Virus record (IMG/VR): IMGVR_UViG_3300029922_000001
Location: 248,001-312,000 of that record
Length of the DNA stretch: 64,000 bases
Reading direction: 5' to 3' (one strand)
Part shown: piece by piece, positions 1 to 64,000 of the stretch
Layout of the letters: each line of letters begins with the position of its first letter
Numbering within the stretch: the first letter of the stretch is position 1
Translations under genes and position numbers: made by a program
Notes under the pieces: generated by a model
Told to the model about the DNA's origin: nothing
Seen by the model: the letters and a program-made list of their open reading frames with translations, nothing else
The model's database searches: none

Positions 1-215
1 TCTGTTTCTATAAACGGCATATGTATTTCTGATCTACAATCCCCTTCTTCGCCACAAAACACAAACGTCGTGAATAAATTAGGACCTCCTGGGAATTGAC
101 GATTTGGATTGATATCTATTGTGTCAATATAAAAACATTGTTTAGCGCCTTCTCTATCCGTATTTTCCGCACCAACTACTCTATATGTTTTTGTTTTAAC
201 TTCACGATCAATCAT
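1..215 (-). CDS. hypothetical protein, partial (runs off window start)
   Basis: Manual translation MIDREVKTKTYRVVG... is open to position 1 and co-oriented with its neighbours. Confidence 0.5.
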   Translation of the reverse strand, partial: MIDREVKTKTYRVVGAENTDREGAKQCFYIDTIDINPNRQFPGGPNLFTTFVFCGEEGDCRSEIHMPFIET

Positions 216-220
216 TTTAT

Positions 221-496
221 TCATCCTTCAACCTCAATAACTTTATTATATTGAATTTGTTCAGATAGCGTGTACTCTACAATTTCTACGGAATTTAAAT
301 ATTCTTTATTAGAAACATTTCTTTGAGGATCATAATAAGAAATGTTTCTAAACTGAGTTAAATGCGCTTTAATATGATTTAACTGTTTCCATATTTTACC
401 TTTTTTGTTAAATAACGGATCTAATCCACCTGTAGAAAATAATCCAGTTTCTTTATTTCTTAATTTATATACTTTCATTGTAAAACTCGAATACAT
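221..496 (-). CDS. hypothetical phage protein
   Basis: ORF track; in a co-oriented run; KVYKLRNKETGLFSTGG motif. Confidence 0.75.
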   Translation of the reverse strand: MYSSFTMKVYKLRNKETGLFSTGGLDPLFNKKGKIWKQLNHIKAHLTQFRNISYYDPQRNVSNKEYLNSVEIVEYTLSEQIQYNKVIEVEG

Positions 497-513
497 TATT
501 AGTATATAATGTA

Positions 514-801
514 TTATTTAATTAATGATTTAGCAGAAACTTCAACTAATTCCACTAAAGATTTTTCACTCAAATATCCACTATTAAATAATTTAACAGA
601 TTGAGCAAGAAATTCAGATTCTTCCAATACCATTTTTTCTGTTAATGGCACAGAATTTCGTAATTTTTCAGCAAGTAAAATTATGGTTTTTCGCAATTCT
701 ACATCTAAATGTTTTCCGTTTTCTAATTTAAATTTAAGTAAATTTAAAGTTTCATTCAATTCGTAATTAATTTCTTCTAGGGTTTCAACAGTGTGTTTCA
801 T
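514..801 (-). CDS. hypothetical protein
   Basis: ORF track; co-oriented run. Confidence 0.7.
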   Translation of the reverse strand: MKHTVETLEEINYELNETLNLLKFKLENGKHLDVELRKTIILLAEKLRNSVPLTEKMVLEESEFLAQSVKLFNSGYLSEKSLVELVEVSAKSLIK

Positions 802-940
802 ATCAAATAATAATTTAATAATTTATATATTCTATACCTTCGGTTTGTTAATGAGTTTTGTCTGCAAATCATATTATATTTAAAATACTAGTAATTTTAC
901 TTGTTTATGGTATATAAATAAAATTATTCTTATCACAATC

Positions 941-1429
941 CTAAGTACTATCTTTAGTTGGATTAACACTAAATAATTCTTTTCTTATTTCCATCCACAA
1001 TTTTCCTAATTGATTTTGTCCATCTTTATTAGGTCCCCATCCCCAAAAATTATCACGCCAACTACACTCTACGATTGCATTATCACCACTAGCTTTAAGT
1101 TTTTTCATAACATACGGATGTTGATTTGCTTTTTCTTTTAAAATTTCTTTCATAATATCAAGTTTAACTTCATCCCAATCAACACGTCTTATATTTTTAT
1201 TTTCCTCAGCCCATTTGAAACAAGCATGTGCTGAAGGCATTTTTCTAATCATATTTTTGATTTTTGGATCGTCAAATTTCTCAGAATGATAAGCGTGTTC
1301 TGATGTTGGATAAATCTTACCCTTCCAATATAGTTGAAATGCAGAAAAATTAGAGAAAATATAATAATCACGTTCATAACAATCAAGGATTGGTAAGTCG
1401 TAATTCGCTAAATCGTGATATTCAATCAT
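941..1429 (-). CDS. NADAR (YbiA-like) family hydrolase
   Basis: FSNFSA...YPTSEHAYHSEKF...LKASGDNAIVECSWRDNFWGWGPNKDGQNQLGKLWMEIR; start moved to the ATG 6 nt after TATAAT. Confidence 0.9.
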   Translation of the reverse strand: MIEYHDLANYDLPILDCYERDYYIFSNFSAFQLYWKGKIYPTSEHAYHSEKFDDPKIKNMIRKMPSAHACFKWAEENKNIRRVDWDEVKLDIMKEILKEKANQHPYVMKKLKASGDNAIVECSWRDNFWGWGPNKDGQNQLGKLWMEIRKELFSVNPTKDST

Positions 1430-1436
1430 GCTATTA

Positions 1437-1697
1437 TTATAAGTAATCTTCATGATATTCTACTACTGGAGTGTTTGATTTAGCTTTAGACTCTTCTTCA
1501 GCTAACATGCCCTTTTGATAAGCCTCATTAAGCAATCTTAAATGTCTAGCTTCATGATCAGTAATCTCTCCATCCATTTGTGAAATTGAATTTATATCTT
1601 GTTCAACATACATCATCTTAGGAGATTCGTTAACGTCCTGAAATAATTTAAGATCGTGTGTTTTGGTTGTATTTTCGTTTATGATATTTGGTTTCAT
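1437..1697 (-). CDS. hypothetical protein
   Basis: ORF track; CATAAT-AAAGC-ATG leaderless start. Confidence 0.7.
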   Translation of the reverse strand: MKPNIINENTTKTHDLKLFQDVNESPKMMYVEQDINSISQMDGEITDHEARHLRLLNEAYQKGMLAEEESKAKSNTPVVEYHEDYL

Positions 1698-1753
1698 GCT
1701 TTATTATGAGCAATAATCACGTAAGAATACCTGTTTTTGGGACTTTTAGAAAT

Positions 1754-2014
1754 TTAATGATGTAAATAAATAATCCTGATAATGCCAAAAACAGCAAAAG
1801 TAGCGACAATTATATTGATGATTGCAGATTGATAAATTTTCTTATGATAAGTTAGAATGAATGCGCCAGTAGCACCCATTAAAACAATAATGTAATAAAT
1901 TACTTGATTGGAATTAATGACATTAAAACTAGATAATGCATAAGAAAGTATTACAAAAAATACACCTATCCAACCAATAAATTCAATGATTTTGTTTTTC
2001 AACTTTGACTTCAT
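1754..2014 (-). CDS. small three-helix membrane protein
   Basis: Three hydrophobic segments; GAGGTATACT-6nt-ATG start. Confidence 0.75.
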   Translation of the reverse strand: MKSKLKNKIIEFIGWIGVFFVILSYALSSFNVINSNQVIYYIIVLMGATGAFILTYHKKIYQSAIINIIVATFAVFGIIRIIYLHH

Positions 2015-2035
2015 TGAATTAGTATACCTCACTCG

Positions 2036-2058
2036 TGGAGGGCTATGTGAGAATCAAA
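2036..2058 (-). pseudogene. 3' remnant of a tRNA gene
   Basis: TTTGATT-CTCAC-ATAGCCC-T-CCA followed by the array trailer CGAG; no recognisable 5' half. Confidence 0.55.
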
Positions 2059-2108
2059 GGAATTTATATTCTTATTTAGAACTTCAATGTATGGAACCTT
2101 TCATATTA

Positions 2109-2207
2109 TTAAATACACCAGATCATCTTAGGAGATTCGTGAACGTCCTGAAATAATTTAAGATCGTGTGTTTTGGCTGGATTTTCGTTTATGACATTTG
2201 TCTTCAT
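2109..2207 (-). pseudogene. 32-aa truncated copy of the 1437-1697 gene start
   Basis: MKTNVINENPAKTHDLKLFQDVHESPKMIWCI* versus MKPNIINENTTKTHDLKLFQDVNESPKMM. Confidence 0.6.
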
Positions 2208-2234
2208 GCTTTATTATGAGTAAAAATACCAGTT

Positions 2235-2585
2235 TTATACGCAGGTTTTAAGTTTGTTATTAAGGCGTTTAAACAATAAATAAACATCATTCTTGTCAGA
2301 ATCGCTAATTTCCATACCCCAATAACAATTATATCCTGCTCTATGAGAACAGCCGCAGAATAAAATCTTTTGGTCGCGTTTAACGCATACATCAAAACTA
2401 CCCTCCCTGGTATTATAACCGTAATTTAAAGTTAACCCCATTTTAGAAACATCTTCAAAATCAACATTATGTGAATTAAGATCGCTTATTGTCTTAACAA
2501 AATTATGCAACATTACATTTTCGGGATTATAATTTTCCTCAAAATATGGGCTTGTTGTTTCTTGGAAATCTTCAAAAGTTCTCAT
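2235..2585 (-). CDS. hypothetical protein
   Basis: ORF track. Confidence 0.7.
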   Translation of the reverse strand: MRTFEDFQETTSPYFEENYNPENVMLHNFVKTISDLNSHNVDFEDVSKMGLTLNYGYNTREGSFDVCVKRDQKILFCGCSHRAGYNCYWGMEISDSDKNDVYLLFKRLNNKLKTCV

Positions 2586-2598
2586 AATTTATTATAAA

Positions 2599-3261
2599 TC
2601 AATCTTTTAGTTCCCAGCCCAATTTTATTAATTTCTTGCATAAATCTTTCCAGTGGGCTGCACCGTAATGGATATACATATTGCCTTCTTGCTCTTTAAT
2701 GTGTTTAATTAAAATATCATTTCTTTCGTAAAGAACCATTTTGTATGTTATTATAAATAAAATTGTATCAATCAATTCCATTAAAAAACATTTCATAAAA
2801 TCAGGTAGCATTTTAAATAATTTTTTAATATTTTTGTAGTTTGCAAATAATAACCAGTAAATAATTTTATGTTTTACAATTATAGCTATGCTTTTTTCTG
2901 CATGTTCCTGAAAACTCATATCCGCTAAAATATATTTATTGTCTTTGAAACGTTGAATTGTGTTGCCTTCTCCAAAGTCTAGATATTCAAAAGTTTGGTT
3001 TTGGAATTTAAGTTTGTTGGAAAACCTGCGTGAGTTACTGATGTTTTTAAATCTATCGTAAATGCAAAAAATTCTTTCATCTAAAGTTTTGTATCTTAAA
3101 TTACCATCACCATAATATAGACCCTCAAATAGAAAAATGTAATTTTGATTGGTGTAAAACTCTATATCTTTTTGTATTTTTTGATATTTTTCTTTAGTGT
3201 CAAAATGCGTCATGCCTTGAAAAACTATAGTTTGATTATTTTTGTGAAGAATTTTTTTCAT
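2599..3261 (-). CDS. hypothetical protein, possibly TraB/GumN-like
   Basis: GMTH, LFEG, ERND and YGAAH motifs resemble the TraB family (weak). Confidence 0.5.
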   Translation of the reverse strand: MKKILHKNNQTIVFQGMTHFDTKEKYQKIQKDIEFYTNQNYIFLFEGLYYGDGNLRYKTLDERIFCIYDRFKNISNSRRFSNKLKFQNQTFEYLDFGEGNTIQRFKDNKYILADMSFQEHAEKSIAIIVKHKIIYWLLFANYKNIKKLFKMLPDFMKCFLMELIDTILFIITYKMVLYERNDILIKHIKEQEGNMYIHYGAAHWKDLCKKLIKLGWELKD

Positions 3262-3424
3262 TGCGAATTGGGATTTCTATGGTGAATTTTGCGCCTGAGT
3301 TTATTAATTCAGTATTTGAGACGATTAATTTTAAAATATGATCAAATTCTTCTTTATTAATATCTTTATTTATTAATAAAAAACCAGCTTTCATCGCCAT
3401 ATCATATGCTTTGTTGTTGTTCAT
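3236..3424 (-). CDS. hypothetical protein
   Basis: Start moved out of the overlapping tRNA to MNNNKAYDM. Confidence 0.6.
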   Translation of the reverse strand: MNNNKAYDMAMKAGFLLINKDINKEEFDHILKLIVSNTELINSGAKFTIEIPIRNEKNSSQK

Positions 3425-3434
3425 AAGTACTCGG

Positions 3435-3524
3435 AGGGGCATACTAGAATCAAACTAGTTCATAACGCATTTGCTAGATCATTAACCTAGCAGTGCGTCG
3501 CGATTCTCATTTCGCCAATGCCCC
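3435..3524 (-). tRNA. tRNA-Cys(GCA)-like gene with a 17-nt hairpin insertion in the anticodon loop
   Basis: GGGGCAT/ATGCCCC acceptor, U73, stem ACGCA/TGCGT around the 24-nt loop CTGCTAGGTTAATGATCTAGCAAA. Confidence 0.8.
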
Positions 3525-3534
3525 AAACTCTCGG

Positions 3535-3610
3535 AGCGCGGAGGGAGAATCGAACTCAACCGAATAATGGTTTTGCAGACCATTCCAATTAACCACTCTG
3601 GTACCCGCGC
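3535..3610 (-). tRNA. tRNA-Cys(GCA)
   Basis: GCGCGGG acceptor, ATGGT-CTGCAAA-ACCAT arm, TTCGATT loop; T-stem has mismatches. Confidence 0.85.
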
Positions 3611-3632
3611 ATATTTATCTCGCTGAGGTTCT

Positions 3633-4313
3633 TTATACCTCATATTGCTTCATTAATTCTGGATCACTTTGAGCCGCTATCCATTTATCATATTCTTCAA
3701 TTTGCTCTTTAATTTGTTCAGCACTATCTGCTGTTTTAGATTGGCAACTTTTAATGTCGTTTAATTTACTAAATAATGATTCCACAAGAGGATGTTTTGG
3801 TAAATAACATATTCCCTTAGAAGCATAATAATCAATTAATTCTTTTTGTTTAAGTTTTGATTCTAATTTATTTTCTTCTGAACATGAACACTTTGGATGA
3901 AATGCGTTATACATTCTCATATCTTCAATTCTATTTTCTTCAGTGTAAGCACTACAATTAAACAAAATTTCATCATCTTTATCATCCAACTCTAACAGAT
4001 TAATTAATTCTTTAATTTTATAAGTTGGTCGATTTTGCTTGTACCAATCCGATTTTTCGTTCTCTTGATTATTTATTAATAAATTCTGTTTTAATGATGG
4101 TATTAATTTTTCAAAAACCTCATGTAGTGTACTTCCTTTAATTTGCACTCTACCAGCAGGTTGAAAATTTAAATTAAATTTAATATTGCCTTTTTTGGAC
4201 ATTGTTAAAGTCATATGATTCGTTCCACCCATGTTACTTAATCCATCTGGACAATTTTGTAAAAACTCTTTTAATATTTTTAATGTTTTATCTATATTCA
4301 TTTCCTTTACCAA
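3633..4313 (-). CDS. hypothetical protein
   Basis: ORF track; lies between tRNA blocks. Confidence 0.75.
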   Translation of the reverse strand: MVKEMNIDKTLKILKEFLQNCPDGLSNMGGTNHMTLTMSKKGNIKFNLNFQPAGRVQIKGSTLHEVFEKLIPSLKQNLLINNQENEKSDWYKQNRPTYKIKELINLLELDDKDDEILFNCSAYTEENRIEDMRMYNAFHPKCSCSEENKLESKLKQKELIDYYASKGICYLPKHPLVESLFSKLNDIKSCQSKTADSAEQIKEQIEEYDKWIAAQSDPELMKQYEV

Positions 4314-4648
4314 GATATTGTTAACTGATAACTTTCATAACTTTCATATCCTTCGTATTCACGATCCTTTACAAGAACAACACCATATTCTTCGTCTTCA
4401 AAAAACTTTTTAACATTACAGGCAATTTGATAATTATATAATGTCTCCGTATGACATTCATACTCACCCCTTTTGGCATGTTTTTCAATTAATTTTTTAC
4501 ATTCATCAATGGTAGTTATTTCTAACTGTTGAAGTCGTAGTTTTTCAGATTGAGCGAATTGTCTTTCTTCTTCTTCAAGAGCAAGTCTTCTTGCTTCAAT
4601 TTGTTCTTTAGCTTCTTGAGTTAATCTTCTTGCTTCTTGGATGTTCAT
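4307..4648 (-). CDS. hypothetical coiled-coil protein
   Basis: ORF track; AGGTATAAT-7nt-ATG. Confidence 0.75.
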   Translation of the reverse strand: MNIQEARRLTQEAKEQIEARRLALEEEERQFAQSEKLRLQQLEITTIDECKKLIEKHAKRGEYECHTETLYNYQIACNVKKFFEDEEYGVVLVKDREYEGYESYESYQLTISW

Positions 4649-4656
4649 TGTAACTA

Positions 4657-4803
4657 TTATACCTTACGACGAATTCGTATGAGAGTATTATCTACTTCTT
4701 TTCTTGTGATACCTAAAAAAGCAGCAATTGCACGATAAGATTTATTTAAACCATAAGCAATATAAACCTTGGTTTCATTTTGAGTTAATTCTAAATTATT
4801 CAT
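4657..4803 (-). CDS. 48-aa stand-alone sigma-70 region 4-like HTH protein (not in ORF track)
   Basis: MNNLELTQNETKVYIAYGLNKSYRAIAAFLGITRKEVDNTLIRIRRKV; TGCTATAAT-7nt-ATG; resembles the SigH C-terminus. Confidence 0.7.
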   Translation of the reverse strand: MNNLELTQNETKVYIAYGLNKSYRAIAAFLGITRKEVDNTLIRIRRKV

Positions 4804-4828
4804 AAGTGTATTATAGCATATTTTCTCG

Positions 4829-4917
4829 CGGGAGCTTAGAGATTCGAACTCTAAAGGCGCTTTTTACACGCCTAGCTGTTTTCAAGACAGTTTACCGTCA
4901 CCAATGGCAGAACTCCC
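4829..4917 (-). tRNA. tRNA-Ser(TGA)
   Basis: Cloverleaf with CT-TGA-AA loop, long V-arm, G73. Confidence 0.9.
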
Positions 4918-4926
4918 GTATTATTT

Positions 4927-5013
4927 CGCGGTAAGTAAAATATTCGAATTCGATTCAAAGAATATGAAGACAAACTTTGTTTAATTATTGATTCTATTTT
5001 AGGTAGACTTAAC
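4927..5013 (-). pseudogene. possible decayed tRNA
   Basis: tRNA-sized spacer with GTTAAGT/ACTTACC ends, TTCGAAT and a G-CGAAA trailer; internal arms do not fold. Confidence 0.35.
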
Positions 5014-5025
5014 AATTAAACATCT

Positions 5026-5113
5026 CGAAGACACCAGAATCGAACTGGACTCGCTTTTTACACGAGCGAACAACTTTCCAGGTTGCCGTCATCACCATCA
5101 GACATTATCTTCC
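5026..5113 (-). tRNA. tRNA-Ser(GGA), 3' acceptor end imperfect
   Basis: GCAAC-CTGGAAA-GTTGT arm, long V-arm; the 3' end runs directly into CGAGA. Confidence 0.75.
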
Positions 5114-5125
5114 ATATTATCTCGG

Positions 5126-5198
5126 AGCGCCAAATTGGAATCGAACCAATTTCCTATTGCTTACCAAGCAATCGTTCACCCACATGAACTTTAAGCGC
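5126..5198 (-). tRNA. tRNA-Thr(GGT)
   Basis: ATTGC-TTGGTAA-GCAAT arm; complete cloverleaf. Confidence 0.9.
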
Positions 5199-5208
5199 AT
5201 ATATCTCG

Positions 5209-5282
5209 TGGAGGCTCAATAGAGAATCAAACTCTACTCTGCGGTTTACAAAACCGCTGCATCGTCACAATGCTTTAAAGCC
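5209..5282 (-). tRNA. tRNA-Thr(TGT), CCA encoded
   Basis: GCGGT-TTTGTAA-ACCGC arm; complete cloverleaf. Confidence 0.9.
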
Positions 5283-5295
5283 ATATTATCTCGTA

Positions 5296-5394
5296 AGCCT
5301 AGTATCTGATTCGAACAGATGATGTTTGTATTCTTACTTGTTCTATTTTTTAACACAACAAGGTAAGTGCAATCGACCGCTATGCAAACTAGGC
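5296..5394 (-). tRNA. tRNA-Thr(TGT)-like gene with an 18-nt insertion in the anticodon loop
   Basis: GCCTAGT/ACTAGGC acceptor, U73, CTTAC/GTAAG stem around the 25-nt loop CTTGT[TGTGTTAAAAAATAGAAC]AA. Confidence 0.7.
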
Positions 5395-5405
5395 ATTTTA
5401 TCTCG

Positions 5406-5494
5406 TGGAGGAAGGCAGCGGGATCGAACCGCAGACGTATTTCAGTCCGTATAGTTTAGCAAACTATCCTAATCGCCGTTTTAGATTACCTTCC
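5406..5494 (-). tRNA. tRNA-Ser(GCT), CCA encoded
   Basis: ATAGT-TTGCTAA-ACTAT arm, long V-arm. Confidence 0.9.
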
Positions 5495-5502
5495 ATTATC
5501 TC

Positions 5503-5586
5503 GGCTAACGGGGAGATTCAAACTCCCGAAGGTTTTCACCGATGCATTACGAGTGCATTCCAATTGATCAACTATGGGACGTTAGC
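5503..5586 (-). tRNA. tRNA-Thr(CGT) with an atypical long variable arm
   Basis: GCTAACG/CGTTAGC acceptor, ATGCA-CTCGTAA-TGCAT arm, V-arm GGT-GAAA-ACC. Confidence 0.8.
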
Positions 5587-5910
5587 ATTTAACATTTCTA
5601 CATATCTAACTAAAACCTGACCGTGACACCTTTCTTGTTCGCCCCAACCAGTTTTAGGTCTACAAAAGCATACCAATTTTTTATTATGTAAGGATTTTAC
5701 CTTATCTTTGAATATTAAATCAGTTTCTAATCTATTTTTTAGATATTTTTCATATTCTGGTAAAGTAGAACTAGGAACTTGACCTGGAGATAATACTATT
5801 GGATTGCCAAAATATCCACTCTGTCCTTTCCCTGCTCTACCTATGTAGACATATTCAGAATCTTGTTCCCAACCCTTGTTGAGATGATATAAATTTACTA
5901 CTTCAGTCAT
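5572..5910 (-). CDS. DUF4326-type protein
   Basis: VYIGR...FGNP...LHNKKLVCFCRP...CHGQVL. Confidence 0.8.
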   Translation of the reverse strand: MTEVVNLYHLNKGWEQDSEYVYIGRAGKGQSGYFGNPIVLSPGQVPSSTLPEYEKYLKNRLETDLIFKDKVKSLHNKKLVCFCRPKTGWGEQERCHGQVLVRYVEMLNANVP

Positions 5911-6463
5911 TGACTTCCTCTATATATGCTGGTGGCACATATTCTGTTAACCATACACCATTTTCAGAACGATAAAAAACAAATCTATTCAAATCCATTT
6001 GCTTTGAATCCACCTTCAATAGTGCATACTTTCCTCTTCTAGAACCAACATTAATTGCTGTTTCTATGTTTTCAGAAAGATGAACCGCATGACGATACAT
6101 CTTCTTAATTCCTTCCTCTAAAATCATTGGTACAGCATCATATGTTGTACCATGATAAAGAATGGCAGGAGGATTCAATGGAACTAACTGAAGATCAACT
6201 TCACAAGAATGACCTTGATTGGCTCTAATTCTTGCTCCTGATTCATCATAAGAATATCTTTGCTTATTATTTTCCGTCACTAACTGATCTAAATCAGCCT
6301 TTGTGATGTTAATATTAAACTTTTTCAAACCGTCTAATAGTTGTGTTACGAATACATAACCTCCAAGATCAAGCTTTTCAACTCCAATCTTTTGTGGCTC
6401 ATGTCGCAATATTAACGAAATAAACTTTCCTATTCTTTTAAATTCACGTTCATCCTTAATCAT
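5903..6463 (-). CDS. kptA: RNA 2'-phosphotransferase (Tpt1/KptA)
   Basis: ISLILRHEP, NNKQRY, RIRANQGHS, LYHGT, RHAVHLS, SENGVWLTEYVPP. Confidence 0.95.
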   Translation of the reverse strand: MIKDEREFKRIGKFISLILRHEPQKIGVEKLDLGGYVFVTQLLDGLKKFNINITKADLDQLVTENNKQRYSYDESGARIRANQGHSCEVDLQLVPLNPPAILYHGTTYDAVPMILEEGIKKMYRHAVHLSENIETAINVGSRRGKYALLKVDSKQMDLNRFVFYRSENGVWLTEYVPPAYIEEVND

Positions 6464-6485
6464 GTTCTTTTCCCTAACAATGCCC

Positions 6486-7016
6486 TTACTTTTTAGGTAA
6501 GAGCATTACTGTCATTTGTTTCCCTTGTAAGAGAATTTCCCTATCTACAGTTACAATATCATTTAGTTTTTCCAAACAATATTCCAACTTTTGCTTTCCA
6601 ATATGAGGGTGAGCGAGTTCTTTTGTTTTGAACTTGCAAACCAACTGCACTTTGTCATGCTTCCCAATAAATTCAACCGCTTTACGAATTGACGTATCCA
6701 AGTCATGTACAGCCGTATTAGGGCTAATACAAAGTGTTTTAAGTTCTTGAGGCTTTTTACGGTTGTCTTTTGCACGTTTTGCCTCTTCATACTTATATTT
6801 GCCATAGCTTACGATTTTGCAGATAGGTGGTTGTACCTTATCAGATACGCACAACAAATCTAAACCAGCATCATATGCTATTTGGATTGCATCCTTCGTG
6901 GGCATTACACCAATATTTTTGTTATTAGCGTCAATGACCGTTACTTCGGTAAATTGCTTAATGAGTCTTTCATTAAGGGGTGGGAATTCTCTGCGATTAC
7001 TTTTTTTCATCATCAT
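6486..7016 (-). CDS. infC: translation initiation factor IF-3
   Basis: LNERL...AGLDLLCVS...PPICKIVSYGKYKYEE...HDL...DKVQL...GKQMTVMLLP. Confidence 0.93.
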   Translation of the reverse strand: MMMKKSNRREFPPLNERLIKQFTEVTVIDANNKNIGVMPTKDAIQIAYDAGLDLLCVSDKVQPPICKIVSYGKYKYEEAKRAKDNRKKPQELKTLCISPNTAVHDLDTSIRKAVEFIGKHDKVQLVCKFKTKELAHPHIGKQKLEYCLEKLNDIVTVDREILLQGKQMTVMLLPKK

Positions 7017-7105
7017 AATAGATTGACCTATTATACCAGGGTATTCTTCTTCATTACAATCTTTCTCTATTCAATTTTCAATGTGCTTGAGTTTTAATTC
7101 TCGGT

Positions 7106-7150
7106 AAATAAAAAACAGGAAGTCCGACTTAGGTCTGTCGGACTTCCTGT
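7106..7150 (-). terminator. intrinsic terminator of the Thr/Ser/Cys leader (attenuator 3:4)
   Basis: 14-bp perfect stem ACAGGAAGTCCGAC/GTCGGACTTCCTGT followed by TTTTTATTT. Confidence 0.9.
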
Positions 7151-7173
7151 TGAATCTTTCTATTTGGTTTTCT

Positions 7174-7263
7174 TTATGCTTGCCCGACAACAGCATTTCT
7201 ACAGCTTCCACAACTTGTGGAACTGGTAGTACTTGATGTTGATGTTGACGTGACTAATTTCAT
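7174..7263 (-). CDS. 29-aa Thr/Ser/Cys-rich leader peptide (putative attenuator; not in ORF track)
   Basis: MKLVTSTSTSSTTSSTSCGSCRNAVVGQA*; GGTATAAT promoter upstream; terminator 23 nt after the stop. Confidence 0.85.
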   Translation of the reverse strand: MKLVTSTSTSSTTSSTSCGSCRNAVVGQA

Positions 7264-7303
7264 TTTAACCTGCTACGTTTATTATACCCAATGTTTTGAT
7301 TGT

Positions 7304-7837
7304 TTACCATGTTTTTTTGCTTTTACCATCAAAACCTGTTTCTTTTAAGATTCTATCCCAAATTTCTTCTTTTGGAGTGTTCCCTAAATATGGATCTTTT
7401 GCCCAATTCAAGTTGGTAATTTCTAGTATAACAGGAAATGGTGGAGTATAGGCTTCAGCTTCTTCTAAAGAAGAAAATTCCATTTCCATACTAAGCAAAT
7501 AATGTCTATGGATCATATATTCATTAATTTCTTCACCGCTAGATAAAAAAGTTCTTCGTTTTTCAACTCTTTTCATTTTTGGTATTAAATTGTAATTATA
7601 AAACCAATTAAAAAGAAAAATTGGGATTTTAATATTGTATTCTTTTCTGACCAAAGGATCTGAGGTTTTTAATTTAAAAGTTAATTCGCATTTATTTGAA
7701 ACTGAATATGTTTTACGAATGCGACAACTTTTAAAAAATGGAAAATATCCTTGTGAAATGTATACGTTGTGTGTTTGAGTATCCCAAGGAATATCATTTT
7801 GATTTACTATAAACTTGCGTTCAATTTCATTAGCCAT
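7304..7837 (-). CDS. CYTH / triphosphate tunnel metalloenzyme
   Basis: EIERKFIV, ISQGY, RIRK, ELTFK, RKEYNIKI, EMEF. Confidence 0.85.
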   Translation of the reverse strand: MANEIERKFIVNQNDIPWDTQTHNVYISQGYFPFFKSCRIRKTYSVSNKCELTFKLKTSDPLVRKEYNIKIPIFLFNWFYNYNLIPKMKRVEKRRTFLSSGEEINEYMIHRHYLLSMEMEFSSLEEAEAYTPPFPVILEITNLNWAKDPYLGNTPKEEIWDRILKETGFDGKSKKTW

Positions 7838-7850
7838 GCTTTAGTATACT

Positions 7851-8397
7851 TCATTTACCAGGACCCCACTCAAGACCAGGGAATTTATTTAAATTTTCCT
7901 CAATTTCTTTCCAGGGTGTGATTGATAGATATGGCTCTTTCGCCCAAGGCACATGTGTAATCTCTGTAACGTACTTGAAATCAGGAATATAAGCTTGTGC
8001 ATCTTCCAGAGAATCAAATTCCATTTCTACGATTACATAATACTGACCAGGATATTCATTAATTTGTTCTCCTGTTGGAATAATGTGTCGTGTTTTTTTA
8101 GTTTTAGTCATCCAAGGTGTAAGATACCAAAGCGGGAAAAAGACAAATTTAGGGATTTTAAAGTTATATTCCTTCCTGTCCTAAATTGGTCTGTTTATTC
8201 TTGTTTTTCTTGAATGTCAATTCGTATGTGCGGTCTTCATCTGAATATAATTCTTCATAGGTAATGATAGACTCACGAATTCTGAGATTTTTAATTAAAG
8301 GGAAATATCCTTGGGAAATGTCATGCCATTCTATAACATTTTCCCAAGGAATTTGGGTTGGTCGCACTATAAACTTGCGTTCAATTTCATTAGCCAT
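7851..8397 (-). pseudogene. second CYTH paralog, split by a +1 frameshift near 8180
   Basis: The N-half MANEIERKFIV (from 8397) and the C-half RKEYNFKIP...VEMEF are in different frames; 32 identical nt shared with the first copy's start. Confidence 0.75.
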
Positions 8398-8404
8398 ATG
8401 GCTA

Positions 8405-9382
8405 TTATACTTGAGCAAGTTCGGCTTGTAGCTCTTTAATGCGCTTTTGGAGTTCAAGTTTCTTTTTAAGTGTCGCTTCTTCTCTAAGCAAAGCTTGGAA
8501 TTCAGCATCAACTTCTTCCACTGCAACAGTCTCTAAAGCAACATGCTTCTTTATGGCTTTAGCTGCTTTAGGCATTTCTGTAGCCAAGATTGGTACATAT
8601 CCTCTTAGTATAAGAGTAAGACTTGTTGCATGATCTTCAATATCAATCCATTCTTTTTGACCAAAGGTTTGATTGGATCTGCTACCTTCAACAGTGCAAA
8701 CATCTTGTTCTCTTGATTCATTTAAAGATTTTGGCATAGCATTCGCAAATGAGTCTAAAGAATCCATTGACATGCTTGAAGCGGAATATGTTGGAGAACC
8801 AAAGCTTAATGAATTCAGTGAATTTACTGAATCTGAGCATAATCCTCTTACATTGCTTTTCATGGAAGATTGACCAATTAAAGCATTATTACTACCACAC
8901 CAGACTTCATCATGTCGTCTAGGGTAATGCTTGTAAGGGTATGAATAATCACGATACCAAGGATATGAATAATCATGATAATGATGATGATCTACTACGA
9001 TTGGAATGTAGACTGGTTGTGGTTTTTCTTTTTCTAACCAGAAGAAGGCTTCAACAACACCTTTGGAGCGGTCTTCATTAGAACCATTTTTTCCAAAATC
9101 AATAGCGTCATTACTGTCTAAAGCAGCTAATTTAAAGCATTTGTTGGTTTCATAGAAGCGTTCAAGATCAATTGCGCTGTTAGCGTTAATAATATATCCA
9201 TCACCGGATACATTTTCCCCGTCAATATGAATTTTGACCAAGGCTCTACGATTGTTTTTGTTTCTGAGGCGTAAACTATATTCTGATCCGAATGGAACTA
9301 GTACAGAATGATCGTTTCTCTCTGGGAGAAAGTCGTTTTGATTTTTGAGCTTGATAGCAAGCACGAAGTTTTTGTTATACAT
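8405..9382 (-). CDS. conserved hypothetical large-phage protein with C-terminal coiled coil
   Basis: MYNKNFVLAIK...PFGSEYSLRLRNKN...IHIDGENV; start corrected using the TATAAT box. Confidence 0.75.
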   Translation of the reverse strand: MYNKNFVLAIKLKNQNDFLPERNDHSVLVPFGSEYSLRLRNKNNRRALVKIHIDGENVSGDGYIINANSAIDLERFYETNKCFKLAALDSNDAIDFGKNGSNEDRSKGVVEAFFWLEKEKPQPVYIPIVVDHHHYHDYSYPWYRDYSYPYKHYPRRHDEVWCGSNNALIGQSSMKSNVRGLCSDSVNSLNSLSFGSPTYSASSMSMDSLDSFANAMPKSLNESREQDVCTVEGSRSNQTFGQKEWIDIEDHATSLTLILRGYVPILATEMPKAAKAIKKHVALETVAVEEVDAEFQALLREEATLKKKLELQKRIKELQAELAQV

Positions 9383-9592
9383 ATTTTTAACCATTATAAT
9401 CCTAACTCTTGTCCTCATGAGAGCGTGATTCGGCACCTTAATGGCGAGTGCCAAGGACAATTCTATTATACACCCGTTTTGAGGTTTTTTACCTTCGGAT
9501 TAAAAAACAGTCCAAACACAATAAAATTAATTATAATAAATTACCTTGTGAATAGGCTTGACAGTCTGAGGAATAGGAGGTATTATAACAAC

Positions 9593-10891
9593 ATGAGTAG
9601 CATTCTCGCTAGTAAGAAATACATTTATACGGATATCCAGGCGAATAACAATAAGTTCTGGAATATTGACCGCTATGACGATCATACAGTAATTACACGT
9701 TGGGGACGTGTTGGCGACAAAGAACAAAGCAAATCTTTCCCACATGGATCTGAAACTTCCGCAATTGCTTTTTTTAATCAAAAGTGTAGTGAAAAATCCA
9801 AGAAGGGTTATACCGAACAACGAACCATTGAATCCAATACTACCGTAAAGCAAACAACCGTTGCTTCATCCAATCTTGAAAGTATTGCTAAAAGACAGAT
9901 TCAAACTAATTCACCTGAACTAGATGCTTTGATTTCAAGGCTTACCAAAGCTAACATTCATAGCATTGTCGCAAACAGTAATATTAGCTATAACGATACA
10001 ACTGGTTTGTTTTCAACGCCATTAGGAATTATTGATGAAGATGCGATTTTGGAAGCTAGAGAACTTCTAGTGTCCATTAATTCTATTGTTCTCAATAGAG
10101 ACTTTGGAAATAAGGATTTTGCTGGAATCACCAATAAGTATTTTAGAATCGTTCCTACAGTTATCGGTAGATATCGTCAAGAACCTCAAGACCTATTCCC
10201 TAATAAGGAAACCGTTGTAAAGCAAAATGATCTTTTGGACTCACTTGAAGTCAGCTTGCAAACTGCTAAGGCAACCCCTGTAACTGCTACAACATCTGTT
10301 GAACCTGAAAAGAACATCTTTAATGTTAAGCTTCATGTGGTTGATGATCTTCCTGTTATTCAACGAATTACAGCCAAATATCAATCAACAATGAATCGTG
10401 GTCATCAGTGTTCCCATCTTGGTGTTAAGCGTGTTTATGAATTAGAAATTGGTGCTATGAAGACTGCTTTCGAAAATAAGGGTAAGCAAATTGGTGGTAT
10501 TCAAGAGTTGTGGCACGGTTCAAGAGTTGCCAATATTCTTTCTATTCTCTATAAGGGAATGATTATCCCACCTTCTAATTCTAGTTTTGTGGCTGGTCGT
10601 TTGTTTGGAGACGGTTTGTATTTTGCCAACCAAAGCACAAAGTCTCTTAATTATTCTTATGGATATTGGGATGCTAAAGGCAAGGACGAAAATTGCTTTA
10701 TGTTCCTTTGTGATGTAGCTATGGGCAAGCACTATACTCCTAAGTATTTACAATCCAATATTCCTGCTGGATATGATAGTTTCTGGGCTAAGGCTGGTAT
10801 TTCTGGCGTACAGAATGATGAAATCATCGTTCCACGTCTTTATCAAGCCAATCCTAGATATTTGATCGAATTCTCACCAGGTGGTAGATAA
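9593..10891 (+). CDS. WGR-domain PARP-like ADP-ribosyltransferase
   Basis: NNNKFW...RWGRVG (WGR); STPLG...TNKYFRIVP (regulatory domain); LWHGS, GDGLYFA and NDEIIV (H-Y-E triad); TTGACA-17-TATTAT promoter sets the start at 9593. Confidence 0.93.
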   Translation: MSSILASKKYIYTDIQANNNKFWNIDRYDDHTVITRWGRVGDKEQSKSFPHGSETSAIAFFNQKCSEKSKKGYTEQRTIESNTTVKQTTVASSNLESIAKRQIQTNSPELDALISRLTKANIHSIVANSNISYNDTTGLFSTPLGIIDEDAILEARELLVSINSIVLNRDFGNKDFAGITNKYFRIVPTVIGRYRQEPQDLFPNKETVVKQNDLLDSLEVSLQTAKATPVTATTSVEPEKNIFNVKLHVVDDLPVIQRITAKYQSTMNRGHQCSHLGVKRVYELEIGAMKTAFENKGKQIGGIQELWHGSRVANILSILYKGMIIPPSNSSFVAGRLFGDGLYFANQSTKSLNYSYGYWDAKGKDENCFMFLCDVAMGKHYTPKYLQSNIPAGYDSFWAKAGISGVQNDEIIVPRLYQANPRYLIEFSPGGR

Positions 10892-10925
10892 GATCAAGCC
10901 TGTTCTTGAGGTATAATAAATCATT

Positions 10926-11354
10926 ATGGTACTTCAAGAACAGGCTGAAACCCGCGCAATGCGGAAACGAGCTAGAAAACTCAAAGAACGCAAACCAAAG
11001 AAAACACCTTGGGAATTGCGTCGTGAGCGTTATGAACGTGAAAATCCACCCGCCCCACGAGTTTGGTGGCATGTCATTCGTGTTTCTGACTATTTTTATG
11101 AAGCCAACGAACATCGTAGTGCTTGTCGTAATGTTACTTTTTCAATTGGTGGATGTTATGAATCTAAAAATCAAGCCGCAAAAGCTAGAAACCAAGAAAC
11201 AAATTCACATGAACATGATGAAGATCATAATAGGTTTTGTGTGCGGAAAAGATACGCTGGAGAATCTGTGTTTCAACTTAAACAACGTATGGAAATGGAA
11301 CTTTATGGAAAAGTTATCTCCAAATATGAATATTTAGAAAGACAGAATCACTAA
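10926..11354 (+). CDS. hypothetical protein
   Basis: ORF track; GAGGTATAAT upstream. Confidence 0.7.
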   Translation: MVLQEQAETRAMRKRARKLKERKPKKTPWELRRERYERENPPAPRVWWHVIRVSDYFYEANEHRSACRNVTFSIGGCYESKNQAAKARNQETNSHEHDEDHNRFCVRKRYAGESVFQLKQRMEMELYGKVISKYEYLERQNH

Positions 11355-11362
11355 AATAAAGT

Positions 11363-11836
11363 ATGGAAGAACAAATTGAACAAAGACCTGATCTTGAACA
11401 CGCATTAAGTAATTTAATCAATAGCTATAGTCAAGAAAATCTTAGTAATACACCAGATTTTATTTTAGCTCAGTACCTTTTAGATGCTCTTAATGCCTTT
11501 AATAAGGCGACTAATAGCCGTAATAAGTGGTACGGTCACGATAAAACTGAGTGGTCAAGTGATCGAATCAACACCATAGAAGAAGTTTTACCCTTACAAG
11601 AAGAAATAGCTTTTTATGAAGAAAATCTAGAGGAATGGTTGGAACATTATTATGGATTAATTGTATTGGTTAAAGGACGTAAATTAATTAATATTTTCAA
11701 GAACCATGACGAAGCACTTATGAGTGCAGCTAAACAATTCGGTAGAGGTCCTTACTTAATTCGTCAAGTTCTTAAAGAACAGCCTGTTGTAAGTATACCT
11801 ACTGTGTTTCTAGGGTCAAATGTTATTAAAAGTTAG
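11363..11836 (+). CDS. hypothetical two-domain protein
   Basis: LINSYSQENLSNTPDFILAQYL N-terminal motif. Confidence 0.75.
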   Translation: MEEQIEQRPDLEHALSNLINSYSQENLSNTPDFILAQYLLDALNAFNKATNSRNKWYGHDKTEWSSDRINTIEEVLPLQEEIAFYEENLEEWLEHYYGLIVLVKGRKLINIFKNHDEALMSAAKQFGRGPYLIRQVLKEQPVVSIPTVFLGSNVIKS

Positions 11837-11843
11837 AACAAAA

Positions 11844-12065
11844 ATGTTAGGGTTTCCTCCGTATAATTCAACGTATAATTCAACGTATTGGATACGTAAA
11901 GATCATTGGGACACCAAAAGCTATGATCAAATAGTTTTGTGTAATAAAGCTGGAAAAGCATATCATTATGCGGAAAATGGGAATATTACAGTCAGACCTA
12001 AAGGCAGGAATGGAAGTGATATTATTTCCATTCCTCGTGATAAGGTCATATTCGTTGAGGTATAA
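11844..12065 (+). CDS. hypothetical protein
   Basis: ORF track, start uncertain. Confidence 0.5.
   Translation: MLGFPPYNSTYNSTYWIRKDHWDTKSYDQIVLCNKAGKAYHYAENGNITVRPKGRNGSDIISIPRDKVIFVEV
11860..11888 (+). repeat. 12-bp tandem repeat CGTATAATTCAA (about 2.4 copies) containing a -10 box
   Basis: Read directly from the sequence. Confidence 0.85.
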
Positions 12066-12072
12066 TCAAGAT

Positions 12073-12291
12073 ATGAAAATGCAAGACTTGATTGATAAAA
12101 TGATTAGAGAGTATTCTGAAGAAGATAGAAAGCGATTAGAAGTCGTAATTTGCGATTATGATGAAACCGCTTCTTATGGAGACGGATATACAAATTATCC
12201 TGTGCAATATATCACTTTGGAAAAGGGTGATTACGAAGAAGTGGATGGTCCTGGTTACGTAAAAGATACTGAATATGTGGTGATATCATGA
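12073..12291 (+). CDS. hypothetical protein
   Basis: GAGGTATAAT-6nt-ATG; MKMQDLIDKM. Confidence 0.7.
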   Translation: MKMQDLIDKMIREYSEEDRKRLEVVICDYDETASYGDGYTNYPVQYITLEKGDYEEVDGPGYVKDTEYVVIS

Positions 12292-12396
12292 TGGTAAAAT
12301 AATTGTATGTTACTAAGAGTAACATACAAGCACTACAGCAAAAATCTATAATAATATTAAATATAGAAATTTAAAATTATATACACGAGTATAAAT

Positions 12397-12909
12397 ATGA
12401 AAAATTTTATTATAGACGTAGAAGCTAATGGACCCTGCCCCGGTCTTTATAGTATGGTGAGTTTTGGGGCTGTTTTAGTAGACGGTAAAAATCAAGTAAC
12501 ATTCAAAGGTGAAGTTAGACCAATTACTGAATTATACGATCAAGGTGCTTATGATGCTATTGGTGTAACCTATGCAGAACACTTAACGTATGATGATCCT
12601 GAAAAGGTTATGCTTGCTTTTAATAAGTGGGTTAATAATACCACAGGAAATGATAGGGCTACTTTATGGAGCGATAATAACCAATTTGATGGACAATATA
12701 TGAATTATTATTTCCATAGATATGTGGGAAGTAATCCATTTGGATTTTCTTCAAGACGTATTGGTGATTTGTATTCTGGATATGTTAAAGATATTAGTAC
12801 AGCCACTAAATGGAAGAATTTAAGAGATACAAAACACAATCATGAGGCTTTAACAGACGCTATAGGCAATGCCGAAGCCTTATGGAAAATAATGCAATGG
12901 ATGAAATAA
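12397..12909 (+). CDS. DEDDh 3'-5' exonuclease (Rv2179c-like)
   Basis: IIDVEANGP...SDNNQFD...HNHEALTDA. Confidence 0.88.
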   Translation: MKNFIIDVEANGPCPGLYSMVSFGAVLVDGKNQVTFKGEVRPITELYDQGAYDAIGVTYAEHLTYDDPEKVMLAFNKWVNNTTGNDRATLWSDNNQFDGQYMNYYFHRYVGSNPFGFSSRRIGDLYSGYVKDISTATKWKNLRDTKHNHEALTDAIGNAEALWKIMQWMK

Positions 12910-13052
12910 ACAATTCCCTAATTTATAGGGATAATGCCCTATTATCCTTACAAAAGATGCTGACAGTATGTGCATAGTTTTGTGATCTTGCGCTTTATTT
13001 GTATTTTTTAAATAAAGCAGGAAAAAATACCTGCATATCGTCAAAATACATT

Positions 13053-13745
13053 ATGGGGCTAAGTAAAGTATTCATAAACTTATTCATTGTTCTATTATGT
13101 TGCCAGGTGTTTGCACAAACTCCAAACAACAAACAGATAATCAATGATACTAAAGACGCTATTGTTTTAATCTCTGTAAAACACAGAGAAAATGGAGAAT
13201 TTTTTCCCGCTGGTACTGGGTGGCTTTATAAAGATGGCAATCATATAGCTACAGCGGCACATGTCGTAAGTGAAACTAAAGATCATAAACTTGTCGTAAG
13301 TTATGCTGTTAAAGTTACTTTTACAGATGGTGAAGAAGAAAGTGCTGAGACTATATTATCAAAATTTACAGATGTTGCAGTTCTAACTATTAAAGCTAAA
13401 AAAGAAAGGAACCCCTTAGTTTTAGCTAATAAAAATCCAGAGTTATGTGATTTTCTTATTGGTTCAGGTTATGCTTTAGGAAAATCAACAATTACTGTAT
13501 TTGTTGGTATTGTTTCAGGCGAATCAGAAAATTTTGGATATGATGGATTTCCTTATTTGGTAGACGCAATGCAAACAAATGCTATCATCTGCCCAGGTCA
13601 TTCAGGCAGTGCTGCGCTAAATAATAAAGGTGAAGTCATTGGTCTAATTGTGGCAAACTCTTATCAGTGTCCTTCTAGAAATTATTTTATACCTAAAGAT
13701 ATTGTAGAGAAAGAATTAAAGCTATTATTGTCTGACGAGACTTGA
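13053..13745 (+). CDS. secreted trypsin-like (S1) serine protease
   Basis: Signal peptide; triad in TAAHVV, TDVAVL and GHSGS. Confidence 0.9.
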   Translation: MGLSKVFINLFIVLLCCQVFAQTPNNKQIINDTKDAIVLISVKHRENGEFFPAGTGWLYKDGNHIATAAHVVSETKDHKLVVSYAVKVTFTDGEEESAETILSKFTDVAVLTIKAKKERNPLVLANKNPELCDFLIGSGYALGKSTITVFVGIVSGESENFGYDGFPYLVDAMQTNAIICPGHSGSAALNNKGEVIGLIVANSYQCPSRNYFIPKDIVEKELKLLLSDET

Positions 13746-13776
13746 CTTTTATATAGTCCATGTCAGTATAATACGT

Positions 13777-14013
13777 TTGATGAAAAATGATGCATTGAAA
13801 AAGTTGTTCAGTGGTGTTATGCTTATAGCATACGCTCTGTTTATGGCACTCTACACTCCTGTTAGTCAAACAGCTAATTCTTTGGCTCAAGCACATAATG
13901 CTTTACCTACCACAGATACAACTTTAGTATTTTTGCATAGCTGGGGATTGGTAGCAGTTCTCATTGTGTTGTTTGTGATTTGGCTCCCAAATATCCTAAA
14001 AGGTACAAAATAA
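13777..14013 (+). CDS. two-helix membrane protein
   Basis: Two hydrophobic segments; abuts the SPFH gene. Confidence 0.75.
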   Translation: MMKNDALKKLFSGVMLIAYALFMALYTPVSQTANSLAQAHNALPTTDTTLVFLHSWGLVAVLIVLFVIWLPNILKGTK

Positions 14014-15012
14014 ATGAAAATTAAAAAAATTATTTCGTTAATGTTTCTCGCTGTTGTAGCTATGTATGCTACTGGTTGCAAGCCTTATATGCAACCTAAA
14101 TTCGAAGACGTTGGTCCTTCCGAAACAGCTTTCGTTATCCCTCTTGAGGGTGATGCGACTACTCAAACTAAGATGCAATCTGAAGATATGTTGCGACAAC
14201 ATATGGTTTCAGCAAAGCGTATTCAAGTTTCACAACGTGAAGTTTCCGTTGGACGTGGTTGGTGGGCTGTGCAATATCTTCCAACTGTGCGTGTTATCAA
14301 GGTTGACCGTGCTACTGTTACTCGTGAATGGACAGAAGATGACAAGTCTGGAACATCAGAACGAAATCAGGCTATTGGTGCGAACACCAAGAATGGTCAA
14401 GGTTTTATTGCCAGAATGAACATTGCGGCTCAAATTCAAGAAGATGACGCTCCTAAGTTCCTCTATTACTACGCTTCTCGTAAGCTAGAACAGGTTATGG
14501 ATGCTGAAATCTATAGTCGTATCAGTGCTAGATTCGTAAATGAATCAGAACAGTACACTACTGATGAATTGATGTCCTCAAAGGGCAAGATCATGGACAA
14601 GGTTAGTGCCGATGTACTACCTTACTTCAAAGAGCGTGGTGTAACTATTACAGTATTGGGTCTAAAGGGTGAACTCAAGTTCACAACTCCAGAAGTCCAA
14701 GCCACAATGGATAAGAGTTTTATTACCGCTAAAGAAGCGTTGAATCAAGATTCCATTAACTCCAAGAAAGAGAAGGAAGCAAAAGCTATGGCTTTGTACG
14801 GTAAGACCTTGCTAAGTCCAGAAGGTCAGGCTGCTACCAATCTTCAACTCAAGCAAAAAGAGCTAGAGAACCAAACAGCACTTATTGCGGCATACACAGA
14901 ATATGTTAAGACTTGGAACGGTGTCGGTCCAGTTGTTACAAGTTCTGGAAGCAGTATGTTGAACTTCCCATCTGAACTCCTAGAATCTTCTAAGCCAAAA
15001 GCTAAGAAGTAA
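14014..15012 (+). CDS. SPFH/band 7 domain lipoprotein-like protein
   Basis: Lipobox-like ATGC; LEQVMDAEIYSR...LPYFKERGVTITVLG; C-terminal YVKTWNG. Confidence 0.75.
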   Translation: MKIKKIISLMFLAVVAMYATGCKPYMQPKFEDVGPSETAFVIPLEGDATTQTKMQSEDMLRQHMVSAKRIQVSQREVSVGRGWWAVQYLPTVRVIKVDRATVTREWTEDDKSGTSERNQAIGANTKNGQGFIARMNIAAQIQEDDAPKFLYYYASRKLEQVMDAEIYSRISARFVNESEQYTTDELMSSKGKIMDKVSADVLPYFKERGVTITVLGLKGELKFTTPEVQATMDKSFITAKEALNQDSINSKKEKEAKAMALYGKTLLSPEGQAATNLQLKQKELENQTALIAAYTEYVKTWNGVGPVVTSSGSSMLNFPSELLESSKPKAKK

Positions 15013-15039
15013 TAACTATCATCCCGAAAGGGATTCGCG

Positions 15040-15321
15040 ATGAATTATATATCCACTTTTATTTTTGTTATAGTAATGTTGGCATTATATGGGTTTTTCT
15101 GGTGTGTGATTAATTATCAATTATTATGGTTTTGGTATTTGAGAGCAACCGCTAAATCATATCGTAAAGTTGGTGGATCTATTATTGACCATTCCACACC
15201 GGACAGCATAACCCTTAGAAATCACGAAGGTTTAACCACATATTCTTGGCAAGAAGTTTTTTCTAAATTTCCTGAAGAAAAAGAAAATTTAGTTGTTCAA
15301 CATGAGCTAAATTATTTATAA
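15040..15321 (+). CDS. hypothetical membrane protein
   Basis: N-terminal TM segment. Confidence 0.65.
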   Translation: MNYISTFIFVIVMLALYGFFWCVINYQLLWFWYLRATAKSYRKVGGSIIDHSTPDSITLRNHEGLTTYSWQEVFSKFPEEKENLVVQHELNYL

Positions 15322-15384
15322 TAGTTTAAGAGATAATAGCCGTAATGGTTGACAATGCTCTGTAAATGAGGTAATATGTGTAAC

Positions 15385-16041
15385 ATGAATCCAACTCAAC
15401 AAAACTTAATGGAATTGATTCTTCAATCCAAACTCGCAAACAACGAACTCTTCACCGCTTTTGACATTACTTTGGCTATTAGAGCTAGTGGTGTTCCAGT
15501 TTTTCACAATGAAGTTCGTGAAGCTATTCATGATGCTTATCTAAATGGTGGTATGGGCAATCTTTATATTAAGACCTACCATAAGCTAGGCAATGGAGAA
15601 TCAGCGTTTGTTTTCCATCCTCACACTATCGGCGTTTATAACTACCAGATTCAACCTGTAACAGTTAATCAGCCTACTAACAAGAATTCACAACCAGCTA
15701 ACGTTGTTCCAGCTAAGATTACACCAACTTTGGTTAAGACTAAGCGTAATAGCGATCCTTCTAGCTTGACACCTGATGCATGGCAACGAATTCGTATTCC
15801 TGCTCAGCTTACAAGACAAATTGGTTTGAAGCCTTACGATTATGCTGACATCAGTTTTGATTCTAAGACCGGCACCATTCAAGTTGGTAAGGTTGGTTCA
15901 AATCCTAGCGCACTTCAATCTAATACAGTTGACCAATATGGCAACATCAGAATTGGTTTGAAACAGCACAATATTAACGCAACTCAATTTAAGACCATTC
16001 CGCTTCCTAGTAAGGGTCTTTTGCAAATCATTGCTGATTAA
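15385..16041 (+). CDS. hypothetical protein with AbrB-like C-terminal segment
   Basis: QRIRIPAQLTRQIGLKPYD resembles a swapped-hairpin DNA-binding motif. Confidence 0.6.
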   Translation: MNPTQQNLMELILQSKLANNELFTAFDITLAIRASGVPVFHNEVREAIHDAYLNGGMGNLYIKTYHKLGNGESAFVFHPHTIGVYNYQIQPVTVNQPTNKNSQPANVVPAKITPTLVKTKRNSDPSSLTPDAWQRIRIPAQLTRQIGLKPYDYADISFDSKTGTIQVGKVGSNPSALQSNTVDQYGNIRIGLKQHNINATQFKTIPLPSKGLLQIIAD

Positions 16042-16051
16042 TTTCAGACAT

Positions 16052-16086
16052 AATTTAGCCCAATCTTTTTAGGATTGGGCTAAATT
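16052..16086. terminator. bidirectional terminator hairpin between convergent genes
   Basis: AATTTAGCCCAATC / GATTGGGCTAAATT inverted repeat. Confidence 0.85.
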
Positions 16087-16088
16087 GT

Positions 16089-16781
16089 TTATTTCTTGTC
16101 AGATAAGTCTTTAGCTTCTTCTTCTGCATAAAGTAGACGATCTTCATCCTTGAAGAATGATGCATCTGACATACAAGCTGCTCCAGCTAAAGCCATACGA
16201 GAGGTTGCTTGTCCAACAGTGCTATACATAGCTCTTGTTGCACCCTTCCTATAATTAAATGAATTAGCTTGTGTTCCACCTAGCTGTTGAGCAACACCCC
16301 AAGCGTTCATGTCTGCACCCAGATAAGTGAATGTCCATTGTCCAGTAGCTTCTAATTCTGAAATCAAAGTTTTAAGCTTAGTAGTATCTTTATATTCTTT
16401 AGAAGAATTTTCATGACCATCAGTGTTAACCACTACAACAGATTTATATTCGCCTGATAGTTCATTCTTAGCTCTATAAACCGTAATACCAATACCATCC
16501 CATAATGCAGTCATGCCATTTGGAGCGTACGTATTGGTTGTTAATGGTTCTACTTCACTAAGAGGCTTATTTGCATAAACTGTAGTTACTTGATTACTGA
16601 ATTTAACGAGAGTGACATAATAAACTACATCAACGTCTTTCTTGAGGGTGTCGATATACTCATTGATACCTTCAATGAGTTCAAGTCTGACGTTTTCCAT
16701 TGAACTGGATTCGTCAAGGATCAAATATACATAAACTGGAATATTTGATGGAATCTGGGCTGTTACATTTGCTTCTACCAT
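16089..16781 (-). CDS. von Willebrand factor A domain protein
   Basis: MIDAS motif ILDESSSM; GMTALWDGI; TDGHENSSKEY. Confidence 0.92.
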   Translation of the reverse strand: MVEANVTAQIPSNIPVYVYLILDESSSMENVRLELIEGINEYIDTLKKDVDVVYYVTLVKFSNQVTTVYANKPLSEVEPLTTNTYAPNGMTALWDGIGITVYRAKNELSGEYKSVVVVNTDGHENSSKEYKDTTKLKTLISELEATGQWTFTYLGADMNAWGVAQQLGGTQANSFNYRKGATRAMYSTVGQATSRMALAGAACMSDASFFKDEDRLLYAEEEAKDLSDKK

Positions 16782-16841
16782 GCTTTATTATAAGGAAATA
16801 TTGATGGCTTTTACATGAATCAGTTATGGTATACTAACTCC

Positions 16842-18290
16842 ATGTTTGACACAGATCGTTTAATTCATTTAGAAAAGCTACAAGAAGCTGGTTTAAATCC
16901 ATTTGATAATTATGGATTTAAGATGACTTCACCAATTGGGTTATATCTTGATACTTTTAATGTATTGATTAATGCTGTTTGTTTTGATAATACACATAGT
17001 TTATGTGGTCGCATTATTTCTATGCGTATTATGGGTAATATGGCTTTTGTTGATATTTCCGATGGTTCTCACAAGGTCCAGGCTGTTTTCCGTAAGAACC
17101 TAATGGATGCTGACACTTATAAGGCATTAAGATACCTAGATGAAGGTGATCATATTGGCGTGACTGGCAATCCATTTCTTACCCAAGCTGGTGAGAAGTC
17201 AATTCTTGTTACAGAAATTAAGGTTCTAAGTAAGTGTCTTATCCCTTTACCAATTGGTAAGAGGAAGGATGGGGAAGTCTTTGATGCAGTTGTAGATCCA
17301 GATATTAGGCTTAGGCATCGTCATATTGACCTTGTAGCCAATCCAGATAATAGGGCGATGTTAATTGCACGTTCAAAGATGGTAAGCTGTATTAGGCGAT
17401 TTTTAGATCAAGAAGATTTTCTTGAAGTTGAAACACCTTTACTAACTGAGGTTGCTGGTGGAGCAAGTGCTAAGACATTTGATACTCATTATAATGCTTA
17501 TGATTTAGATATGCATCTTCGTATTTCTTTGGAAATTCCTTTGAAGAAGTTGATTTGTGGTGATATTCCTGCCGTTTATGAAATTGGTAAGGTTTTCCGC
17601 AATGAAGGTGCTGACGCAACTCATAATCCAGAATTTACACTTTTGGAATGGTATCGTGCGTATTCAACACCAGAAGAGGAAATGCAAAGGGTTCAAGATT
17701 TAGTTTCATATTTGATGCAAAAGTGGGATGCTGATCCTGCATGGGATGTAATTACTGTGCGTGATGCTATTTTAACCTATGTGCCTGATGTTTCCTGGTA
17801 TGATCTTGATGTTATTGAGAAAATGAGAGAACATGCTCGTAGAAATGGAATCCATGTAACAGATCAAGATACTATGGGGAAGATTGAAGAAAAGCTAGTC
17901 GCTAAGTTCGTTGAGCCTAATCTGTTATATCCCACATTCTTAACAGAACATCATATCAGTAATTCACCTTTAGCTAGAACAGCACCAGGGAAGCCTGATC
18001 GTGCTTATAGATTTGAAGCATATATTAATGGTTATGAAATCGCTAATGGTTATTCTGAGTTAAACAATGCAGTTGAACAAAAGGAACGATTAGAGGATCA
18101 AGTAGCTCAAAGAAATGGTGGAGACGCTGAAGCACAACCTTATGATCAAGATTTTATTTATGCTCTTGCCTCCGGTTGCCCTGCCGTAACGGGCGTGGGA
18201 ATCGGTCTAGATAGATTGGCAATGGTATTATATGGAGCAACACAAATTAGGCAAGTAATATTTTTCCCAACAATGAAGCATAGGAGTTAA
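16842..18290 (+). CDS. lysS: lysyl-tRNA synthetase (class II)
   Basis: OB-fold GRII..R..G..AFVD; EVETPLL; motif 2 FRNEGADATHNPEF; motif 3 GVGIGLDRL. Confidence 0.97.
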   Translation: MFDTDRLIHLEKLQEAGLNPFDNYGFKMTSPIGLYLDTFNVLINAVCFDNTHSLCGRIISMRIMGNMAFVDISDGSHKVQAVFRKNLMDADTYKALRYLDEGDHIGVTGNPFLTQAGEKSILVTEIKVLSKCLIPLPIGKRKDGEVFDAVVDPDIRLRHRHIDLVANPDNRAMLIARSKMVSCIRRFLDQEDFLEVETPLLTEVAGGASAKTFDTHYNAYDLDMHLRISLEIPLKKLICGDIPAVYEIGKVFRNEGADATHNPEFTLLEWYRAYSTPEEEMQRVQDLVSYLMQKWDADPAWDVITVRDAILTYVPDVSWYDLDVIEKMREHARRNGIHVTDQDTMGKIEEKLVAKFVEPNLLYPTFLTEHHISNSPLARTAPGKPDRAYRFEAYINGYEIANGYSELNNAVEQKERLEDQVAQRNGGDAEAQPYDQDFIYALASGCPAVTGVGIGLDRLAMVLYGATQIRQVIFFPTMKHRS

Positions 18291-18291
18291 A

Positions 18292-18864
18292 ATGGTAAGT
18301 CACGATTATTTAAAAGCATCAATTAAAGGTTATCTTGTTAAGGCACAAGATTACACTTGGACTTTACAGGGATTTGGAATGTTAAGACTTCATCTAACAG
18401 ATGAATTCCGACTCAATGTTTGGGATTCTAACTTTAGAGTCCCAAATGTAACACTTACTCATACCCATCCTTGGGATTTTGAAAGTGTGATTATTGCAGG
18501 TATGGTTGATAATGTCATTATGGAAGAAACTGATGAAGAAGAAATGTCTTGTCCTTATCTTCGCGCCTCTATTAAACCAGGAATTGGTGGAGGTATTGAT
18601 GTAAATACAATTAAACCTGTAAATTTACGTGATGCAAGTATTAAGAGGTATACTGAAGGACAGGTTTATAGCCAAACAGCAAATATGATTCATGTTAGTA
18701 ATCCTTTGGATGGCTCTATTACATTTAATCGTCGTCATCGTGTTGGCGAAGATAAAGCACTTGTATATTGGGCTAGTAAAGAATTTATTACAGCAGAACC
18801 AAGAATTGCTACGTCAGAAGAAGTTTCTACTATAACAAAACGATCACTTAATTTGTGGTTTTAA
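18292..18864 (+). CDS. cupin-like hypothetical protein
   Basis: LRLNVW...HTHPWDFESVIIAG. Confidence 0.6.
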   Translation: MVSHDYLKASIKGYLVKAQDYTWTLQGFGMLRLHLTDEFRLNVWDSNFRVPNVTLTHTHPWDFESVIIAGMVDNVIMEETDEEEMSCPYLRASIKPGIGGGIDVNTIKPVNLRDASIKRYTEGQVYSQTANMIHVSNPLDGSITFNRRHRVGEDKALVYWASKEFITAEPRIATSEEVSTITKRSLNLWF

Positions 18865-18892
18865 TCAAGAATGATTGTGGTATACTGAAATC

Positions 18893-20011
18893 ATGGGTTG
18901 TTTTAATGTAGCTTGTAATTTATCAAGCGTATCAATGTATTCGGATGAAGCTTTGTGGATTCCACTGATCTGTAGTGACGCATCAGGCAAATTGCCAATG
19001 GGAGATAATCTTTATATTTACTCTTCCTGTCAATTTACCCCTGTAGCATGTCCAGTATTTGGAAATGTAGATTCTTATGGGCGACTAGAAAATATCGTCA
19101 GAAACGCCAACGTAGAAGCAATTGAGAAGCTTTTTGGTGCCTCTATTGAAGATATCATAGATGAACCAGGTAATTTTTCTGTACCAGGTTTGCCTAACTC
19201 TAAACTCTCTGGCACTTTTGTCAATAAAGAAGCTTTTGAATTAACCAAAAAAACACTTTATGGAGATTATCAAGATAATCTCGCATGTATTACTTCTTAT
19301 GATATGAAGGATGACATTCTCAATATTTGTAATTTCTTTTTCGTTAAAGAAGACAAAACCAAAGGTAGATATAATCGCCTATATACTTGTGAACGATATC
19401 CAGGCGTGGAATGGTGGAGCGATGGGACTTGGGGTAGGTTGTATGTAAACGACACATGTCACGAAAGTATTTTTAATCCTATTCAATTTTTCAATAAATT
19501 GGAAAAAGTTACTGGTATTCTAACGGATGAAAATGTTATTAACATTCTGGAAAACACTTGGAGTGCTAAATTCAAAATTGACTCTATTGTGAATCGACTT
19601 AAAGTAGATGAAAAAGAAGATGAACAATTTGATCATCTAGACATTCCAGAACTTGCGGAAATCAAAGCATTGCTTAAAAAGCCTTCAATGAGTTCTATTA
19701 ATATGGATTTGTTTTCTTTCTCTCAATTTGAAAGTTCCAGATGGGAAATTAGAGAAGTCTTTGAGAAAATGTATAGTCATAATCTTGAACTTTACGCTGA
19801 AGATATAGCAAATCTTGAACATCTTAGTATGGCAATGTTCCTATCTAACAGATTTTGGAGTCCTCAAGCCAATGGTTGCCAACACGGTAGTAAGCGACAA
19901 GAAATAGCACTAGCTGAGTTTGTTATTCAAAGAGCTAGTAGAATGCTGAAAGAATACAATGATGAAAATGCTGCGTTTTATGCTCAACTTGAAGCAGAAG
20001 GTGAAAAATAA
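18893..20011 (+). CDS. hypothetical phage protein
   Basis: MGCFNVACNLS...YDSYGRLENI...NGCQHG. Confidence 0.8.
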   Translation: MGCFNVACNLSSVSMYSDEALWIPLICSDASGKLPMGDNLYIYSSCQFTPVACPVFGNVDSYGRLENIVRNANVEAIEKLFGASIEDIIDEPGNFSVPGLPNSKLSGTFVNKEAFELTKKTLYGDYQDNLACITSYDMKDDILNICNFFFVKEDKTKGRYNRLYTCERYPGVEWWSDGTWGRLYVNDTCHESIFNPIQFFNKLEKVTGILTDENVINILENTWSAKFKIDSIVNRLKVDEKEDEQFDHLDIPELAEIKALLKKPSMSSINMDLFSFSQFESSRWEIREVFEKMYSHNLELYAEDIANLEHLSMAMFLSNRFWSPQANGCQHGSKRQEIALAEFVIQRASRMLKEYNDENAAFYAQLEAEGEK

Positions 20012-20598
20012 TGTTTTGGAATAAAAAGAAGACTGAACAAGAAGTTCAACAAGAAGTTGAAGCTAAGCGTGATATTTCTGAAATTGACGGATGGACAGCA
20101 AGTGATATTCAAGATTTCATATTATGCGGTAAAAGTTTTTTTCCTGTGCATAATTTAGCGCACGACATTATCCATAGTGAGGGAAATAACAAACCAGTTG
20201 ACGAATGGGCGAAAGTAGCAAGTTTAATTTTGAATTTTTTTCAAGAATATGCTCAATGGATGCATCTTATACGTAGAAGCGGTCAAGATCATAGATTAGC
20301 CTATAGATGTTTAAATTCATTGCACCACAATTGGCAAATTATTATTGAAGAGGCTGTTAAGTATGAAACAGATCATGATGTTGATCTTGTGCGACAAGTA
20401 TTGAAATTTAATCGTGATTTGTTGTTCTACATTAATTTATGTGAGAAGTATCAAGAATATCTAAATGAACACTACAAAGATAATCCTAGAGATTCTTACA
20501 TGTTAAAACCCTTAGATAAGCGAATTGAACTTTCGGCACCTAAATATCAAAACAAAGAAATAAGAAATTATGCACCAGAGGAAAACAATGGAAACTAA
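20011..20598 (+). CDS. hypothetical protein
   Basis: ORF track; stop/start overlap. Confidence 0.75.
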   Translation: MFWNKKKTEQEVQQEVEAKRDISEIDGWTASDIQDFILCGKSFFPVHNLAHDIIHSEGNNKPVDEWAKVASLILNFFQEYAQWMHLIRRSGQDHRLAYRCLNSLHHNWQIIIEEAVKYETDHDVDLVRQVLKFNRDLLFYINLCEKYQEYLNEHYKDNPRDSYMLKPLDKRIELSAPKYQNKEIRNYAPEENNGN

Positions 20599-20797
20599 AA
20601 CAGCAATAGAAATGTCAATATAAGAAATTAATATATTCTTAGCCACTAAAGTATTTGGTTGGACTAACGTTAAAAAGAAACGCCCTTAATTTATGTAAGG
20701 CTTCTGTTAGAACCTTGATTCTGTTTTCTTTTTTAGCAATATCGTCTGCTACTTTTTGTTTAAATATGATATTATCTAAGCAATTATTCATAGCCTA

Positions 20798-21694
20798 TTA
20801 TAAGAGAACTACTCTGTCCTCAATAATACTCTTTACAAAACCACCAACGTATGTGGTGAACTCTGGATTCCAATGCTTAGGCATAAATTGAGGATTCATA
20901 CACTCCACAAAGTGATTTCGCCAAAGCTTAATCATTCCTTCTGGTGTGTATTTAGCTACAATTAAGTTCCAAGTATTCTGTTCCTTATATCGCTTCTTTA
21001 ATACATACTTGCTTAGGTTTTGGTTCTTCTTTTTAATGCTTTCTTTTAGTTCTGGAGACATGCTCTTTCGAATTTCTTCTCTAGCATCATATTCTTCCTT
21101 AGCATATTTGTAAACCAAATCAAGATCCAATGGCGCACCAATCTGCTTTTCAAGCTTATTCCATAGTGCTACCCATTCATAGCTATTCATTGAAGTTTCT
21201 GAATAAACTAAATGGAAACACTGTTTCTTAAATGTGCCTCTCATAACCAAACTAGTATGTTCAACTTCACTCTTTAGCTTTGCCTTCAAAGGATTAGCAA
21301 ACTTTTGTTCATATAGTTCATGACATTCACGACAAGTTAACACTAAATCGTGTGCTTCAGCAAACTTCTTATACTTTACAGGAAAGAAATTACGTACACA
21401 TTTAGGAATAACGTGATGCCTGTCTAAATTATCTGGTCTACCGCAAACAACACACATAGTTTGTCTAGGTGTTTTGTAGATTGGGTGAGTCAAATTTAAA
21501 ATTTCGTCACTTGGTTTCTTATTGAGTTGTAATACGCAAGGTTGCTGCGATACGATTTGTCCTTTTTCGTATCTCAATAAGAGATTAGCAATACTTCTAC
21601 CTGTGTAAAAGACTACTTCATTATTTGGGTCAACGACCTTCACATTTTGATAAAATGGATTTTCGTCTGACCACCGATTTCCTTTTGAAGCCAT
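20798..21694 (-). CDS. HNH-type protein resembling the C-terminal domain of EXD2
   Basis: YQNVKVVDPNNEVVFYT; CVVCG...RHHVIPKCVRNFFP...HDLVLTCRECH. Confidence 0.7.
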   Translation of the reverse strand: MASKGNRWSDENPFYQNVKVVDPNNEVVFYTGRSIANLLLRYEKGQIVSQQPCVLQLNKKPSDEILNLTHPIYKTPRQTMCVVCGRPDNLDRHHVIPKCVRNFFPVKYKKFAEAHDLVLTCRECHELYEQKFANPLKAKLKSEVEHTSLVMRGTFKKQCFHLVYSETSMNSYEWVALWNKLEKQIGAPLDLDLVYKYAKEEYDAREEIRKSMSPELKESIKKKNQNLSKYVLKKRYKEQNTWNLIVAKYTPEGMIKLWRNHFVECMNPQFMPKHWNPEFTTYVGGFVKSIIEDRVVLL

Positions 21695-21715
21695 ATAAGC
21701 TATTGTAGCATATTT

Positions 21716-22162
21716 CTATGGTGATTTCGCCCAATAGTTTTTATAATGTTTAACTTCAGCATCTAAATCAAAAGGTAATCCTTTAACATGGTTGAAGTAA
21801 GCTTTAGATATAATGCCAGTCATATCATCCGCATGAAGTACTCCTAAATTTTTAAACCACTTAGCTAATACGGAGTCATGCCACAATCCCCAGGTATTGC
21901 GCATATAAGTACCATAGCCATGATGTGGCATCATTTCATAAGTGGATTTAGCATCATTTTTGATGAAATCTATATATTCAGGAGTTGCCACTGAATCAAA
22001 ATAAGCGATAACTTCATCTAGATTATTTGGGATATTGGTTGCACTAATAGCGGGTAAGATTTTTACAACCTTAACTAGCCTATTAAAATATTCATTATTA
22101 TCGAAAGCGTCTTGAATTGATTTGTCTGTGACTTTTTCCATGCGTACTTCATCATTGTTCAT
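21716..22162 (-). CDS. DUF6794-like protein
   Basis: HHGYGTYMRNTWGLW...GVLHADDMTGII. Confidence 0.6.
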   Translation of the reverse strand: MNNDEVRMEKVTDKSIQDAFDNNEYFNRLVKVVKILPAISATNIPNNLDEVIAYFDSVATPEYIDFIKNDAKSTYEMMPHHGYGTYMRNTWGLWHDSVLAKWFKNLGVLHADDMTGIISKAYFNHVKGLPFDLDAEVKHYKNYWAKSP

Positions 22163-22680
22163 AGTTTATTATACTTAATCAGATTCTCTTCTTGTGTGAT
22201 TTTATCCCAAGGTGCTTTAGATTGAAGAACTTTTTCAACAGTTGGATCATAATCCCAACGTTTAATCATATTTTGAATACTTTTAAGAGGTACACTATGT
22301 TGATTTCTTTTAGCTAATTCTTGTGCATCGAATTTCCAAGGTGTTTCAGGTTCATGAAAACTAACTTTATAATCATATTTTTGAGCAAGTTTTACGTACT
22401 CTCGAAATTCATAAAAAGAACAATTTGTATTGTCACAAATAATAGGAGTAATACCTTGTTGCATTGCCACTTCAGTTCTTCTTTCATTTTCTTTATGATT
22501 TTCAGTTAGTTTATTAACATCAAATTTATATTCACCATTAACCATAAATAGATCATCAGTAGAATGAATAACTCCACCTTTTCCTAATTGCTTAGAAAGA
22601 AAACTTTTGCCAGAACCGGGAAGTCCGCGAATTATTCTTAACTCTTTTTCTTGTTGTGCTTTTCTATACCAAGTAGACAT
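22159..22680 (-). CDS. AAA_33 / N4BP2-like polynucleotide kinase
   Basis: RGLPGSGKS, STDD, ICDNTN, LAKRNQHSVP. Confidence 0.88.
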   Translation of the reverse strand: MSTWYRKAQQEKELRIIRGLPGSGKSFLSKQLGKGGVIHSTDDLFMVNGEYKFDVNKLTENHKENERRTEVAMQQGITPIICDNTNCSFYEFREYVKLAQKYDYKVSFHEPETPWKFDAQELAKRNQHSVPLKSIQNMIKRWDYDPTVEKVLQSKAPWDKITQEENLIKYNKL

Positions 22681-22687
22681 AATTCGA

Positions 22688-23395
22688 TTATACCATTTTT
22701 CTATCAATAATTTCTCTAGTAATATATCCAGTAAACTTCTGCCAAGATTTCCGCGTCATTTGTTTTCTTACTCTTTTATATAAAGAATGTTTCTTAATTG
22801 CTTTAGTTATTGCTTTACCATTGAGCTTAATAGAGTCAACATCAATGCACGACATAAAGCTTTTTGCTAAAGCTTGAACTTCTAGGGGATTGTTAAAATA
22901 CGCATACTCTCCCATGTCATAGATGTTGATATATGTTTTGTCTTTACGTTTTTCTGTATACTCATTTTGAAAATTAGTAATATACAAATCATAATCAGCA
23001 TGAAAATCTGGCACACATCCTGCTTGTAAACAGTGAACCAACTCATGTCCCAATCTATCAACATAATCTGCGAGACAATGACATTCACATATATCAAGAT
23101 ATATGTAATAGTACATATATCTTTCACCAAAACCGCTGGAATCATCATCTAAAAGAAATATTCTAATAGGATATTTAAACATTTTTAGTGAGTTTAACCA
23201 ATTTTCTATTTCTAATAGTTTTCTTCTAAATTTATTACCATTAATGGAACTTTCTAATATACCAATACTTTCCTCAATACAAGGATGACGTTGTTTAACT
23301 GTTTTTGTTTTTATTTCACTTAATTTCCAATTAACTTCAATTAATCGTTTAGCTAATTCAACTTCAATTCCATGTGTATCGGGGATTTTAGGCAT
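22688..23395 (-). CDS. HExxH metallopeptidase-like protein
   Basis: GHELVHCLQ...YFNNPLEVQA; paralogous to 60393-61091. Confidence 0.6.
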   Translation of the reverse strand: MPKIPDTHGIEVELAKRLIEVNWKLSEIKTKTVKQRHPCIEESIGILESSINGNKFRRKLLEIENWLNSLKMFKYPIRIFLLDDDSSGFGERYMYYYIYLDICECHCLADYVDRLGHELVHCLQAGCVPDFHADYDLYITNFQNEYTEKRKDKTYINIYDMGEYAYFNNPLEVQALAKSFMSCIDVDSIKLNGKAITKAIKKHSLYKRVRKQMTRKSWQKFTGYITREIIDRKMV

Positions 23396-23445
23396 AAACT
23401 CTTAAACTCTCTAACTCGTAAGCACCTTGTGGTGCTTTATTATAC

Positions 23446-23730
23446 TTATCGGTAAATATGAATGTGAGCAAAGGTTGGTTTATTGGTTAATGCTACTTCG
23501 TATTTCAAAACACAAGAATCTTCACCATCTTTCATGTGTTTGGCAGATATAATTTCTTTATCAATACCATCTTTTCCAGCAAGACGAATACCTGTTTGTT
23601 TAAGAGCGGCAGATTTGATAGCGTGTTGGAAAAATATATCAGCGTGTTGTGAATATCCTTCACGATCTAATCTAGCACTCATTTCTAAAATTAAATCTTG
23701 ATTCATATAACCAATATACGCAATCCACAA
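23446..23730 (-). CDS. hypothetical protein
   Basis: ORF track. Confidence 0.6.
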   Translation of the reverse strand: MWIAYIGYMNQDLILEMSARLDREGYSQHADIFFQHAIKSAALKQTGIRLAGKDGIDKEIISAKHMKDGEDSCVLKYEVALTNKPTFAHIHIYR

Positions 23731-23918
23731 TTAAAAACCTTTACAATAAAATATGGTTTCTAAGCGTAAAATACTCAAAGTAATAAATAGAGAAATTAGA
23801 ATAGTCAACTCTAATATACAAAGATGTAGTTCAAAAAGTAGCTATTTGAGACTTATGACACGTAAAATTCTCTTAATTAATTATCAACACAAATTACAAT
23901 AATTCTTATAATACAATT

Positions 23919-24311
23919 ATGGAAAATACAAATAAAATCCCTAAAGAAATTAAGATCGTAAAAGTTGGTAGTGACGATTATCCTGCATCTGAAGCAGATT
24001 TAGAAGCAGTTCAAGAAGAATTAGCCGCATTAGCTAACGATCCCACATTGCCTAAAACTAATAAATATAAAACTCAAACCATTAAACCTTCCGGTAAAGG
24101 TGAAAAACAAATTTTATTTGTTAAACTTGGTAATAGACATCGTTATGCCAGTGAGTCAGACCTGGATTCAGTAAGGGAAGAAATACTTAAATCATTAAAA
24201 GATTTAAAAAATGATAATCTACTCACCTGGGTCGTACCTCATGATTTTAACATCAAAATTCTCAATGTTGATTCACAAGATGATATTGAAGTAAAAGTTG
24301 AACGCGGATAA
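23919..24311 (+). CDS. protein made of two copies of a portal-clip-like motif
   Basis: IVKVGSDDYPASEADLEAVQEE and FVKLGNRHRYASESDLDSVREE internal repeat. Confidence 0.65.
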   Translation: MENTNKIPKEIKIVKVGSDDYPASEADLEAVQEELAALANDPTLPKTNKYKTQTIKPSGKGEKQILFVKLGNRHRYASESDLDSVREEILKSLKDLKNDNLLTWVVPHDFNIKILNVDSQDDIEVKVERG

Positions 24312-24662
24312 TTACCAAATAAGAGTTGCATAAGTTATGTCATCTTCAGTCCAATAATGGACTTCGTAGCCCATAATAGCCATTTCTGCGGCAAATAAAC
24401 TACCATCATCATGAGTTGCGTAAGTTGGTTGACTGATTGTTATTTTCCGTTTACCAGCTTGTGCTGCTCCACTAATTCGCTTAAAAACCGATGCAAAACG
24501 TTGTTCGATTTGTTCCTGACGTTGTTTCTTTTCTATTACAGGAATTGCTGTCACTTTTGGCATTAATCCTCTAGCTTCTTTGGCTTTCATATCATTATTG
24601 TACTTATAATAGAGATATGAAGCCATTATGGACAGATAGAGATCGTAGCCCAAGTGAACCAA
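24312..24662 (-). CDS. hypothetical protein
   Basis: ORF track. Confidence 0.6.
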   Translation of the reverse strand: MVHLGYDLYLSIMASYLYYKYNNDMKAKEARGLMPKVTAIPVIEKKQRQEQIEQRFASVFKRISGAAQAGKRKITISQPTYATHDDGSLFAAEMAIMGYEVHYWTEDDITYATLIW

Positions 24663-24967
24663 ATTTCACAGATTATACCTATGTGTATTTTCAAGGTCAT
24701 AAAATTGGAGAAATTAAAGATTGCATAAGTTATTCTTTAACTCCATATTTAAATGAAGCTGAAATTGATGACATTGATCATATTTGCACTTTTACTATTA
24801 TAAATCAATATAAAGAATATGATCAAAAGTGTATAGAAATTGTAGATGAATGCGGAAGATATTACAACATGCATAATGAAATAATACAACTTGGATTAAA
24901 GGCTAAAATTCAACAGTTAGGTGAATTGTATGCAAATGAAACTAAAAAGATGGCTACTGTTGTATAA
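24617..24967 (+). CDS. hypothetical protein
   Basis: ORF track. Confidence 0.6.
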   Translation: MKPLWTDRDRSPSEPNFTDYTYVYFQGHKIGEIKDCISYSLTPYLNEAEIDDIDHICTFTIINQYKEYDQKCIEIVDECGRYYNMHNEIIQLGLKAKIQQLGELYANETKKMATVV

Positions 24968-24975
24968 ACAGTAGC

Positions 24976-25149
24976 ATGGATATTTTAGATAGATACAGTA
25001 AAGATACTATAGATTATGTGCTATTAACTGACGTATGCAAATCCGCAATACTCGACACCATTTTTCAGATGGTAGATAGAGGGGCACCAGATGAAGAGAT
25101 TCTTGATGATATCAGGCAATTAAGAGAAAGATATCTAAGTATTCGTTAA
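24976..25149 (+). CDS. 57-aa hypothetical protein (not in ORF track)
   Basis: Manual translation MDILDRYSKDTIDYVLL...RYLSIR*. Confidence 0.5.
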   Translation: MDILDRYSKDTIDYVLLTDVCKSAILDTIFQMVDRGAPDEEILDDIRQLRERYLSIR

Positions 25150-25275
25150 ATTATGTAACAAATTAGGATTGCGGAATCCTAGTTAATATGGAACAAAATC
25201 TATTAACCATTCATATCAATCGTCTTCAAAAACTTATTCAAATGAACGCACCTGATTTTATCATAGAACAAGAGG

Positions 25276-25950
25276 TTAAATTATTACTCTCACTTTGGGT
25301 TTAACCCAAAGTGACTCAATAGTAAAATAAACAACAATACCTAAAGCTGGATTAATTTCATATTCATGCTCTCCATCTTCATTTATAACAGGTTGATCAT
25401 TATCATCATATAAATAAATATGCCCACGAACATCATCGGCAGGTAAACATTTAATTTTACTAACTTGTAAATCACCATAAACTTGTATATTTTTACATAC
25501 GGCTTCACGGTGAGCATCCTCAAACATGTTTAAGCCATCATCAAATAGTAATTCTTGGCGATTGTAACCAGCCTGATTAAGTGTTTGATAAATATAAACA
25601 TCTAATTGTCTAGATAAGCTTCTAATGGCTTTATTTGCACTAGACTCACTAAATAAAGCACCCATTCTTTCATCCCAAGGCAAATCACACTTTGGATCAC
25701 GCATTCTTACTGCTAATGAACATGCTATTTCAATAGGTTTAATACTGTCTAAGTCTATTGTTTTAATTTGTTGTGGTATATGAAAGCGACTATTAGATAA
25801 TGCCACAACGTCCATATTAATATATGAAGAATCTATGACTGTTAAAATACTTTTCCAAGTGTTGGTAATACCATCAAATTTTTCTTGAATAACTAATTCC
25901 TGTTGTTTAGTTGCTTCAATCCTATCATTTACATTTTTAAAGTAATTCAT
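25276..25950 (-). CDS. truncated, divergent capsid-protein-like paralog
   Basis: SLSRQLDVYIYQTLNQA aligns with RQIDT...INAA of the 41080 and 42459 proteins; LPADD...LGIVVY. Confidence 0.5.
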   Translation of the reverse strand: MNYFKNVNDRIEATKQQELVIQEKFDGITNTWKSILTVIDSSYINMDVVALSNSRFHIPQQIKTIDLDSIKPIEIACSLAVRMRDPKCDLPWDERMGALFSESSANKAIRSLSRQLDVYIYQTLNQAGYNRQELLFDDGLNMFEDAHREAVCKNIQVYGDLQVSKIKCLPADDVRGHIYLYDDNDQPVINEDGEHEYEINPALGIVVYFTIESLWVKPKVRVII

Positions 25951-26813
25951 ATATTATTATAAGTCATTTTATAATCATAATCATAAGCCTTAAACCACTT
26001 CCTGATAGCATTATCACTAACTCCATATTTCTTACCAATCTTAACCATTGATAAAGTTTTGTAATCTTCAATTAATTGTTCTAATGATGGTCTTTCTGCT
26101 TTTCGTGTATTTAATGCACGATCTTGTGAGTTTGGTAATACAATATTAAAGTATTTACATATTCTTATAATTTTACTTTCAGAACATTTAAATTGTTTGC
26201 CAATTAATTTTAATCCATTTTTATTAATCAATTGTTGGAGTTCTTCTTTGGTTAAATTATTATCATCTACCCAAATTTTATAATCTTTTTTTTGTCTTTC
26301 TTTAACCTCTTTTATTGATAAATGTTTTGCCCATAATTTGTTTTTAGATCCAAAATTATCAGTTTGACTATGACAGTTAGGACATAAAAATCTTAAATTA
26401 TCTTGTGTATTATGAGTGTAGTTTCCATCAACATGATCAACGTGTAATGTTATTTTCTTTCCTAACCAATCTTTATTGACAAAACATTCACTACCTTCAC
26501 ACTCATAAGGTCTTCCAGTTTCAATAAGAGCCCTAGTTAATAATTTAGATGATACTCTGTTATTTCCAAATTTTATATTTACTAAAATATCTTCGGCAGT
26601 TTTACGATTTACACTTTTCTTGCCTCTCATCCAGTTTTCACTATTGAAATGGTCTGTATTAATATTAAAATAATTAACTCTACGTTTAATGTGTGTTTGG
26701 CTACCACCAGCTTGTACAATATTTAGATTTCTTAAAACCCCTGCATAGGAAAAACTTTTATTTACCGCTTCTTCTAATATGTCTTTTGTGTATTTTTCTT
26801 TATATTTTCTCAT
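25947..26813 (-). CDS. HNH homing endonuclease with HTH tail
   Basis: LHVDHVDGNYTHN...LRFLCPNCHSQT; IGKKYGVSDNAIRKW. Confidence 0.92.
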   Translation of the reverse strand: MRKYKEKYTKDILEEAVNKSFSYAGVLRNLNIVQAGGSQTHIKRRVNYFNINTDHFNSENWMRGKKSVNRKTAEDILVNIKFGNNRVSSKLLTRALIETGRPYECEGSECFVNKDWLGKKITLHVDHVDGNYTHNTQDNLRFLCPNCHSQTDNFGSKNKLWAKHLSIKEVKERQKKDYKIWVDDNNLTKEELQQLINKNGLKLIGKQFKCSESKIIRICKYFNIVLPNSQDRALNTRKAERPSLEQLIEDYKTLSMVKIGKKYGVSDNAIRKWFKAYDYDYKMTYNNI

Positions 26814-26892
26814 ACTATTAATATACTGGAAGATACACTAAATTACCTTTAATTAAAGGTATAGGTTCAAATTTATAATAAAATTTATCTCG

Positions 26893-26973
26893 TACTAGGA
26901 AAGGGACTCGAACCCTCAAGGATCATTCGTTCTTAACGAAGTGGGTCTGCCATTTCCCATTATCCACCCTAGC
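26893..26973 (-). tRNA. tRNA-Leu(AAG)-like gene with a non-canonical core
   Basis: Extra GGATAA between acceptor and D-arm, complementary to ATCC in the short variable region; loop TT-AAG-AA; A73. Confidence 0.7.
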
Positions 26974-26986
26974 ATATTAATCTCGG

Positions 26987-27068
26987 TACTAGAGAAGGGA
27001 TTCGAACCCTCAAGGATTTTTGTTTCTAAAACAAAACGGTCTACCGATTCCACGTTATCCACCCTAGC
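26987..27068 (-). tRNA. tRNA-Leu(TAG)-like gene with the same non-canonical core
   Basis: GCTAGGGTGGATAA...ATCCTTGAGGGTTCGA shared with its neighbour; loop TT-TAG-AA; A73. Confidence 0.7.
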
Positions 27069-27078
27069 ATTTATCTCG

Positions 27079-27162
27079 TCCCGGCGAGTGGACTCGAACC
27101 ACCACGCCCTTTCAGGCAACAGATTTTGAGTCTGCCGCATCTACCAATTACACCACACCGGG
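27079..27162 (-). tRNA. tRNA-Leu(CAA)
   Basis: Canonical type II cloverleaf, CT-CAA-AA. Confidence 0.92.
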
Positions 27163-27181
27163 ATATTTCTCGTATAAGAAA

Positions 27182-27361
27182 TTAATTCTTATTTTGTGAA
27201 TCAAGTTGTCTTACTCTACTAAATAAAGCATCTCTCATTTCTTTGTTTTCACTTACTTCTTTAGCGTATGCACCCATCATATTTCTAAACATTTTTTGAC
27301 CTTCTTCAGTATTCATTGCTGATTCAATTATTTTCATTTTTTCAGGACTTGTTATAATCAT
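27182..27361 (-). CDS. 59-aa hypothetical protein inside the Leu array (not in ORF track)
   Basis: GGAG SD; MIITSPEKMKIIESAMNTEEGQKMFRN...DSQNKN*. Confidence 0.7.
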   Translation of the reverse strand: MIITSPEKMKIIESAMNTEEGQKMFRNMMGAYAKEVSENKEMRDALFSRVRQLDSQNKN

Positions 27362-27382
27362 ATTAATTCTCCAATATCTCGG

Positions 27383-27484
27383 TGAGCAAACAGGGACTTG
27401 AACCCTGATGACATTTTACTGTCGATGGGTTAGCAAAATTCTGATCTTGCTAAGCCCATTGCGTCTACATTTCGCCATTCGCCC
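27383..27484 (-). tRNA. tRNA-Leu(TAG)-like gene with an 18-nt hairpin insertion in the anticodon loop
   Basis: ATGGG/CCCAT stem around CTTAG[CAAGATCAGAATTTTGCT]AA; long V-arm; A73. Confidence 0.8.
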
Positions 27485-27493
27485 ATATTCTCG

Positions 27494-27579
27494 TGCGGAG
27501 TAAAAGATTTGAACTTTCACCTGTTGATAAGACAGAATGGGACCTTAGCCCATCGCGGCTACCATTACGCCAACCCCGC
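27494..27579 (-). tRNA. tRNA-Leu(AAG)
   Basis: ATGGG-CTAAGGT-CCCAT arm, long V-arm, A73. Confidence 0.85.
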
Positions 27580-27588
27580 ATATTCTCG

Positions 27589-27670
27589 TCCGGGCGAGAG
27601 GGTTTGAACCTCCATGTCTTGCGACGGCAGGTTTTAAACCTGCTGCGGCTACCAATTTCGCCACACCCGG
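27589..27670 (-). tRNA. tRNA-Leu(TAA)
   Basis: GCAGG-TTTAAAA-CCTGC arm, long V-arm. Confidence 0.92.
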
Positions 27671-27697
27671 ATATGTAACAACAATACTTAAAACAAC

Positions 27698-27736
27698 AAA
27701 AAAAAGCCTGATTAGGATCAGATCCCAACCAGGCTT
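27698..27736 (-). terminator. intrinsic terminator of the Leu leader (attenuator 3:4)
   Basis: AAGCCTGGTTGGGAT/ATCCTAATCAGGCTT stem plus T-tract, 27 nt before tRNA-Leu(TAA). Confidence 0.9.
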
Positions 27737-27757
27737 AACAAGTAAAATACAGTACTC

Positions 27758-27832
27758 TTATGCAGCTAGTTGGGTTCCTCCTAATAGTAGGAGGCTTGTT
27801 AAACCTTGTAGTTGCAAAGAATTCTTGTTCAC
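27758..27832 (-). CDS. 24-aa Leu-rich leader peptide (putative attenuator; not in ORF track)
   Basis: GTG start 6 nt after TGCTATAAT; MNKNSLQLQGLTSLLLLGGTQLAA*; 8 Leu codons. Confidence 0.88.
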   Translation of the reverse strand: MNKNSLQLQGLTSLLLLGGTQLAA

Positions 27833-27928
27833 GTATATATTATAGCATGATCCGAATGAAATTAACCATAATTTCTATAAATTATTTGAAAGAAGGAATT
27901 ATTCATATAGACATTGTAGATATTTAGT

Positions 27929-29275
27929 GTGAAACAAATTATTACAGCTAAATTAAAATTAGAAACAAATAAAGAACAATTTAAAGAATTAACTAATCTT
28001 AGTTTAGCTTATTGTGGCGCTTTGAATTTTGGCTCTAATAAAGCCTTTGAATTAGACAAAACTACTAATGCTAACTTATTGCACAAAAGTATATATCGAG
28101 AATGTCGTGATAAATTTGGATTACCATCACAATTAGCTTGTAGCGTTTCTAGATATGTTACTGCTTCTTATAAAACATTGTGGACAATTACCAATAAAAA
28201 TATTAAAGCAAGAAAAAACAAAGAAACTAAGAGAGTTTATAAAGGACTGAATAAAGCTCCAAAATATATATCAAGAACGACTATGTTTCAATATGGTAGA
28301 GATTTTACATTCAAGAAGGATCAACAAATTAGTATTATTACTCTTAATGGAAGAATTCTTCTAGATTATAAAGGATGGAATAAACATCTTAATTTAATTA
28401 AAGATGAAAATACCAAAATTGGTGGAGCTAAACTTTATTATGATAAAGCTAAGAAAACTTTCTATCTCTTAGTTAGTTTAGAAATAGAAACACAAGAAGA
28501 AAAACAAATTAACACAATAGGTATTGATTTGGGTCAAAGATATTTGGCTGTGGTAACTGATACACAAGATAATACATTGTTTATTCCTGGTAAGGAATGT
28601 ATTAATCAAGTTGGAAAATATCAACGAGTTCGTAGTAGTCTTCAAAAAAAGATTAAAACGAATAAGAAAAATGGTAAAGGCACTCGTTCTATAACTAGAA
28701 AATTAATCCAAGTTAAAGGACAAGAGAGACGGTATAGATTATCATTAAATCATCAAACAGCAAGTTCGATATTACAAAGATTTCCTAATTCAAATATAGG
28801 ATTAGAAAATCTTAAAGATATTAGAACAAGAACAGAAAGACATAGCAGTAAAAAAGATAGCAAAAAAAGAAAAGAAGCTAATCGTAATAAAGCTTCTTGG
28901 TCTTTTAATGAGTTACAACAATTAATAGAATATAAAGCTAATTTATATGGTAGTAAAATATTTAAAGTAGATGCCCATTATACATCTCAAATGTGTACTA
29001 AATGTGGTTATACTTCTAAAGAAAACAGACCTAAAAGTGGCTTGAATTTTATTTGTTGTAATTGTAATTTTAAATTACATGCTGATTTGATTGGAGCTAG
29101 AAATATAGCTATGAGAACATTGTTATCTAGACAAGATTTAGATAATAAGGGGCATTTATCAATTGTCCCAGTAAGCGGCAAAGCCGCTTTAGATACCTCG
29201 AACAGTGAAGTTAAAGCGGAATCCTTGAAAAAGTATTCTGAATTGAGATGGAGTTCGGAGGCAAACTTAACTTAA
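27929..29275 (+). CDS. tnpB: TnpB RNA-guided endonuclease (IS200/IS605 family)
   Basis: RuvC motifs GIDLG, GLENLK and HADLIGARNI; zinc finger YTSQMCTKCG...CCNC. Confidence 0.93.
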   Translation: MKQIITAKLKLETNKEQFKELTNLSLAYCGALNFGSNKAFELDKTTNANLLHKSIYRECRDKFGLPSQLACSVSRYVTASYKTLWTITNKNIKARKNKETKRVYKGLNKAPKYISRTTMFQYGRDFTFKKDQQISIITLNGRILLDYKGWNKHLNLIKDENTKIGGAKLYYDKAKKTFYLLVSLEIETQEEKQINTIGIDLGQRYLAVVTDTQDNTLFIPGKECINQVGKYQRVRSSLQKKIKTNKKNGKGTRSITRKLIQVKGQERRYRLSLNHQTASSILQRFPNSNIGLENLKDIRTRTERHSSKKDSKKRKEANRNKASWSFNELQQLIEYKANLYGSKIFKVDAHYTSQMCTKCGYTSKENRPKSGLNFICCNCNFKLHADLIGARNIAMRTLLSRQDLDNKGHLSIVPVSGKAALDTSNSEVKAESLKKYSELRWSSEANLT

Positions 29276-29341
29276 TTGCTAAGCATTTTGATAACGATCT
29301 TATTATACTCTTGTTTCTTCCTTTTTGCTATCTTTTCTAGA

Positions 29342-29602
29342 TTATTTTTGACTTATTTTATAATTCATATATTCTATAACTGGATCATCTAATAACTCCA
29401 TAATAACATTAAATTTTGTATTTATACCACCTGAAGCCTCAGCGAGTAGACCTTCAAATTGTGGATCAAATTGAAATAATTTACAAGGAGTCATAAGGTT
29501 CGATTTATTTTTTAATATAAATCTCACTTGCTCTTGTATCGTGTAGCCAATAATTATATTCATATATCCATTAGCTAAAATTTGTTTAGACTTTATAAGC
29601 AT
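29342..29602 (-). CDS. hypothetical protein
   Basis: ORF track. Confidence 0.6.
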   Translation of the reverse strand: MLIKSKQILANGYMNIIIGYTIQEQVRFILKNKSNLMTPCKLFQFDPQFEGLLAEASGGINTKFNVIMELLDDPVIEYMNYKISQK

Positions 29603-29619
29603 ATTACTCTAATACTAGA

Positions 29620-29928
29620 CTAAAGCCTTGATGACCTAACCTTACCACTCTTTTCTGGATTATTTCTATCAACAACATAAAATCTTCTTTGACGAAATGT
29701 TTCCTTGTGATGTTGCTTTCTAGTAACTTTCTCTTCATCGGAAATATCTACATCTAGAAAAACCTGATTCCACATATCGTAAATAGTTTTCTTTTCGTAG
29801 TCATACCATATACCTGTTTCAATACTCCATAGTCCACTTGTTTTAAGTTTAATAGTGGGAATATTTATTGATGCTAAATTTTCTGAAGTAATAGAATTTA
29901 TTTTATCGTTTAGTTGTGTGCCATTCAT
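29620..29928 (-). CDS. hypothetical protein
   Basis: ORF track. Confidence 0.65.
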   Translation of the reverse strand: MNGTQLNDKINSITSENLASINIPTIKLKTSGLWSIETGIWYDYEKKTIYDMWNQVFLDVDISDEEKVTRKQHHKETFRQRRFYVVDRNNPEKSGKVRSSRL

Positions 29929-29934
29929 ACTTTA

Positions 29935-30492
29935 TTATACGTTTGGTTTTCTATTGACAACACCTACAACAGATTGATCTTTATTTGTATACCAATCACC
30001 ACTTTCTACCCCTGCTGGTTCATCTCTAAATAATGGATTATCGTAATCAGCCATTGGACTATAGTGATATTTAACTTGTTGACCATCATGAAGTTCAACA
30101 GAACCATTACCTAATGATTTTTGAATGCTAGGATGTTTTCTAACAAATATAGCTTGATTATATGGATTTTTAGCCCACGAAGGACCATCGCTAAAAAATG
30201 TTAATTCGGGACCATCACCATGTTCGTCTTGTACATTTTGCCAATGTTCTGTACTTTTAAGAAAATCACCAGCGGAAGGATAAATACCATATTTAAAATC
30301 AGTATTATCAGGTTTTCTAGCGTGAACTAATAATTTACCTTGTTCTAATCCGCGTTGTAATTCATCATGAGACTGGTATTTGTCATCATACTCGTCATCA
30401 TCAGGAAATAATTGTAAATCATGATGATGTTCAAAGGGGTTCCAACTGTCGTCAGTATCAAATATAGCTGTTTTAATACGTCTATACCACAT
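29935..30492 (-). CDS. hypothetical acidic protein with N-terminal MWYR..KTA motif
   Basis: ORF track. Confidence 0.75.
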   Translation of the reverse strand: MWYRRIKTAIFDTDDSWNPFEHHHDLQLFPDDDEYDDKYQSHDELQRGLEQGKLLVHARKPDNTDFKYGIYPSAGDFLKSTEHWQNVQDEHGDGPELTFFSDGPSWAKNPYNQAIFVRKHPSIQKSLGNGSVELHDGQQVKYHYSPMADYDNPLFRDEPAGVESGDWYTNKDQSVVGVVNRKPNV

Positions 30493-30500
30493 ATTGATAT

Positions 30501-30887
30501 TTACGTAATTGCTTTATCTTCAACCTCTAGCTTATCTTGAATTTGTTTGATTAGGTTTTCTGGCATATTCTGAAATGGAAATGTTAGTGTACGAATATGA
30601 GGGTATATTTCTAAAACCCATTCACACGTGTCATTTAGTGTTAAACGCATTCCATAACCATTCCCAGAAGTTGTTACATTAAAACAATTATTCCTAACAC
30701 AATCATGTAGTGTTGTCATTAAATCAATATATAAATTAGTAATCATTGATTGAGTATTAATGTTTGTATTATTACGTTGATTCAATAAAGGTTGACTTGC
30801 CTCTACGACAGAGGCAATATACATTTGAATTAAATCTCTATTTTTTAGTATAAAATTTTCTATTATTTCTTCTTCATATTCTTGCAT
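30501..30887 (-). CDS. hypothetical protein
   Basis: ORF track. Confidence 0.7.
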   Translation of the reverse strand: MQEYEEEIIENFILKNRDLIQMYIASVVEASQPLLNQRNNTNINTQSMITNLYIDLMTTLHDCVRNNCFNVTTSGNGYGMRLTLNDTCEWVLEIYPHIRTLTFPFQNMPENLIKQIQDKLEVEDKAIT

Positions 30888-32069
30888 TTATGCCGCCTTC
30901 TTTTCTGATATTTTATCAATAAATTTTCCATCACCCCTTAAATCCACAAAACGACAAGGGTTTTCATAAACTTTCCAAGTTGGCATATTTTCATTCACTT
31001 CTAATCGAAGTTTTTTAGGTTCTTCGGCTGGAATGATAATGATATCGTTTTTACTTGCCTTAACAGGTGGTTCCCACTTTGTTGCACCAATACAACCACA
31101 ATATTCAACATGATCACCAACTACAACCATGCCATGCACAGGTTCTAGAATAACAGTGCCATCTTCTTGTTCTAGCTTATTAGAACCAATAACACCAGCA
31201 AAGATTTTATAATCCGTATCTGTAGTTAAGTTTTTATAATTTACAGTGGCGATACCATGAGGGAAATTCTTACCCATCAAATCTTCATCTAACTCACAAA
31301 TGAACTTAGTAATCCAACCAGAAACATAGAAGTCACTACCAGAACCACACTTTTCACCAATGTACATATTAGACCAAAAATCTTGATCTTCTAAATTCAT
31401 CAGTAATTTATCACTTAAAAACATGAGTAGATTCCATGCCCATTCACCATTATCTTTTAGTTGAGGAAATTCTTCAGCAACGTCAAGCATCATATTAGCA
31501 ACGCTATACCAAGCTTTATATAACTTTTCCCAATCTTCTCTATCGCCCTTAACTGTAATAGAAGGAAAACCACAACAAAACATACGGTAATTATAATATT
31601 GACTAACACATTCAAGGGTTAAAGCACAACTAGCTAAATAGCTGAAACCGGTTGATGTAGTAAATTCAGGAGTAATCCTTGAAACATCAAAAGGTGACTT
31701 TTCTTTAACCCCTGCAATAAGAGAAGTTATAAATGCTCCAATAGGAAGCGGACCCATCACTATAATATCCTGTTTTTCTTGTGAGGTCGTGAAATACTTT
31801 CTAAACTCTTCTGGGTGTGCGACAACAATCTTTACAAATTCAGAAAATGCTAATTGCCAAAGTAAATCAGGAGTAATAACCAATCCACCATGATCGCCCC
31901 AACACTGTTCAAAATACCCACCAATGCCTTGAGAATAAAAATCTGCTATCGTGGTTGAATATAATTCTGTAGAGACTTTTTCAGGAATAAAACTTTTAAT
32001 AGTAGCTGGAGTTTCATAAGGTGAACCCCAAAACTTCTTTTTCGCATCTAATATGTACGTATTTGTCAT
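30888..32069 (-). CDS. DUF4419-like protein
   Basis: HGGLVITPDLLW, EFTTS, CCGFPSITVKGDREDWEKL, VSGWITKF. Confidence 0.8.
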   Translation of the reverse strand: MTNTYILDAKKKFWGSPYETPATIKSFIPEKVSTELYSTTIADFYSQGIGGYFEQCWGDHGGLVITPDLLWQLAFSEFVKIVVAHPEEFRKYFTTSQEKQDIIVMGPLPIGAFITSLIAGVKEKSPFDVSRITPEFTTSTGFSYLASCALTLECVSQYYNYRMFCCGFPSITVKGDREDWEKLYKAWYSVANMMLDVAEEFPQLKDNGEWAWNLLMFLSDKLLMNLEDQDFWSNMYIGEKCGSGSDFYVSGWITKFICELDEDLMGKNFPHGIATVNYKNLTTDTDYKIFAGVIGSNKLEQEDGTVILEPVHGMVVVGDHVEYCGCIGATKWEPPVKASKNDIIIIPAEEPKKLRLEVNENMPTWKVYENPCRFVDLRGDGKFIDKISEKKAA

Positions 32070-32075
32070 GCTTTA

Positions 32076-32327
32076 TTATACTCCAATAATTTCCGGTTGA
32101 GAATTGAACATTGCATCAACTTGCTCTTGGGTGATTCTTTTGCCCTTATAATAATACTCTGGAGTATCTAATCTGTACACTTTACCATTTTCATCCACTC
32201 CGACACCAATACAACAAATACCCTCTTCTTCATATATGTGAGGTAAATTTGATTTCCAATCTTCATTAGGATTAGAAAAATCACGAGGGGGAATTTTAAT
32301 TACATTCATGTTTTCATTATAGCTCAT
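32076..32327 (-). CDS. hypothetical protein
   Basis: ORF track; duplicated promoter/start unit. Confidence 0.65.
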   Translation of the reverse strand: MSYNENMNVIKIPPRDFSNPNEDWKSNLPHIYEEEGICCIGVGVDENGKVYRLDTPEYYYKGKRITQEQVDAMFNSQPEIIGV

Positions 32328-32341
32328 GTTTTCATTATAGC
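32307..32341 (-). repeat. 18-bp tandem duplication of a -10 box plus ATG unit (GCTATAATGAAAACATG)
   Basis: catgttttcattatagc appears twice in tandem. Confidence 0.9.
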
Positions 32342-32365
32342 GTTTAGCAGTATAATAAGAACATC

Positions 32366-33058
32366 ATGGGAAAACAAAGTCGCCTAAGAAAAGAAAGAAA
32401 AGAGCGTCAAGAGAAAATCGCAATTGAGCAACCACAGTCTAGCTATTTACTAGAACCAGAACGTGCTGATTTAAGAACCGACTTAGGTGAAATTGCTGAT
32501 TTTGCAGAGACAATGCAACTAGATCAACTCAATAAGAAATTAAAGAAAATGATTGATTGGTTTAGAGGACATTTTGATGGCATCTGCACTACTATTAATG
32601 AAAATATTGTAGATATTGAAAATATTGGTATTTACAATGTTGACACAAACGAAGTAGAACCTTTGAAAGCGGCAAACATTGCTAAAGGACTATTAACACT
32701 TCCACCTTCAAGATTTCCTGTTGCACTAAAAGAACCTATCACAGAATCATTTGTTTCAGAAGATATAGATGCTATTGTTGACGAAACCAAAAACAACAAG
32801 ATTCTAGATGAAATTACTATTGCTATTTTGAAGCTTGCTGAATGTAATAAAATTATGGCAGCAGCACAACAATTAGTTATGATGAATGATCTGCCATTAA
32901 ATTTGGTTCACGAAAAACTTGGCGACATCCGACTAGAGAAAGGTGACATGACTTATCCTTGCTATGAAATTACAGCAATTATGGCTGGTTTAATTGTTCT
33001 CGCTTCTGTTGGCAGTACCAGTTCATTTAATCCAAAGAATTTCCAATTTGTTCTATAA
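32366..33058 (+). CDS. hypothetical protein
   Basis: ORF track; MGKQSRLRKER start. Confidence 0.75.
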   Translation: MGKQSRLRKERKERQEKIAIEQPQSSYLLEPERADLRTDLGEIADFAETMQLDQLNKKLKKMIDWFRGHFDGICTTINENIVDIENIGIYNVDTNEVEPLKAANIAKGLLTLPPSRFPVALKEPITESFVSEDIDAIVDETKNNKILDEITIAILKLAECNKIMAAAQQLVMMNDLPLNLVHEKLGDIRLEKGDMTYPCYEITAIMAGLIVLASVGSTSSFNPKNFQFVL

Positions 33059-33086
33059 ACTTCATAACCTATTGTATAAATAGAAT

Positions 33087-33713
33087 ATGAAGTTTATCAA
33101 GAATTGGCTTGTAAAATTATTTAAACCTATTATTGATGAATTAGTACGTCAAAACATACAGTCCATTATTGACGATCTACATATTTATGTAGATCACGCG
33201 AAAAACGACATCAAAAGTACATTAACTCATGATTTAAATGATTTTTCAGAACAAATAAGTGCAACAGAAAAACTAATACAACAAAAATCTAATACTATAG
33301 ATAGTAAGTTAAGTGATTATGATTCAAAAATCAAACTTATAGATACCCATGTTATAGATTTTACTAATAGGTTTTCAAACACCACAGAACAAATTAAAGA
33401 AACACACAATCAAGCCATAGATAAAATTAATACAGAGCTAGGTTTGGCAATTCAAAAATCTTCAAGTAAAAACACTACAGATATGCTCAATGAGATTGAC
33501 AGTTTACGTGAATCTCTTAAAATGACTTATCGTGCTGTTGATGATGAACTTAACCGTGTTCATTTTAGAATCAAAGGTGTGGAAGTAATCACAGAAGCTG
33601 AACTAAAAGATATAGAAACAAAAACCAAGAACGAAGTAATTGGTCTTCTTGAATATATTGATAATAACTGTGTTTTGAGAGAAGGTGATTATATAAATAA
33701 TCTAGAACATTAA
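33087..33713 (+). CDS. hypothetical coiled-coil protein
   Basis: ORF track. Confidence 0.7.
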   Translation: MKFIKNWLVKLFKPIIDELVRQNIQSIIDDLHIYVDHAKNDIKSTLTHDLNDFSEQISATEKLIQQKSNTIDSKLSDYDSKIKLIDTHVIDFTNRFSNTTEQIKETHNQAIDKINTELGLAIQKSSSKNTTDMLNEIDSLRESLKMTYRAVDDELNRVHFRIKGVEVITEAELKDIETKTKNEVIGLLEYIDNNCVLREGDYINNLEH

Positions 33714-33716
33714 ATT

Positions 33717-34529
33717 ATGAATATAAAAGTTAGTGGAATATATAGAATTATAAACAAAATAAACAATAAATCATATGTAGGAAGTTCTACAGATATACAA
33801 GATAGATGGTGGAAACATAGAAAAATGTTAAAAAATAATAATCATTCTAATCCTCATTTACAGGCATCATATAATAAATATTCAAGTGTTGTTTTTGATT
33901 TTGAAATATTGCAATCTATGCCAGGGGCAACCACTAAAGAACTCCAAGAAAAAGAATTATCATGGATGTTATTTTTAAATGTACATAATAATAAAAATGG
34001 GTATAACATTAACGGAGTTGAAGGTTATAAAATAGGTTTTAAGCACACTGAAGAAACTAAAAAGAAAATAAGTGAATCTGTAAAAAACAGAACATACACA
34101 GAAGAACAATTGGAAAATTTAAGAAACAATTTAAGTAAAATAATTAACAATCCAGAAACGAAAAGGAAAATTTCAGAATCTAAAAAAGGAAAATTATTAA
34201 CAAAAGAACATAAAAGGAAAATTTCAGAATCTAAAAAAGGAAAATTATTAACAGAAGAACATAAAAGAAAAGTTGGTGATGGTAATCGCGGTAAAATAAT
34301 AAGCGAAGACACAAGAGAAAAACAAAAAATATCTATTTTAAACAATAAGGAATTTATGAACAAATTAATTAAAAAATGGATAATAATAAATCCTGATGGG
34401 GAAGAATATAAAATAGAAAATTTATCTCAATTTTGTAGAGATAATCAATTAAGAGATGGATGTATGTCTTTAGTTGCGCAAGGTAAAAGAAAATCACATA
34501 AAGGATGGAGTTGTTATGAAATTAAATAA
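33717..34529 (+). CDS. GIY-YIG homing endonuclease with NUMOD3 repeats
   Basis: [19 protein letters not shown]...RWWKH; [11 protein letters not shown] repeats. Confidence 0.93.
34161..34262 (+). repeat. 51-bp tandem duplication ([17 protein letters not shown] twice)
   Basis: Read directly from the sequence. Confidence 0.9.
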
Positions 34530-35064
34530 TATTAACATTTTTTATACTGCGATCAAATTCACATTAAGTTTTGAGGGGTCATATAGTTTAAATAAAGATG
34601 ATCCAGGTGGGGCTACAAACTATGGAATTATTCAATCTGAATATAATATCTATAGAAAATCTAAAAAACTACCAGAACAATCTGTTAAGTTAATTACAAT
34701 AGTTGAAGTTAAAGATATCTATAAAAACAGTTATTGGTTGTCTGCCAAATGTGATAAATATCAAACAAAATTAGCTATTGTAATGTTTGATACCGCTGTT
34801 AATTTTGGGACCGGTAGAGCCGCAAAATGGCTTCAAAAATCACTAGATGTTGCACAAGATGGTGCTATTGATCCAGCTACTTTAGCAAAATTAGCAAAAA
34901 CAGATCAAGGATTATTAGCCAATAGAATTTGTGAGTATAGAATTGCATTCAGATATGCAAGAGTAGCATCTGCGCCTAGTCAAAAAGTCTTTTTAAATGG
35001 TTGGCTTAATAGAGACAATGCACTTAAAAAACTAATTGGTGGGACTATCACTTTGGTTAGTTAA
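34516..35064 (+). CDS. glycoside hydrolase 108 family endolysin-like protein
   Basis: [36 protein letters not shown]. Confidence 0.9.
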
Positions 35065-35180
35065 TTCTAATAAAAACATATCTATTTCTCTAGCAAAAGA
35101 AGTAAATAAAATCTTTTTATTAGCTGGAGTTTCATTATTAATATACGCCATTAATGAAGCTGCTAATATAGAAGCCTCTT

Positions 35181-36421
35181 GTCAATTACCCACAGCTAAA
35201 GCAGTGGGCTTGTTACAACCGCGCTTTGCGCGGGAACAATAGGGATATTGACTAATCCCCTACATTGAATATTTAAGGAAGCATTATAATCAGCATTAGC
35301 AGCGAAGCTGCAAGATAAACATTTAAATTCACTCTGATTCTTCCTATTTTTCTTATTACAATATCCACAATGAGAACACGTCTGGGACGTGTATGCTGGA
35401 TTAACAAGAAAAACAGGAACACCTTGTTCCTTGGCTTTATATTCAATAAACGATCTAAGTTGAGCGAAGCTCCAACTTAATCTTTCATTACGATTAGCTT
35501 TTCTGACCGTTACTCTTTTATTGATTCCTTTTAACTCTTCTAGAGCTATACCAAATTGAGTGCCTTTAGCTTTATTAACTATTTCTTTGGAAATACAATG
35601 ATTAACATCTTTTCTAAATCTTGATTCTTTATTTCCAATAGTTTTAATTCTTTTCTTTGCAGAGCGTGTCCCACGCTTCTGTAATCTCGTTCTGTGATCA
35701 TGATATTTCTTTCTCTTATTTTCTATTTTATCAGAACTATAGATAGTATTATCAGAAGTAGTAGCAATATTTTTAACACCTAAATCGACTCCAATAATTC
35801 CTTTAGTATTATATTTTTCTTCAGTTGGAGTTGGAATATCAAGAGTACATAATAAGTAAAATTTATTATTTTGAAGTACTAGATCAACTTGACCTTTTCT
35901 AAATTTAAATAATTCATTATTCCATATTTGGATTGGAATATTCATTCTTCCTTCAATAGTCCAAATATTAACTATTTTATTATTTTTAAAAGTAATAACT
36001 CTGTCGTCATAGACGACAGCAGAAGTTTTCTTAAATGAATTAGGATATTTTCTATGTTTACTTATTTTATAAGAACAAGATACAACGTCAATAGCTCTAA
36101 TGGTTAATTGAGAAGAAAATTCTTTATATTTTTCTCTTGAAGGATGATAAACAATTTTTTGCAATTGATTTTTATGAAATTGCCCAACTTTAAAAGCTTC
36201 TTCAGAAAATTCATTACAAATTTGATTAAAGACATTCATCGTGCCCAAGAGGGCACGATATTGATTATCATCTGTATTTAGCTTAATCTTCAATATTTTC
36301 TTCACTATTAGTGTTATACATATTAATTAATGATATTCCTTCTTTTTGGTAAATATTTATTGAAAATATTTGGTTCGATTCCTCCCACGGCTGAAGACCG
36401 TGGGCTTCCTCTCACATTATC
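35181..36421 (-). mobile_element. IS200/IS605-family tnpB-only element (IS1341-like)
   Basis: Left-end hairpin GAAGCCCACGG-TCTTCAG-CCGTGGGAGG; right end CAAGCCCACTGCTTTAGCTGTGGGTAATTGAC; inserted after TTCAC. Confidence 0.85.
35196..36305 (-). CDS. tnpB: TnpB RNA-guided endonuclease
   Basis: GVDLGVKNIA, ALEEL, YTSQTCSHCG, CLSC...NADYNASLNI. Confidence 0.95.
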   Translation of the reverse strand: MKKILKIKLNTDDNQYRALLGTMNVFNQICNEFSEEAFKVGQFHKNQLQKIVYHPSREKYKEFSSQLTIRAIDVVSCSYKISKHRKYPNSFKKTSAVVYDDRVITFKNNKIVNIWTIEGRMNIPIQIWNNELFKFRKGQVDLVLQNNKFYLLCTLDIPTPTEEKYNTKGIIGVDLGVKNIATTSDNTIYSSDKIENKRKKYHDHRTRLQKRGTRSAKKRIKTIGNKESRFRKDVNHCISKEIVNKAKGTQFGIALEELKGINKRVTVRKANRNERLSWSFAQLRSFIEYKAKEQGVPVFLVNPAYTSQTCSHCGYCNKKNRKNQSEFKCLSCSFAANADYNASLNIQCRGLVNIPIVPAQSAVVTSPLL

Positions 36422-36472
36422 GTGAAGGTACTTCAATAGAGTTAGTTTTATTCCAGTAACAAGGATACCTAA

Positions 36473-37093
36473 TCATTTTTTCTGTCCATATCTATCAAAA
36501 ACCTCAAGAGTATCTTCATAGTTCTTACGATCTACTTCTTCTTGTTTGTAAGTTAATACCATTTTAACAATCTGATCTACTGTGTCTTCGCCTTCCATTT
36601 TTACAGAATGATAGGTAATGCTATTTCTATCTAATACGTTTTTGATATCAGCATCTGCTTCTAGTGCCTTAGTTAAATCTTGATAACGACCTGATTCATC
36701 ATAAGCTACCAAATCTAAGTTTCTTTCGATTAACACGTTGAAGTTATTAAACTCATTGAAAATTTCCACAATGTATGGTTCAAACAAAGAAGTACAACCA
36801 AACCCTTTATAGATAGTTCCCATTAAGATAGAAGTATCAGTGACGGCAATATCGACTTTACCAATAACTGGAATCATTTGACGCATATATTGTTTCACAG
36901 TAACGTATAACTGATTTTTTATTTTATTATCTTCAGTCCAATATAAGTCTTTTGCGTATTCTGGAATATACTCAACATTAACCCCTTTTACCTTTAATTT
37001 ATAAAATACACCAGCAGCAACTGTTGATTTACCAATTCCAGGTCCGCCAAAAATGTTTATTATGATTGTATCTTTAATGTTGTGTGGCATCAT
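36473..37093 (-). CDS. P-loop NTPase (AAA_28/NadR-like)
   Basis: IINIFGGPGIGKST, EYIPEYAKD, YDESGRYQ. Confidence 0.85.
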   Translation of the reverse strand: MMPHNIKDTIIINIFGGPGIGKSTVAAGVFYKLKVKGVNVEYIPEYAKDLYWTEDNKIKNQLYVTVKQYMRQMIPVIGKVDIAVTDTSILMGTIYKGFGCTSLFEPYIVEIFNEFNNFNVLIERNLDLVAYDESGRYQDLTKALEADADIKNVLDRNSITYHSVKMEGEDTVDQIVKMVLTYKQEEVDRKNYEDTLEVFDRYGQKK

Positions 37094-37318
37094 GATAACT
37101 TATTATACGTTCACGATTTCTTTCGTTTCAGTCTGATATCATTCTCTTTTTTGGCATACATAATAAGGCATATAATAAATTAAGCTAGATATAAATATAA
37201 GAGGAATTTATTTTTTGAAATTTTCAAAAAACCTGTAATTTCATTAAGTAATGAAGTATATTAATATTTTGGGTTATAACGATTAAACAAACTATTTACG
37301 CTTAGGTGTATAATAGTA

Positions 37319-37756
37319 GTGATGGTAGTACAAGACTTTTTTGAGATAATTGAAGATTTGTGTAGTAAATCTTTATCCTTTGTTATAGGAAATTCACATA
37401 ATAAGAGCTATAAAGCGATTTTAATGATCAATGATTTTGGAGAAGTGATTTATATAGCGGGTAAAGGGTTACTGCCAGTCACTAGAGAACACATAATTAA
37501 ACGTATAGATGATATCACCGAAACAATTTCCAGTATTATTATTACATCAGTTTTATCAGATGGTAGTAAAGAAATTTATGGTTTTTATCTAGAACGATGC
37601 GTTGACGGCTTTGTTTATAAAACAATCAATGCTTCCCATCTTTTTGCAATGTACAATACAAATATGGATAAGTCAATGGATTTACCTAAGATGAATGTGG
37701 TATATTGTGATATCAACGGAGATAGATACGCACCATTTGAACTAATAAGGAAATAA
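37319..37756 (+). CDS. hypothetical protein
   Basis: ORF track. Confidence 0.6.
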   Translation: MMVVQDFFEIIEDLCSKSLSFVIGNSHNKSYKAILMINDFGEVIYIAGKGLLPVTREHIIKRIDDITETISSIIITSVLSDGSKEIYGFYLERCVDGFVYKTINASHLFAMYNTNMDKSMDLPKMNVVYCDINGDRYAPFELIRK

Positions 37757-37757
37757 C

Positions 37758-38207
37758 TTGAGAATACTATTTTTAGATGACATGCCTGAACGCTATGACT
37801 ACTTCATGGGTTTGTTGAACCGTCCAGATATTGAAGTTGATTGGGCTAAAAATGCTGATGAATTTTATCCGATGCTTGAAAATCCAAGATATGACATTTT
37901 CTTTTTGGATCATGATTTAAGTGCAGAACATTACACTAAATTAAACACCCTAGATCAAGCAGATCATACAAAAATAGAATGTAAAGAAGAAACTGGATAT
38001 GATATTACTAAACGATTAATCCACTTACAAAAAGACAAACATCCTGATTATATTGTTGTTCATACACTGAATTCTCAAGGTGGTAAAAATATGATGTCTT
38101 GTTTAAGAGAAATGGATTCAACTCTTATTCGCGCATATTTCGCATTTCCTGATTTTCAGAATGTGGTTTATCAACTCGCCCACCAAAAAATTAGTAAAAC
38201 TAATTAG
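37758..38207 (+). CDS. cyclic-phosphate-processing receiver-domain protein
   Basis: ILFLDD, FFLDHDL, TGYDI, VVHTLNSQGGKNM. Confidence 0.8.
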   Translation: MRILFLDDMPERYDYFMGLLNRPDIEVDWAKNADEFYPMLENPRYDIFFLDHDLSAEHYTKLNTLDQADHTKIECKEETGYDITKRLIHLQKDKHPDYIVVHTLNSQGGKNMMSCLREMDSTLIRAYFAFPDFQNVVYQLAHQKISKTN

Positions 38208-38401
38208 CCTACATGAAATTCGGTGATACATTTATGTTCATCAATGTGGATTTGAAGTCGATCATTTCTGTACTGTTCAGCATATAGAAAGCCAGGTTTT
38301 CTAATTTCTGTTAGTAATCCACAATTCTTTTTGATTTCATCAATGACATCATCAAGTTTTTTGCCTATAAAATGTTCGTAACGAGTAGTCATGGTAATCA
38401 T
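38204..38401 (-). CDS. peptidase inhibitor I78-like small protein
   Basis: FIGKKL...IRKPG...QYRNDRLQIHIDEH..ITEFHVG. Confidence 0.65.
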   Translation of the reverse strand: MITMTTRYEHFIGKKLDDVIDEIKKNCGLLTEIRKPGFLYAEQYRNDRLQIHIDEHKCITEFHVG

Positions 38402-38619
38402 ATAACCTCTGTGTTTTCTAAATCTTCTGGAACCTCTTCAATGGTATCTTGGTTTTCATTTTCCAATTCTTTCTTAATCATAGCAACAATTGATTTAGTT
38501 TGTTGATTAAACATATAGTGACCTACTACATAGTCAGGAAAATATCCAAAATAACTAAAATATCTATTTTGGACTTCCTTACTTTCTGTAGACTTCTTTT
38601 TAATTTGATAATCTAGCAT
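38398..38619 (-). CDS. hypothetical protein
   Basis: Start corrected to MLDYQIK after TATAAT. Confidence 0.6.
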   Translation of the reverse strand: MLDYQIKKKSTESKEVQNRYFSYFGYFPDYVVGHYMFNQQTKSIVAMIKKELENENQDTIEEVPEDLENTEVI

Positions 38620-38626
38620 ACGTATA

Positions 38627-39283
38627 TTATACCGCAGGTTGCCAGAATGAAACAAGAGATTTAGCTTGATCAACATCAACATCTAATCCAACAACTGTTT
38701 CTGATTGACCTTGTAGAACGTCCCAATCAGTATATGTTTTAGAATCTTCCCAACCAGGAGATTGAGCCATCCAGCCATAATGAGCCAAACCTTTACTCTT
38801 TAATACTCTACACACTTCACCAGAACCATAAACACCAACTAGGTAACCAGCAGCTTTAATAATTGGGTGAGCAATAGTGAAATATTCTGCTACAGCACCT
38901 TCAGCGGGAAGGTCAACATCAATAGCTAAATAAATAGCGATTTTAGGGTTATTAACGTCACCAGGAACACCTAGTGCTTTTAAAACAGCTACAGATTGTT
39001 CTGCGTGTGATTTAGCATTTGAAGCAGTAAATGTACTTGCTGTATTACCCTCTTCCCAAACAAATCCACAAGAGATTTTCATGGTGTGTAATCCTGCGAT
39101 TTCATTACTTTCAACTCTTTTATTCTTGAAATTAGCTGAATCTGGTGAAATGTAACGAATAACAAAATTGTATTTATCTGCATCAATTGTATGAGCTTTA
39201 TTGTATACAGAATAAGGAGTGTCAAAACCCTTATACATAACACTTGATTCTGAAAGAAATTCTTCTGATTGTTTGCTTAACAT
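38627..39283 (-). CDS. DUF1906 (GH25-like) peptidoglycan hydrolase
   Basis: GFDTP, FVIRYI, IYLAIDVD, VGVYGSG, GWMAQS, LDVDVD. Confidence 0.85.
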   Translation of the reverse strand: MLSKQSEEFLSESSVMYKGFDTPYSVYNKAHTIDADKYNFVIRYISPDSANFKNKRVESNEIAGLHTMKISCGFVWEEGNTASTFTASNAKSHAEQSVAVLKALGVPGDVNNPKIAIYLAIDVDLPAEGAVAEYFTIAHPIIKAAGYLVGVYGSGEVCRVLKSKGLAHYGWMAQSPGWEDSKTYTDWDVLQGQSETVVGLDVDVDQAKSLVSFWQPAV

Positions 39284-39369
39284 AGTATTGTTATTTTAAA
39301 TTTGCAATTATTAATATCCTTTTTTATTTATTATCCATTTTTGATGATCGTTTGATGTATACTAGAATT

Positions 39370-39843
39370 ATGGAAAATGAAGATAATGATCTTGCTGCAA
39401 TTCTAGATGAAATTGATGCAATTCCTTCTGAAAAAGAACTTAATCAGAGAGTTGAGGAAATCCTCAAGGAAGCTGGTGGTGTTAGAAAAATTAAAGATAA
39501 AACACTATATACATTTGATGAAGCGGTAGCTGAGTGTGAACGTATGAATGCATATTCTAAAGAGTTTTGGCTTGAAAATAAATATAATGTTTGGGATTGT
39601 GAACATTATATGAATATTCGTGCAGCTAATCCAAAAGCCCCATCAGATGGATATGCAATTCATTGGGGTTTAGATTATGCTTATAGACAAGCTGAAACCG
39701 GTAAAGTTCACGTTTCCGCGTCAAACGTCTTGGCTGGTGATGGTAGGGCATATAATAAAGACGGTTCACTATATGAAATCCCAGAAGATATTTTAAGTAG
39801 AAAAGAATTTAGCGTTGATGAATTAGATTATATTTTCTGGTAA
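39370..39843 (+). CDS. hypothetical protein
   Basis: TGTATACT-6nt-ATG. Confidence 0.7.
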   Translation: MENEDNDLAAILDEIDAIPSEKELNQRVEEILKEAGGVRKIKDKTLYTFDEAVAECERMNAYSKEFWLENKYNVWDCEHYMNIRAANPKAPSDGYAIHWGLDYAYRQAETGKVHVSASNVLAGDGRAYNKDGSLYEIPEDILSRKEFSVDELDYIFW

Positions 39844-39882
39844 ATATAGCATTATCATACGTTTGCTTGGTATAATCAATGT

Positions 39883-40761
39883 ATGATGAAATCAAAATCT
39901 CAAGAGGTGTGGATGCTACGCGGCGTCCCCGGCAGTGGAAAAAGCACTTGGGCAAAGGAATTTATTAAAAATAATCCTGGTTATGTTCGCACTAATAACG
40001 ATGAAATTAGACTTGAAATGTTTAATCGCGTTTTTGATAAGAATGATACTAAGGCTGTTGATGCTGAGCGAAACAGAGTTATTAAGGAAACCCTTGATAA
40101 TGGTCTTAGTATTGTTATTGATAACACTAATTTGTCACCTAAGCGTGAAGACGAATACAAGACGTTGGCGAAGAAGTATGGTGCTGAATTTAAGATTCAG
40201 TGTTTTATGCATGTACCTTTACGTGATTGTTTGGCAAACAACTATAAGCGACCTAATCCGGTTGGTGAGAAGATTATCAAGGATATGTACAGACAGTTTG
40301 TAGAGCCTTTGTTGAAGCCAACTCCTGTTGAATATGTAGAGGGTTTAGAGGACGTGTACGTGTGCGATATGGATCAAACATTATCTTTAATGAAAGGAAT
40401 TCGTGGACCTTTCGAATGGCATAAGGTTAATTTAGATTTACCAAATATTCCGGTAGTTAAATTAATTCAAAAACTTGCTAAGACAAATAAAATCATTATT
40501 ATGTCTGGTAGGGATGGTTGTTGCCGTGATTTAACTATTGAATGGCTTAATCAACATGAAGTTCCGTTTTTTGAATTGCATATGAGGGCGATGAATGACT
40601 CTAGAAAGGATAGTACTGTGAAGGAAGAACTTTATAAATCAAAATTACAATATCGTTTTAATATTCTAGGTTGGTTCGACGACCGCGAAGCGGTTTGTGA
40701 ACTAGTTTATTCATTAGGATTACCACTGTTCCGTGTGGGGGACCCTCATAGTTCGTTTTGA
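39883..40761 (+). CDS. pseT: polynucleotide 5'-kinase / 3'-phosphatase (T4 PseT-like)
   Basis: GVPGSGKST kinase; HAD motif CDMDQTL; MSGRD; DSTVKEE; FDDREAV. Confidence 0.93.
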   Translation: MMKSKSQEVWMLRGVPGSGKSTWAKEFIKNNPGYVRTNNDEIRLEMFNRVFDKNDTKAVDAERNRVIKETLDNGLSIVIDNTNLSPKREDEYKTLAKKYGAEFKIQCFMHVPLRDCLANNYKRPNPVGEKIIKDMYRQFVEPLLKPTPVEYVEGLEDVYVCDMDQTLSLMKGIRGPFEWHKVNLDLPNIPVVKLIQKLAKTNKIIIMSGRDGCCRDLTIEWLNQHEVPFFELHMRAMNDSRKDSTVKEELYKSKLQYRFNILGWFDDREAVCELVYSLGLPLFRVGDPHSSF

Positions 40762-40805
40762 TTAAAGGTTTAAATATAGCTTATTTATAACATAAAAATG
40801 AAGTC

Positions 40806-41087
40806 ATGTTTAAATTCCTTAGAAATATATTTAGCAAAGAAGCTGAAGCTTCATGGGTACACTGTGGTACCTATTTAGACACCAATCATTATTACGCAGC
40901 AGATGATTGCTATTGTGTGAACTGTTTACCTGATAGCCCAGCTTACTCTCTGGTTAAGGTGTTTAAAAAACACACTAGAGATAATAAATGGCAGATGAAG
41001 GAAACTATATTCGCATTATCTCTCGAAGAGTATCAAGGATATTCAAAGAAAATCCCTAACACTCTGATGCCACCACCTATTAGTTGA
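40806..41087 (+). CDS. hypothetical protein
   Basis: ORF track. Confidence 0.6.
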   Translation: MFKFLRNIFSKEAEASWVHCGTYLDTNHYYAADDCYCVNCLPDSPAYSLVKVFKKHTRDNKWQMKETIFALSLEEYQGYSKKIPNTLMPPPIS

Positions 41088-42300
41088 GTGGTAATGGTGT
41101 TTCTTGTTTGTAAATGCTTTGGTCAGCGCATGAGCCAAGTGATTTATTTTTATCTCTTTCTTGTCTAAGGGTAATATTAATTGCGTCATTTCGTTGTTTT
41201 TGTCTTTTTAGTTCATGTTCTATTTTTTCTTTTTCTATCAATAATTTTTGATAATCTTTTTTAAGTGTTTTGAGATTTAAGCATTTATTTTCTGTATGAA
41301 CTAATATCTTAACTATGCCATAATCATTCATAATGCCAACTCCCATGTCAGCCAATACAGTCCAAGATGCTTCAATTTCATTAATATTTATATTTTTTTC
41401 AGAATTAAAAATTGGATAAAAACCTGTTTCATTGGCGTAAGCCAGTGTGTCTATTAACTCTATAGGTCTTTTACCTTCGATATATTTATTTTCATATACT
41501 TTAATATCCTGTAATACATTAATTACTCCAATATATTCTTTTTTACTTAGTATATAAACAGCATTTTTAGGACATATAGTACAAACTAAAATTGGAATAT
41601 TTTTATAATAAGCCCAAATAGGTGCTACTCCAACTTCGTGATTTTCAACATCGTAATTAGTTTTAATAAGTTCTTCGTGATCCCAACTTTCAACATGGCT
41701 CCACAAACAAGGGGACATTAAAATTGCTCCACGAGGTAGTCCATGTTGATCAATTAATGACAAAGCGAAATTTATGTTTTCTGGCTCCAATTTATCAATT
41801 ACAGTTATTGAATGGTCAGCTTCTACTGCTGCATTAACAACATTTAATACTAATGTATCTATTTGTCTCATTAAAGCATCTTTTGATCTTTCTAAAATAT
41901 GTTTATGAGCAAGCTCTTTACTTTTAAAATGTTTATATAGCTCTCTGGATTCTTTTTTTGTTAATAATGGATAACTAGCCATAGTAACAGTGGGTATGGA
42001 TAAAGCCTCTGGTTTTATATTGACAACTGGCACTGTTCCGCACGGATCACCACCAATTATATAAGCTTTAGAAGCTATGTCTCTCATATGATAAATACGA
42101 ATATAATTATCTCTAAGATTATCATAGTATTCTTTAAGTTCTTCGTTTGTAAGTGTAAGATGAACATTATTATGTTTATGTTGATCTTGTTTTATTTTAT
42201 GATGTTCTTTAATTTCCGCTTCTGTGAAATCATCACGTTGTAAAATATGAAATGCCACCGGATTATAGGGTGCGCTAACAGGTATAGTACGTATATTCAT
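41080..42300 (-). CDS. divergent HK97-fold capsid-like paralog with C-terminal coiled coil
   Basis: Clear paralog of 42459-43556 (PVAFHILQRDD, RQIDT, PRGAI, CPKNAVYILSKKEYIG); fold assignment is inferred. Confidence 0.6.
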   Translation of the reverse strand: MNIRTIPVSAPYNPVAFHILQRDDFTEAEIKEHHKIKQDQHKHNNVHLTLTNEELKEYYDNLRDNYIRIYHMRDIASKAYIIGGDPCGTVPVVNIKPEALSIPTVTMASYPLLTKKESRELYKHFKSKELAHKHILERSKDALMRQIDTLVLNVVNAAVEADHSITVIDKLEPENINFALSLIDQHGLPRGAILMSPCLWSHVESWDHEELIKTNYDVENHEVGVAPIWAYYKNIPILVCTICPKNAVYILSKKEYIGVINVLQDIKVYENKYIEGKRPIELIDTLAYANETGFYPIFNSEKNININEIEASWTVLADMGVGIMNDYGIVKILVHTENKCLNLKTLKKDYQKLLIEKEKIEHELKRQKQRNDAINITLRQERDKNKSLGSCADQSIYKQETPLPLN

Positions 42301-42405
42301 TTGTATAACTCCTTGACTATTTACAAAATAATAACATACTAGCTATTTCCATGCAATCTTAGCTACTGGATGTTTCACTGTTTTATTGCGATGGGCTATT
42401 AAGAT

Positions 42406-42452
42406 AAAATATGTAATGTCAATGTATTTATACACTGACATTACATATTTTA
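42406..42452. terminator. AT-rich inverted repeat between the two capsid-like paralogs
   Basis: AAAATATGTAATGTCA...TGACATTACATATTTT. Confidence 0.6.
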
Positions 42453-42458
42453 TTATTC

Positions 42459-43556
42459 CTACTCTATTTCATCGTCAAATATTTTAGTTTCAAGTTTTTG
42501 TATTGTACGCTTTAAATTTCTAATCTCATGTTTTAGTTCCCAATTTTCTTCTTCTAATTGTTTAAGATCAGATTCTTCCTTAGTGGAATAGTTAACTAAA
42601 ATTCTAGCAATAGTCCAGTCATTCATAACATGAACACCAACTCTGGCTGATACAATCCAAGATTTTTCTAAAGTGTCAGCTAATTCCTGAGTGCATTCAA
42701 GTTGATAACCATTAGATGATTTAGACAATTTTGTGTTATGCCATCGTAATGGGTTTATATCACTTTCATTAGTTCGTACTGTGGATATAAATTCAACTGG
42801 AGCAACTTCAATATCTTGTTCAACTGGAATTGTACCAATATACTCTTTTTTGCTTAATATATAAATGGCGTTTTTAGGGCACATATTTGATACATAAATA
42901 GGAACATTTTTATAATGTCCCCAAATGGGTGGTGTATCAATATTTGGATCTTCAATATCGTAATTAGTGTAAGTTAGAGGAACAATTTCTTCGTCGGTGC
43001 CAACTCCCCAATCTTCAATATCACGCCATCTAGCACTGTGCATTACAATTGCTCCACGAGGTTGTTCGTGAGAGTCTAGTAAATATAAAGCTAAGTTAAG
43101 ATTGCATGGTTGTAATGTTCCAACAACAGATATACAGTGTTCACCTGGAACTGCTGCATTAATTGTCATAAATAATTCAGTGTCTATTTGTCGTCTGACA
43201 CTATCTTTAAAACGTTCAATAATTTGTTTTTCTACATTCTCTAGACTTCCATAAGCTTTAACTAAATTTGGAACTTCTTTTTTTTGCAGAATAGGATTTG
43301 AGGCAATAGTGCGACACTGTACAAAAAGTTGTTCAGTTTCTATAGGTTGAGGTCGTAATTCATTATTTCCAATACTATTGGGAATATTGTTGAGAACATA
43401 GGATTTAGCAGAAATGTCTGTTGAATAAAAACAGTTTTGAGGGTTGGCGATTTCTTCAATGGTACGATCATCACGTTGAAGTAGATGAAAGGCTACTGGG
43501 TGATACCAGACAGCGTTACGAATAACACGTTGTTTCATAATAGATACCTTTGACAA
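42459..43556 (-). CDS. divergent HK97-fold capsid-like paralog with C-terminal coiled coil
   Basis: TIASNPIL, RQIDTELFMTINAA, WGHYKNVPIYVS, EQDIEVAP, SWIVSARVGVHVMNDWTIARI. Confidence 0.6.
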   Translation of the reverse strand: MSKVSIMKQRVIRNAVWYHPVAFHLLQRDDRTIEEIANPQNCFYSTDISAKSYVLNNIPNSIGNNELRPQPIETEQLFVQCRTIASNPILQKKEVPNLVKAYGSLENVEKQIIERFKDSVRRQIDTELFMTINAAVPGEHCISVVGTLQPCNLNLALYLLDSHEQPRGAIVMHSARWRDIEDWGVGTDEEIVPLTYTNYDIEDPNIDTPPIWGHYKNVPIYVSNMCPKNAIYILSKKEYIGTIPVEQDIEVAPVEFISTVRTNESDINPLRWHNTKLSKSSNGYQLECTQELADTLEKSWIVSARVGVHVMNDWTIARILVNYSTKEESDLKQLEEENWELKHEIRNLKRTIQKLETKIFDDEIE

Positions 43557-43662
43557 TTCACATAATCTGTCATACTAGTATTCCAGTGTAATCTTAACGA
43601 TTGATATATTCGCTTTTATATTACTAAAGGCTATTAAGGCATATTTTGCAATGTCAATATAT

Positions 43663-44022
43663 TTATACACCCAATTCTGCTTTGAGTTGTTCAAGCATCT
43701 TTTGCTTCTTTTCTAACTCTTTTTGCTGTCGCTTCTTTTCTGCTTCAGTTTTCTTGAGTTCTCTAGCAATTCGACTTCTTTCTTCATCATCTTTTTGCTT
43801 TTGAACGAAAACCTTGATAGATTTTATTTTTTCTTGTATGAATGGTTGTGATGTTACATCATCATAGAGCATATAGTCATAGTTGTGCTGTGCCCACTTT
43901 TTCAACCATTCATAATCTTCTTCACTAACTTCTTCCCAGTCGCTAAAATCATCTGAGGGACTCTTATGATCGCAATCATAACATCTTTCACCATAGACAC
44001 GAATTATCTTTACTTTTCTCAT
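43663..44022 (-). CDS. hypothetical protein
   Basis: DWEEVSEEDY motif with a coiled-coil tail. Confidence 0.75.
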   Translation of the reverse strand: MRKVKIIRVYGERCYDCDHKSPSDDFSDWEEVSEEDYEWLKKWAQHNYDYMLYDDVTSQPFIQEKIKSIKVFVQKQKDDEERSRIARELKKTEAEKKRQQKELEKKQKMLEQLKAELGV

Positions 44023-44588
44023 ACCTTATTATACGTATAAGGGTTTGTATATTGTATAGCAGTTGTCTTTCTTACTCCAGCATCAAAACGCTTTTGAGCT
44101 AATGCAATTGAAGCCGCTACTGTATCTGATAATGTGTTATAGATAGGAAGTTCGTCATATCCCTGATCCTCTGCATCAACCTTATTCATGATATCAGGAT
44201 AAGACATGCGATAGGCGTCATCAGGTCTACCGTAGACAACCTTCTCATGATTACGTCCCATCCAATATCCTAGCTCATAATTAGTGGTTAAACCAATTAG
44301 CTCTCTTGTTCTAGGAATCCAGAACAAGATGGCATCAGCATTAACAAGACCAGTAAACTCCCATCGTGGAATCCAGCCCTTGCCAAGATCACTCTCAGTA
44401 CGAACAGTAAATTCTGGAGATACGAGAATGCCCTCAAATCCTTGCTTAGTAAACTCTTCAACGCACTCAATGCGCCAAGAAGTCAAGTGCGGTTGATTTC
44501 CGCGAACGGTGTTTCCAGCGAGGAAAATTATAGGAACCTTCTCATTATAAAGATTGTCTAAAGAAGTCTCATATCTAAATAGTTTCAT
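44019..44588 (-). CDS. nucleoside 2-deoxyribosyltransferase-like protein
   Basis: IFLAG, WEFTGLVNADAILFWIPR, TTNYELG, VVYGRP. Confidence 0.85.
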   Translation of the reverse strand: MKLFRYETSLDNLYNEKVPIIFLAGNTVRGNQPHLTSWRIECVEEFTKQGFEGILVSPEFTVRTESDLGKGWIPRWEFTGLVNADAILFWIPRTRELIGLTTNYELGYWMGRNHEKVVYGRPDDAYRMSYPDIMNKVDAEDQGYDELPIYNTLSDTVAASIALAQKRFDAGVRKTTAIQYTNPYTYNKV

Positions 44589-44595
44589 ACTTCAA

Positions 44596-45186
44596 TTATA
44601 CCTCATATGGAGGTTCTGGAGTGCGAATAGTGTAATCATCATCGTGTTTACCGTTAAAATCTTCTTGGCGCATAAATTGTTTTACATATTCGGCATTAGC
44701 TTCAATCTTGTATTGTAGGGCGGCAGAAGTGGCTTGTATTGCTGTACATTTTGCTAATTTATAATCATCAAAATCAAGCATTTTTTCTTCAAGGATTTTC
44801 TCAACTTGAATATTTGCTAATTTAGTTGCCTTCTTAGTTGCAACATCTGCAAGGTCTTTCTGCTTTTTAATTTCAATATCAGCTAAACCTTGAACCCTGT
44901 TAATTTCAATGATAGCGGCATTAGCTTTTGCTTTATTGATTTTTTCTAGAAGGTCTAATTCTGTTTGTAGTGGCAACGCTAAACGGGTTCTTTCTAGTTC
45001 AATTTCTTGTCTTAATAGACTAACACTTTCTTTTTCTCTTTCGAGTCGTTCTTTTTCTTCTAGAATAATTTGACGATCTATAATCATATTTGCTTTATTG
45101 TGCAAATAGCTGTTAAAAATTCTTTGCTTACTTTGAATAAGATAAACAATGTATAGAAGGACGAGACATGCTAAAGTAAACCACAT
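44596..45186 (-). CDS. membrane-anchored coiled-coil protein
   Basis: N-terminal TM plus heptad repeats. Confidence 0.7.
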   Translation of the reverse strand: MWFTLACLVLLYIVYLIQSKQRIFNSYLHNKANMIIDRQIILEEKERLEREKESVSLLRQEIELERTRLALPLQTELDLLEKINKAKANAAIIEINRVQGLADIEIKKQKDLADVATKKATKLANIQVEKILEEKMLDFDDYKLAKCTAIQATSAALQYKIEANAEYVKQFMRQEDFNGKHDDDYTIRTPEPPYEV

Positions 45187-45212
45187 AACTCTATTATACT
45201 CTATAATAGACT

Positions 45213-45521
45213 ATGGAAAAAGTAATTCCCCAAAGAAAGGGTTCTTTAAAAGAGTTGGAACAATGTTTGAATCTATATAAAGAAAATCTGTATTACATTC
45301 AAAAGATTTTTGAATGCTATCTAGATATAACACATAATACCTATTGGCTGGATAGTAGCAGCATGGGTGTTCAACACGGTCTTGTAATAGCAAGAAATTC
45401 CTACCACCCAAGAGATAAATACTTTATGCCCATTAAATATATTTTGATGGAAGATCCTATTACATATATGAATGAGCATAAAGAACAAATTAAGAAAGAA
45501 TATGATGAAAAACGTTGGTAA
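45213..45521 (+). CDS. hypothetical protein
   Basis: ORF track. Confidence 0.6.
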   Translation: MEKVIPQRKGSLKELEQCLNLYKENLYYIQKIFECYLDITHNTYWLDSSSMGVQHGLVIARNSYHPRDKYFMPIKYILMEDPITYMNEHKEQIKKEYDEKRW

Positions 45522-45573
45522 GGGTTGACTAATTCTGTGAAGATGGTGGTATAATAGATACGTGATAACAAGT

Positions 45574-45927
45574 GGGCTCGTAAGGGAATCGACATGTTGC
45601 ATATATTGATGAACTTGAGTGAGAGATTACCCTTGGCTCTCTAAAAATGGGTAGAAAACATAAACGGCAAATCATATGCTTATGTAGGTTAATTCCTACC
45701 GCAAAAAATAAAGGTTAGTTGAGGACACTTTATTGAGCGTTGAAAAAATTCAACTACGCTATTAGGGTTGGTGGACCTTGGACCTGAAATAGTTAAATTA
45801 ATCAAGTATCCGGTTGCAGCGGTTTGATTTATACCAACATGCTTCCTATTAAATAAATCTACGCTCATAAAAAATAATTATTGGTATATCAGTAATGGAA
45901 ACGGCTTCGAGTGCCGTCGGGTCCACC
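45574..45927 (+). ncRNA. ssrA: tmRNA
   Basis: 5' GGGCTCG...ATCGAC; 3' ACGGC-TTCGAGT-GCCGT-CGGGTCC-A-CC with G3:U70; tag frame GGC AAA TCA TAT GCT TAT GTA GGT TAA at 45666-45692; TGGTATAAT promoter. Confidence 0.9.
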
Positions 45928-45934
45928 CGCGAAA

Positions 45935-45960
45935 CATCCACCTTAATTAAGGTGGATGTT
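45935..45960. terminator. hairpin after the tmRNA
   Basis: ACATCCACCTT-AATT-AAGGTGGATGT. Confidence 0.75.
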
Positions 45961-46012
45961 ATTCTTTATGGCTTGACAAAATTCTATTAATTGTTCTTGG
46001 TTAAAATTACAT

Positions 46013-47233
46013 TTAGCTAAATTTATCATAACACTCACAAATTGAATGTTGTTTTGCGTATATCCCTTCAGCGGTAATAACGTCCACATTTAATGTTTCA
46101 ATATCTTCATGTTCTAGTGTGTCTTGAATATGTGTACTCAAATTAATAGGCGGTACAGGTTGTGCCCCACCAATATGAAAATGATTTTCAATTAAACTAG
46201 CCACATGTTTTCTGCGTTCTTCCCTGGCTTTTAGAATAGCATTTACTAAATTCATTTGATTACTTTGCATAGCTTCAGCCAGTGCCTGTGAATTAATATC
46301 TTTAGGTATAATCACTCCTGATGCATACAGTAATTCAATATCAAAACTTACAAATGACTCTTGTGGTAATTGACTTATAATTCTTTGGTAGTACCTTTCA
46401 ACATCTTCTAGATGTATGATAATGTCTTTAATTTCATCATTAGTAAAACCATCTTTTTTGTAAAACAATAAATTGTTATTTTTTTTATTGAAAAACATTG
46501 ATATAATTGAAATTACATCAATTTCTCTTTTTAAAGATTCTGTTGCGCTAGGTCCATATGCTGGCTCATTGGTACAAATTGTATTAGGTGGTAAACCTTT
46601 TTTAAAACTAATTACGCATTCAGGGTTACTGGTGAAAATAATTTCATTTACACTTGATCCACCAGGCATTTTATCAAATATCATTTTAAAAGAAGTGCGG
46701 CTACTACCAATAAACAAATCTTTTATGCTGTAATAAACATTATATCTAGATGTTAATGTTTTATTAGCTTCAATAAAGTTTTCCATCCATGTTGGTTTTC
46801 TATCTTTTTTAAGAGGCACTAGTTCGTAGCTCAATGTGGTTTTAACAAGATTATCCCATGAATATTTATGTAAAGAACCGTTATATATTTTAGTAAAATC
46901 TAATGTGTTTTCAGATGCTTTAGCAATTCTACTAGTTGCATAACACTCAATGCCAGTCATGTCGTCACCTGGTATGTTGAAGATTAAAGTGTAATTGTTT
47001 CGTTGTGTAGCAATAATATACTGAAGGTGAACTTGTAAATTTTCAGTATCCTCAATTGAGCAACATTGGTTTTTGTTTTGTAATAGAACTTTGGATTGAA
47101 AATTACCTTTTCCTACTAATTCTTTAATCCATTCATCTTCTATGATTTTAATCCATTCATCTACAATGAATTGTGTGGTTTGTTTGTGATAGTGTATCGT
47201 CTGATCCACTGATTCAGTTTTTTCTTTATTCAT
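46013..47233 (-). CDS. hypothetical protein
   Basis: 406-aa ORF. Confidence 0.75.
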   Translation of the reverse strand: MNKEKTESVDQTIHYHKQTTQFIVDEWIKIIEDEWIKELVGKGNFQSKVLLQNKNQCCSIEDTENLQVHLQYIIATQRNNYTLIFNIPGDDMTGIECYATSRIAKASENTLDFTKIYNGSLHKYSWDNLVKTTLSYELVPLKKDRKPTWMENFIEANKTLTSRYNVYYSIKDLFIGSSRTSFKMIFDKMPGGSSVNEIIFTSNPECVISFKKGLPPNTICTNEPAYGPSATESLKREIDVISIISMFFNKKNNNLLFYKKDGFTNDEIKDIIIHLEDVERYYQRIISQLPQESFVSFDIELLYASGVIIPKDINSQALAEAMQSNQMNLVNAILKAREERRKHVASLIENHFHIGGAQPVPPINLSTHIQDTLEHEDIETLNVDVITAEGIYAKQHSICECYDKFS

Positions 47234-47291
47234 TTTTATCCTTATTGATAGTACATTCTTGTCCTACCAATAAGGATATTATACAAATTTA

Positions 47292-47618
47292 TTAAAGATA
47301 ATAGCTTAGAAATTTAATTGTGATATCGCAATTAAAAGTTTTTTTAATTTTATTAATTTCTTCAGGAAAAGCTTGTTCTAAATTTTTAATTGATATTTTA
47401 TTTAAATTTAATTCTAACACTTGTTCTTCACTATTTTCATGATCTTTTATGTAATAATCGCCGTTATAGTTAGGCAGTAAATATAAATGATTATTTTTAG
47501 GAGAAAACACCCATAATTTTTGAAGCAATACCGTTTCTGCAAATGCAGCAAGTTCTCCATAACTTGAATTAAATACTTGAATTACTGGTCCTAAATAAAC
47601 ATTTTTCTTCATAGACAT
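47292..47618 (-). CDS. hypothetical protein
   Basis: ORF track. Confidence 0.65.
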   Translation of the reverse strand: MSMKKNVYLGPVIQVFNSSYGELAAFAETVLLQKLWVFSPKNNHLYLLPNYNGDYYIKDHENSEEQVLELNLNKISIKNLEQAFPEEINKIKKTFNCDITIKFLSYYL

Positions 47619-47633
47619 AATTAGTATTATAAT

Positions 47634-48344
47634 TTATTTGAGTGCTTTACTGTTTTTGGGGACATCAATATAGGTTGTATATCCACCATTCTTAAAGTTT
47701 GCTGAACCACCATTACAATTGATGGTTCCCATATGTCTACTGTGCGCTTTACTCATTTTAACTAGAGGATACTTAATGGTGTATTTGTAACCGTTGATCC
47801 AGTATTTTTCTTGTTCTACTTTTTCAGGATCTGGGTTTTCTTTAGCCAATTCCTCTGCCAAATCCTCTTCTGCTCTTTTAAGAGAAGCCTTGGCTTGTTC
47901 AAGAGCTTCTTCAATTTTTCTACGATCTTTAGGAGTGAGATTTCCTTTGATAGCCAATCCTTTTGCACTACCAACTTTTTTAACCACTTCTACAAATTCT
48001 TCAGTAAAGTACTCATCCCAGCAACTACCAAAATGAATTCTGCCTGAAGGCTTAACTTCGTAAACATCCCAGTCGCCTTCAAAAGCTTCTTTCCAGATTG
48101 TGTAATGTGGCGCTTCTTGCCCAGTCATATAAATAACTTCCCCGCAGTGATAGAAGTTCTTTTTGTTATGAAAAGGATTGATTCTATCTCCAGGTTTGTA
48201 TTTAGTAGGCGAAGCGTGATAGAGTTTTTGGGAGTATTTATCCTTTTCTCTCTTTTCAGCACGTTTTTCCGCTTTGATCATAGTAAAAATTATACCACAT
48301 TGGAAGCTTGAAAAGTGTCGGACTTTGTAAATAACTTCCGACAT
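47634..48344 (-). CDS. possible Arr-like ADP-ribosyltransferase-fold protein
   Basis: LYHASP...PGDRINP...IYMT...VYEVKPSG resembles Arr motifs (weak). Confidence 0.4.
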   Translation of the reverse strand: MSEVIYKVRHFSSFQCGIIFTMIKAEKRAEKREKDKYSQKLYHASPTKYKPGDRINPFHNKKNFYHCGEVIYMTGQEAPHYTIWKEAFEGDWDVYEVKPSGRIHFGSCWDEYFTEEFVEVVKKVGSAKGLAIKGNLTPKDRRKIEEALEQAKASLKRAEEDLAEELAKENPDPEKVEQEKYWINGYKYTIKYPLVKMSKAHSRHMGTINCNGGSANFKNGGYTTYIDVPKNSKALK

Positions 48345-48370
48345 TTTTCAAGTTGTGGTATACTAAGTTA

Positions 48371-48634
48371 ATGGAACGCAGGAAGATAGAAAAATGCCCA
48401 AGTTGTGATTCACCAAATATTGATCCTGGTGAGTATTGGTTTAAATACCACACTGATAGATATTTACTGTGTCATTCTTGTGGAGAAACATATGATAACG
48501 CCACTAGTGCTGAGCTAGATAGAGATATTGAACTGCGTAAACAGCGTTATCGGGAAATTGACGCTGCCCAAGAAGAAAAAGATTATCAATTGTATTTGAA
48601 ACTAAAAACTAGATTTAAGGGTAGAGATGTTTGA
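48371..48634 (+). CDS. small zinc-ribbon protein
   Basis: CPSC...CHSC; GTGGTATACT-6nt-ATG. Confidence 0.7.
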   Translation: MERRKIEKCPSCDSPNIDPGEYWFKYHTDRYLLCHSCGETYDNATSAELDRDIELRKQRYREIDAAQEEKDYQLYLKLKTRFKGRDV

Positions 48635-48926
48635 AAATATTAAAAAATGGTGGAGTCTTGAAATAAACAAAATTACATGTCCTCATGAATATGAAATTGA
48701 TTATTTCTATAGTAACGGAGTTTGCAGAGAACCTTATTATTGGTGTCCTGATTGTAAAAGGGGTATAGAACCTGAAGGTATTGAGTTTGCTCCTGGTGAA
48801 TGGCGTAATCGCACTCCAGATGATGACATCATTATTGTTCATTGGAATCCAGATGCGCCCATTTCTAAAGAATGTCTCAAAATGAGAGAAGAATTTGAAG
48901 CAACACAATATAAATGCAAGATATAA
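48627..48926 (+). CDS. small Cys-containing protein
   Basis: CPH...WCPDC. Confidence 0.65.
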   Translation: MFENIKKWWSLEINKITCPHEYEIDYFYSNGVCREPYYWCPDCKRGIEPEGIEFAPGEWRNRTPDDDIIIVHWNPDAPISKECLKMREEFEATQYKCKI

Positions 48927-48932
48927 TGAACT

Positions 48933-49202
48933 ATGGAAAAAATTCGATCAGAATATAAGATAGGTAAATTTAGTGATTTTGACAACGTTGTATTTGATTT
49001 GCAACTTGTTGAAATCGAAGGACCAGAAGGTAGTTCAAATAATGTAGTTCAAATAATGCCAAGAATTGATGGCGCTTTTCTTCAGAGAACTATTTTGTTT
49101 ATGCCAAGTCCAGAAGGTCTTCGTCGCTTAGGCAATGCATTTCTTGATTTAGCAAATGATGTAACAAATCTTGAGTCAGAGCAACTAAATTCGCAAAGTT
49201 AG
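48933..49202 (+). CDS. hypothetical protein
   Basis: ORF track. Confidence 0.65.
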   Translation: MEKIRSEYKIGKFSDFDNVVFDLQLVEIEGPEGSSNNVVQIMPRIDGAFLQRTILFMPSPEGLRRLGNAFLDLANDVTNLESEQLNSQS

Positions 49203-49217
49203 GGGTATAATACGAAT

Positions 49218-49310
49218 ATGAGACTATAGGTAACATCAAAAATATCGGTTTCCAGAGTAAGGAGGGCATTTAACATGTTGTAGAACATTATTAAATCACG
49301 TCCTCCTTAA
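49218..49310 (+). promoter_or_regulatory. leader ORF with two in-frame amber codons and RBS-sequestering hairpins
   Basis: GGGGTATAAT-7nt-ATG; M R L TAG V T S K I S V S R V R R A F N M L TAG N I I K S R P P TAA; hairpin 49312-49367 covers the next RBS. Confidence 0.65.
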
Positions 49311-49368
49311 ATTGTTTATTTCATTCGCAATTCGTCATTCTCGTGTGAATTCAAAGGAAATAAACAAA

Positions 49369-49758
49369 ATGGAACTATTAAAACAATTAAATAAAACTCA
49401 AACAGAACAATTTTTCATCAACACTAATTATAAAACTATGGTCGTTAATTGGAAACAGGCTTGTAAAGATGGCGTAGAATTAACCGTAGCTGATAATTTA
49501 TTATATACTATCATGAGAGGCAAAAGTTTGTTCAAAGCTTTTCGCCCATTATCTTCAACTAAAGCTTTATTAAGAGGTTGTGGTGAATATCAATCATACA
49601 CCAATGCTTATTATATGATTGTATATGGCAAATATAATAAGCATATTTTTGGTGATGTTAATATTAAGTCAATTCAAGCTTGTGTACCATCTGGTGGAGA
49701 TATTGATGATCAAAATGCTTTATATTATATTATAGGATGGAATAATGCATCAAAATAA
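49369..49758 (+). CDS. hypothetical protein coupled to the Pth2-like gene
   Basis: AAAGGA SD; NLLYTIMRGKS..KAFRP motif; overlaps the next gene. Confidence 0.75.
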   Translation: MELLKQLNKTQTEQFFINTNYKTMVVNWKQACKDGVELTVADNLLYTIMRGKSLFKAFRPLSSTKALLRGCGEYQSYTNAYYMIVYGKYNKHIFGDVNIKSIQACVPSGGDIDDQNALYYIIGWNNASK

Positions 49759-50068
49759 ACCACCTTATATTTACATATTTGTCCGGCAAGATATTCCTCT
49801 TGCCGATCAAATAGTCCAAACAGGTCATTCCTGTCAAGAATCAGGTGCAAAATTTGGATGTCCTGAAAATTGTCATTTGGTCTTACTAAGCTGTAAGAAT
49901 GAGCACGATCTTTTGTAGGTAGCTCAAAGATTAGAAATGAATCAAATTAAATTTATTAATTTTTTTGAGCCTGACGATCAAATGGGTTACACAGCTATTT
50001 GTACTGAACCATTAATAGATCGTCGTAATCTCTTTAGAAAATACAAACTCTGGAAATATGAGGTATAA
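49745..50068 (+). CDS. Pth2-like peptidyl-tRNA hydrolase with an in-frame TAG at codon 58 (readthrough or pseudogene; not in ORF track)
   Basis: YIYIFVRQDIPLADQIVQTGH...LVLLSCKNEHDLL*VAQRL...FFEPD..GYTAICTEP...FRKYKLW. Confidence 0.75.
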
Positions 50069-50075
50069 TTCAAAC

Positions 50076-50402
50076 ATGAAAAGAGAGTATAACTGGGAAT
50101 TAAAGGATGCTAGTCGTGGATATTGGGATGTAATTGCCACCGAACGTGGAAAATCTAATCCCAATCCCGAAAATCATTATGATCCAGGTTTCTATGAAAC
50201 CTATTGGGATGTCACAATTAAGACGCAATCTTATCAACCTAAATATGCTATTAGCTTCCAAGCTAAAAGTGATTACGATGAACCGTTGCGTATTTATCAA
50301 ATAGCGCACTATGTTCATGAACATATCATGTTGTTTTATGATGCTTGTATTCTAGAAAGTCATTCACCAACAACAAGAGTGATTTATAAGGACGTAGAAT
50401 AA
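50076..50402 (+). CDS. hypothetical protein
   Basis: GAGGTATAAT-6nt-ATG. Confidence 0.7.
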   Translation: MKREYNWELKDASRGYWDVIATERGKSNPNPENHYDPGFYETYWDVTIKTQSYQPKYAISFQAKSDYDEPLRIYQIAHYVHEHIMLFYDACILESHSPTTRVIYKDVE

Positions 50403-50405
50403 GAT

Positions 50406-50858
50406 ATGTCTGAACGTGAATTTACTCTTTTTATTACTGGACTAATTACAATAGTTATCACAATTATTGTAATTATTGGCATCATTCAAAACACCCCCAA
50501 ACGAAAAGAGGAAGAGGCAAAAAGGAAAGCATTTTTGGATGAATTTCTAAATAGCGAATATGTAAATGATAATTTCCCTGCACCATTATATATTTATCAA
50601 GTGAATCAAAGTGGTAGTAATATGATTTATCAAGCTGGTCATTGGGAGTTTATGGCTGAAGGTTATAGATACAATAATCATATGAATGAATTTTATACAG
50701 ATGGTCAAATTGTGCATTCTTTTCCTTATAACCTTGTGATTAATAGGTGTGGTGGACCATATCGAAATATGAGAGACTTTTATTTTGATCCCAAAGTTCA
50801 TAGATTTGTGACTCAAGAAAAAATGCTTAGTATGTATCAGAATAGTAAACAGGTATAA
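50406..50858 (+). CDS. N-terminally anchored membrane protein
   Basis: TM plus EFL.S...PLYI...GGPY; paralog of the next gene. Confidence 0.75.
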   Translation: MSEREFTLFITGLITIVITIIVIIGIIQNTPKRKEEEAKRKAFLDEFLNSEYVNDNFPAPLYIYQVNQSGSNMIYQAGHWEFMAEGYRYNNHMNEFYTDGQIVHSFPYNLVINRCGGPYRNMRDFYFDPKVHRFVTQEKMLSMYQNSKQV

Positions 50859-50865
50859 TAAGACT

Positions 50866-51315
50866 ATGACGGATGCTCAATTTGGAATTGAATTATGGAT
50901 TTGCGGTATTATTTGTGCGTTAGTGGTTATATCTGGTGTTTGTTCATTCATAAAAGATATAAAAAATGCTGTTGCTACTCAAAGATTAAAAGCGGAATTT
51001 TTATCTAGTGATTTCTTGCATAGAGAACTATCAAAGCCTCTTTATATTTTTCGTGTTCTGAATTCACAACGAAAAGACGCAAGCTACACTTATCTTTTAG
51101 CAAATAGTTATGAGGAAAATATAGCTGGTGGAATTAATTTTATTTTTGATGAACCCAATGATGAATATAGTACTTTGAGTTTCCCAAAGGGTTCAATTAT
51201 CTGTGAAAAAGGTGGACCATATAAAACAGCATATGAAGCTTGCGAAGACAAAACTATTACATTTTTAACTAAAGATTTATTGCTAGAAGCCTATAAAAAA
51301 CAGTATAAACCATAA
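50866..51315 (+). CDS. N-terminally anchored membrane protein (tandem paralog)
   Basis: Shares EFLSS...PLYIF...GGPY with 50406-50858. Confidence 0.75.
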   Translation: MTDAQFGIELWICGIICALVVISGVCSFIKDIKNAVATQRLKAEFLSSDFLHRELSKPLYIFRVLNSQRKDASYTYLLANSYEENIAGGINFIFDEPNDEYSTLSFPKGSIICEKGGPYKTAYEACEDKTITFLTKDLLLEAYKKQYKP

Positions 51316-51316
51316 A

Positions 51317-51565
51317 ATGGACACCGAAAAATTACCTATAAAATGGAGTGCTGTAATAATGTCTTATTACAATGCTTCAATGCAATATTATCAAAAACGG
51401 AAAGAACCTTATAACACGCTACCAACTCCAGAGCATAATTTTATTTGGATTTGGTATAGCGAACTCAATCGTTTGGATGGTCATTGTGGATGGTTAGAAG
51501 TGAATTTACATGCTGAAAAATATGGTAGATATTTTCTACAAAAGAGATATAACAACGCTAAGTGA
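51317..51565 (+). CDS. hypothetical protein
   Basis: ORF track. Confidence 0.55.
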   Translation: MDTEKLPIKWSAVIMSYYNASMQYYQKRKEPYNTLPTPEHNFIWIWYSELNRLDGHCGWLEVNLHAEKYGRYFLQKRYNNAK

Positions 51566-51579
51566 GGTATACTTATCGT

Positions 51580-51954
51580 ATGAATTTTAAGAAATTTACC
51601 ATTTTCTATTTTGATAATTTGGATGACTCTTATCAGAGTGATGAATACCTTGAAGATTTCAACAATCTTGATGAAGAAGAATATAAAGAACAGCCTCAAT
51701 CCAAACGAATCGAATGGGTTTTGAATAAGATTGAAGAAGCACAAAAGCAAGATTTGATTACAATTATTACAACTAATGATTATTGGTTTATTCGCTTAAT
51801 TGAACTTAGTGTTGAACCCGATCAATTTTGCATTTACAATGCAGGTCAAAATTGTATTGTGGATTCATTTGTAGAATTAAAACCAAATCCAACATTAGAC
51901 ATTGGTGAATACATTTTTAGAAAATCGGTAGTTAGAGCATTAAAGGGTGGTTAA
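51580..51954 (+). CDS. hypothetical protein
   Basis: GAGGTATACT-6nt-ATG. Confidence 0.65.
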   Translation: MNFKKFTIFYFDNLDDSYQSDEYLEDFNNLDEEEYKEQPQSKRIEWVLNKIEEAQKQDLITIITTNDYWFIRLIELSVEPDQFCIYNAGQNCIVDSFVELKPNPTLDIGEYIFRKSVVRALKGG

Positions 51955-52213
51955 ATGAGTAAAAAGATTTTGTTAACTGCTCATGATGCGACGATCCTTT
52001 CACTCGTAGTCCGCTCGGCGGGCGTAAAGTTAGAACTTAGGGAACGGCTTCTCAGCCGGGGATCTGAGCAGATCCAACGGATCGGTCGTTACTATATTTC
52101 CAATCAAGAGCCTTTAACTGAGGCTGAAAAAAACCGGGCGGAAGAGCTGAAAAAAGTTCTGCTACGCTAAATTAAAGGGTGGTTAAATGAATAAAAAGAT
52201 TTTGTTAACTGCT
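51939..52213 (+). repeat. 43-bp direct repeat (51939-51981, 52171-52213; 1 mismatch) flanking a GC-richer insert
   Basis: ATTAAAGGGTGGTTAAATGARTAAAAAGATTTTGTTAACTGCT appears twice. Confidence 0.95.
51955..52170 (+). CDS. 71-aa chimeric ORF (duplicated gene start plus foreign sequence)
   Basis: MSKKILLTA matches MNKKILLTA of the next gene; the rest is unrelated. Confidence 0.6.
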   Translation: MSKKILLTAHDATILSLVVRSAGVKLELRERLLSRGSEQIQRIGRYYISNQEPLTEAEKNRAEELKKVLLR

Positions 52214-53317
52214 GGTCCAATTCCAGCAAGATTAGATTCGGTAAAATATATTACTAATCGTTTTAAGGGCGGTTTAGCAATGACTTTAGCCAAAGATTTA
52301 GTTCAATATGGACACGATGTTACCGTTGTAGCATGGAAGCATTCAGGAATTGCCTTTGACGGTTTGCATAGCCCAAGTAACTTCTTGTACGTTGATGATG
52401 TTTATGACTACTATAATAAGGTTTTGAATTTTAAAGCAGATGCTTACATTTTGGCAGCGGCTGTAGCTAATCTTGGACCATTAAATCCAATAGAAGGTAA
52501 ATTCCCTTCTCATAAATATAAAGAGGGCGATGTATTCTCTATTGATTTTACGATTATGCCTAGAGTTATTGATGCAATCAAATCGAAGTATCCAACATCT
52601 ACATTGATTGCCTATAAGCTATTTGATGGCACCGAAGAAGAATTAATTGAAGCCGCAAGACATACTCTTTACGATAGCAAAGCTAATGTGGTGTTTGCAA
52701 ACAGTCCTATTACAGCTAAAAATCAAAAGATTGTAGTTACGCCTGATGGTTCAACATTCAAGGTTGACTTTAAACAACATGTTGAGTTAATTCAAGAAAT
52801 GTTAAACCTAAAACATTATGGTACTAGAATCTTAGATGAATTTTGGTATACAACCAATCAAGATGATAAATACATTATTGATAATTATCCAAGAACCAAG
52901 ATTATGGATATGACATTTGGCACGTTTGCTATTCGCAATCGGGAAGATGATGGTTTTATTACAACAACTAGAGGAAAGAAAACTGGTGAACATGACACTG
53001 CTTATGTTCAAAAAGTAGATCATGATACATTAACTGTGTATGCCAGTCAAAAGGCAACATTAAATGCGCCACTTCTTGACATGGCTTTCAGATTGAATCC
53101 TAATATCAAGTATTTGATTCATGATCATAAATTTTATGCAGATGCAAATTATCAATATAATGATTACGCATTCCCAGGTACAACACAAGATAACCAGGTC
53201 GCTCATAAAGTAGATGCTGATCATTTTATGTGGATTTTGCCGCATCATGGGTATCTTGCTGGTTTTGAAGATTATAGGGATTGTGTTGATTTTATTGGTA
53301 ATGTTAGGAAAATATGA
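52187..53317 (+). CDS. CoaB-like (DFP C-terminal) ligase fused to a class II aldolase-like domain
   Basis: LLTAGP...DSVKYITNRFKGG...YILAAAVAN...LIAYKL...VVFAN; C-terminal FITTTRGK...ATLNAPLL...LIHDH. Confidence 0.7.
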   Translation: MNKKILLTAGPIPARLDSVKYITNRFKGGLAMTLAKDLVQYGHDVTVVAWKHSGIAFDGLHSPSNFLYVDDVYDYYNKVLNFKADAYILAAAVANLGPLNPIEGKFPSHKYKEGDVFSIDFTIMPRVIDAIKSKYPTSTLIAYKLFDGTEEELIEAARHTLYDSKANVVFANSPITAKNQKIVVTPDGSTFKVDFKQHVELIQEMLNLKHYGTRILDEFWYTTNQDDKYIIDNYPRTKIMDMTFGTFAIRNREDDGFITTTRGKKTGEHDTAYVQKVDHDTLTVYASQKATLNAPLLDMAFRLNPNIKYLIHDHKFYADANYQYNDYAFPGTTQDNQVAHKVDADHFMWILPHHGYLAGFEDYRDCVDFIGNVRKI

Positions 53318-53943
53318 TAAATATGTGGAGTAATTATCGTGATACTTTCCCAACACGTTACATTGAAGAAGGGTATTTTGACAAGTGGTTATCAGAAGAA
53401 ATTGAGGATTGGTATATTAACACTGCTTTAGATATTGGCGGTGGCACCGAAGGCACTCAGGTTCTAAATCAACCTAATTTAAAAGTTTCTTTGCTTGATC
53501 CATTTGTTGATAAAAAACCTGATTGGATGTATGATAAGGTTGATTGGGATACGACCAATAAATATGATTTAATTGTATGTCGTGGTAGTGTAAACTATCT
53601 TACTATTGAGCAATTAAAGAAAATTAAAACAATGTTAAATGTGGGTGGTGAATTCATCTTTAATACCTTTGTTAATCCTCCACCTGTCACATGGACAGAA
53701 AGACCATATAAAACTCTAGATGGTGTTAAAGGTACTGAAAGAAGTAAATTTAATCCTGATGATGACACCATACAACATGAGTTAATATCAGAAAATGGGG
53801 ATAAAACAGAACATATTATTTTGTATTATGCTCCAATATTATTTAAAGAAATTTTCCATACTATTCAATTATTGGAATATAGGAAAAATTCTATGATTGG
53901 ATGCTACATTAATGTCCCACCTAAGAAGACGCATGAGGTATAA
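53314..53943 (+). CDS. class I SAM-dependent methyltransferase
   Basis: ALDIGGGT, YDLIVCRGSVNY, LNVGGEFIFN. Confidence 0.85.
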   Translation: MINMWSNYRDTFPTRYIEEGYFDKWLSEEIEDWYINTALDIGGGTEGTQVLNQPNLKVSLLDPFVDKKPDWMYDKVDWDTTNKYDLIVCRGSVNYLTIEQLKKIKTMLNVGGEFIFNTFVNPPPVTWTERPYKTLDGVKGTERSKFNPDDDTIQHELISENGDKTEHIILYYAPILFKEIFHTIQLLEYRKNSMIGCYINVPPKKTHEV

Positions 53944-53951
53944 TAGACGCA

Positions 53952-54524
53952 ATGAGTAAAGTAAAGTTGGTACAAGGTAGTGTTTTGGAACAGGATTGTC
54001 AAGTCCTCGTGAATGCAGCAAATATACATATGCGCGGAGGTGGCGGTTTAGACGCAGTTTTTCATAAAACTGCTGGTCCTAATCTTTTAGTTGAACTTAA
54101 AAAAGCCGCGCCCTATAAGGTGAAGACTGGAGAGTGTATTGTTACTACCGCCTGTGATTTGCTAAGTGATGTTACTAAGTTGATTCTTCACGTAGCTGGT
54201 CCAGTTTATGACAGTAAGGTAACTGACGACATTGAGTTGCTTTCCGCTTATTACAACGTCTTTCGATGCGCTTATCAAATGAACGTGACATCCATCGCTG
54301 TTCCTGGTATCTCTGTTGGCATCTTTGGATTCCCTATTGAAAGAGCGTCTAAGCTTGCAGTAATGGGAATGCTTTTGGCGGCACAAAACTTTGCAGATAA
54401 ATGTACATTGCTTGACGAAATTCGCTTTGTTATGTTTAAAGATGAAGAATATGATGCATTTTATGCTGCTTTGGAATCTGTTCAAGGTGAAGAACTCTAT
54501 GGCTTAGAAGTGGAGCTAGATTAA
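53952..54524 (+). CDS. macrodomain ADP-ribosylhydrolase
   Basis: LVNAAN..MRGGGGLD, LHVAGP, SIAVPGISVGIFGFP. Confidence 0.95.
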   Translation: MSKVKLVQGSVLEQDCQVLVNAANIHMRGGGGLDAVFHKTAGPNLLVELKKAAPYKVKTGECIVTTACDLLSDVTKLILHVAGPVYDSKVTDDIELLSAYYNVFRCAYQMNVTSIAVPGISVGIFGFPIERASKLAVMGMLLAAQNFADKCTLLDEIRFVMFKDEEYDAFYAALESVQGEELYGLEVELD

Positions 54525-54931
54525 TGAATTTAATAGATCGTCGTGTTAATGATGAAAACACTCATTGGATTGCTTATGTAGTTGAGGATAATGGGTGTGA
54601 TTACACCTTGGCTTGTGGACATATTGCTTATGCTCTCAAATCGGTGACGCAAGAAGAAGCGTGGGAAGAAATTTATTCCATTCTTTATCATGACCATAAT
54701 GATGAAAATGATGAAGGGGAAGGTTTGGATGAATCAAGGGAACGGAAGCTTTCTCATGTTATTCTTTTAGAGGTAACGAAGATTAAGCGCGTCCTAGAGG
54801 AAATGCGTGATATCCATAAAGAAAAGCAAGAAGCTATTCGTAAGGGTAAAGCTATTTTAGATGAAATCAATAAGCAACAAAATGAAATTGCTGAATTAGC
54901 TAGATTAAAAGCTAAGTATGAAGGAAAATAA
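54524..54931 (+). CDS. hypothetical protein
   Basis: DNGCDYTLACG motif. Confidence 0.7.
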   Translation: MNLIDRRVNDENTHWIAYVVEDNGCDYTLACGHIAYALKSVTQEEAWEEIYSILYHDHNDENDEGEGLDESRERKLSHVILLEVTKIKRVLEEMRDIHKEKQEAIRKGKAILDEINKQQNEIAELARLKAKYEGK

Positions 54932-55383
54932 TGATTATTCCAAGTGATGATGGTATCACACATATCAATGTGTATTCAAAGGGTAAAACTGAACTAGGAA
55001 GGTTTCTTAGTAATTTTTACCCTGTTTACATTGAAACGGAAGATGGTTGTTTTGAATCAATAGAAGGATATTGGTATTGGCTTGGAACAGATCATCCTGA
55101 TAGAGATAAATTACGTTTAATGTCAGGCTACGAAGCAAAAAGCGTTGGTAAAAATTTCCGTGTTACAGATCGTCTTTACATGGATAGTGAAGAATTTAAA
55201 CGTAAAATACGCGATGCAATGACTTGGAAAATGAATAATAATCCAGAAATGCTTCGTATGCTTCAACAAAACATTTTACCTCTACAACATTATTATGTTT
55301 TTTATGGTAAAGTCATAACACCTAAAGATAATTTATGGGTATTGGAACATATTAGGGATTTAGCTTATGGGGATTTATTTTAA
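54931..55383 (+). CDS. T4 gp30.3-like protein (NADAR superfamily)
   Basis: DDGITHINVYSKGKTELGRFLSNF...FESIEGYWYWL. Confidence 0.8.
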   Translation: MIIPSDDGITHINVYSKGKTELGRFLSNFYPVYIETEDGCFESIEGYWYWLGTDHPDRDKLRLMSGYEAKSVGKNFRVTDRLYMDSEEFKRKIRDAMTWKMNNNPEMLRMLQQNILPLQHYYVFYGKVITPKDNLWVLEHIRDLAYGDLF

Positions 55384-55441
55384 GACACTTAAAATTTAAA
55401 TAATCAAAGGAACTAGACTCAATTTTCATAATTAAACACTT

Positions 55442-55915
55442 ATGAAAATAATAAAATACCCAGCAAGTAAATTAGTGAACTTCATTAGTGTCCACAATGA
55501 AAAAATAGCAGTTTGGGCTGTTCGTTGTTTTGGGTCAATGTGGATGTTCTGGTTATTTTTTGTGTATGGTCTTTTGCCTTCAGTGCCAGCCATTGCTCCA
55601 TATCGTGATACATTTTTGTACTACTCTAATTTTGTACAGCTTATTGCATTACCACTTCTTCTTGTTGGAACTCTATTAACTGGAAGATGGTCCGAAGTTC
55701 GCGCTCAGCAAGATCATGAAATGATTGTTCAAGAACTTAATTTAATGAATGAACTTATTATAGATGTTGCTGAAGTTATTACAAACGTTGCTGAAGTTAC
55801 AAAAGAAGAACATGATTTAGGAGTTCAAAATTCCATGCTTAATGAAAAGTTAGACAAACAACAAAAAACATTAGATGAACTTATGGAAAAATTAAGATAT
55901 AACTTCCCTGGTTAA
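55442..55915 (+). CDS. DUF1003-like membrane protein
   Basis: KIA...FGSMW.F...SNFVQLIALPLLLVG...EVRAQQDHE. Confidence 0.7.
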   Translation: MKIIKYPASKLVNFISVHNEKIAVWAVRCFGSMWMFWLFFVYGLLPSVPAIAPYRDTFLYYSNFVQLIALPLLLVGTLLTGRWSEVRAQQDHEMIVQELNLMNELIIDVAEVITNVAEVTKEEHDLGVQNSMLNEKLDKQQKTLDELMEKLRYNFPG

Positions 55916-55958
55916 CCTGTATAACCTTTATAGGCTATAATAGCCAAAGAGGTTAAAA

Positions 55959-56339
55959 ATGACGATAGATAATGTAAAAGTGAGTGCGGCTGTTGAGGCA
56001 ATTAGTGGATTGTCAGCTAGTGAATTAAAGACACTAAAAGATGATTTGTATGCAAGGTTTAACATCAAAGAATATGAAGCTATGCCTGTATTTACACCTG
56101 TAACAAAGGTTGAAGAGGTTGAAGAACAGACAGAGTTTGATGTAATTCTAACTAGTGCTGGTGATTCTAAGTTGAATGTCATTAAGGTAGTTCGTGAACT
56201 TACTAGCTTGGGTCTTAAAGAATCCAAAGATTTAGTTGATAACGTGCCTAGAGCTATTAAGGAAGCGGTGTCCATTGAAACAGCAAATAAGATTAAAGAA
56301 TCAATTGTTGCAGTTGGTGGAGTCGTTCTTATTAAGTAA
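55959..56339 (+). CDS. rplL: ribosomal protein bL12 (L7/L12), full length
   Basis: [38 protein letters not shown]. Confidence 0.97.
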
Positions 56340-56540
56340 ATGTTTAGTGAGAACGAAGTCGTTTTAACCCTTATTAGCGGTAAGCTAGTTGATGCTTTAA
56401 TTGTTGAAAAGAAGCATACCTATGTAGAGATGTTCGGTCAGGTAGTTTTAGATAAAAATTTCTATAAACTCCAGACCGATGTCTATAATTTCTTAATTAT
56501 GCGCAAGGAAGAAGAAATTATTAAAAAACCAAAGGAATAA
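56340..56540 (+). CDS. hypothetical protein
   Basis: ORF track; abuts rplL. Confidence 0.55.
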   Translation: MFSENEVVLTLISGKLVDALIVEKKHTYVEMFGQVVLDKNFYKLQTDVYNFLIMRKEEEIIKKPKE

Positions 56541-56565
56541 TTTTGTTTTTAATTAAACGAAATAT

Positions 56566-57387
56566 ATGGGGCTACTAAGAACTCTCTGTATATTAACAAC
56601 GATGTTATATGCGCAATTGGCATATTCTGATTATCTCTTTTTGAATACGCCAGAAAGCGTTAGAAAACCTGGTTATCATGTGTTCTCTACTCTGGAAAAA
56701 GATAAGTCTACACGTATTTTCTTTCACTATTGCAATAAAACACACGCGGGTATGTATTTTATTGCAATAGTTGATATGTATGATGCCAAATTTGGTTATG
56801 CAGTTGATTATGATCCTGGTGTAGCTGGAGCTAAAGCTGTTAATGGTTTTAACAACAGTATACAAACCGCACTTAAAGACATTAAGATATATTTACCTAA
56901 AGGTGATACTTTGTCTGGTATTATTGAAGGCAAGTCTAGGAAGACAGATTGGGTTAATTATTTCAATTATATAGATCCTAAAGTTGTTGGTTATGGTTTA
57001 AACATTACTAGTGTTAATGGATTTGCAATTAATGATCCTATAGTTACTCATGTTTTCAATATGGACACTAAAAAGGTTTATTTCGAATTTGGTAATGAAA
57101 AAATGAATTTATTCAACGGTTCTTATGGAATCACACATAGATTTGATATCCATAATGTGAGTGATAAATCTAAAAAATATATTATAAAATTATCTCCAAG
57201 AGGCGGTAATTTGATTTTTGCATATAAAACCGTATCACAAAATGTCTTAACGCCTATTCTTTTAGCTAGACGCTGGTATGATCTAGAAACAATCACATTA
57301 AAACCTGGTGAAAATTGGTGGCTAGAAGATATCATTACAGGTGGTTTCAATTATCCTGTAGCTATTGCTGTGGTTCCTGTGCTATGA
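56566..57387 (+). CDS. secreted hypothetical protein
   Basis: Signal peptide; NTPES, FFHYCN, GSYGI, SPRGG. Confidence 0.7.
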   Translation: MGLLRTLCILTTMLYAQLAYSDYLFLNTPESVRKPGYHVFSTLEKDKSTRIFFHYCNKTHAGMYFIAIVDMYDAKFGYAVDYDPGVAGAKAVNGFNNSIQTALKDIKIYLPKGDTLSGIIEGKSRKTDWVNYFNYIDPKVVGYGLNITSVNGFAINDPIVTHVFNMDTKKVYFEFGNEKMNLFNGSYGITHRFDIHNVSDKSKKYIIKLSPRGGNLIFAYKTVSQNVLTPILLARRWYDLETITLKPGENWWLEDIITGGFNYPVAIAVVPVL

Positions 57388-57424
57388 GAAGGATTGTTGT
57401 GTTTAAACTTATAATTTTATAATC

Positions 57425-57940
57425 ATGAATGAAAAATTAGCTTTAAAATGTTTGTTGTATGCCGCTAACGAGTTAGATGGTCCCCAATTTAAAAAAGAAG
57501 TTGACGCTATTACTAATATTATGCAGAGAGTTGCGGCACGACCAACTCAACAAAAATTACAACAGACAAATAATGCTAAATACGGTCCAAGATTACAACA
57601 AGCAGTTAAGGATTTTTGGCGTAAATATAAAACGCATTACCCAGCAGAAGCAGACGCTTTACAAAATGAATGTTTTATGGTGTTGCCAGTTGCATTACTT
57701 GATGTAGGAAGACAAGCTCTAAAAGATTCTGGTGCGGATTTTAAATTCTCAGCGACAGATAAGGGTTATGAAAACTTTTTAGATCAATATTTTATTGATT
57801 ATTTTAAGTTTTTTTTGAAACAGGCTGGTTTTTATAAAAATGAAAGCCAAGAAGAAGATTTTGACACTTGGCATCAAAATAATATAAACAAAACAAAAGA
57901 CATTGTGCCTGGTAATTTAGATTATTCTATAGACAAGTGA
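57425..57940 (+). CDS. hypothetical protein
   Basis: ORF track. Confidence 0.7.
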   Translation: MNEKLALKCLLYAANELDGPQFKKEVDAITNIMQRVAARPTQQKLQQTNNAKYGPRLQQAVKDFWRKYKTHYPAEADALQNECFMVLPVALLDVGRQALKDSGADFKFSATDKGYENFLDQYFIDYFKFFLKQAGFYKNESQEEDFDTWHQNNINKTKDIVPGNLDYSIDK

Positions 57941-57966
57941 TCTAATATATATGCTATAATTAATTC

Positions 57967-58284
57967 ATGAGAAATCCTTGGAGGCAAGCCATTGATGAAG
58001 TCAGATCATTATCTGACGAAGAAGCTTTACAAAGGGCTTCAGTTAATGGTAGAATCCGTGGAGTAATCAACAGTGCAGAACAAGCACGTAGTATCTTAAT
58101 TAAGATGTATGGTCATGACAACATCAACTATCAGAAGAAGTTGATTAATGGTGAAGTCGAACAAATACATTATAAAATTGATCAACCTATGTTGTTTTCA
58201 TCAGAAGAATTAAAAGAACCAGATTTGACTTTTGAAGAAAAGATTCAACGATGGAATTTGAATACTCAACAAGCAATAAGGTGA
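57967..58284 (+). CDS. hypothetical protein
   Basis: TGCTATAAT-6nt-ATG. Confidence 0.7.
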   Translation: MRNPWRQAIDEVRSLSDEEALQRASVNGRIRGVINSAEQARSILIKMYGHDNINYQKKLINGEVEQIHYKIDQPMLFSSEELKEPDLTFEEKIQRWNLNTQQAIR

Positions 58285-58285
58285 T

Positions 58286-59314
58286 ATGATGAAACTAGAT
58301 AGACAAGCCTTTAATGAAGCGGTAAGGAAGCGTGACAAAGATCAATGTGTCATGTGTAAATCACCAGCAAGCGAAGTTCATCACATTATCGAACGCAAAC
58401 TTTTTGTGGATGGTGGCTATGTTATGGATAATGGTGCCACATTATGTGGTGACTGCCATCTGAAAGCTGAACAAACAATTATCAGTGCGAAACAAATTAG
58501 ACTGGCTGCTGGTATTACGAATGTGGTGCTTCCTGAAGGTGTTGGTGACGATACAGATTTTGATAAATGGCTCAATCCAGTATTAACAAACAATAGAAGA
58601 TTAAAAGGTCCACTGTTTGAGACTGAACAAGTTCAAAAGGTTTTAAAGGATGCAAATCTATTGGATCTTTTTGATGATTATCTCAAATATCCAAAAACAC
58701 CGCATTTGTGGTATTCTAATACTTCTAGTGATGATAAATATATTGAATCAATGAGAATTATTGAAAATGAAGAAATTGTAGTTACTGAAAAAATGGACGG
58801 AGAATCACTAACTTGGTATTCAGATGGCTATTATCATGCACGTAGTTTAAGCGGTCGGGGAGGGGAAGATAGAAGCCTTGCCGCTGCGATAGCGAATCAA
58901 ACACAGTACGATTTACCCAAAGGTTGGCGTGTTTGCGCTGAAAACGTTGTGCGACAACATTCTATTGTTTATAAAAATTTAAACAGCTTTATATATGTTT
59001 ATTCTATTTGGGATGAAAATAATAATGCTCTTTCTTGGAAAGAAACAGAAGAATGGTGTGAACTATTAGGTCTAACTACTGTTCCTGTTTTATATAAAGG
59101 TAAATATAATAAAGAATTCATTCATTCATTATACTCTCCAGTAAAAGAAAATGGAGATGAAATGGAAGGTTATGTTATTCGCGTGGCTAGATCATTTCAT
59201 TTTAGTGAGTTTAGTCAGTGTATCGTAAAATGGGTTAGAAAAAATCATGTTAATAAAGACAGTAAACACTGGAGATATTCGGCAATTAAGAATAATTCAT
59301 TAAGTTTTATTTAA
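58286..59314 (+). CDS. HNH-domain / ATP-dependent RNA ligase fusion
   Basis: CVMC..ASEVHHI...NGATLCGDCH; KYPKTPHL, motif I TEKMDG, AEN, EGYV, KWVRKNHV. Confidence 0.88.
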   Translation: MMKLDRQAFNEAVRKRDKDQCVMCKSPASEVHHIIERKLFVDGGYVMDNGATLCGDCHLKAEQTIISAKQIRLAAGITNVVLPEGVGDDTDFDKWLNPVLTNNRRLKGPLFETEQVQKVLKDANLLDLFDDYLKYPKTPHLWYSNTSSDDKYIESMRIIENEEIVVTEKMDGESLTWYSDGYYHARSLSGRGGEDRSLAAAIANQTQYDLPKGWRVCAENVVRQHSIVYKNLNSFIYVYSIWDENNNALSWKETEEWCELLGLTTVPVLYKGKYNKEFIHSLYSPVKENGDEMEGYVIRVARSFHFSEFSQCIVKWVRKNHVNKDSKHWRYSAIKNNSLSFI

Positions 59315-59425
59315 TAATTTCCAATCTTTTTCCCAGATGGTTATCAATTTATAACCCATATTTTTAATTTTTTGTTCTCTTGATAATGTTCTTTTATAAA
59401 CATCTTCAAATGTACCTTTTAACAT
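59300..59425 (-). pseudogene. C-terminal remnant of a Vsr/DUF559-like endonuclease
   Basis: MLKGTFEDVYKRTLSREQKIKNMGYKLITIWEKDWK; an upstream in-frame stop cuts off the N-terminus. Confidence 0.5.
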
Positions 59426-59528
59426 CGGATGTTTTTATGAATTATTGTCAATCACAAAACACCGATAATGATCCTAATGATAAGCTTAAAATTCTTGCGT
59501 GGTGGACTTTTTAAGGTATACTATAGTT

Positions 59529-60050
59529 ATGACTCAGAACGATAAACTCAGTAAAGAAATTGAACAAATAGAACTTGAACTCAAAACCAAAAAAGATCAA
59601 CTAGAAACAATGAAGTTGCAGCTTCAATATGCCCCCTGGAGTTTATTGGTTGATTTTCTGATTTCAAATGGATTTATACACGAAGAACAATGGGATGTAT
59701 ATTCTAAAAATTTTTCAGATCCTATTCAGTATTGTGTAGGTATTGATACAGAAGAAATGGCAGTAAGAGGTTTCTTTTACAACCTAGAAGAAGATGAAGA
59801 CTTCTCTAATTCAAATGTGTATTCCGTTGAAGAACAACAGGAATTCATTGACTATCTTTGCAAACTCCAAGTGCCAGCTTCTTATGTGGTTCACATTAAT
59901 TGCGATATTCTATTTTACGCAATTAATGATAATACAGACGACATATTGCATGATATTAATGATAAACTGAAATATGGAGACGATAATCTTAGCAACACTA
60001 TTTCAAAATCAATTACTCTTGAAAAAATGCCTCAATGTTGTATAATTTAA
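59529..60050 (+). CDS. hypothetical protein
   Basis: AGGTATACT-6nt-ATG. Confidence 0.7.
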   Translation: MTQNDKLSKEIEQIELELKTKKDQLETMKLQLQYAPWSLLVDFLISNGFIHEEQWDVYSKNFSDPIQYCVGIDTEEMAVRGFFYNLEEDEDFSNSNVYSVEEQQEFIDYLCKLQVPASYVVHINCDILFYAINDNTDDILHDINDKLKYGDDNLSNTISKSITLEKMPQCCII

Positions 60051-60052
60051 GC

Positions 60053-60409
60053 ATGATGACGCAAGAAGATATTGATAATATTCCCGATAAAAAGTTAGGG
60101 CAATATACTAAGTATGCCCTAACTCAATGGCTTAAAGATCACGATTTAAGCAAAACAGATCCTGGTACCGCTACTCATTTTTATGCAGGATTAATCTGGT
60201 TTGGCTGGCTTATGAAAGATGCCGGTTCTACTGAGTTTATTGCTAATGTTAAGGGTCTAACGTATAAAGATGTAAAACAGGGTGATTTTGAAGTTATTAT
60301 AAGAAAAGCAGATTATGAGCCTATTGAAATTACTTTATGGGGTAAAATAGTTTCCCCATTCAGGCAGCTTCTCGGTAAGAAGCCAAGACAATTTAAGTTT
60401 TGGTATTAA
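60053..60409 (+). CDS. hypothetical protein
   Basis: TGTATAAT-6nt-ATG. Confidence 0.7.
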   Translation: MMTQEDIDNIPDKKLGQYTKYALTQWLKDHDLSKTDPGTATHFYAGLIWFGWLMKDAGSTEFIANVKGLTYKDVKQGDFEVIIRKADYEPIEITLWGKIVSPFRQLLGKKPRQFKFWY

Positions 60410-61091
60410 TTACACTTTCTGTAAAGTGTTTAAAAAGTGCTTTTTTAATTTTAATTTTATTTTCAGGATATAAATATTTATCTATTGCTTGCCAATGGTT
60501 ATTTATAGAAAGAGCTTTATTTAAATCTTGATATGAAACAATTTTTACATTAGGCGGAAAATCATTAATTATATTTACAAGTTGAGCCTGTCTTTCTTGT
60601 GGATCGTTGTAATATATTGCATCATGATAATTAGATTGATTATTTTTATTCATTGATTTAAGAGCCTTATTTATGTTTTGGACTTTTGGTAATCTATCTA
60701 TGTGATTATATTGATCTTGCATCGCATGAGATAATTCATGCGCCAAATCGGTTTTAAATAAATTGTAATTACTATTTTTTAGTATATCCATTGCCATATA
60801 AATTGTATTTGTTTCTTGATCATATTCTCCACCAACTGTGCCATTAGATATAGAGAATAATAATATTATATTTGGTGGATTTTTAAACACATTACTTTGT
60901 GTTATTATTTTATTTATTTCTGGTGTCATTATTTCAATTAATGTTTTTAATGGTTTATCATTATCGTACCAATATTCTTGTAAAACTGCTTTTAAAATAT
61001 CACTACGATAATTACTTTCCATGTAATTTACAATTGAAACTGATAAGGAATTTACATTTTTTATTAGATTTTGAGCATGTCTATACCACAT
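60393..61091 (-). CDS. HExxH metallopeptidase-like protein
   Basis: GGEYD, LAHELSHAMQ, YYNDPQERQA. Confidence 0.65.
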   Translation of the reverse strand: MWYRHAQNLIKNVNSLSVSIVNYMESNYRSDILKAVLQEYWYDNDKPLKTLIEIMTPEINKIITQSNVFKNPPNIILLFSISNGTVGGEYDQETNTIYMAMDILKNSNYNLFKTDLAHELSHAMQDQYNHIDRLPKVQNINKALKSMNKNNQSNYHDAIYYNDPQERQAQLVNIINDFPPNVKIVSYQDLNKALSINNHWQAIDKYLYPENKIKIKKALFKHFTESVINTKT

Positions 61092-61096
61092 TATAG

Positions 61097-62350
61097 TTAA
61101 TATTCAGAATCTCTAAACCCAGTCCTGCGTCTTGAATTCTTACCTTTCATTTCTTTAGTGATTGAATCAACATCTTTCATCGTTTGGTTAATCATAATGT
61201 CTAATGCGTATTTGAAACATTCAACCATATCAGGTATTTCATAGTGCTTATAAGATGCCACTGTGAATATTTCTTTTAGAGAAGCATAAGACACGTTCTT
61301 TTCTGAAAGCTTATTGATTAATACTATAATTTTCTCTGCATCTTCAAAGTCAACATTAATTTTGTAAAGATAATACTTGAAATACTTTTCAATATCGTCT
61401 TGTGTTGGTAATCCAAAAATAAATTTTCTATCGAACCTACTAGGTCGATAAAGTAAAGCTTCGTCTATATCTTCAGGATGGTTTGTGGTACCAATAAAAT
61501 AAGTATTATTGATTTCTTGTTGACCGTCTAACATGTTTAAAAAATCAGACAAGTTTGCCTCTTGTAATAAAACGTCTAAATCCTCAAAAACAACAACGCA
61601 ATGTGGTGGGTTTTTGAATGTATCAAAAATATCTGGTAGTTCAGAAGGTCCGAGTCTTCCAGTTATATATCTAAATTGATACTTACCAGTTGATGCTAAG
61701 CCTTTAAGAATGCTAGATTTACCACAACCCGGCGATCCTATCAATAGACTGCCTCTCTTGTGTGGAATTCCTAGTTTCTCTGCAACTTCTTTACCATTTG
61801 TAAAAAAGTTATCAATGTCTTCTAAGAATGCATCTTTAATTTCGGCAGGTAATAAAACCTCATTCAAATCCACAAAGGGAATATTATGTGGTGCCCATGA
61901 TCCTTGTTCATATTTTAAGTGCAAATTGGTTTCATTTAAAACCTGTGCTTTGCTGAAGTAGTTGTAAATGTATTTAAGATCGTCTCTACTTTGGCAGAAT
62001 ACATATGCGCCCCCAGCAGTTTCTAAATTAATAGATACAAAATAATAGACTCTGTTATCAAATGACATTTTAAATACACCTTCATGAAAGAAATCGTACA
62101 TTCCAAAAATTGTAAATTCAGGGTGTAATACTTCAATTTTCTCTGAAAGTAAAGATGTTAACAAATCAACTTTACCATAACCTATAGAAAGGCAAAGGTT
62201 GTGTTCTGGTGGGATTATATTGCCATGTGCAATTAACTCTCTAAGAGCCAATCCATGTTTCGTGTTTAATCCAATCAATCCGATGTCGTTTGTTTCAATT
62301 TTGATGTCATTTGGAAAGTCATCAACATGGTTATAGCTTCGGTAGAACAT
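61097..62350 (-). CDS. AAA+ ATPase (BCS1-like)
   Basis: HKRGSLLIGSPGCGKS, VVFEDLD, FLNMLDG, GTTNHPEDIDEALLYRPSRFD. Confidence 0.92.
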   Translation of the reverse strand: MFYRSYNHVDDFPNDIKIETNDIGLIGLNTKHGLALRELIAHGNIIPPEHNLCLSIGYGKVDLLTSLLSEKIEVLHPEFTIFGMYDFFHEGVFKMSFDNRVYYFVSINLETAGGAYVFCQSRDDLKYIYNYFSKAQVLNETNLHLKYEQGSWAPHNIPFVDLNEVLLPAEIKDAFLEDIDNFFTNGKEVAEKLGIPHKRGSLLIGSPGCGKSSILKGLASTGKYQFRYITGRLGPSELPDIFDTFKNPPHCVVVFEDLDVLLQEANLSDFLNMLDGQQEINNTYFIGTTNHPEDIDEALLYRPSRFDRKFIFGLPTQDDIEKYFKYYLYKINVDFEDAEKIIVLINKLSEKNVSYASLKEIFTVASYKHYEIPDMVECFKYALDIMINQTMKDVDSITKEMKGKNSRRRTGFRDSEY

Positions 62351-62395
62351 AATTTTATTATACATTTCGTGAACTCAATGTGGTATGCTGTTTTT

Positions 62396-62740
62396 ATGAT
62401 CTTAACTGATATCGAAATTTATAGTTGTTGTATTTTTGGACAAAATTATACATTTATTGAACACTCCAAAAAGAATATTAAATTATGGAAACAACTTCTC
62501 GTTGCTTTATCTGAAAGAAATATTCGTTTTGAAATTAATTCATCTGAAGGTAATGATAAATACAATGATGACTGTTATTGTTTTCTTAATGATTATAAAA
62601 CTACAATTTATGTGTTAGATAATTACAGTATTTGCTATCCTTTGATGGATGGAGAATCATGTGATTGGGAAATCGGATCATTTAAGAAATTAATGAATTT
62701 TATTGATAATTTTAAAGATCATCCAGCTAGAAAGATTTGA
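62396..62740 (+). CDS. hypothetical protein
   Basis: TGTGGTATGCT upstream. Confidence 0.6.
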   Translation: MILTDIEIYSCCIFGQNYTFIEHSKKNIKLWKQLLVALSERNIRFEINSSEGNDKYNDDCYCFLNDYKTTIYVLDNYSICYPLMDGESCDWEIGSFKKLMNFIDNFKDHPARKI

Positions 62741-62762
62741 TCTAAGGTATACTGTTTTCATT

Positions 62763-63899
62763 ATGAAACGAATCGGAGAATTTCCACAAAAAGAAGAAGT
62801 GCTTAAGCTATTGAGGACGACTGAAAAATCGCTTGTTTGTAAACTTGGTGTCGATCCTACAGCAACTGAGGTTACTTTGGGGTGGGCTGTCGTTTTACGC
62901 GAACTAAAGCGTTTACAAGTGTGTGGTCACAGTATCACATTAATTATTGGCGATTTTACGGCTGGCATTGGTGATCCTACAGGTAAGAGCAAAACTCGTG
63001 TACCATTGACACACCAACAAATTAATGATAATGTCAATGCGTTATTACCACAGATTTTTACTATTTTAGATCCTACAAAGACTTCTGTTAAGTTTAATTC
63101 TGATTGGTTGGCTTGTAAGTCATTTGCTGAAATGATGCGTATTATGGCAAATATTACTGTTCAACAAGCTTTGAATCGTAATGACTTCCAGAATCGTTTA
63201 GAAGACAATGCACCCGTAGGATTACATGAAATTATGTACCCTGTTTGTCAGGCTTTGGATTCGGTACATATTTGGGCAGATATTGAAATTGGTGGAGAAG
63301 ATCAATTATTTAATGTTATGATGGGTAGAGATTTAATGAAGCAAATGGGTATGAAACCTCAGTTGCCGTTACTTTTCCCATTGCTTTTAGGTGTTGACGG
63401 TACGCATAAAATGAGCCAAAGTCTTGGTAATTTTATTAGTATTCGTGATACTCCTGAAGATATGTTTGGTAAAACGATGTCGATTCCAGATAGTGCTATG
63501 CCTAACTGGTTCCATTTGCTTACTGATATTTCTTTTGAGTCTGCACAGAAGGAAAATCCTAGAGATACTAAATTAATTTTGGCTGAAGAGATTGTACGTC
63601 AATTCCACGGATTTGAAGCAGCAACTTTGGCAAAAATTAATTTCATCAATAGGTTTACTCATAAGATTGTAATGCCTACTGAAATTCTGGGTTTTTCTAG
63701 AGAGGATGCAAATGAATCTTGGATGACAATTCTTGAAGAAGCTTTACCAGGAGAAAGCAAGAATAACCTTAAAAGATTGGTTCAACATAAGGGAGTGAGG
63801 TTGAACGGTACACCAATTGAGAGTGTGAAGGATTTCCCAGAGGAAGGGATTTTGACAATTGGGAAACTAAGAGCGTGGAAAGTAGAGAGTTACGATTAA
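62763..63899 (+). CDS. tyrS: tyrosyl-tRNA synthetase (HIGH motif appears as TLGW, KMSKS as KMSQS)
   Basis: KLGVDPTA, IIGDFTAGIGDPTGKSKTR, HEIMYPVCQALDS, EIGGEDQLFN, KMSQSLGN, S4-like tail. Confidence 0.95.
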   Translation: MKRIGEFPQKEEVLKLLRTTEKSLVCKLGVDPTATEVTLGWAVVLRELKRLQVCGHSITLIIGDFTAGIGDPTGKSKTRVPLTHQQINDNVNALLPQIFTILDPTKTSVKFNSDWLACKSFAEMMRIMANITVQQALNRNDFQNRLEDNAPVGLHEIMYPVCQALDSVHIWADIEIGGEDQLFNVMMGRDLMKQMGMKPQLPLLFPLLLGVDGTHKMSQSLGNFISIRDTPEDMFGKTMSIPDSAMPNWFHLLTDISFESAQKENPRDTKLILAEEIVRQFHGFEAATLAKINFINRFTHKIVMPTEILGFSREDANESWMTILEEALPGESKNNLKRLVQHKGVRLNGTPIESVKDFPEEGILTIGKLRAWKVESYD

Positions 63900-63907
63900 C
63901 TCTCTAC

Positions 63908-64000
63908 TTAGCTTCGAATTGAAAGAATGCGTCGTAACTTTCACAATAACCAGGCTTATCATAGGTTACTTTCCAGCCGACTTTATTAAATGCAGGTTCA
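63908..64000 (-). CDS. C-terminus of a hypothetical protein (partial)
   Basis: Open frame ...VGWKVTYDKPGYCESYDAFFQFEAK* entering from the window edge. Confidence 0.4.

What the first reader, a model, noticed from the sequence alone, without database searches (positions are those of the whole stretch)
49202..49372. Amber-readthrough-sensing leader controlling an occluded RBS
Seen in sequence: GGGGTATAAT is followed by a leaderless ATG at 49218 and one frame with TAG at 49227 and 49281, both after a Leu codon, ending in TAA at 49308-49310. A long hairpin (TAAGGAGG 49258-49265 with CCTCCTTA 49302-49309) hides an internal SD and ATG-TTG-TAG minigene. Right after the TAA, TTGTTTATTTC (49312-49322) pairs with GAAATAAACAA (49357-49367), between the AAAGGA SD and the ATG at 49369. 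Inference: only a ribosome that reads through the ambers reaches the TAA and melts this helix, switching on the operon. TAG is an ordinary stop elsewhere (941, 5572, 11836, 21716, 42459), so readthrough would be conditional, for example on low RF1 or a suppressor tRNA.
Basis: partly seen in the sequence, partly recalled or inferred. Interest (0 to 1): 0.8.

Follow-up and report, generated by a model that had tools for sequence, protein, structure and literature searches.

The report
Amber-readthrough-sensing leader in a huge phage
A 166-base gap between two genes of a 441-kb peat phage holds a tiny gene interrupted by a UAG stop codon; only ribosomes that read through it reach the hairpin hiding the next gene's start, so the gap looks like a sensor for stop-codon suppression, and a second huge phage that carries suppressor tRNAs has the same device.

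Summary
The interpretation gained independent support.

- **Start module.** GTATAAT-N6-ATG is this genome's general promoter and leaderless-start module. There are 55 copies in 90.6 kb, and 51 of them open real ORFs.
- **Neighbouring gene.** The second gene downstream (49745-50068) has a PTH2 peptidyl-tRNA-hydrolase fold and an in-frame TAG at 49916. About 10 of 12 jumbo-phage loci, and 17-18 of 27 homologues beside tRNA(CUA) genes, carry an in-frame TAG, usually at codon 2-9.
- **Conserved leader.** The only homologue of the ORFan at 49369 lies in a lake huge phage, beside a tmRNA and two tRNA(CUA) genes. Its leader is built the same way. It has a strong SD and ATG TTG TAG, then in frame ...ATT...CGT CCN CCT TAA (Arg-Pro-Pro-stop). 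The stop abuts a helix of different sequence that hides the gene's start.
- **Constrained folds.** In both phages only a ribosome at the TAA opens that helix.

Best reading (about 0.55): an amber-suppression-sensing translational leader. It is untested, there are only two instances, and no suppressor tRNA was found in the 90.6 kb of this genome that I could read. Rivals: ordinary promoter, terminator and RBS hairpins; a bar-like minigene.

The parts
48933..49202 (+). Upstream ORF (89 aa, no homologues). It starts with its own TATAAT-N5-ATG module and ends in TAG 49200-49202, in the same frame as the leader ORFs.
49206..49220 (+). TATAAT (49206-49211), a 6-nt spacer and ATG 49218: a canonical copy of the genome's -10-only promoter and leaderless-start module.
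   Evidence: There are 55 modules in 90.6 kb and only 4 are followed by an ORF under 30 codons; this is one of the 4.
49218..49229 (+). First mini-ORF, ATG AGA CTA TAG (M R L amber), probably at the 5' end of the transcript. I did not look for it in the second phage.
   Evidence: for the second phage's leader stretch
49258..49309 (+). Hairpin 1 (-18.8 kcal/mol). The perfect SD TAAGGAGG pairs with CCTCCTTA, and the apical stem holds ATG TTG TAG. The tail AAATTGTTTATTTC is the same 15-mer that follows a clear terminator at 16057-16095.
49275..49310 (+). Conserved amber-gated leader ORF: ATG TTG TAG AAC ATT ATT AAA TCA CGT CCT CCT TAA (M L amber N I I K S R P P stop). SD TAAGGAGG lies 9 nt upstream.
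   Evidence: The lake phage L004 has ATG TTG TAG GTC ATT CGT CCG CCT TAA.
49312..49367 (+). Hairpin 2 (-13.7 kcal/mol). Its 5' arm starts 2 nt after the TAA. Its 3' arm covers the spacer and part of the SD of gene 49369.
49369..49758 (+). Regulated gene 1: a 129-aa protein of unknown function. Its only homologue is L004 4185-4628.
49745..50068 (+). Regulated gene 2: a PTH2-fold (peptidyl-tRNA hydrolase 2-like) gene whose start overlaps the end of gene 1. It has an in-frame TAG at 49916-49918 (codon 58).
45574..45927 (+). Phage tmRNA gene 3.8 kb upstream (context). The lake phage has tmRNA, two tRNA(CUA) genes, this leader and the PTH2-like gene within 3.8 kb.

Best explanation
The gap 49203-49368 is the translational leader of a two-gene operon, made of an ORFan and a PTH2-like peptidyl-tRNA hydrolase. 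It reports whether UAG is being suppressed.

Proposed sequence of events (all steps here are inferred):
1. A -10-only phage promoter (TATAAT 49206-49211) starts the RNA at or near A49218.
2. The RNA folds into hairpin 1, which buries a perfect SD and the ORF ATG TTG TAG, and hairpin 2, which buries the ribosome site of gene 49369.
3. Ribosomes that enter the leader frame stop at UAG when release factor 1 wins. Entry is at the 5'-terminal AUG, at the SD-led AUG 49275, or by running on from ORF 48933. From a UAG stop they are too far from hairpin 2 to affect it.
4. When a suppressor tRNA(CUA) decodes UAG, they continue to ...Arg-Pro-Pro-UAA (49308).
5. A C-terminal Pro-Pro slows termination, so the ribosome pauses there. 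Its leading edge covers 49312-49322, the 5' arm of hairpin 2.
6. The ribosome site of 49369 is freed. The ORFan is then translated, and through the overlapping start at 49745 so is the PTH2-like gene. That gene needs one more amber readthrough at codon 58.

Shown: the sequence features, the genome-wide start module, conservation of the leader design in a second phage, the conserved amber in the PTH2-like family and its linkage to tRNA(CUA) genes, and the in-silico opening of the helix.

Inferred: where transcription starts, that the leader ORFs are translated, that readthrough occurs in this phage, the Pro-Pro pause, and the coupling to the downstream genes.
For: (1) Start module. TATAAT-N5-7-ATG occurs 55 times in 90.6 kb, and 51 copies open ORFs of at least 30 codons. 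21 of the 50 that open long ORFs have no same-strand gene end within 200 nt. One divergent pair shares a 26-nt gap with no room for a leader.

(2) Conserved leader. The lake phage L004 (= L146) has AGGAGG, 8 nt, ATG TTG TAG GTC ATT CGT CCG CCT TAA, followed at once by the arm TCATATTTGTA. That arm pairs with TACAAATATGA, which covers the start ATG of the ORFan homologue. The 23- and 22-base patterns find only these two phages in 2.9 million viral contigs, plus one GC-rich hit, with roughly 0.4 to 1.4 expected by chance. The helix-2 arms differ in sequence but pair in both phages. The one difference in the Arg-Pro-Pro codons (CCT/CCG) is synonymous and weakens hairpin 1, which points to a coding constraint.

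(3) Constrained folds. The unpaired probability of the 3' arm is 0.03 when free, 0.03 with a ribosome at either UAG, and 0.80 with a ribosome at UAA. In L004 the values are 0.02, 0.01 and 0.80, and its AUG goes from 0.00 to 0.58.

(4) Amber suppression is real biology here. The PTH2-fold gene (pLDDT 91.8; PTH2 structures at TM 0.70-0.76) has TAG at a variable alignment column, and every invariant residue downstream is kept. Nine of 12 jumbo-phage loci start SD-ATG-1 or 2 codons-TAG-conserved body. 27 of 117 loci chosen only for a tRNA(CUA) pattern carry the gene 88-9452 nt away, and 17-18 of those have such a TAG. 23 of 24 distinct amber contexts are followed by a purine, as are all four TAGs here.

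(5) L004 carries two tRNA(CUA) genes and a tmRNA 0.8-1.6 kb upstream of its leader.

(6) A C-terminal Pro-Pro interferes with termination and arrests ribosomes in every context tested (PMC3834316).
Against: Only two independent instances exist, so there are no covariation statistics.

The ORFan homology is weak: 38% identity over 55 aa, pairwise E = 9e-8.

No tRNA(CUA) and no release-factor gene was seen in the 90.6 kb of the 441.5-kb genome that I could read.

The leaderless first mini-ORF has not been shown to be conserved.

TAG is an ordinary stop for 12 other genes in the window, and there is no other in-frame TAG in 64 kb.

The conserved CGTCCNCCTTAA could be kept as the anti-SD arm of an RNA hairpin rather than as codons.

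Hairpin 1 followed by a U-rich tail also fits a plain terminator.

The gene's SD is only half occluded in the window.

There are no RNA, ribosome or protein data.
Confidence: 0.55

Rival explanations
1. Ordinary intergenic signals. An internal promoter is followed by an intrinsic terminator or RNA-stability hairpin (hairpin 1) that ends the upstream unit, and by a separate RBS-masking hairpin for the next gene. That second hairpin would be opened by ordinary means. The TAGs are plain stops, and ATG TTG TAG is kept only because it lies in a conserved SD:anti-SD hairpin.
For: The 15-mer after hairpin 1 is identical to the tail of a clear bidirectional terminator at 16057-16095. Structured gaps are common in this genome. 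So is an SD-masking hairpin, for example 47234-47291 with z = -8. The frame staying free of TAA and TGA for 35 codons is not unusual: other TAG-ending ORFs run on for 24-33 codons.
Against: This does not explain several conserved details in two phages whose helix-2 arms do not match in sequence: the in-frame ATT...CGT CCN CCT TAA after the TAG, the synonymous CCT/CCG change that weakens the hairpin, and the stop abutting helix 2. It also does not explain the link to an amber-gated gene and to tRNA(CUA) genes. An ATG exactly 6 nt after the TATAAT is about a 5% coincidence.
Confidence: 0.2
2. A transcription-attenuation variant. Hairpin 1 is a terminator, and a ribosome that reads through the ambers while RNA polymerase is nearby prevents it from forming. 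Readthrough would then raise transcription, not only translation, of 49369 and the PTH2-like gene. This can coexist with the best explanation.
For: The terminator-like tail. No TATAAT module lies between 49218 and 50061, so both genes depend on RNA that passes hairpin 1. A ribosome at UAG 49281 or at UAA 49308 disrupts hairpin 1.
Against: The U tract is interrupted (UUAAAUUGUUUAUUU). L004's hairpin 1 is weak (-10.6 kcal/mol) and is followed directly by helix 2 rather than by a U tract. The conserved abutment is on helix 2, not on a terminator.
Confidence: 0.1
3. Bar-like minigenes. The very short ORFs with strong start signals (M-R-L-stop and M-L-stop) exist to load ribosomes and release or drop off short peptidyl-tRNA-Leu. 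This would tie up host tRNA or ribosomes, and the neighbouring PTH2-like hydrolase would deal with the product. Readthrough would be irrelevant.
For: The format is a strong SD or leaderless start, 2-3 codons and a stop, next to a peptidyl-tRNA hydrolase-fold gene. The phage carries its own tRNA-Leu genes. Minigene literature: PMC2490762 and PMC8708949.
Against: The minigene's SD and AUG are buried in hairpin 1 (unpaired probability 0.02). The conserved in-frame continuation to Arg-Pro-Pro-TAA has no role in this model. The stop is always TAG, as in the amber-gated PTH2-like genes.
Confidence: 0.08
4. TAG is simply a sense codon in this stretch. The region would then encode protein: a 36-residue C-terminal extension of ORF 48933 (125 aa in all), or a 30-aa peptide from ATG 49218.
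For: One frame runs from 48933 to 49310 with three TAGs and no TAA or TGA.
Against: The extension has no homologues. It has no similarity to the PTH2 N-terminus: score -1.7, and 485 of 2000 shuffles score as well. The window is otherwise standard-coded. Only the part from ATG 49275 onward is conserved in L004.
Confidence: 0.05

Closest known systems
Translational attenuation leaders of ermC, cat and cmlA (leader peptide plus RBS-masking hairpin)
   Same: A short leader ORF with its own ribosome site. The downstream gene's ribosome site is held in a helix. A ribosome positioned at a particular place in the leader frees it.
   Different: The input there is a drug-stalled ribosome and a swap between alternative helices. 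Here the input would be decoding of UAG, and the terminating ribosome melts the helix directly. I found no alternative-helix swap.
Translational coupling through RBS-occluding structure (RNA phage MS2 coat to replicase/lysis; many operons). From general knowledge.
   Same: A ribosome finishing an upstream ORF opens the structure that hides the next start.
   Different: The upstream ORF here is a 3-codon ORF unless its amber is suppressed, so the coupling is conditional on readthrough.
prfB (RF2) autoregulatory frameshift and tnaC (termination stall at Pro-UGA). From general knowledge.
   Same: An in-frame stop codon early in a short reading frame is used as a gauge of termination efficiency. 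tnaC uses a Pro-stop termination pause.
   Different: Those respond to RF2 or tryptophan and act through frameshifting or Rho. Here the read-out would be UAG readthrough by a phage suppressor tRNA and unmasking of a ribosome site.
Stop-codon-recoded phages (TAG read as Gln; bioRxiv 10.1101/2021.08.26.457843, PMC9523058)
   Same: Phage-encoded tRNA(CUA), with in-frame TAGs proposed to time gene expression.
   Different: Those genomes carry TAG throughout blocks of late genes. This window is standard-coded. TAG appears in-frame only in one gene and in its operon's leader, and it still ends 12 other genes.
Lambda bar and other minigenes (PMC2490762, PMC8708949)
   Same: A strong start, 2-3 codons and a stop; a link to peptidyl-tRNA hydrolase biology.
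   Different: Here the minigene is buried in a hairpin and continues in frame to a conserved Arg-Pro-Pro-stop after the amber.
5'-terminal AUGs on leadered mRNAs (5'-uAUG; PMC4965119)
   Same: An AUG at the predicted 5' end of an mRNA that also has a leader and an SD-led gene. Such AUGs bind 70S ribosomes and can affect the downstream cistron.
   Different: That work is on E. coli mRNAs. Here the 5' end is only predicted, and the uORF ends in an amber after 3 codons.

Membership tests
Leader-peptide translational attenuator (erm/cat type) | Short leader ORF with its own ribosome-binding signal | tested here: met
   TAAGGAGG, 9 nt, ATG 49275; and the TATAAT-N6-ATG module at 49218. L004 has AGGAGG, 8 nt, ATG.
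Leader-peptide translational attenuator (erm/cat type) | Ribosome site or start of the regulated gene sequestered in a helix | tested here: met
   3' arm 49357-49367 has unpaired probability 0.03. The L004 AUG has unpaired probability 0.00. The SD itself is only half paired in the window.
Leader-peptide translational attenuator (erm/cat type) | Ribosome at a defined leader position frees the ribosome site | tested here: met
   In silico only. Occupancy at UAA raises the unpaired probability to 0.80 in both phages; occupancy at either UAG does not.
Leader-peptide translational attenuator (erm/cat type) | Mutually exclusive alternative helices (1:2/3:4 versus 2:3) | tested here: not met
   No convincing 2:3 pairing. 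Only weak AT-rich alternatives, I3, I4 and I7. The mechanism would be direct melting.
Leader-peptide translational attenuator (erm/cat type) | Regulation demonstrated in vivo | not testable with these tools
   No reporter, toeprint or RNA data. Read laying gave DNA contigs only.
Intrinsic (Rho-independent) terminator, for hairpin 1 | G+C-rich stem directly followed by a U tract | tested here: inconclusive
   The simple scan did not call it. The stem base GGAGG/CCUCC is followed by UUAAAUUGUUUAUUU. The same 15-mer follows a clear terminator at 16057.
Known RNA families (riboswitch, T-box, tRNA, sRNA) in Rfam 15 | Match to a curated covariance model | tested here: not met
   Only chance microRNA-precursor hits far below threshold (19 vs 58 bits) in 49100-49500. 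No tRNA-like match.
Bar-type minigene | Strong start signal, 2-3 sense codons and a stop | tested here: met
   ATG AGA CTA TAG and ATG TTG TAG.
Bar-type minigene | Peptidyl-tRNA accumulation or toxicity when Pth is limiting | not testable with these tools
   Needs expression in a pth(ts) strain.
Stop-codon-recoded phage genome (TAG as sense) | Many genes with in-frame TAG, and ORFs lengthened genome-wide when TAG is read | tested here: not met
   Standard code gives dense ORFs. The only convincing in-frame TAG in 64 kb is 49916.
Stop-codon-recoded phage genome (TAG as sense) | Phage-encoded tRNA with anticodon CUA | tested here: inconclusive
   None in contig 229741-320365, which is 90.6 of 441.5 kb. 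Present in L004, L009, ME3 and GAP32.
PTH2 peptidyl-tRNA hydrolase family, for gene 49745-50068 | PTH2 fold | tested here: met
   AF2 pLDDT 91.8. Foldseek hits 2zv3, 1q7s and 1rlk at TM 0.70-0.76, probability 1.00.
PTH2 peptidyl-tRNA hydrolase family, for gene 49745-50068 | Sequence membership (Pfam or NCBIfam model) and hydrolase activity | tested here: not met
   No Pfam, NCBIfam or PDB sequence hit; only PHROG 34073, of unknown function. Activity was not tested. I call it PTH2-like, not PTH2.

The most novel reading that the evidence does not exclude
Jumbo and huge phages carry a previously undescribed amber-gated circuit. A phage tRNA(CUA) would license, by readthrough, (i) a PTH2-like hydrolase gene that almost always begins ATG-1 to 3 codons-TAG, and (ii) in at least two huge phages a dedicated leader peptide (M-L-amber...R-P-P-stop). 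The paused terminating ribosome of that leader would unmask the next gene. This would give the first targets for the 'orphan' suppressor tRNAs of jumbo phages. Papers on XacN1 and RsoM2USA report no identified targets (PMC5852040, PMC8504454). It would also be the first natural riboregulator whose input is stop-codon suppression.
Probability: 0.5. Interest if true: 0.85.

Novelty: new variant of a known kind. Interest (0 to 1): 0.8.

Why it matters
Leader peptides that unmask a ribosome site are a classic device. None is known whose signal is the decoding of a stop codon.

If this reading is right, it shows how a standard-coded phage can use a suppressor tRNA as a switch rather than as a wholesale change of code.

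It would also supply concrete target genes for the amber suppressor tRNAs that jumbo-phage papers list without targets. The amber-gated PTH2-like gene is unannotated or N-terminally truncated in at least eight of the ten GenBank loci I checked (BF, pEa_SNUABM_19, CBB, GAP32, XbC2, RsoM2USA, fHe-Yen9-03 and ME3).

It links three parts of translation quality control that these phages carry side by side: suppressor tRNA, tmRNA and a peptidyl-tRNA-hydrolase-like enzyme.

It also offers a compact natural part for amber-suppression reporters.

Tried and rejected
- **Close relatives.** I looked for relatives to test conservation. megablast against phages found nothing. The search for related loci with both flanking proteins, in viral and metagenome contigs, found only the source contig. 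Word-index and full HMMER searches found no homologues of the 129-aa or the 89/125-aa proteins. tblastn of both ORFan homologues against cultured phages found nothing.
- **Strain variation.** Reads and contigs from four peat runs were identical, with no variants.
- **Known RNA family, tRNA or riboswitch in the gap.** None.
- **Leader as a decayed 5' end of a PTH2-like gene.** Rejected. The HMM score is -1.7 and 485 of 2000 shuffles score as well.
- **Second in-frame TAG gene at 22165-20798.** Rejected. It is two genes: an HNH endonuclease gene with its own TACAAT-N7-ATG start follows the TAG.
- **Global TAG recoding of the window.** Rejected.
- **The odd tRNA at 27383-27484 as the suppressor.** Rejected. 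No way of reading its loop gives a canonical CUA anticodon loop.
- **Finding the genome's suppressor.** Walking the contig covered only 90.6 kb.
- **Function of the 129-aa protein.** The Atlas model is poor (pLDDT 0.41) and there is no credible family.
- **L147.** A GC-rich pattern hit judged to be chance.
Full report
**Source and setting.** The window is part of a 441,498-bp viral contig from a peat metagenome (IMGVR_UViG_3300029922_000001 = Ga0302280_1000004). Window position equals contig position minus 248,000. The DNA is about 33% G+C and densely coded under the standard code. It encodes 10-11 tRNAs, a tmRNA, IF3, TyrRS, RNA 2'-phosphotransferase and ribosomal protein L7/L12. The finding lies inside a run of + strand genes starting near 48353. 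It sits between an 89-aa ORF (48933-49202) and a 129-aa ORF (49369-49758).

**Check of the observation.**
- TATAAT is at 49206-49211 and ATG at 49218.
- TAG is at 49227 and 49281, each after a Leu codon.
- TAA is at 49308-49310.
- TAAGGAGG pairs with CCTCCTTA, and TTGTTTATTTC pairs with GAAATAAACAA.

The gap folds at -37.9 kcal/mol (z = -2.85, 1 of 200 shuffles as good). The two hairpins are -18.8 and -13.7 kcal/mol. Other gaps of this genome are as structured or more so, so the fold alone would not single the region out.

- The leader frame is also the frame of ORF 48933, whose own stop is the TAG at 49200.
- The second gene downstream has an in-frame TAG.

An independent assembly and three other peat samples give identical sequence across 47300-52800. 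That rules out an assembly error, but it also means there is no strain variation to exploit.

**The start module is genome-wide.** About a third of the genes have an exact TATAAT 5-7 nt before their ATG and no Shine-Dalgarno.
- In the window, 47 TATAAT-N4-8-ATG sites exist and 35 of the N5-7 sites open ORFs of at least 48 codons.
- In 90.6 kb of the contig, 55 N5-7 sites exist and only 4 are followed by fewer than 30 codons. One of the four is 49218.
- There is no -35 element; the consensus is g-TATAAT-A-r-A.
- The module also heads operon-first genes. One divergent pair has starts only 26 nt apart.

This fits a -10-only promoter that gives leaderless mRNA. In jumbo phage AR9, transcription starts 6 nt after an AT-rich element, and the authors note that phage transcripts are often leaderless (PMC5312081). 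In 17 junctions the upstream gene's TAA lies inside the TATAAT, so a role in coupling cannot be excluded. It is followed, almost uniquely, by only three codons.

**The neighbouring gene shows that amber readthrough is biology here.** ORF 49745-50068 reads as one 107-codon gene with TAG at codon 58. I read it with X at the TAG.
- PHROG 34073 aligns across the TAG (E = 1.9e-12, against 2.6e-7 for the C-terminal half alone).
- 45 full-length homologues span it. The TAG column is variable, and all eight invariant residues downstream are kept.
- The model (pLDDT 91.8) matches PTH2 peptidyl-tRNA hydrolases at TM 0.70-0.76. No sequence family claims it, so I call it PTH2-like.

tblastn finds the gene in 35 cultured or assembled jumbo phages, often with no gene annotated under the match. 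In the loci I examined, the gene begins with a good SD, ATG, one or two codons, TAG, and then the conserved body in frame with no start codon between. This holds for the following.
- ME3: ATG ACT TAG.
- BF and pEa_SNUABM_19: ATG ACG CAC TAG.
- XbC2, CBB, GAP32 and fHe-Yen9-03.
- RsoM2USA: ATG TTG TAG.
- The 595-kb LR756511 genome.
- A lake huge phage, L004: ATG AGC TAG, identical in five assemblies.

RaK2 and L009 lack the amber. The window's gene has CAA (Gln) at that column and its TAG further on.

tRNA(CUA) genes lie close to the gene.
- ME3: 450 nt upstream.
- GAP32: 3 kb away.
- L004: two copies beside a tmRNA.
- L009: one copy.

Of 117 viral loci picked only by a tRNA(CUA) pattern, 27 carry the gene 88-9452 nt away, and 17-18 of those have M-x(1-8)-TAG starts. 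In 23 of 24 distinct contexts the amber is followed by a purine. From memory, that is the context known to favour suppression. The four TAGs at 49200, 49227, 49281 and 49916 are all followed by G or A. Papers on XacN1 and RsoM2USA state that targets of their CUA suppressors could not be identified or were left open (PMC5852040, PMC8504454). In the library searched I found no paper describing this gene as a target.

**Comparative evidence for the leader itself.** The 129-aa protein has one detectable homologue, L004 4185-4628 (38% identity over 55 aa, pairwise E = 9e-8). It lies in the same operon as L004's amber-gated PTH2-like gene, downstream of the tmRNA, two tRNA(CUA) genes and two tRNA-Lys genes. 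Its leader reads as follows.
- AGGAGG at 4070-4075.
- ATG TTG TAG at 4084-4092.
- GTC ATT CGT CCG CCT TAA, with the TAA at 4108-4110.
- Immediately after, TCATATTTGTA at 4111-4121, which pairs with TACAAATATGA at 4178-4188. That arm contains the start ATG at 4185.

The window has TAAGGAGG, ATG TTG TAG, AAC ATT ATT AAA TCA CGT CCT CCT TAA, and two nt later the 5' arm of helix 2.

Conserved between the two phages:
- the strong SD;
- Met-Leu-amber;
- an in-frame Ile;
- Arg-Pro-Pro-stop;
- the abutment of the stop on a helix that hides the next start.

Not conserved: the helix sequence, which pairs in both phages, and the length of the middle of the peptide. The one difference within Arg-Pro-Pro (CCT/CCG) is synonymous and introduces a mismatch into hairpin 1. 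That favours a coding constraint, meaning that the codons after the TAG are read.

Pattern scans with 22 and 23 specified bases find only these two phages in 2.9 million viral contigs, plus one GC-rich hit that I judge to be chance.

**Behaviour in silico.** I blocked the about 31 nt a ribosome would cover and refolded.
- Window: the 3' arm of helix 2 is unpaired with probability 0.03 when free, 0.03 with a ribosome at UAG 49227, 0.03 at UAG 49281, and 0.80 at UAA 49308.
- L004: the values are 0.02, 0.01 and 0.80, and the start AUG goes from 0.00 to 0.58.

A C-terminal Pro-Pro interferes with termination and arrests ribosomes 'in all genetic contexts tested', with accumulation of peptidyl-prolyl-tRNA (PMC3834316). 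This would prolong the open state. It also gives a reason for a peptidyl-tRNA-hydrolase-like enzyme and a tmRNA to be nearby.

**Proposed mechanism and what is inferred.** Transcription starts near A49218. Leader ORFs are entered at the 5' AUG, at AUG 49275, or from ORF 48933. They end at UAG unless tRNA(CUA) reads it. Readthrough carries the ribosome to Arg-Pro-Pro-UAA, where it pauses on the 5' arm of helix 2 and frees the ribosome site of 49369. The PTH2-like gene, whose start at 49745 overlaps the end of 49369, follows by coupling and needs one more readthrough. Output would therefore rise steeply with suppressor activity.

The following are inferred, not shown:
- the transcript start;
- translation of the leader;
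- suppression in this phage;
- the pause;
- the coupling.

No tRNA(CUA) was found in contig 229741-320365. The other 351 kb could not be read.

**Rivals.**
- Ordinary promoter, terminator and RBS hairpins (0.2). The tail after hairpin 1 is the same 15-mer that follows a clear terminator at 16057.
- Transcriptional attenuation through hairpin 1 (0.1). This is compatible with the main model.
- A bar-like minigene (0.08).
- Plain TAG-sense coding of an extension (0.05). The extension has no homologues and is not conserved upstream of ATG 49275.

**Verdict.** The mechanism class (leader peptide, RBS unmasking) is known, while the proposed input (stop-codon suppression) is new. Confidence is moderate because there are only two instances and no experiment.

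Noticed in passing
Loci L004, L019-L028 and L029-L145 (other phages); window 49745-50068: A PTH2-fold gene in jumbo and huge phages usually starts SD-ATG-1 to 3 codons-TAG-conserved body and sits near tRNA(CUA) genes. 27 of 117 tRNA(CUA) loci carry it, and 23 of 24 distinct ambers are followed by a purine. GenBank records leave it unannotated or N-terminally truncated. It is a likely target of the 'orphan' jumbo-phage amber suppressors.
   Followed up: yes
whole window and contig 229741-320365: TATAAT-N5-7-ATG with no -35 and no SD heads about a third of the genes (55 sites in 90.6 kb, 51 on real ORFs). This suggests -10-only promoters that give leaderless mRNAs, in a phage that also encodes its own IF3 and at least one sigma-like protein (end of L018).
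   Followed up: partly
window 27383-27484 (-): A Leu-type (long variable arm) tRNA found by Rfam but not by ARAGORN. It has 21 extra nt in the anticodon arm that extend the stem by about 7 bp (TTAGCAA/TTGCTAA), or else form a very short intron. The phage encodes RNA 2'-phosphotransferase (Tpt1, 5903-6463) and an RNA ligase-domain protein (about window 58286-59314).
   Followed up: partly
window 7017-7303 (-): GGGTATAAT, then a 30-codon ORF MKLVTSTSTSSTTSSTSCGSCRNAVVGQA, then a strong terminator (-27 kcal/mol, U6). It lies just upstream of the IF3 gene and beside the Thr, Ser and Cys tRNA cluster. It could be a small Ser/Thr/Cys-rich peptide (RiPP-like) or a leader peptide.
   Followed up: no
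window 47234-47291 (-): A very stable hairpin (-20.9 kcal/mol, z about -8) whose 3' arm holds the SD of gene 46013-47233. A TATAAT sits at its 5' edge, so a transcript started there would lack part of the 5' arm. This resembles the early/late control of T4 gene e (from memory).
   Followed up: no
L009 2705-2778: Next to a tRNA(CUA), ARAGORN calls a tRNA with a four-base anticodon, UCUA. That is complementary to UAGA, the commonest amber context (TAG followed by A in 17 of 24).
   Followed up: no
window 62703-63899 (+): A phage-encoded tyrosyl-tRNA synthetase (TIGR00234, 271 bits), with no tRNA-Tyr in the window. Whether it serves a suppressor tRNA is unknown. ME3's CUA tRNA resembles phage tRNA-Gln.
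   Followed up: no
window 20798-21694 (-) and 42301-42458 (-): An HNH endonuclease gene sits directly after, and in frame with, a TAG-terminated gene, so the pair looks like a readthrough gene but is not. Separately, there is a perfect 22-bp hairpin in the gap 42301-42458 (z -5 to -6).
   Followed up: partly

Follow-up and report, generated by a model that had tools for sequence, protein, structure and literature searches.

The window, that is the whole stretch of 64,000 nucleotides analysed here, corresponds to positions 248001-312000 in a virus record of 441,498 bp that comes from a peat metagenome and represents a jumbo phage whose genome is estimated to be complete. Coordinates in the whole record are marked G000; all others are window positions. 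The runs that contain this phage are DNA metagenomes only. Megablast of the region against GenBank phages gives zero matches, and a search of IMG/VR with a single protein gives zero relatives. The locus of interest is made up of the following features:

49218-49310, plus strand: upstream ORF of 31 codons ending in R-P-P-TAA, with in-frame ambers at 49227-49229 and 49281-49283
49258-49309, plus strand: predicted hairpin 1 (-19.6 kcal/mol, z -5.6, 0 of 200 shuffles as stable)
49259-49283, plus strand: SD AAGGAGG(G), 8-nt spacer and minigene ATG TTG TAG, read from the sequence
49312-49367, plus strand: predicted hairpin 2 (-14.4 kcal/mol, z -3.3, 1 of 200 shuffles as stable)
49369-49758, plus strand: gene A, 129 aa, function unknown, taken from the ORF list
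49745-50068, plus strand: Pth2-like gene, 107 codons plus TAA, a single protein only if TAG-58 is decoded
49916-49918, plus strand: amber codon 58, next base G, in predicted helix 53-65 and at a variable alignment position

An earlier note on this DNA had described the last gene as a Pth2-like peptidyl-tRNA hydrolase that carries one in-frame TAG and was missed by the ORF track. Translation of 49745-50068 confirms this layout, since 57 residues, the TAG at 49916-49918, 49 residues and a TAA follow one another in the same frame throughout, and the ORF list indeed breaks the gene into 49745-49918 and 49937-50068. The family-like motifs that had been seen in both halves are borne out as well. The alignment with phrog_34073 runs across the stop (residues 41-104, E 1.9e-12), and all invariant or near-invariant residues of the family are kept on both sides of it (Y10, R14, D16, Q22, Q25, H28; L56, E75, D77, T87). 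The search of the product against PHROGs matches only families without an assigned function. Using tblastn, single-domain homologues are found in 35 phage records, mostly of jumbo phages, and at least 80% of the read-through product is covered in 33 of the 35. Conversely, the family profile searched against the genome gives one match, with one TAG inside it (E 8.8e-47). No further stops, frameshifts or losses of conserved residues occur in the gene.

The amber codon does not come from a faulty assembly, as the earlier note had allowed, because the probable source contig (depth 17.9) shows zero differences from the window and one unitig of another sample (X3, 49811-49961) matches it exactly, including the TAG. 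Another unitig (X4, 49232-49906), which covers the SD and the minigene ATG TTG TAG, likewise has zero differences, and no variant letters are seen over 48500-51500 in four runs. TAG-58 is thus fixed in two samples or more, the runs dating from 2019 and 2020. As to homologues, the position of codon 58 is occupied by E, Q, K, D, R, N or F, and by N (L063), E (L064) and D (P0002) in the closest relatives, all of them from sense codons. A TAG at this position is not found in any relative examined, which makes it peculiar to the present phage. Of the two signs that the earlier note had named together as speaking against its reading, the intact codon in close relatives is found, but the decay around TAG-58 is not. 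In the rest of the family, the conserved stop lies elsewhere, at codons 2-6 of the gene or in an upstream ORF; the gene of the present phage starts with M-H-Q-N-K-P-P-Y and has CAA at the site of the relatives' TAG.

For searches and folding, the TAG was read as Gln, purely as a placeholder. HMMER finds at least 1000 cluster representatives at E≤1e-3 in the full library, 294 of them at E≤1e-10. From this full-library search, 42 homologues were aligned with the product as the input to AF2, and the resulting model has a pLDDT of 95.9 and a pTM of 0.88. When the model is compared to the PDB by Foldseek, ranks 1-15 (E 7e-5 to 5e-3, TM 0.70-0.76) are Pth2 structures, except for rank 14 (2gax, a protein of unknown function); the Pth2 matches include AF2095, MJ0051, human Bit1, PH1539, TA0108 and the S. 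solfataricus enzyme. Among PDB sequences, the family profile A2 matches the peptidyl-tRNA hydrolase 24bt_A (E 5.2e-4) and AF2095 (E 0.44), the alignment being confined to the N-terminal two-thirds. By the Foldseek matches, the modelled product thus has the Pth2 fold.

Membership in the canonical family is another matter. At E≤10, Pfam returns zero families, whether the read-through product or one of its halves is searched, and the gathering score of PF01981 is not reached. The precomputed record of one relative (P0013) holds merely a 'faint' PTH2 match. Moreover, the phage has its own canonical enzyme:

G000 6600-7052 (L029 1501-1953), plus strand: canonical PTH2 (PF01981, E 6e-28), next to a tRNA cluster (His-Tyr-Pro-Tyr-Pro)

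The phage therefore has two Pth2-fold genes, a canonical and a divergent one, and the amber is in the divergent one only. An hhalign comparison of the family to this canonical PTH2 is weak (probability 12.6%). Judged by sequence, the family is distinct from canonical PTH2. R14, D16, Q25, H28, E75, D77 and T87 are conserved in the family alignment, and the profile alignment has a two-residue gap at the 'GK' loop of canonical Pth2; since this loop is absent there, the substrate may not be peptidyl-tRNA. The product is a divergent Pth2-fold protein of a family widespread in phages, and probably an esterase with tRNA-linked substrates. The earlier identification as a Pth2-like hydrolase holds for the fold; a canonical member of PF01981 the product is not.

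Upstream of the Pth2-like gene lies the sole sizeable gap of a long plus-strand operon, and the upstream ORF sits in this gap. It begins with ATG AGA CTA TAG (49218-49229), and the same frame reaches ATG TTG TAG at 49275-49283, which is the leader with a second TTG-TAG amber that had been noted before. After this second amber come N-I-I-K-S-R-P-P and a TAA at 49308-49310. The SD is predicted to be paired with CCUCCUU in hairpin 1, whose apical part contains both the ATG and the TAG. Predicted hairpin 2 begins 2 nt past the stop of the upstream ORF and would hide the SD of gene A, AAGGAA. Folding of the leader regions of relatives is not significant. Gene A and the Pth2-like gene share 14 nt, from the ATG of the latter to the stop of the former. 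Gene A has no match in Pfam, a word-based homologue search returns the gene A protein alone, and its AF2 model reaches a pLDDT of 40. Other than gene A, no conserved neighbours of the Pth2-like gene were found. The possibility that the leader is a decayed duplicate of the 5′ end of the gene was considered and rejected: a DNA alignment backs ATGTTGTAGAA and the SD alone.

According to ARAGORN, the genome contains 24 tRNAs, two of which have the anticodon CTA:

G000 172128-172200: tRNA-CTA, outside the window (ARAGORN, Rfam)
G000 353602-353673: tRNA-CTA, outside the window (ARAGORN, Rfam)

Rfam scores both as tRNAs (66.7 and 54.6 bits). They lie 125 kb and 56 kb away from the Pth2-like gene and are not adjacent to it. 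The nearest neighbours of both are Lys tRNAs, with weak scores. The suppressor tRNAs are all 72-80 nt long, and since tRNAs of this size class are not expected to have Ser, Leu or Tyr identity, these three identities are disfavoured. No RF-1 domain or release-factor gene is found in the genome.

The phage otherwise uses the standard code. TAG is its rarest stop codon and terminates ~7% of long ORFs. ORF statistics are normal with the standard code, and reading TAG as sense gains less than reading TGA or TAA as sense. In-frame TAG junctions (7 of 77) equal the share of TAG among terminal stops and are not enriched. At the other six TAG junctions in the genome, no domain spans the stop, and a genome scan for SD-ATG-(1-4 codons)-TAG-ORF gives no convincing other amber-led gene. 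The Pth2-like gene is the only evident amber-containing gene of the genome.

Several other RNA genes and gene structures were recorded in this genome. A tmRNA lies at 49745's upstream side, at 45574-45928 on the plus strand and 3.8 kb from the Pth2-like gene (Rfam RF00023, 62.9 bits vs. a gathering score of 47; tag peptide GKSYAYVG by ARAGORN). The L133 tRNA cluster holds a tRNA-Gln(TTG) at G000 172713-172810, predicted to be 98 nt long with an anticodon-loop insertion of ~25 nt, possibly an intron, as well as a tRNA at G000 172212-172284 that is detected by Rfam and missed by ARAGORN. On the minus strand at G000 ~206,000-217,000, same-frame ORF junctions over TAA or TGA form a cluster; the coding scores to either side of these stops are high, and a downstream ATG is lacking. 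This may reflect an unusual gene structure or else an artefact of the crude codon score.

In order to see the gene in its family, homologues were collected from GenBank and, in addition, by scanning IMG/VR twice and JGI metagenomes once and by looking up several assemblies. All counts rest on the 47 homologues left after removal of near-duplicates, which fall into these classes:

TAG-led: 30 of 47 homologues, with tRNA-CTA for 27; the contigs of the other three are short or truncated
TGA-led: 2 of 47 homologues, with tRNA-TCA for both
Without gating stop: 14 of 47 homologues, with tRNA-CTA for 7
TAG separating an N-terminal domain from the Pth2-like one (L090): 1 of 47 homologues, with tRNA-CTA ~570 bp upstream

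TAG-led genes have the form SD-ATG-(0-5 codons)-TAG, in frame with the body. Their tRNA-CTA is usually 0.03-4 kb off, and the suppressor tRNAs within the loci are all on the strand of the gene. Among the GenBank homologues, an SD, an ATG, one to four sense codons and a TAG precede the body in 10 of 12, the heads being M-T-amber in ME3, M-L-amber in Arash and RsoM2USA, M-T-H-amber in Serratia phage BF, M-A-Q-amber in CBB and GAP32, and M-S-amber in LR756501 (735 kb), which has a second, mid-gene TAG and two tRNA-CTA genes 2.2 kb away. All 10 of these TAG-led GenBank phages have a tRNA-CTA, usually 0.45-3.7 kb from the gene. The homologue in RaK2 starts with a plain ATG and has no TAG, and no tRNA-CTA was detected in that phage by a pattern scan; this is a soft result because the scan, which is insensitive on whole records, also missed the tRNA-CTA of ME3. 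The paper on RaK2 lists no suppressor tRNA (PMC3622015).

The two TGA-led genes, L075 (M-E-S-TGA) and L089, are preceded by a tRNA-TCA at 205 bp and 78 bp, respectively (72.8 and 60.4 bits by Rfam), and neither has a CTA tRNA. TAG-led genes are spread over the whole of a maximum-likelihood tree, in which the sister of either TGA-led gene is a TAG-led one, with supports of 97/92 and 97/80. This points to two independent switches of codon and anticodon together. A stop-led gene with only a non-matching suppressor is not seen among the 47 homologues. The base after the 30 gating TAGs is A in 24, G in 5, C in 1 and T in none, so that a purine follows in 29 of 30; the true terminators of the phage genome prefer T as the next base. 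In E. coli, a purine after UAG favours suppression. A suppressor is present for 29 of 32 stop-led vs. 7 of 14 stop-free genes (Fisher p 0.0046, a value that ignores shared ancestry), and the stronger arguments are the matching of codon and anticodon and the tight linkage. The gate is not obligatory, given the 14 members without a gating stop, 7 of which still have a tRNA-CTA; stop-free genes still beside a tRNA are those of L066, L069, L079, L126 and L138. The dependence on readthrough that the earlier note had proposed thus gains support from the two tRNA-CTA genes, from a TAG that is not reassigned genome-wide and from family stops that match adjacent suppressor tRNAs.

It should be noted that GenBank annotation often lacks the stop-led gene or shortens it, in some cases to an internal start, as in BF, Yen9-03, RsoM2USA, CBB, GAP32, Arash and others. 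Records with annotation errors are OQ632216 (Arash), KY630187 (BF), LT960552, MG752970, KU574722 and JN882285, and an Arash tRNA with the anticodon CTA is labelled as tRNA-Phe. An amber only 2-6 codons behind the start leads gene callers to skip or truncate a gene, and the target has probably been overlooked for this reason.

The window gene belongs to a supported clade (97/91) with L135, L139, L136, L063 and L064. L063 (54% identity) starts with AAGGAG-N7-ATG TTG TAG and L064 (57% identity) with M-S-amber. In L135, the closest full-length relative, a tRNA-CTA is followed by GAGGA-N8-ATG TTG TAG ...R-P-P-P... TGA, and a gene A homologue (E 5e-9) without an SD then starts 7 nt past the stop of this upstream ORF and overlaps an amber-free Pth2-like gene. 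L139 has, in this order, a tRNA-like gene with CTA, an upstream ORF of 35 codons that contains two ambers and runs into the start of the next gene, a gene A homologue and the Pth2-like gene. L136 has the pair of gene A and Pth2-like gene. Gene A homologues therefore lie directly upstream of the Pth2-like gene, overlapping it, in L135, L136 and L139, and an amber-containing upstream ORF precedes gene A in the present phage and two relatives, L135 and L139. The link that the earlier note had drawn between the TTG-TAG context and the leader proves to be real, as ATG-TTG-TAG heads the gene itself in L063 and RsoM2USA (where it follows an SD in both) and the homologous upstream ORF in L135.

A number of loci are unusual in other ways. 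The tRNA of L139 (2415-2489; 50.1 bits by Rfam) has an apparent 8-nt anticodon loop (AUUCUAAA) that contains CUA; ARAGORN gave no anticodon for it, and nearly all gating TAGs have A as the next base. In L085, L091, L119, L121, L124 and L125, the Pth2-like frame enters the adjacent tRNA-CTA without a stop, and the C-terminal '..PVAQ..ERP.L..' of the L085 clade is the translated 5′ part of this tRNA. There, processing of the tRNA might yield a non-stop mRNA, which resembles the regulation of ArfA. L138 (1744-2349) and the P0004 contig have, 73-126 nt past the Pth2-like gene, a gene for a short release-factor-like protein with PCRF and RF-1; on the other side of the Pth2-like gene in L138, at a distance of 70 nt upstream, there is a tRNA-CTA. 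In Stenotrophomonas phage CM1 (L012 952-1800), the Pth2-like domain is the C-terminus of an open frame of 283 codons. In L090, a lone TAG (~5990-6000) divides the part homologous to the N-terminus in CM1 from the Pth2-like domain, and readthrough would give a fusion protein.

Amber codon 58 could be a recent nonsense mutation, as no relative has the same amber, and the gene would then be dying or would function in part through incidental suppression, with only the gate in the upstream ORF being programmed. A sense codon stands there in every relative examined, E, K and Q codons are one base change from TAG, and the suppressor tRNAs are not adjacent in the present genome. Yet the gene is otherwise intact, since further stops and frameshifts are absent and the conserved residues are all kept, and the TAG is fixed and non-polymorphic in runs of both 2019 and 2020. 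It is followed by a purine, as the gating ambers are and the terminators are not, LR756501 likewise has a mid-gene TAG besides its leader TAG, and the habit of one cognate stop is strong throughout the family. Weighing these points, we consider a recent mutation unlikely, if still a serious contender.

Two further explanations fit the data poorly. Had TAG been reassigned genome-wide, as in a code-15-like phage, the gene would be one of many recoded genes, and both the two tRNA-CTA genes and the rarity of TAG as a stop would follow; normal ORF statistics under the standard code, the smaller gain from TAG than from TGA or TAA as sense, a number of TAG junctions as expected from the terminal-stop share and the lack of any domain across TAG at the other junctions make this explanation exceedingly improbable. 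Very improbable, too, is that the locus yields a protein of 57 aa and another of 43 aa, which act apart or assemble, or that the TAG is an assembly or sequencing error. The ORF finder does give two ORFs, with the second starting from ATG 49937, but no SD precedes 49937, the two parts jointly form one compact Pth2 domain in the model, and independent assemblies concur on the TAG. What we favour, and regard as fairly probable, is that the divergent Pth2-fold gene is gated by stops that could be decoded only by the phage's cognate suppressor tRNA, and that in the present phage the gate is split between the upstream ORF and TAG-58. Our confidence is high for the stop/suppressor-tRNA pattern at the level of the family and moderate for TAG-58 being decoded and selected; it is low for the exact enzymatic role.

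From this gated arrangement we infer a course of events that extends from the opening of the hairpins, themselves folding predictions, and the actual decoding of TAG-58 to the substrate and the feedback role. The two tRNA-CTA genes would supply the decoding of the ambers. Only with the ambers of the upstream ORF suppressed would a ribosome reach its R-P-P-TAA end. Termination is slow in a Pro-Pro-stop context, so the ribosome would rest on the 5′ arm of hairpin 2. With hairpin 2 melted, the SD of gene A would be freed, so that gene A and, coupled to it, the Pth2-like gene that it overlaps would be translated; the full Pth2-like protein would need a second suppression event at codon 58. If translation is gated by suppression in this manner, enzyme output would be roughly proportional to suppressor activity. 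The hydrolase would then most likely either clear tRNA-linked by-products of readthrough or limit the suppressor as a negative feedback. Bearing on this role are the retention of the gene near a tRNA even where it is stop-free, the PCRF/RF-1 neighbour in two relatives and the nearby tmRNA. More tentatively, and in our estimate rather doubtful, suppressor tRNA and Pth2-fold protein may form a self-contained circuit, conserved in many large phages, in which a hydrolase made only by way of its partner's stop acts on the suppressor or on readthrough products, sometimes with a release-factor-like neighbour, and so sets the level of readthrough.

If such a circuit exists, a buffered suppressor module could be a pre-adaptation for full stop-codon reassignment in phages. 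The conserved client gene would be the first conserved target for the long-unexplained suppressor tRNAs of phages. Since this client is linked to the tRNA, matched to it in codon and endowed with a tRNA-hydrolase fold, the question can be tested directly in cultured phages, whose hosts include Cronobacter, Pectobacterium, Serratia, Acinetobacter, Ralstonia and Salmonella. The module would also amount to a compact expression switch, provided by nature, that depends on suppression, and alternative genetic codes may have evolved by way of such an intermediate.

The components of this module have been met before in separate settings. PTH2 genes have already been noted in jumbo phages (PMC7824862), including ORF188 of RaK2 (PMC3622015). 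CUA suppressor tRNAs have been reported in standard-code jumbo phages, and the authors of the XacN1 paper, who read through 18 amber stops, state that a target of its CUA suppressors could not be found (PMC5852040); the papers on RsoM2USA and phiKp24 leave the role of the suppressor open (PMC8504454, PMC8386662). In the literature searched, there is no link of a Pth2-like gene to suppressor tRNAs and no report of the leader stop. The family resembles Pth2/PTRH2 (Bit1) in its alpha/beta fold (TM 0.70-0.76 to 3erj, 2zv3, 1q7s, 1wn2 and 1xty), in the N-terminal motif R-x-D...Q..H-A, which aligns with that of the solved proteins, and in its size of ~105 aa. It differs in lacking a Pfam PTH2 match, in the gap at the 'GK' loop and in the gating stops and adjacent suppressor tRNAs, which are seen in the divergent family only.

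Regulation at short ORFs and early stops also has precedents. The minigenes of the lambda bar sites are free-standing and harm Pth-deficient hosts via drop-off; those described here are likewise SD-preceded ORFs of two to four codons (ATG-NNN-stop) and may be tied to the biology of peptidyl-tRNA hydrolase. Unlike the bar minigenes, they continue in frame into a Pth2-like body or are part of an upstream ORF, and their stop always matches a phage suppressor tRNA. Drop-off, which the earlier note had brought in as a functional reason for a readthrough-dependent Pth, is a conceivable rationale here. The gene for RF2, prfB, is autoregulated at an in-frame UGA by a +1 frameshift that senses RF2. There, too, the synthesis of a termination-related factor hinges on how an early in-frame stop is handled, so that expression responds to the capacity for termination or suppression, whereas decoding here would be by a cognate suppressor tRNA and feedback is a possible role. 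In SecM-secA, ermC and tnaC, a ribosome that translates a leader or stalls on it opens a hairpin that masks the SD of the next gene. The present locus is predicted to share the short upstream ORF, the SD-hiding hairpin downstream of it and, at the end of the ORF, a Pro-Pro-stop; the predicted signal is amber suppression, not a small molecule or secretion.

A parallel at the level of the code is found in recoded phages, in which a phage suppressor tRNA decodes in-frame TAG or TGA, the host keeps the standard code and a regulatory role has been proposed (10.1101/2021.08.26.457843; PMC6784885). Common to both are a phage-encoded suppressor tRNA and an in-frame stop in a phage gene. Recoding affects many genes genome-wide, whereas in the phages described here the code is standard and the stop is in one client gene or its upstream ORF, usually beside the tRNA. 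Suppressor decoding of stops is thus known already; what appears to be new, going by the literature searched, is a dedicated and linked tRNA-client module in phages that use the standard code.
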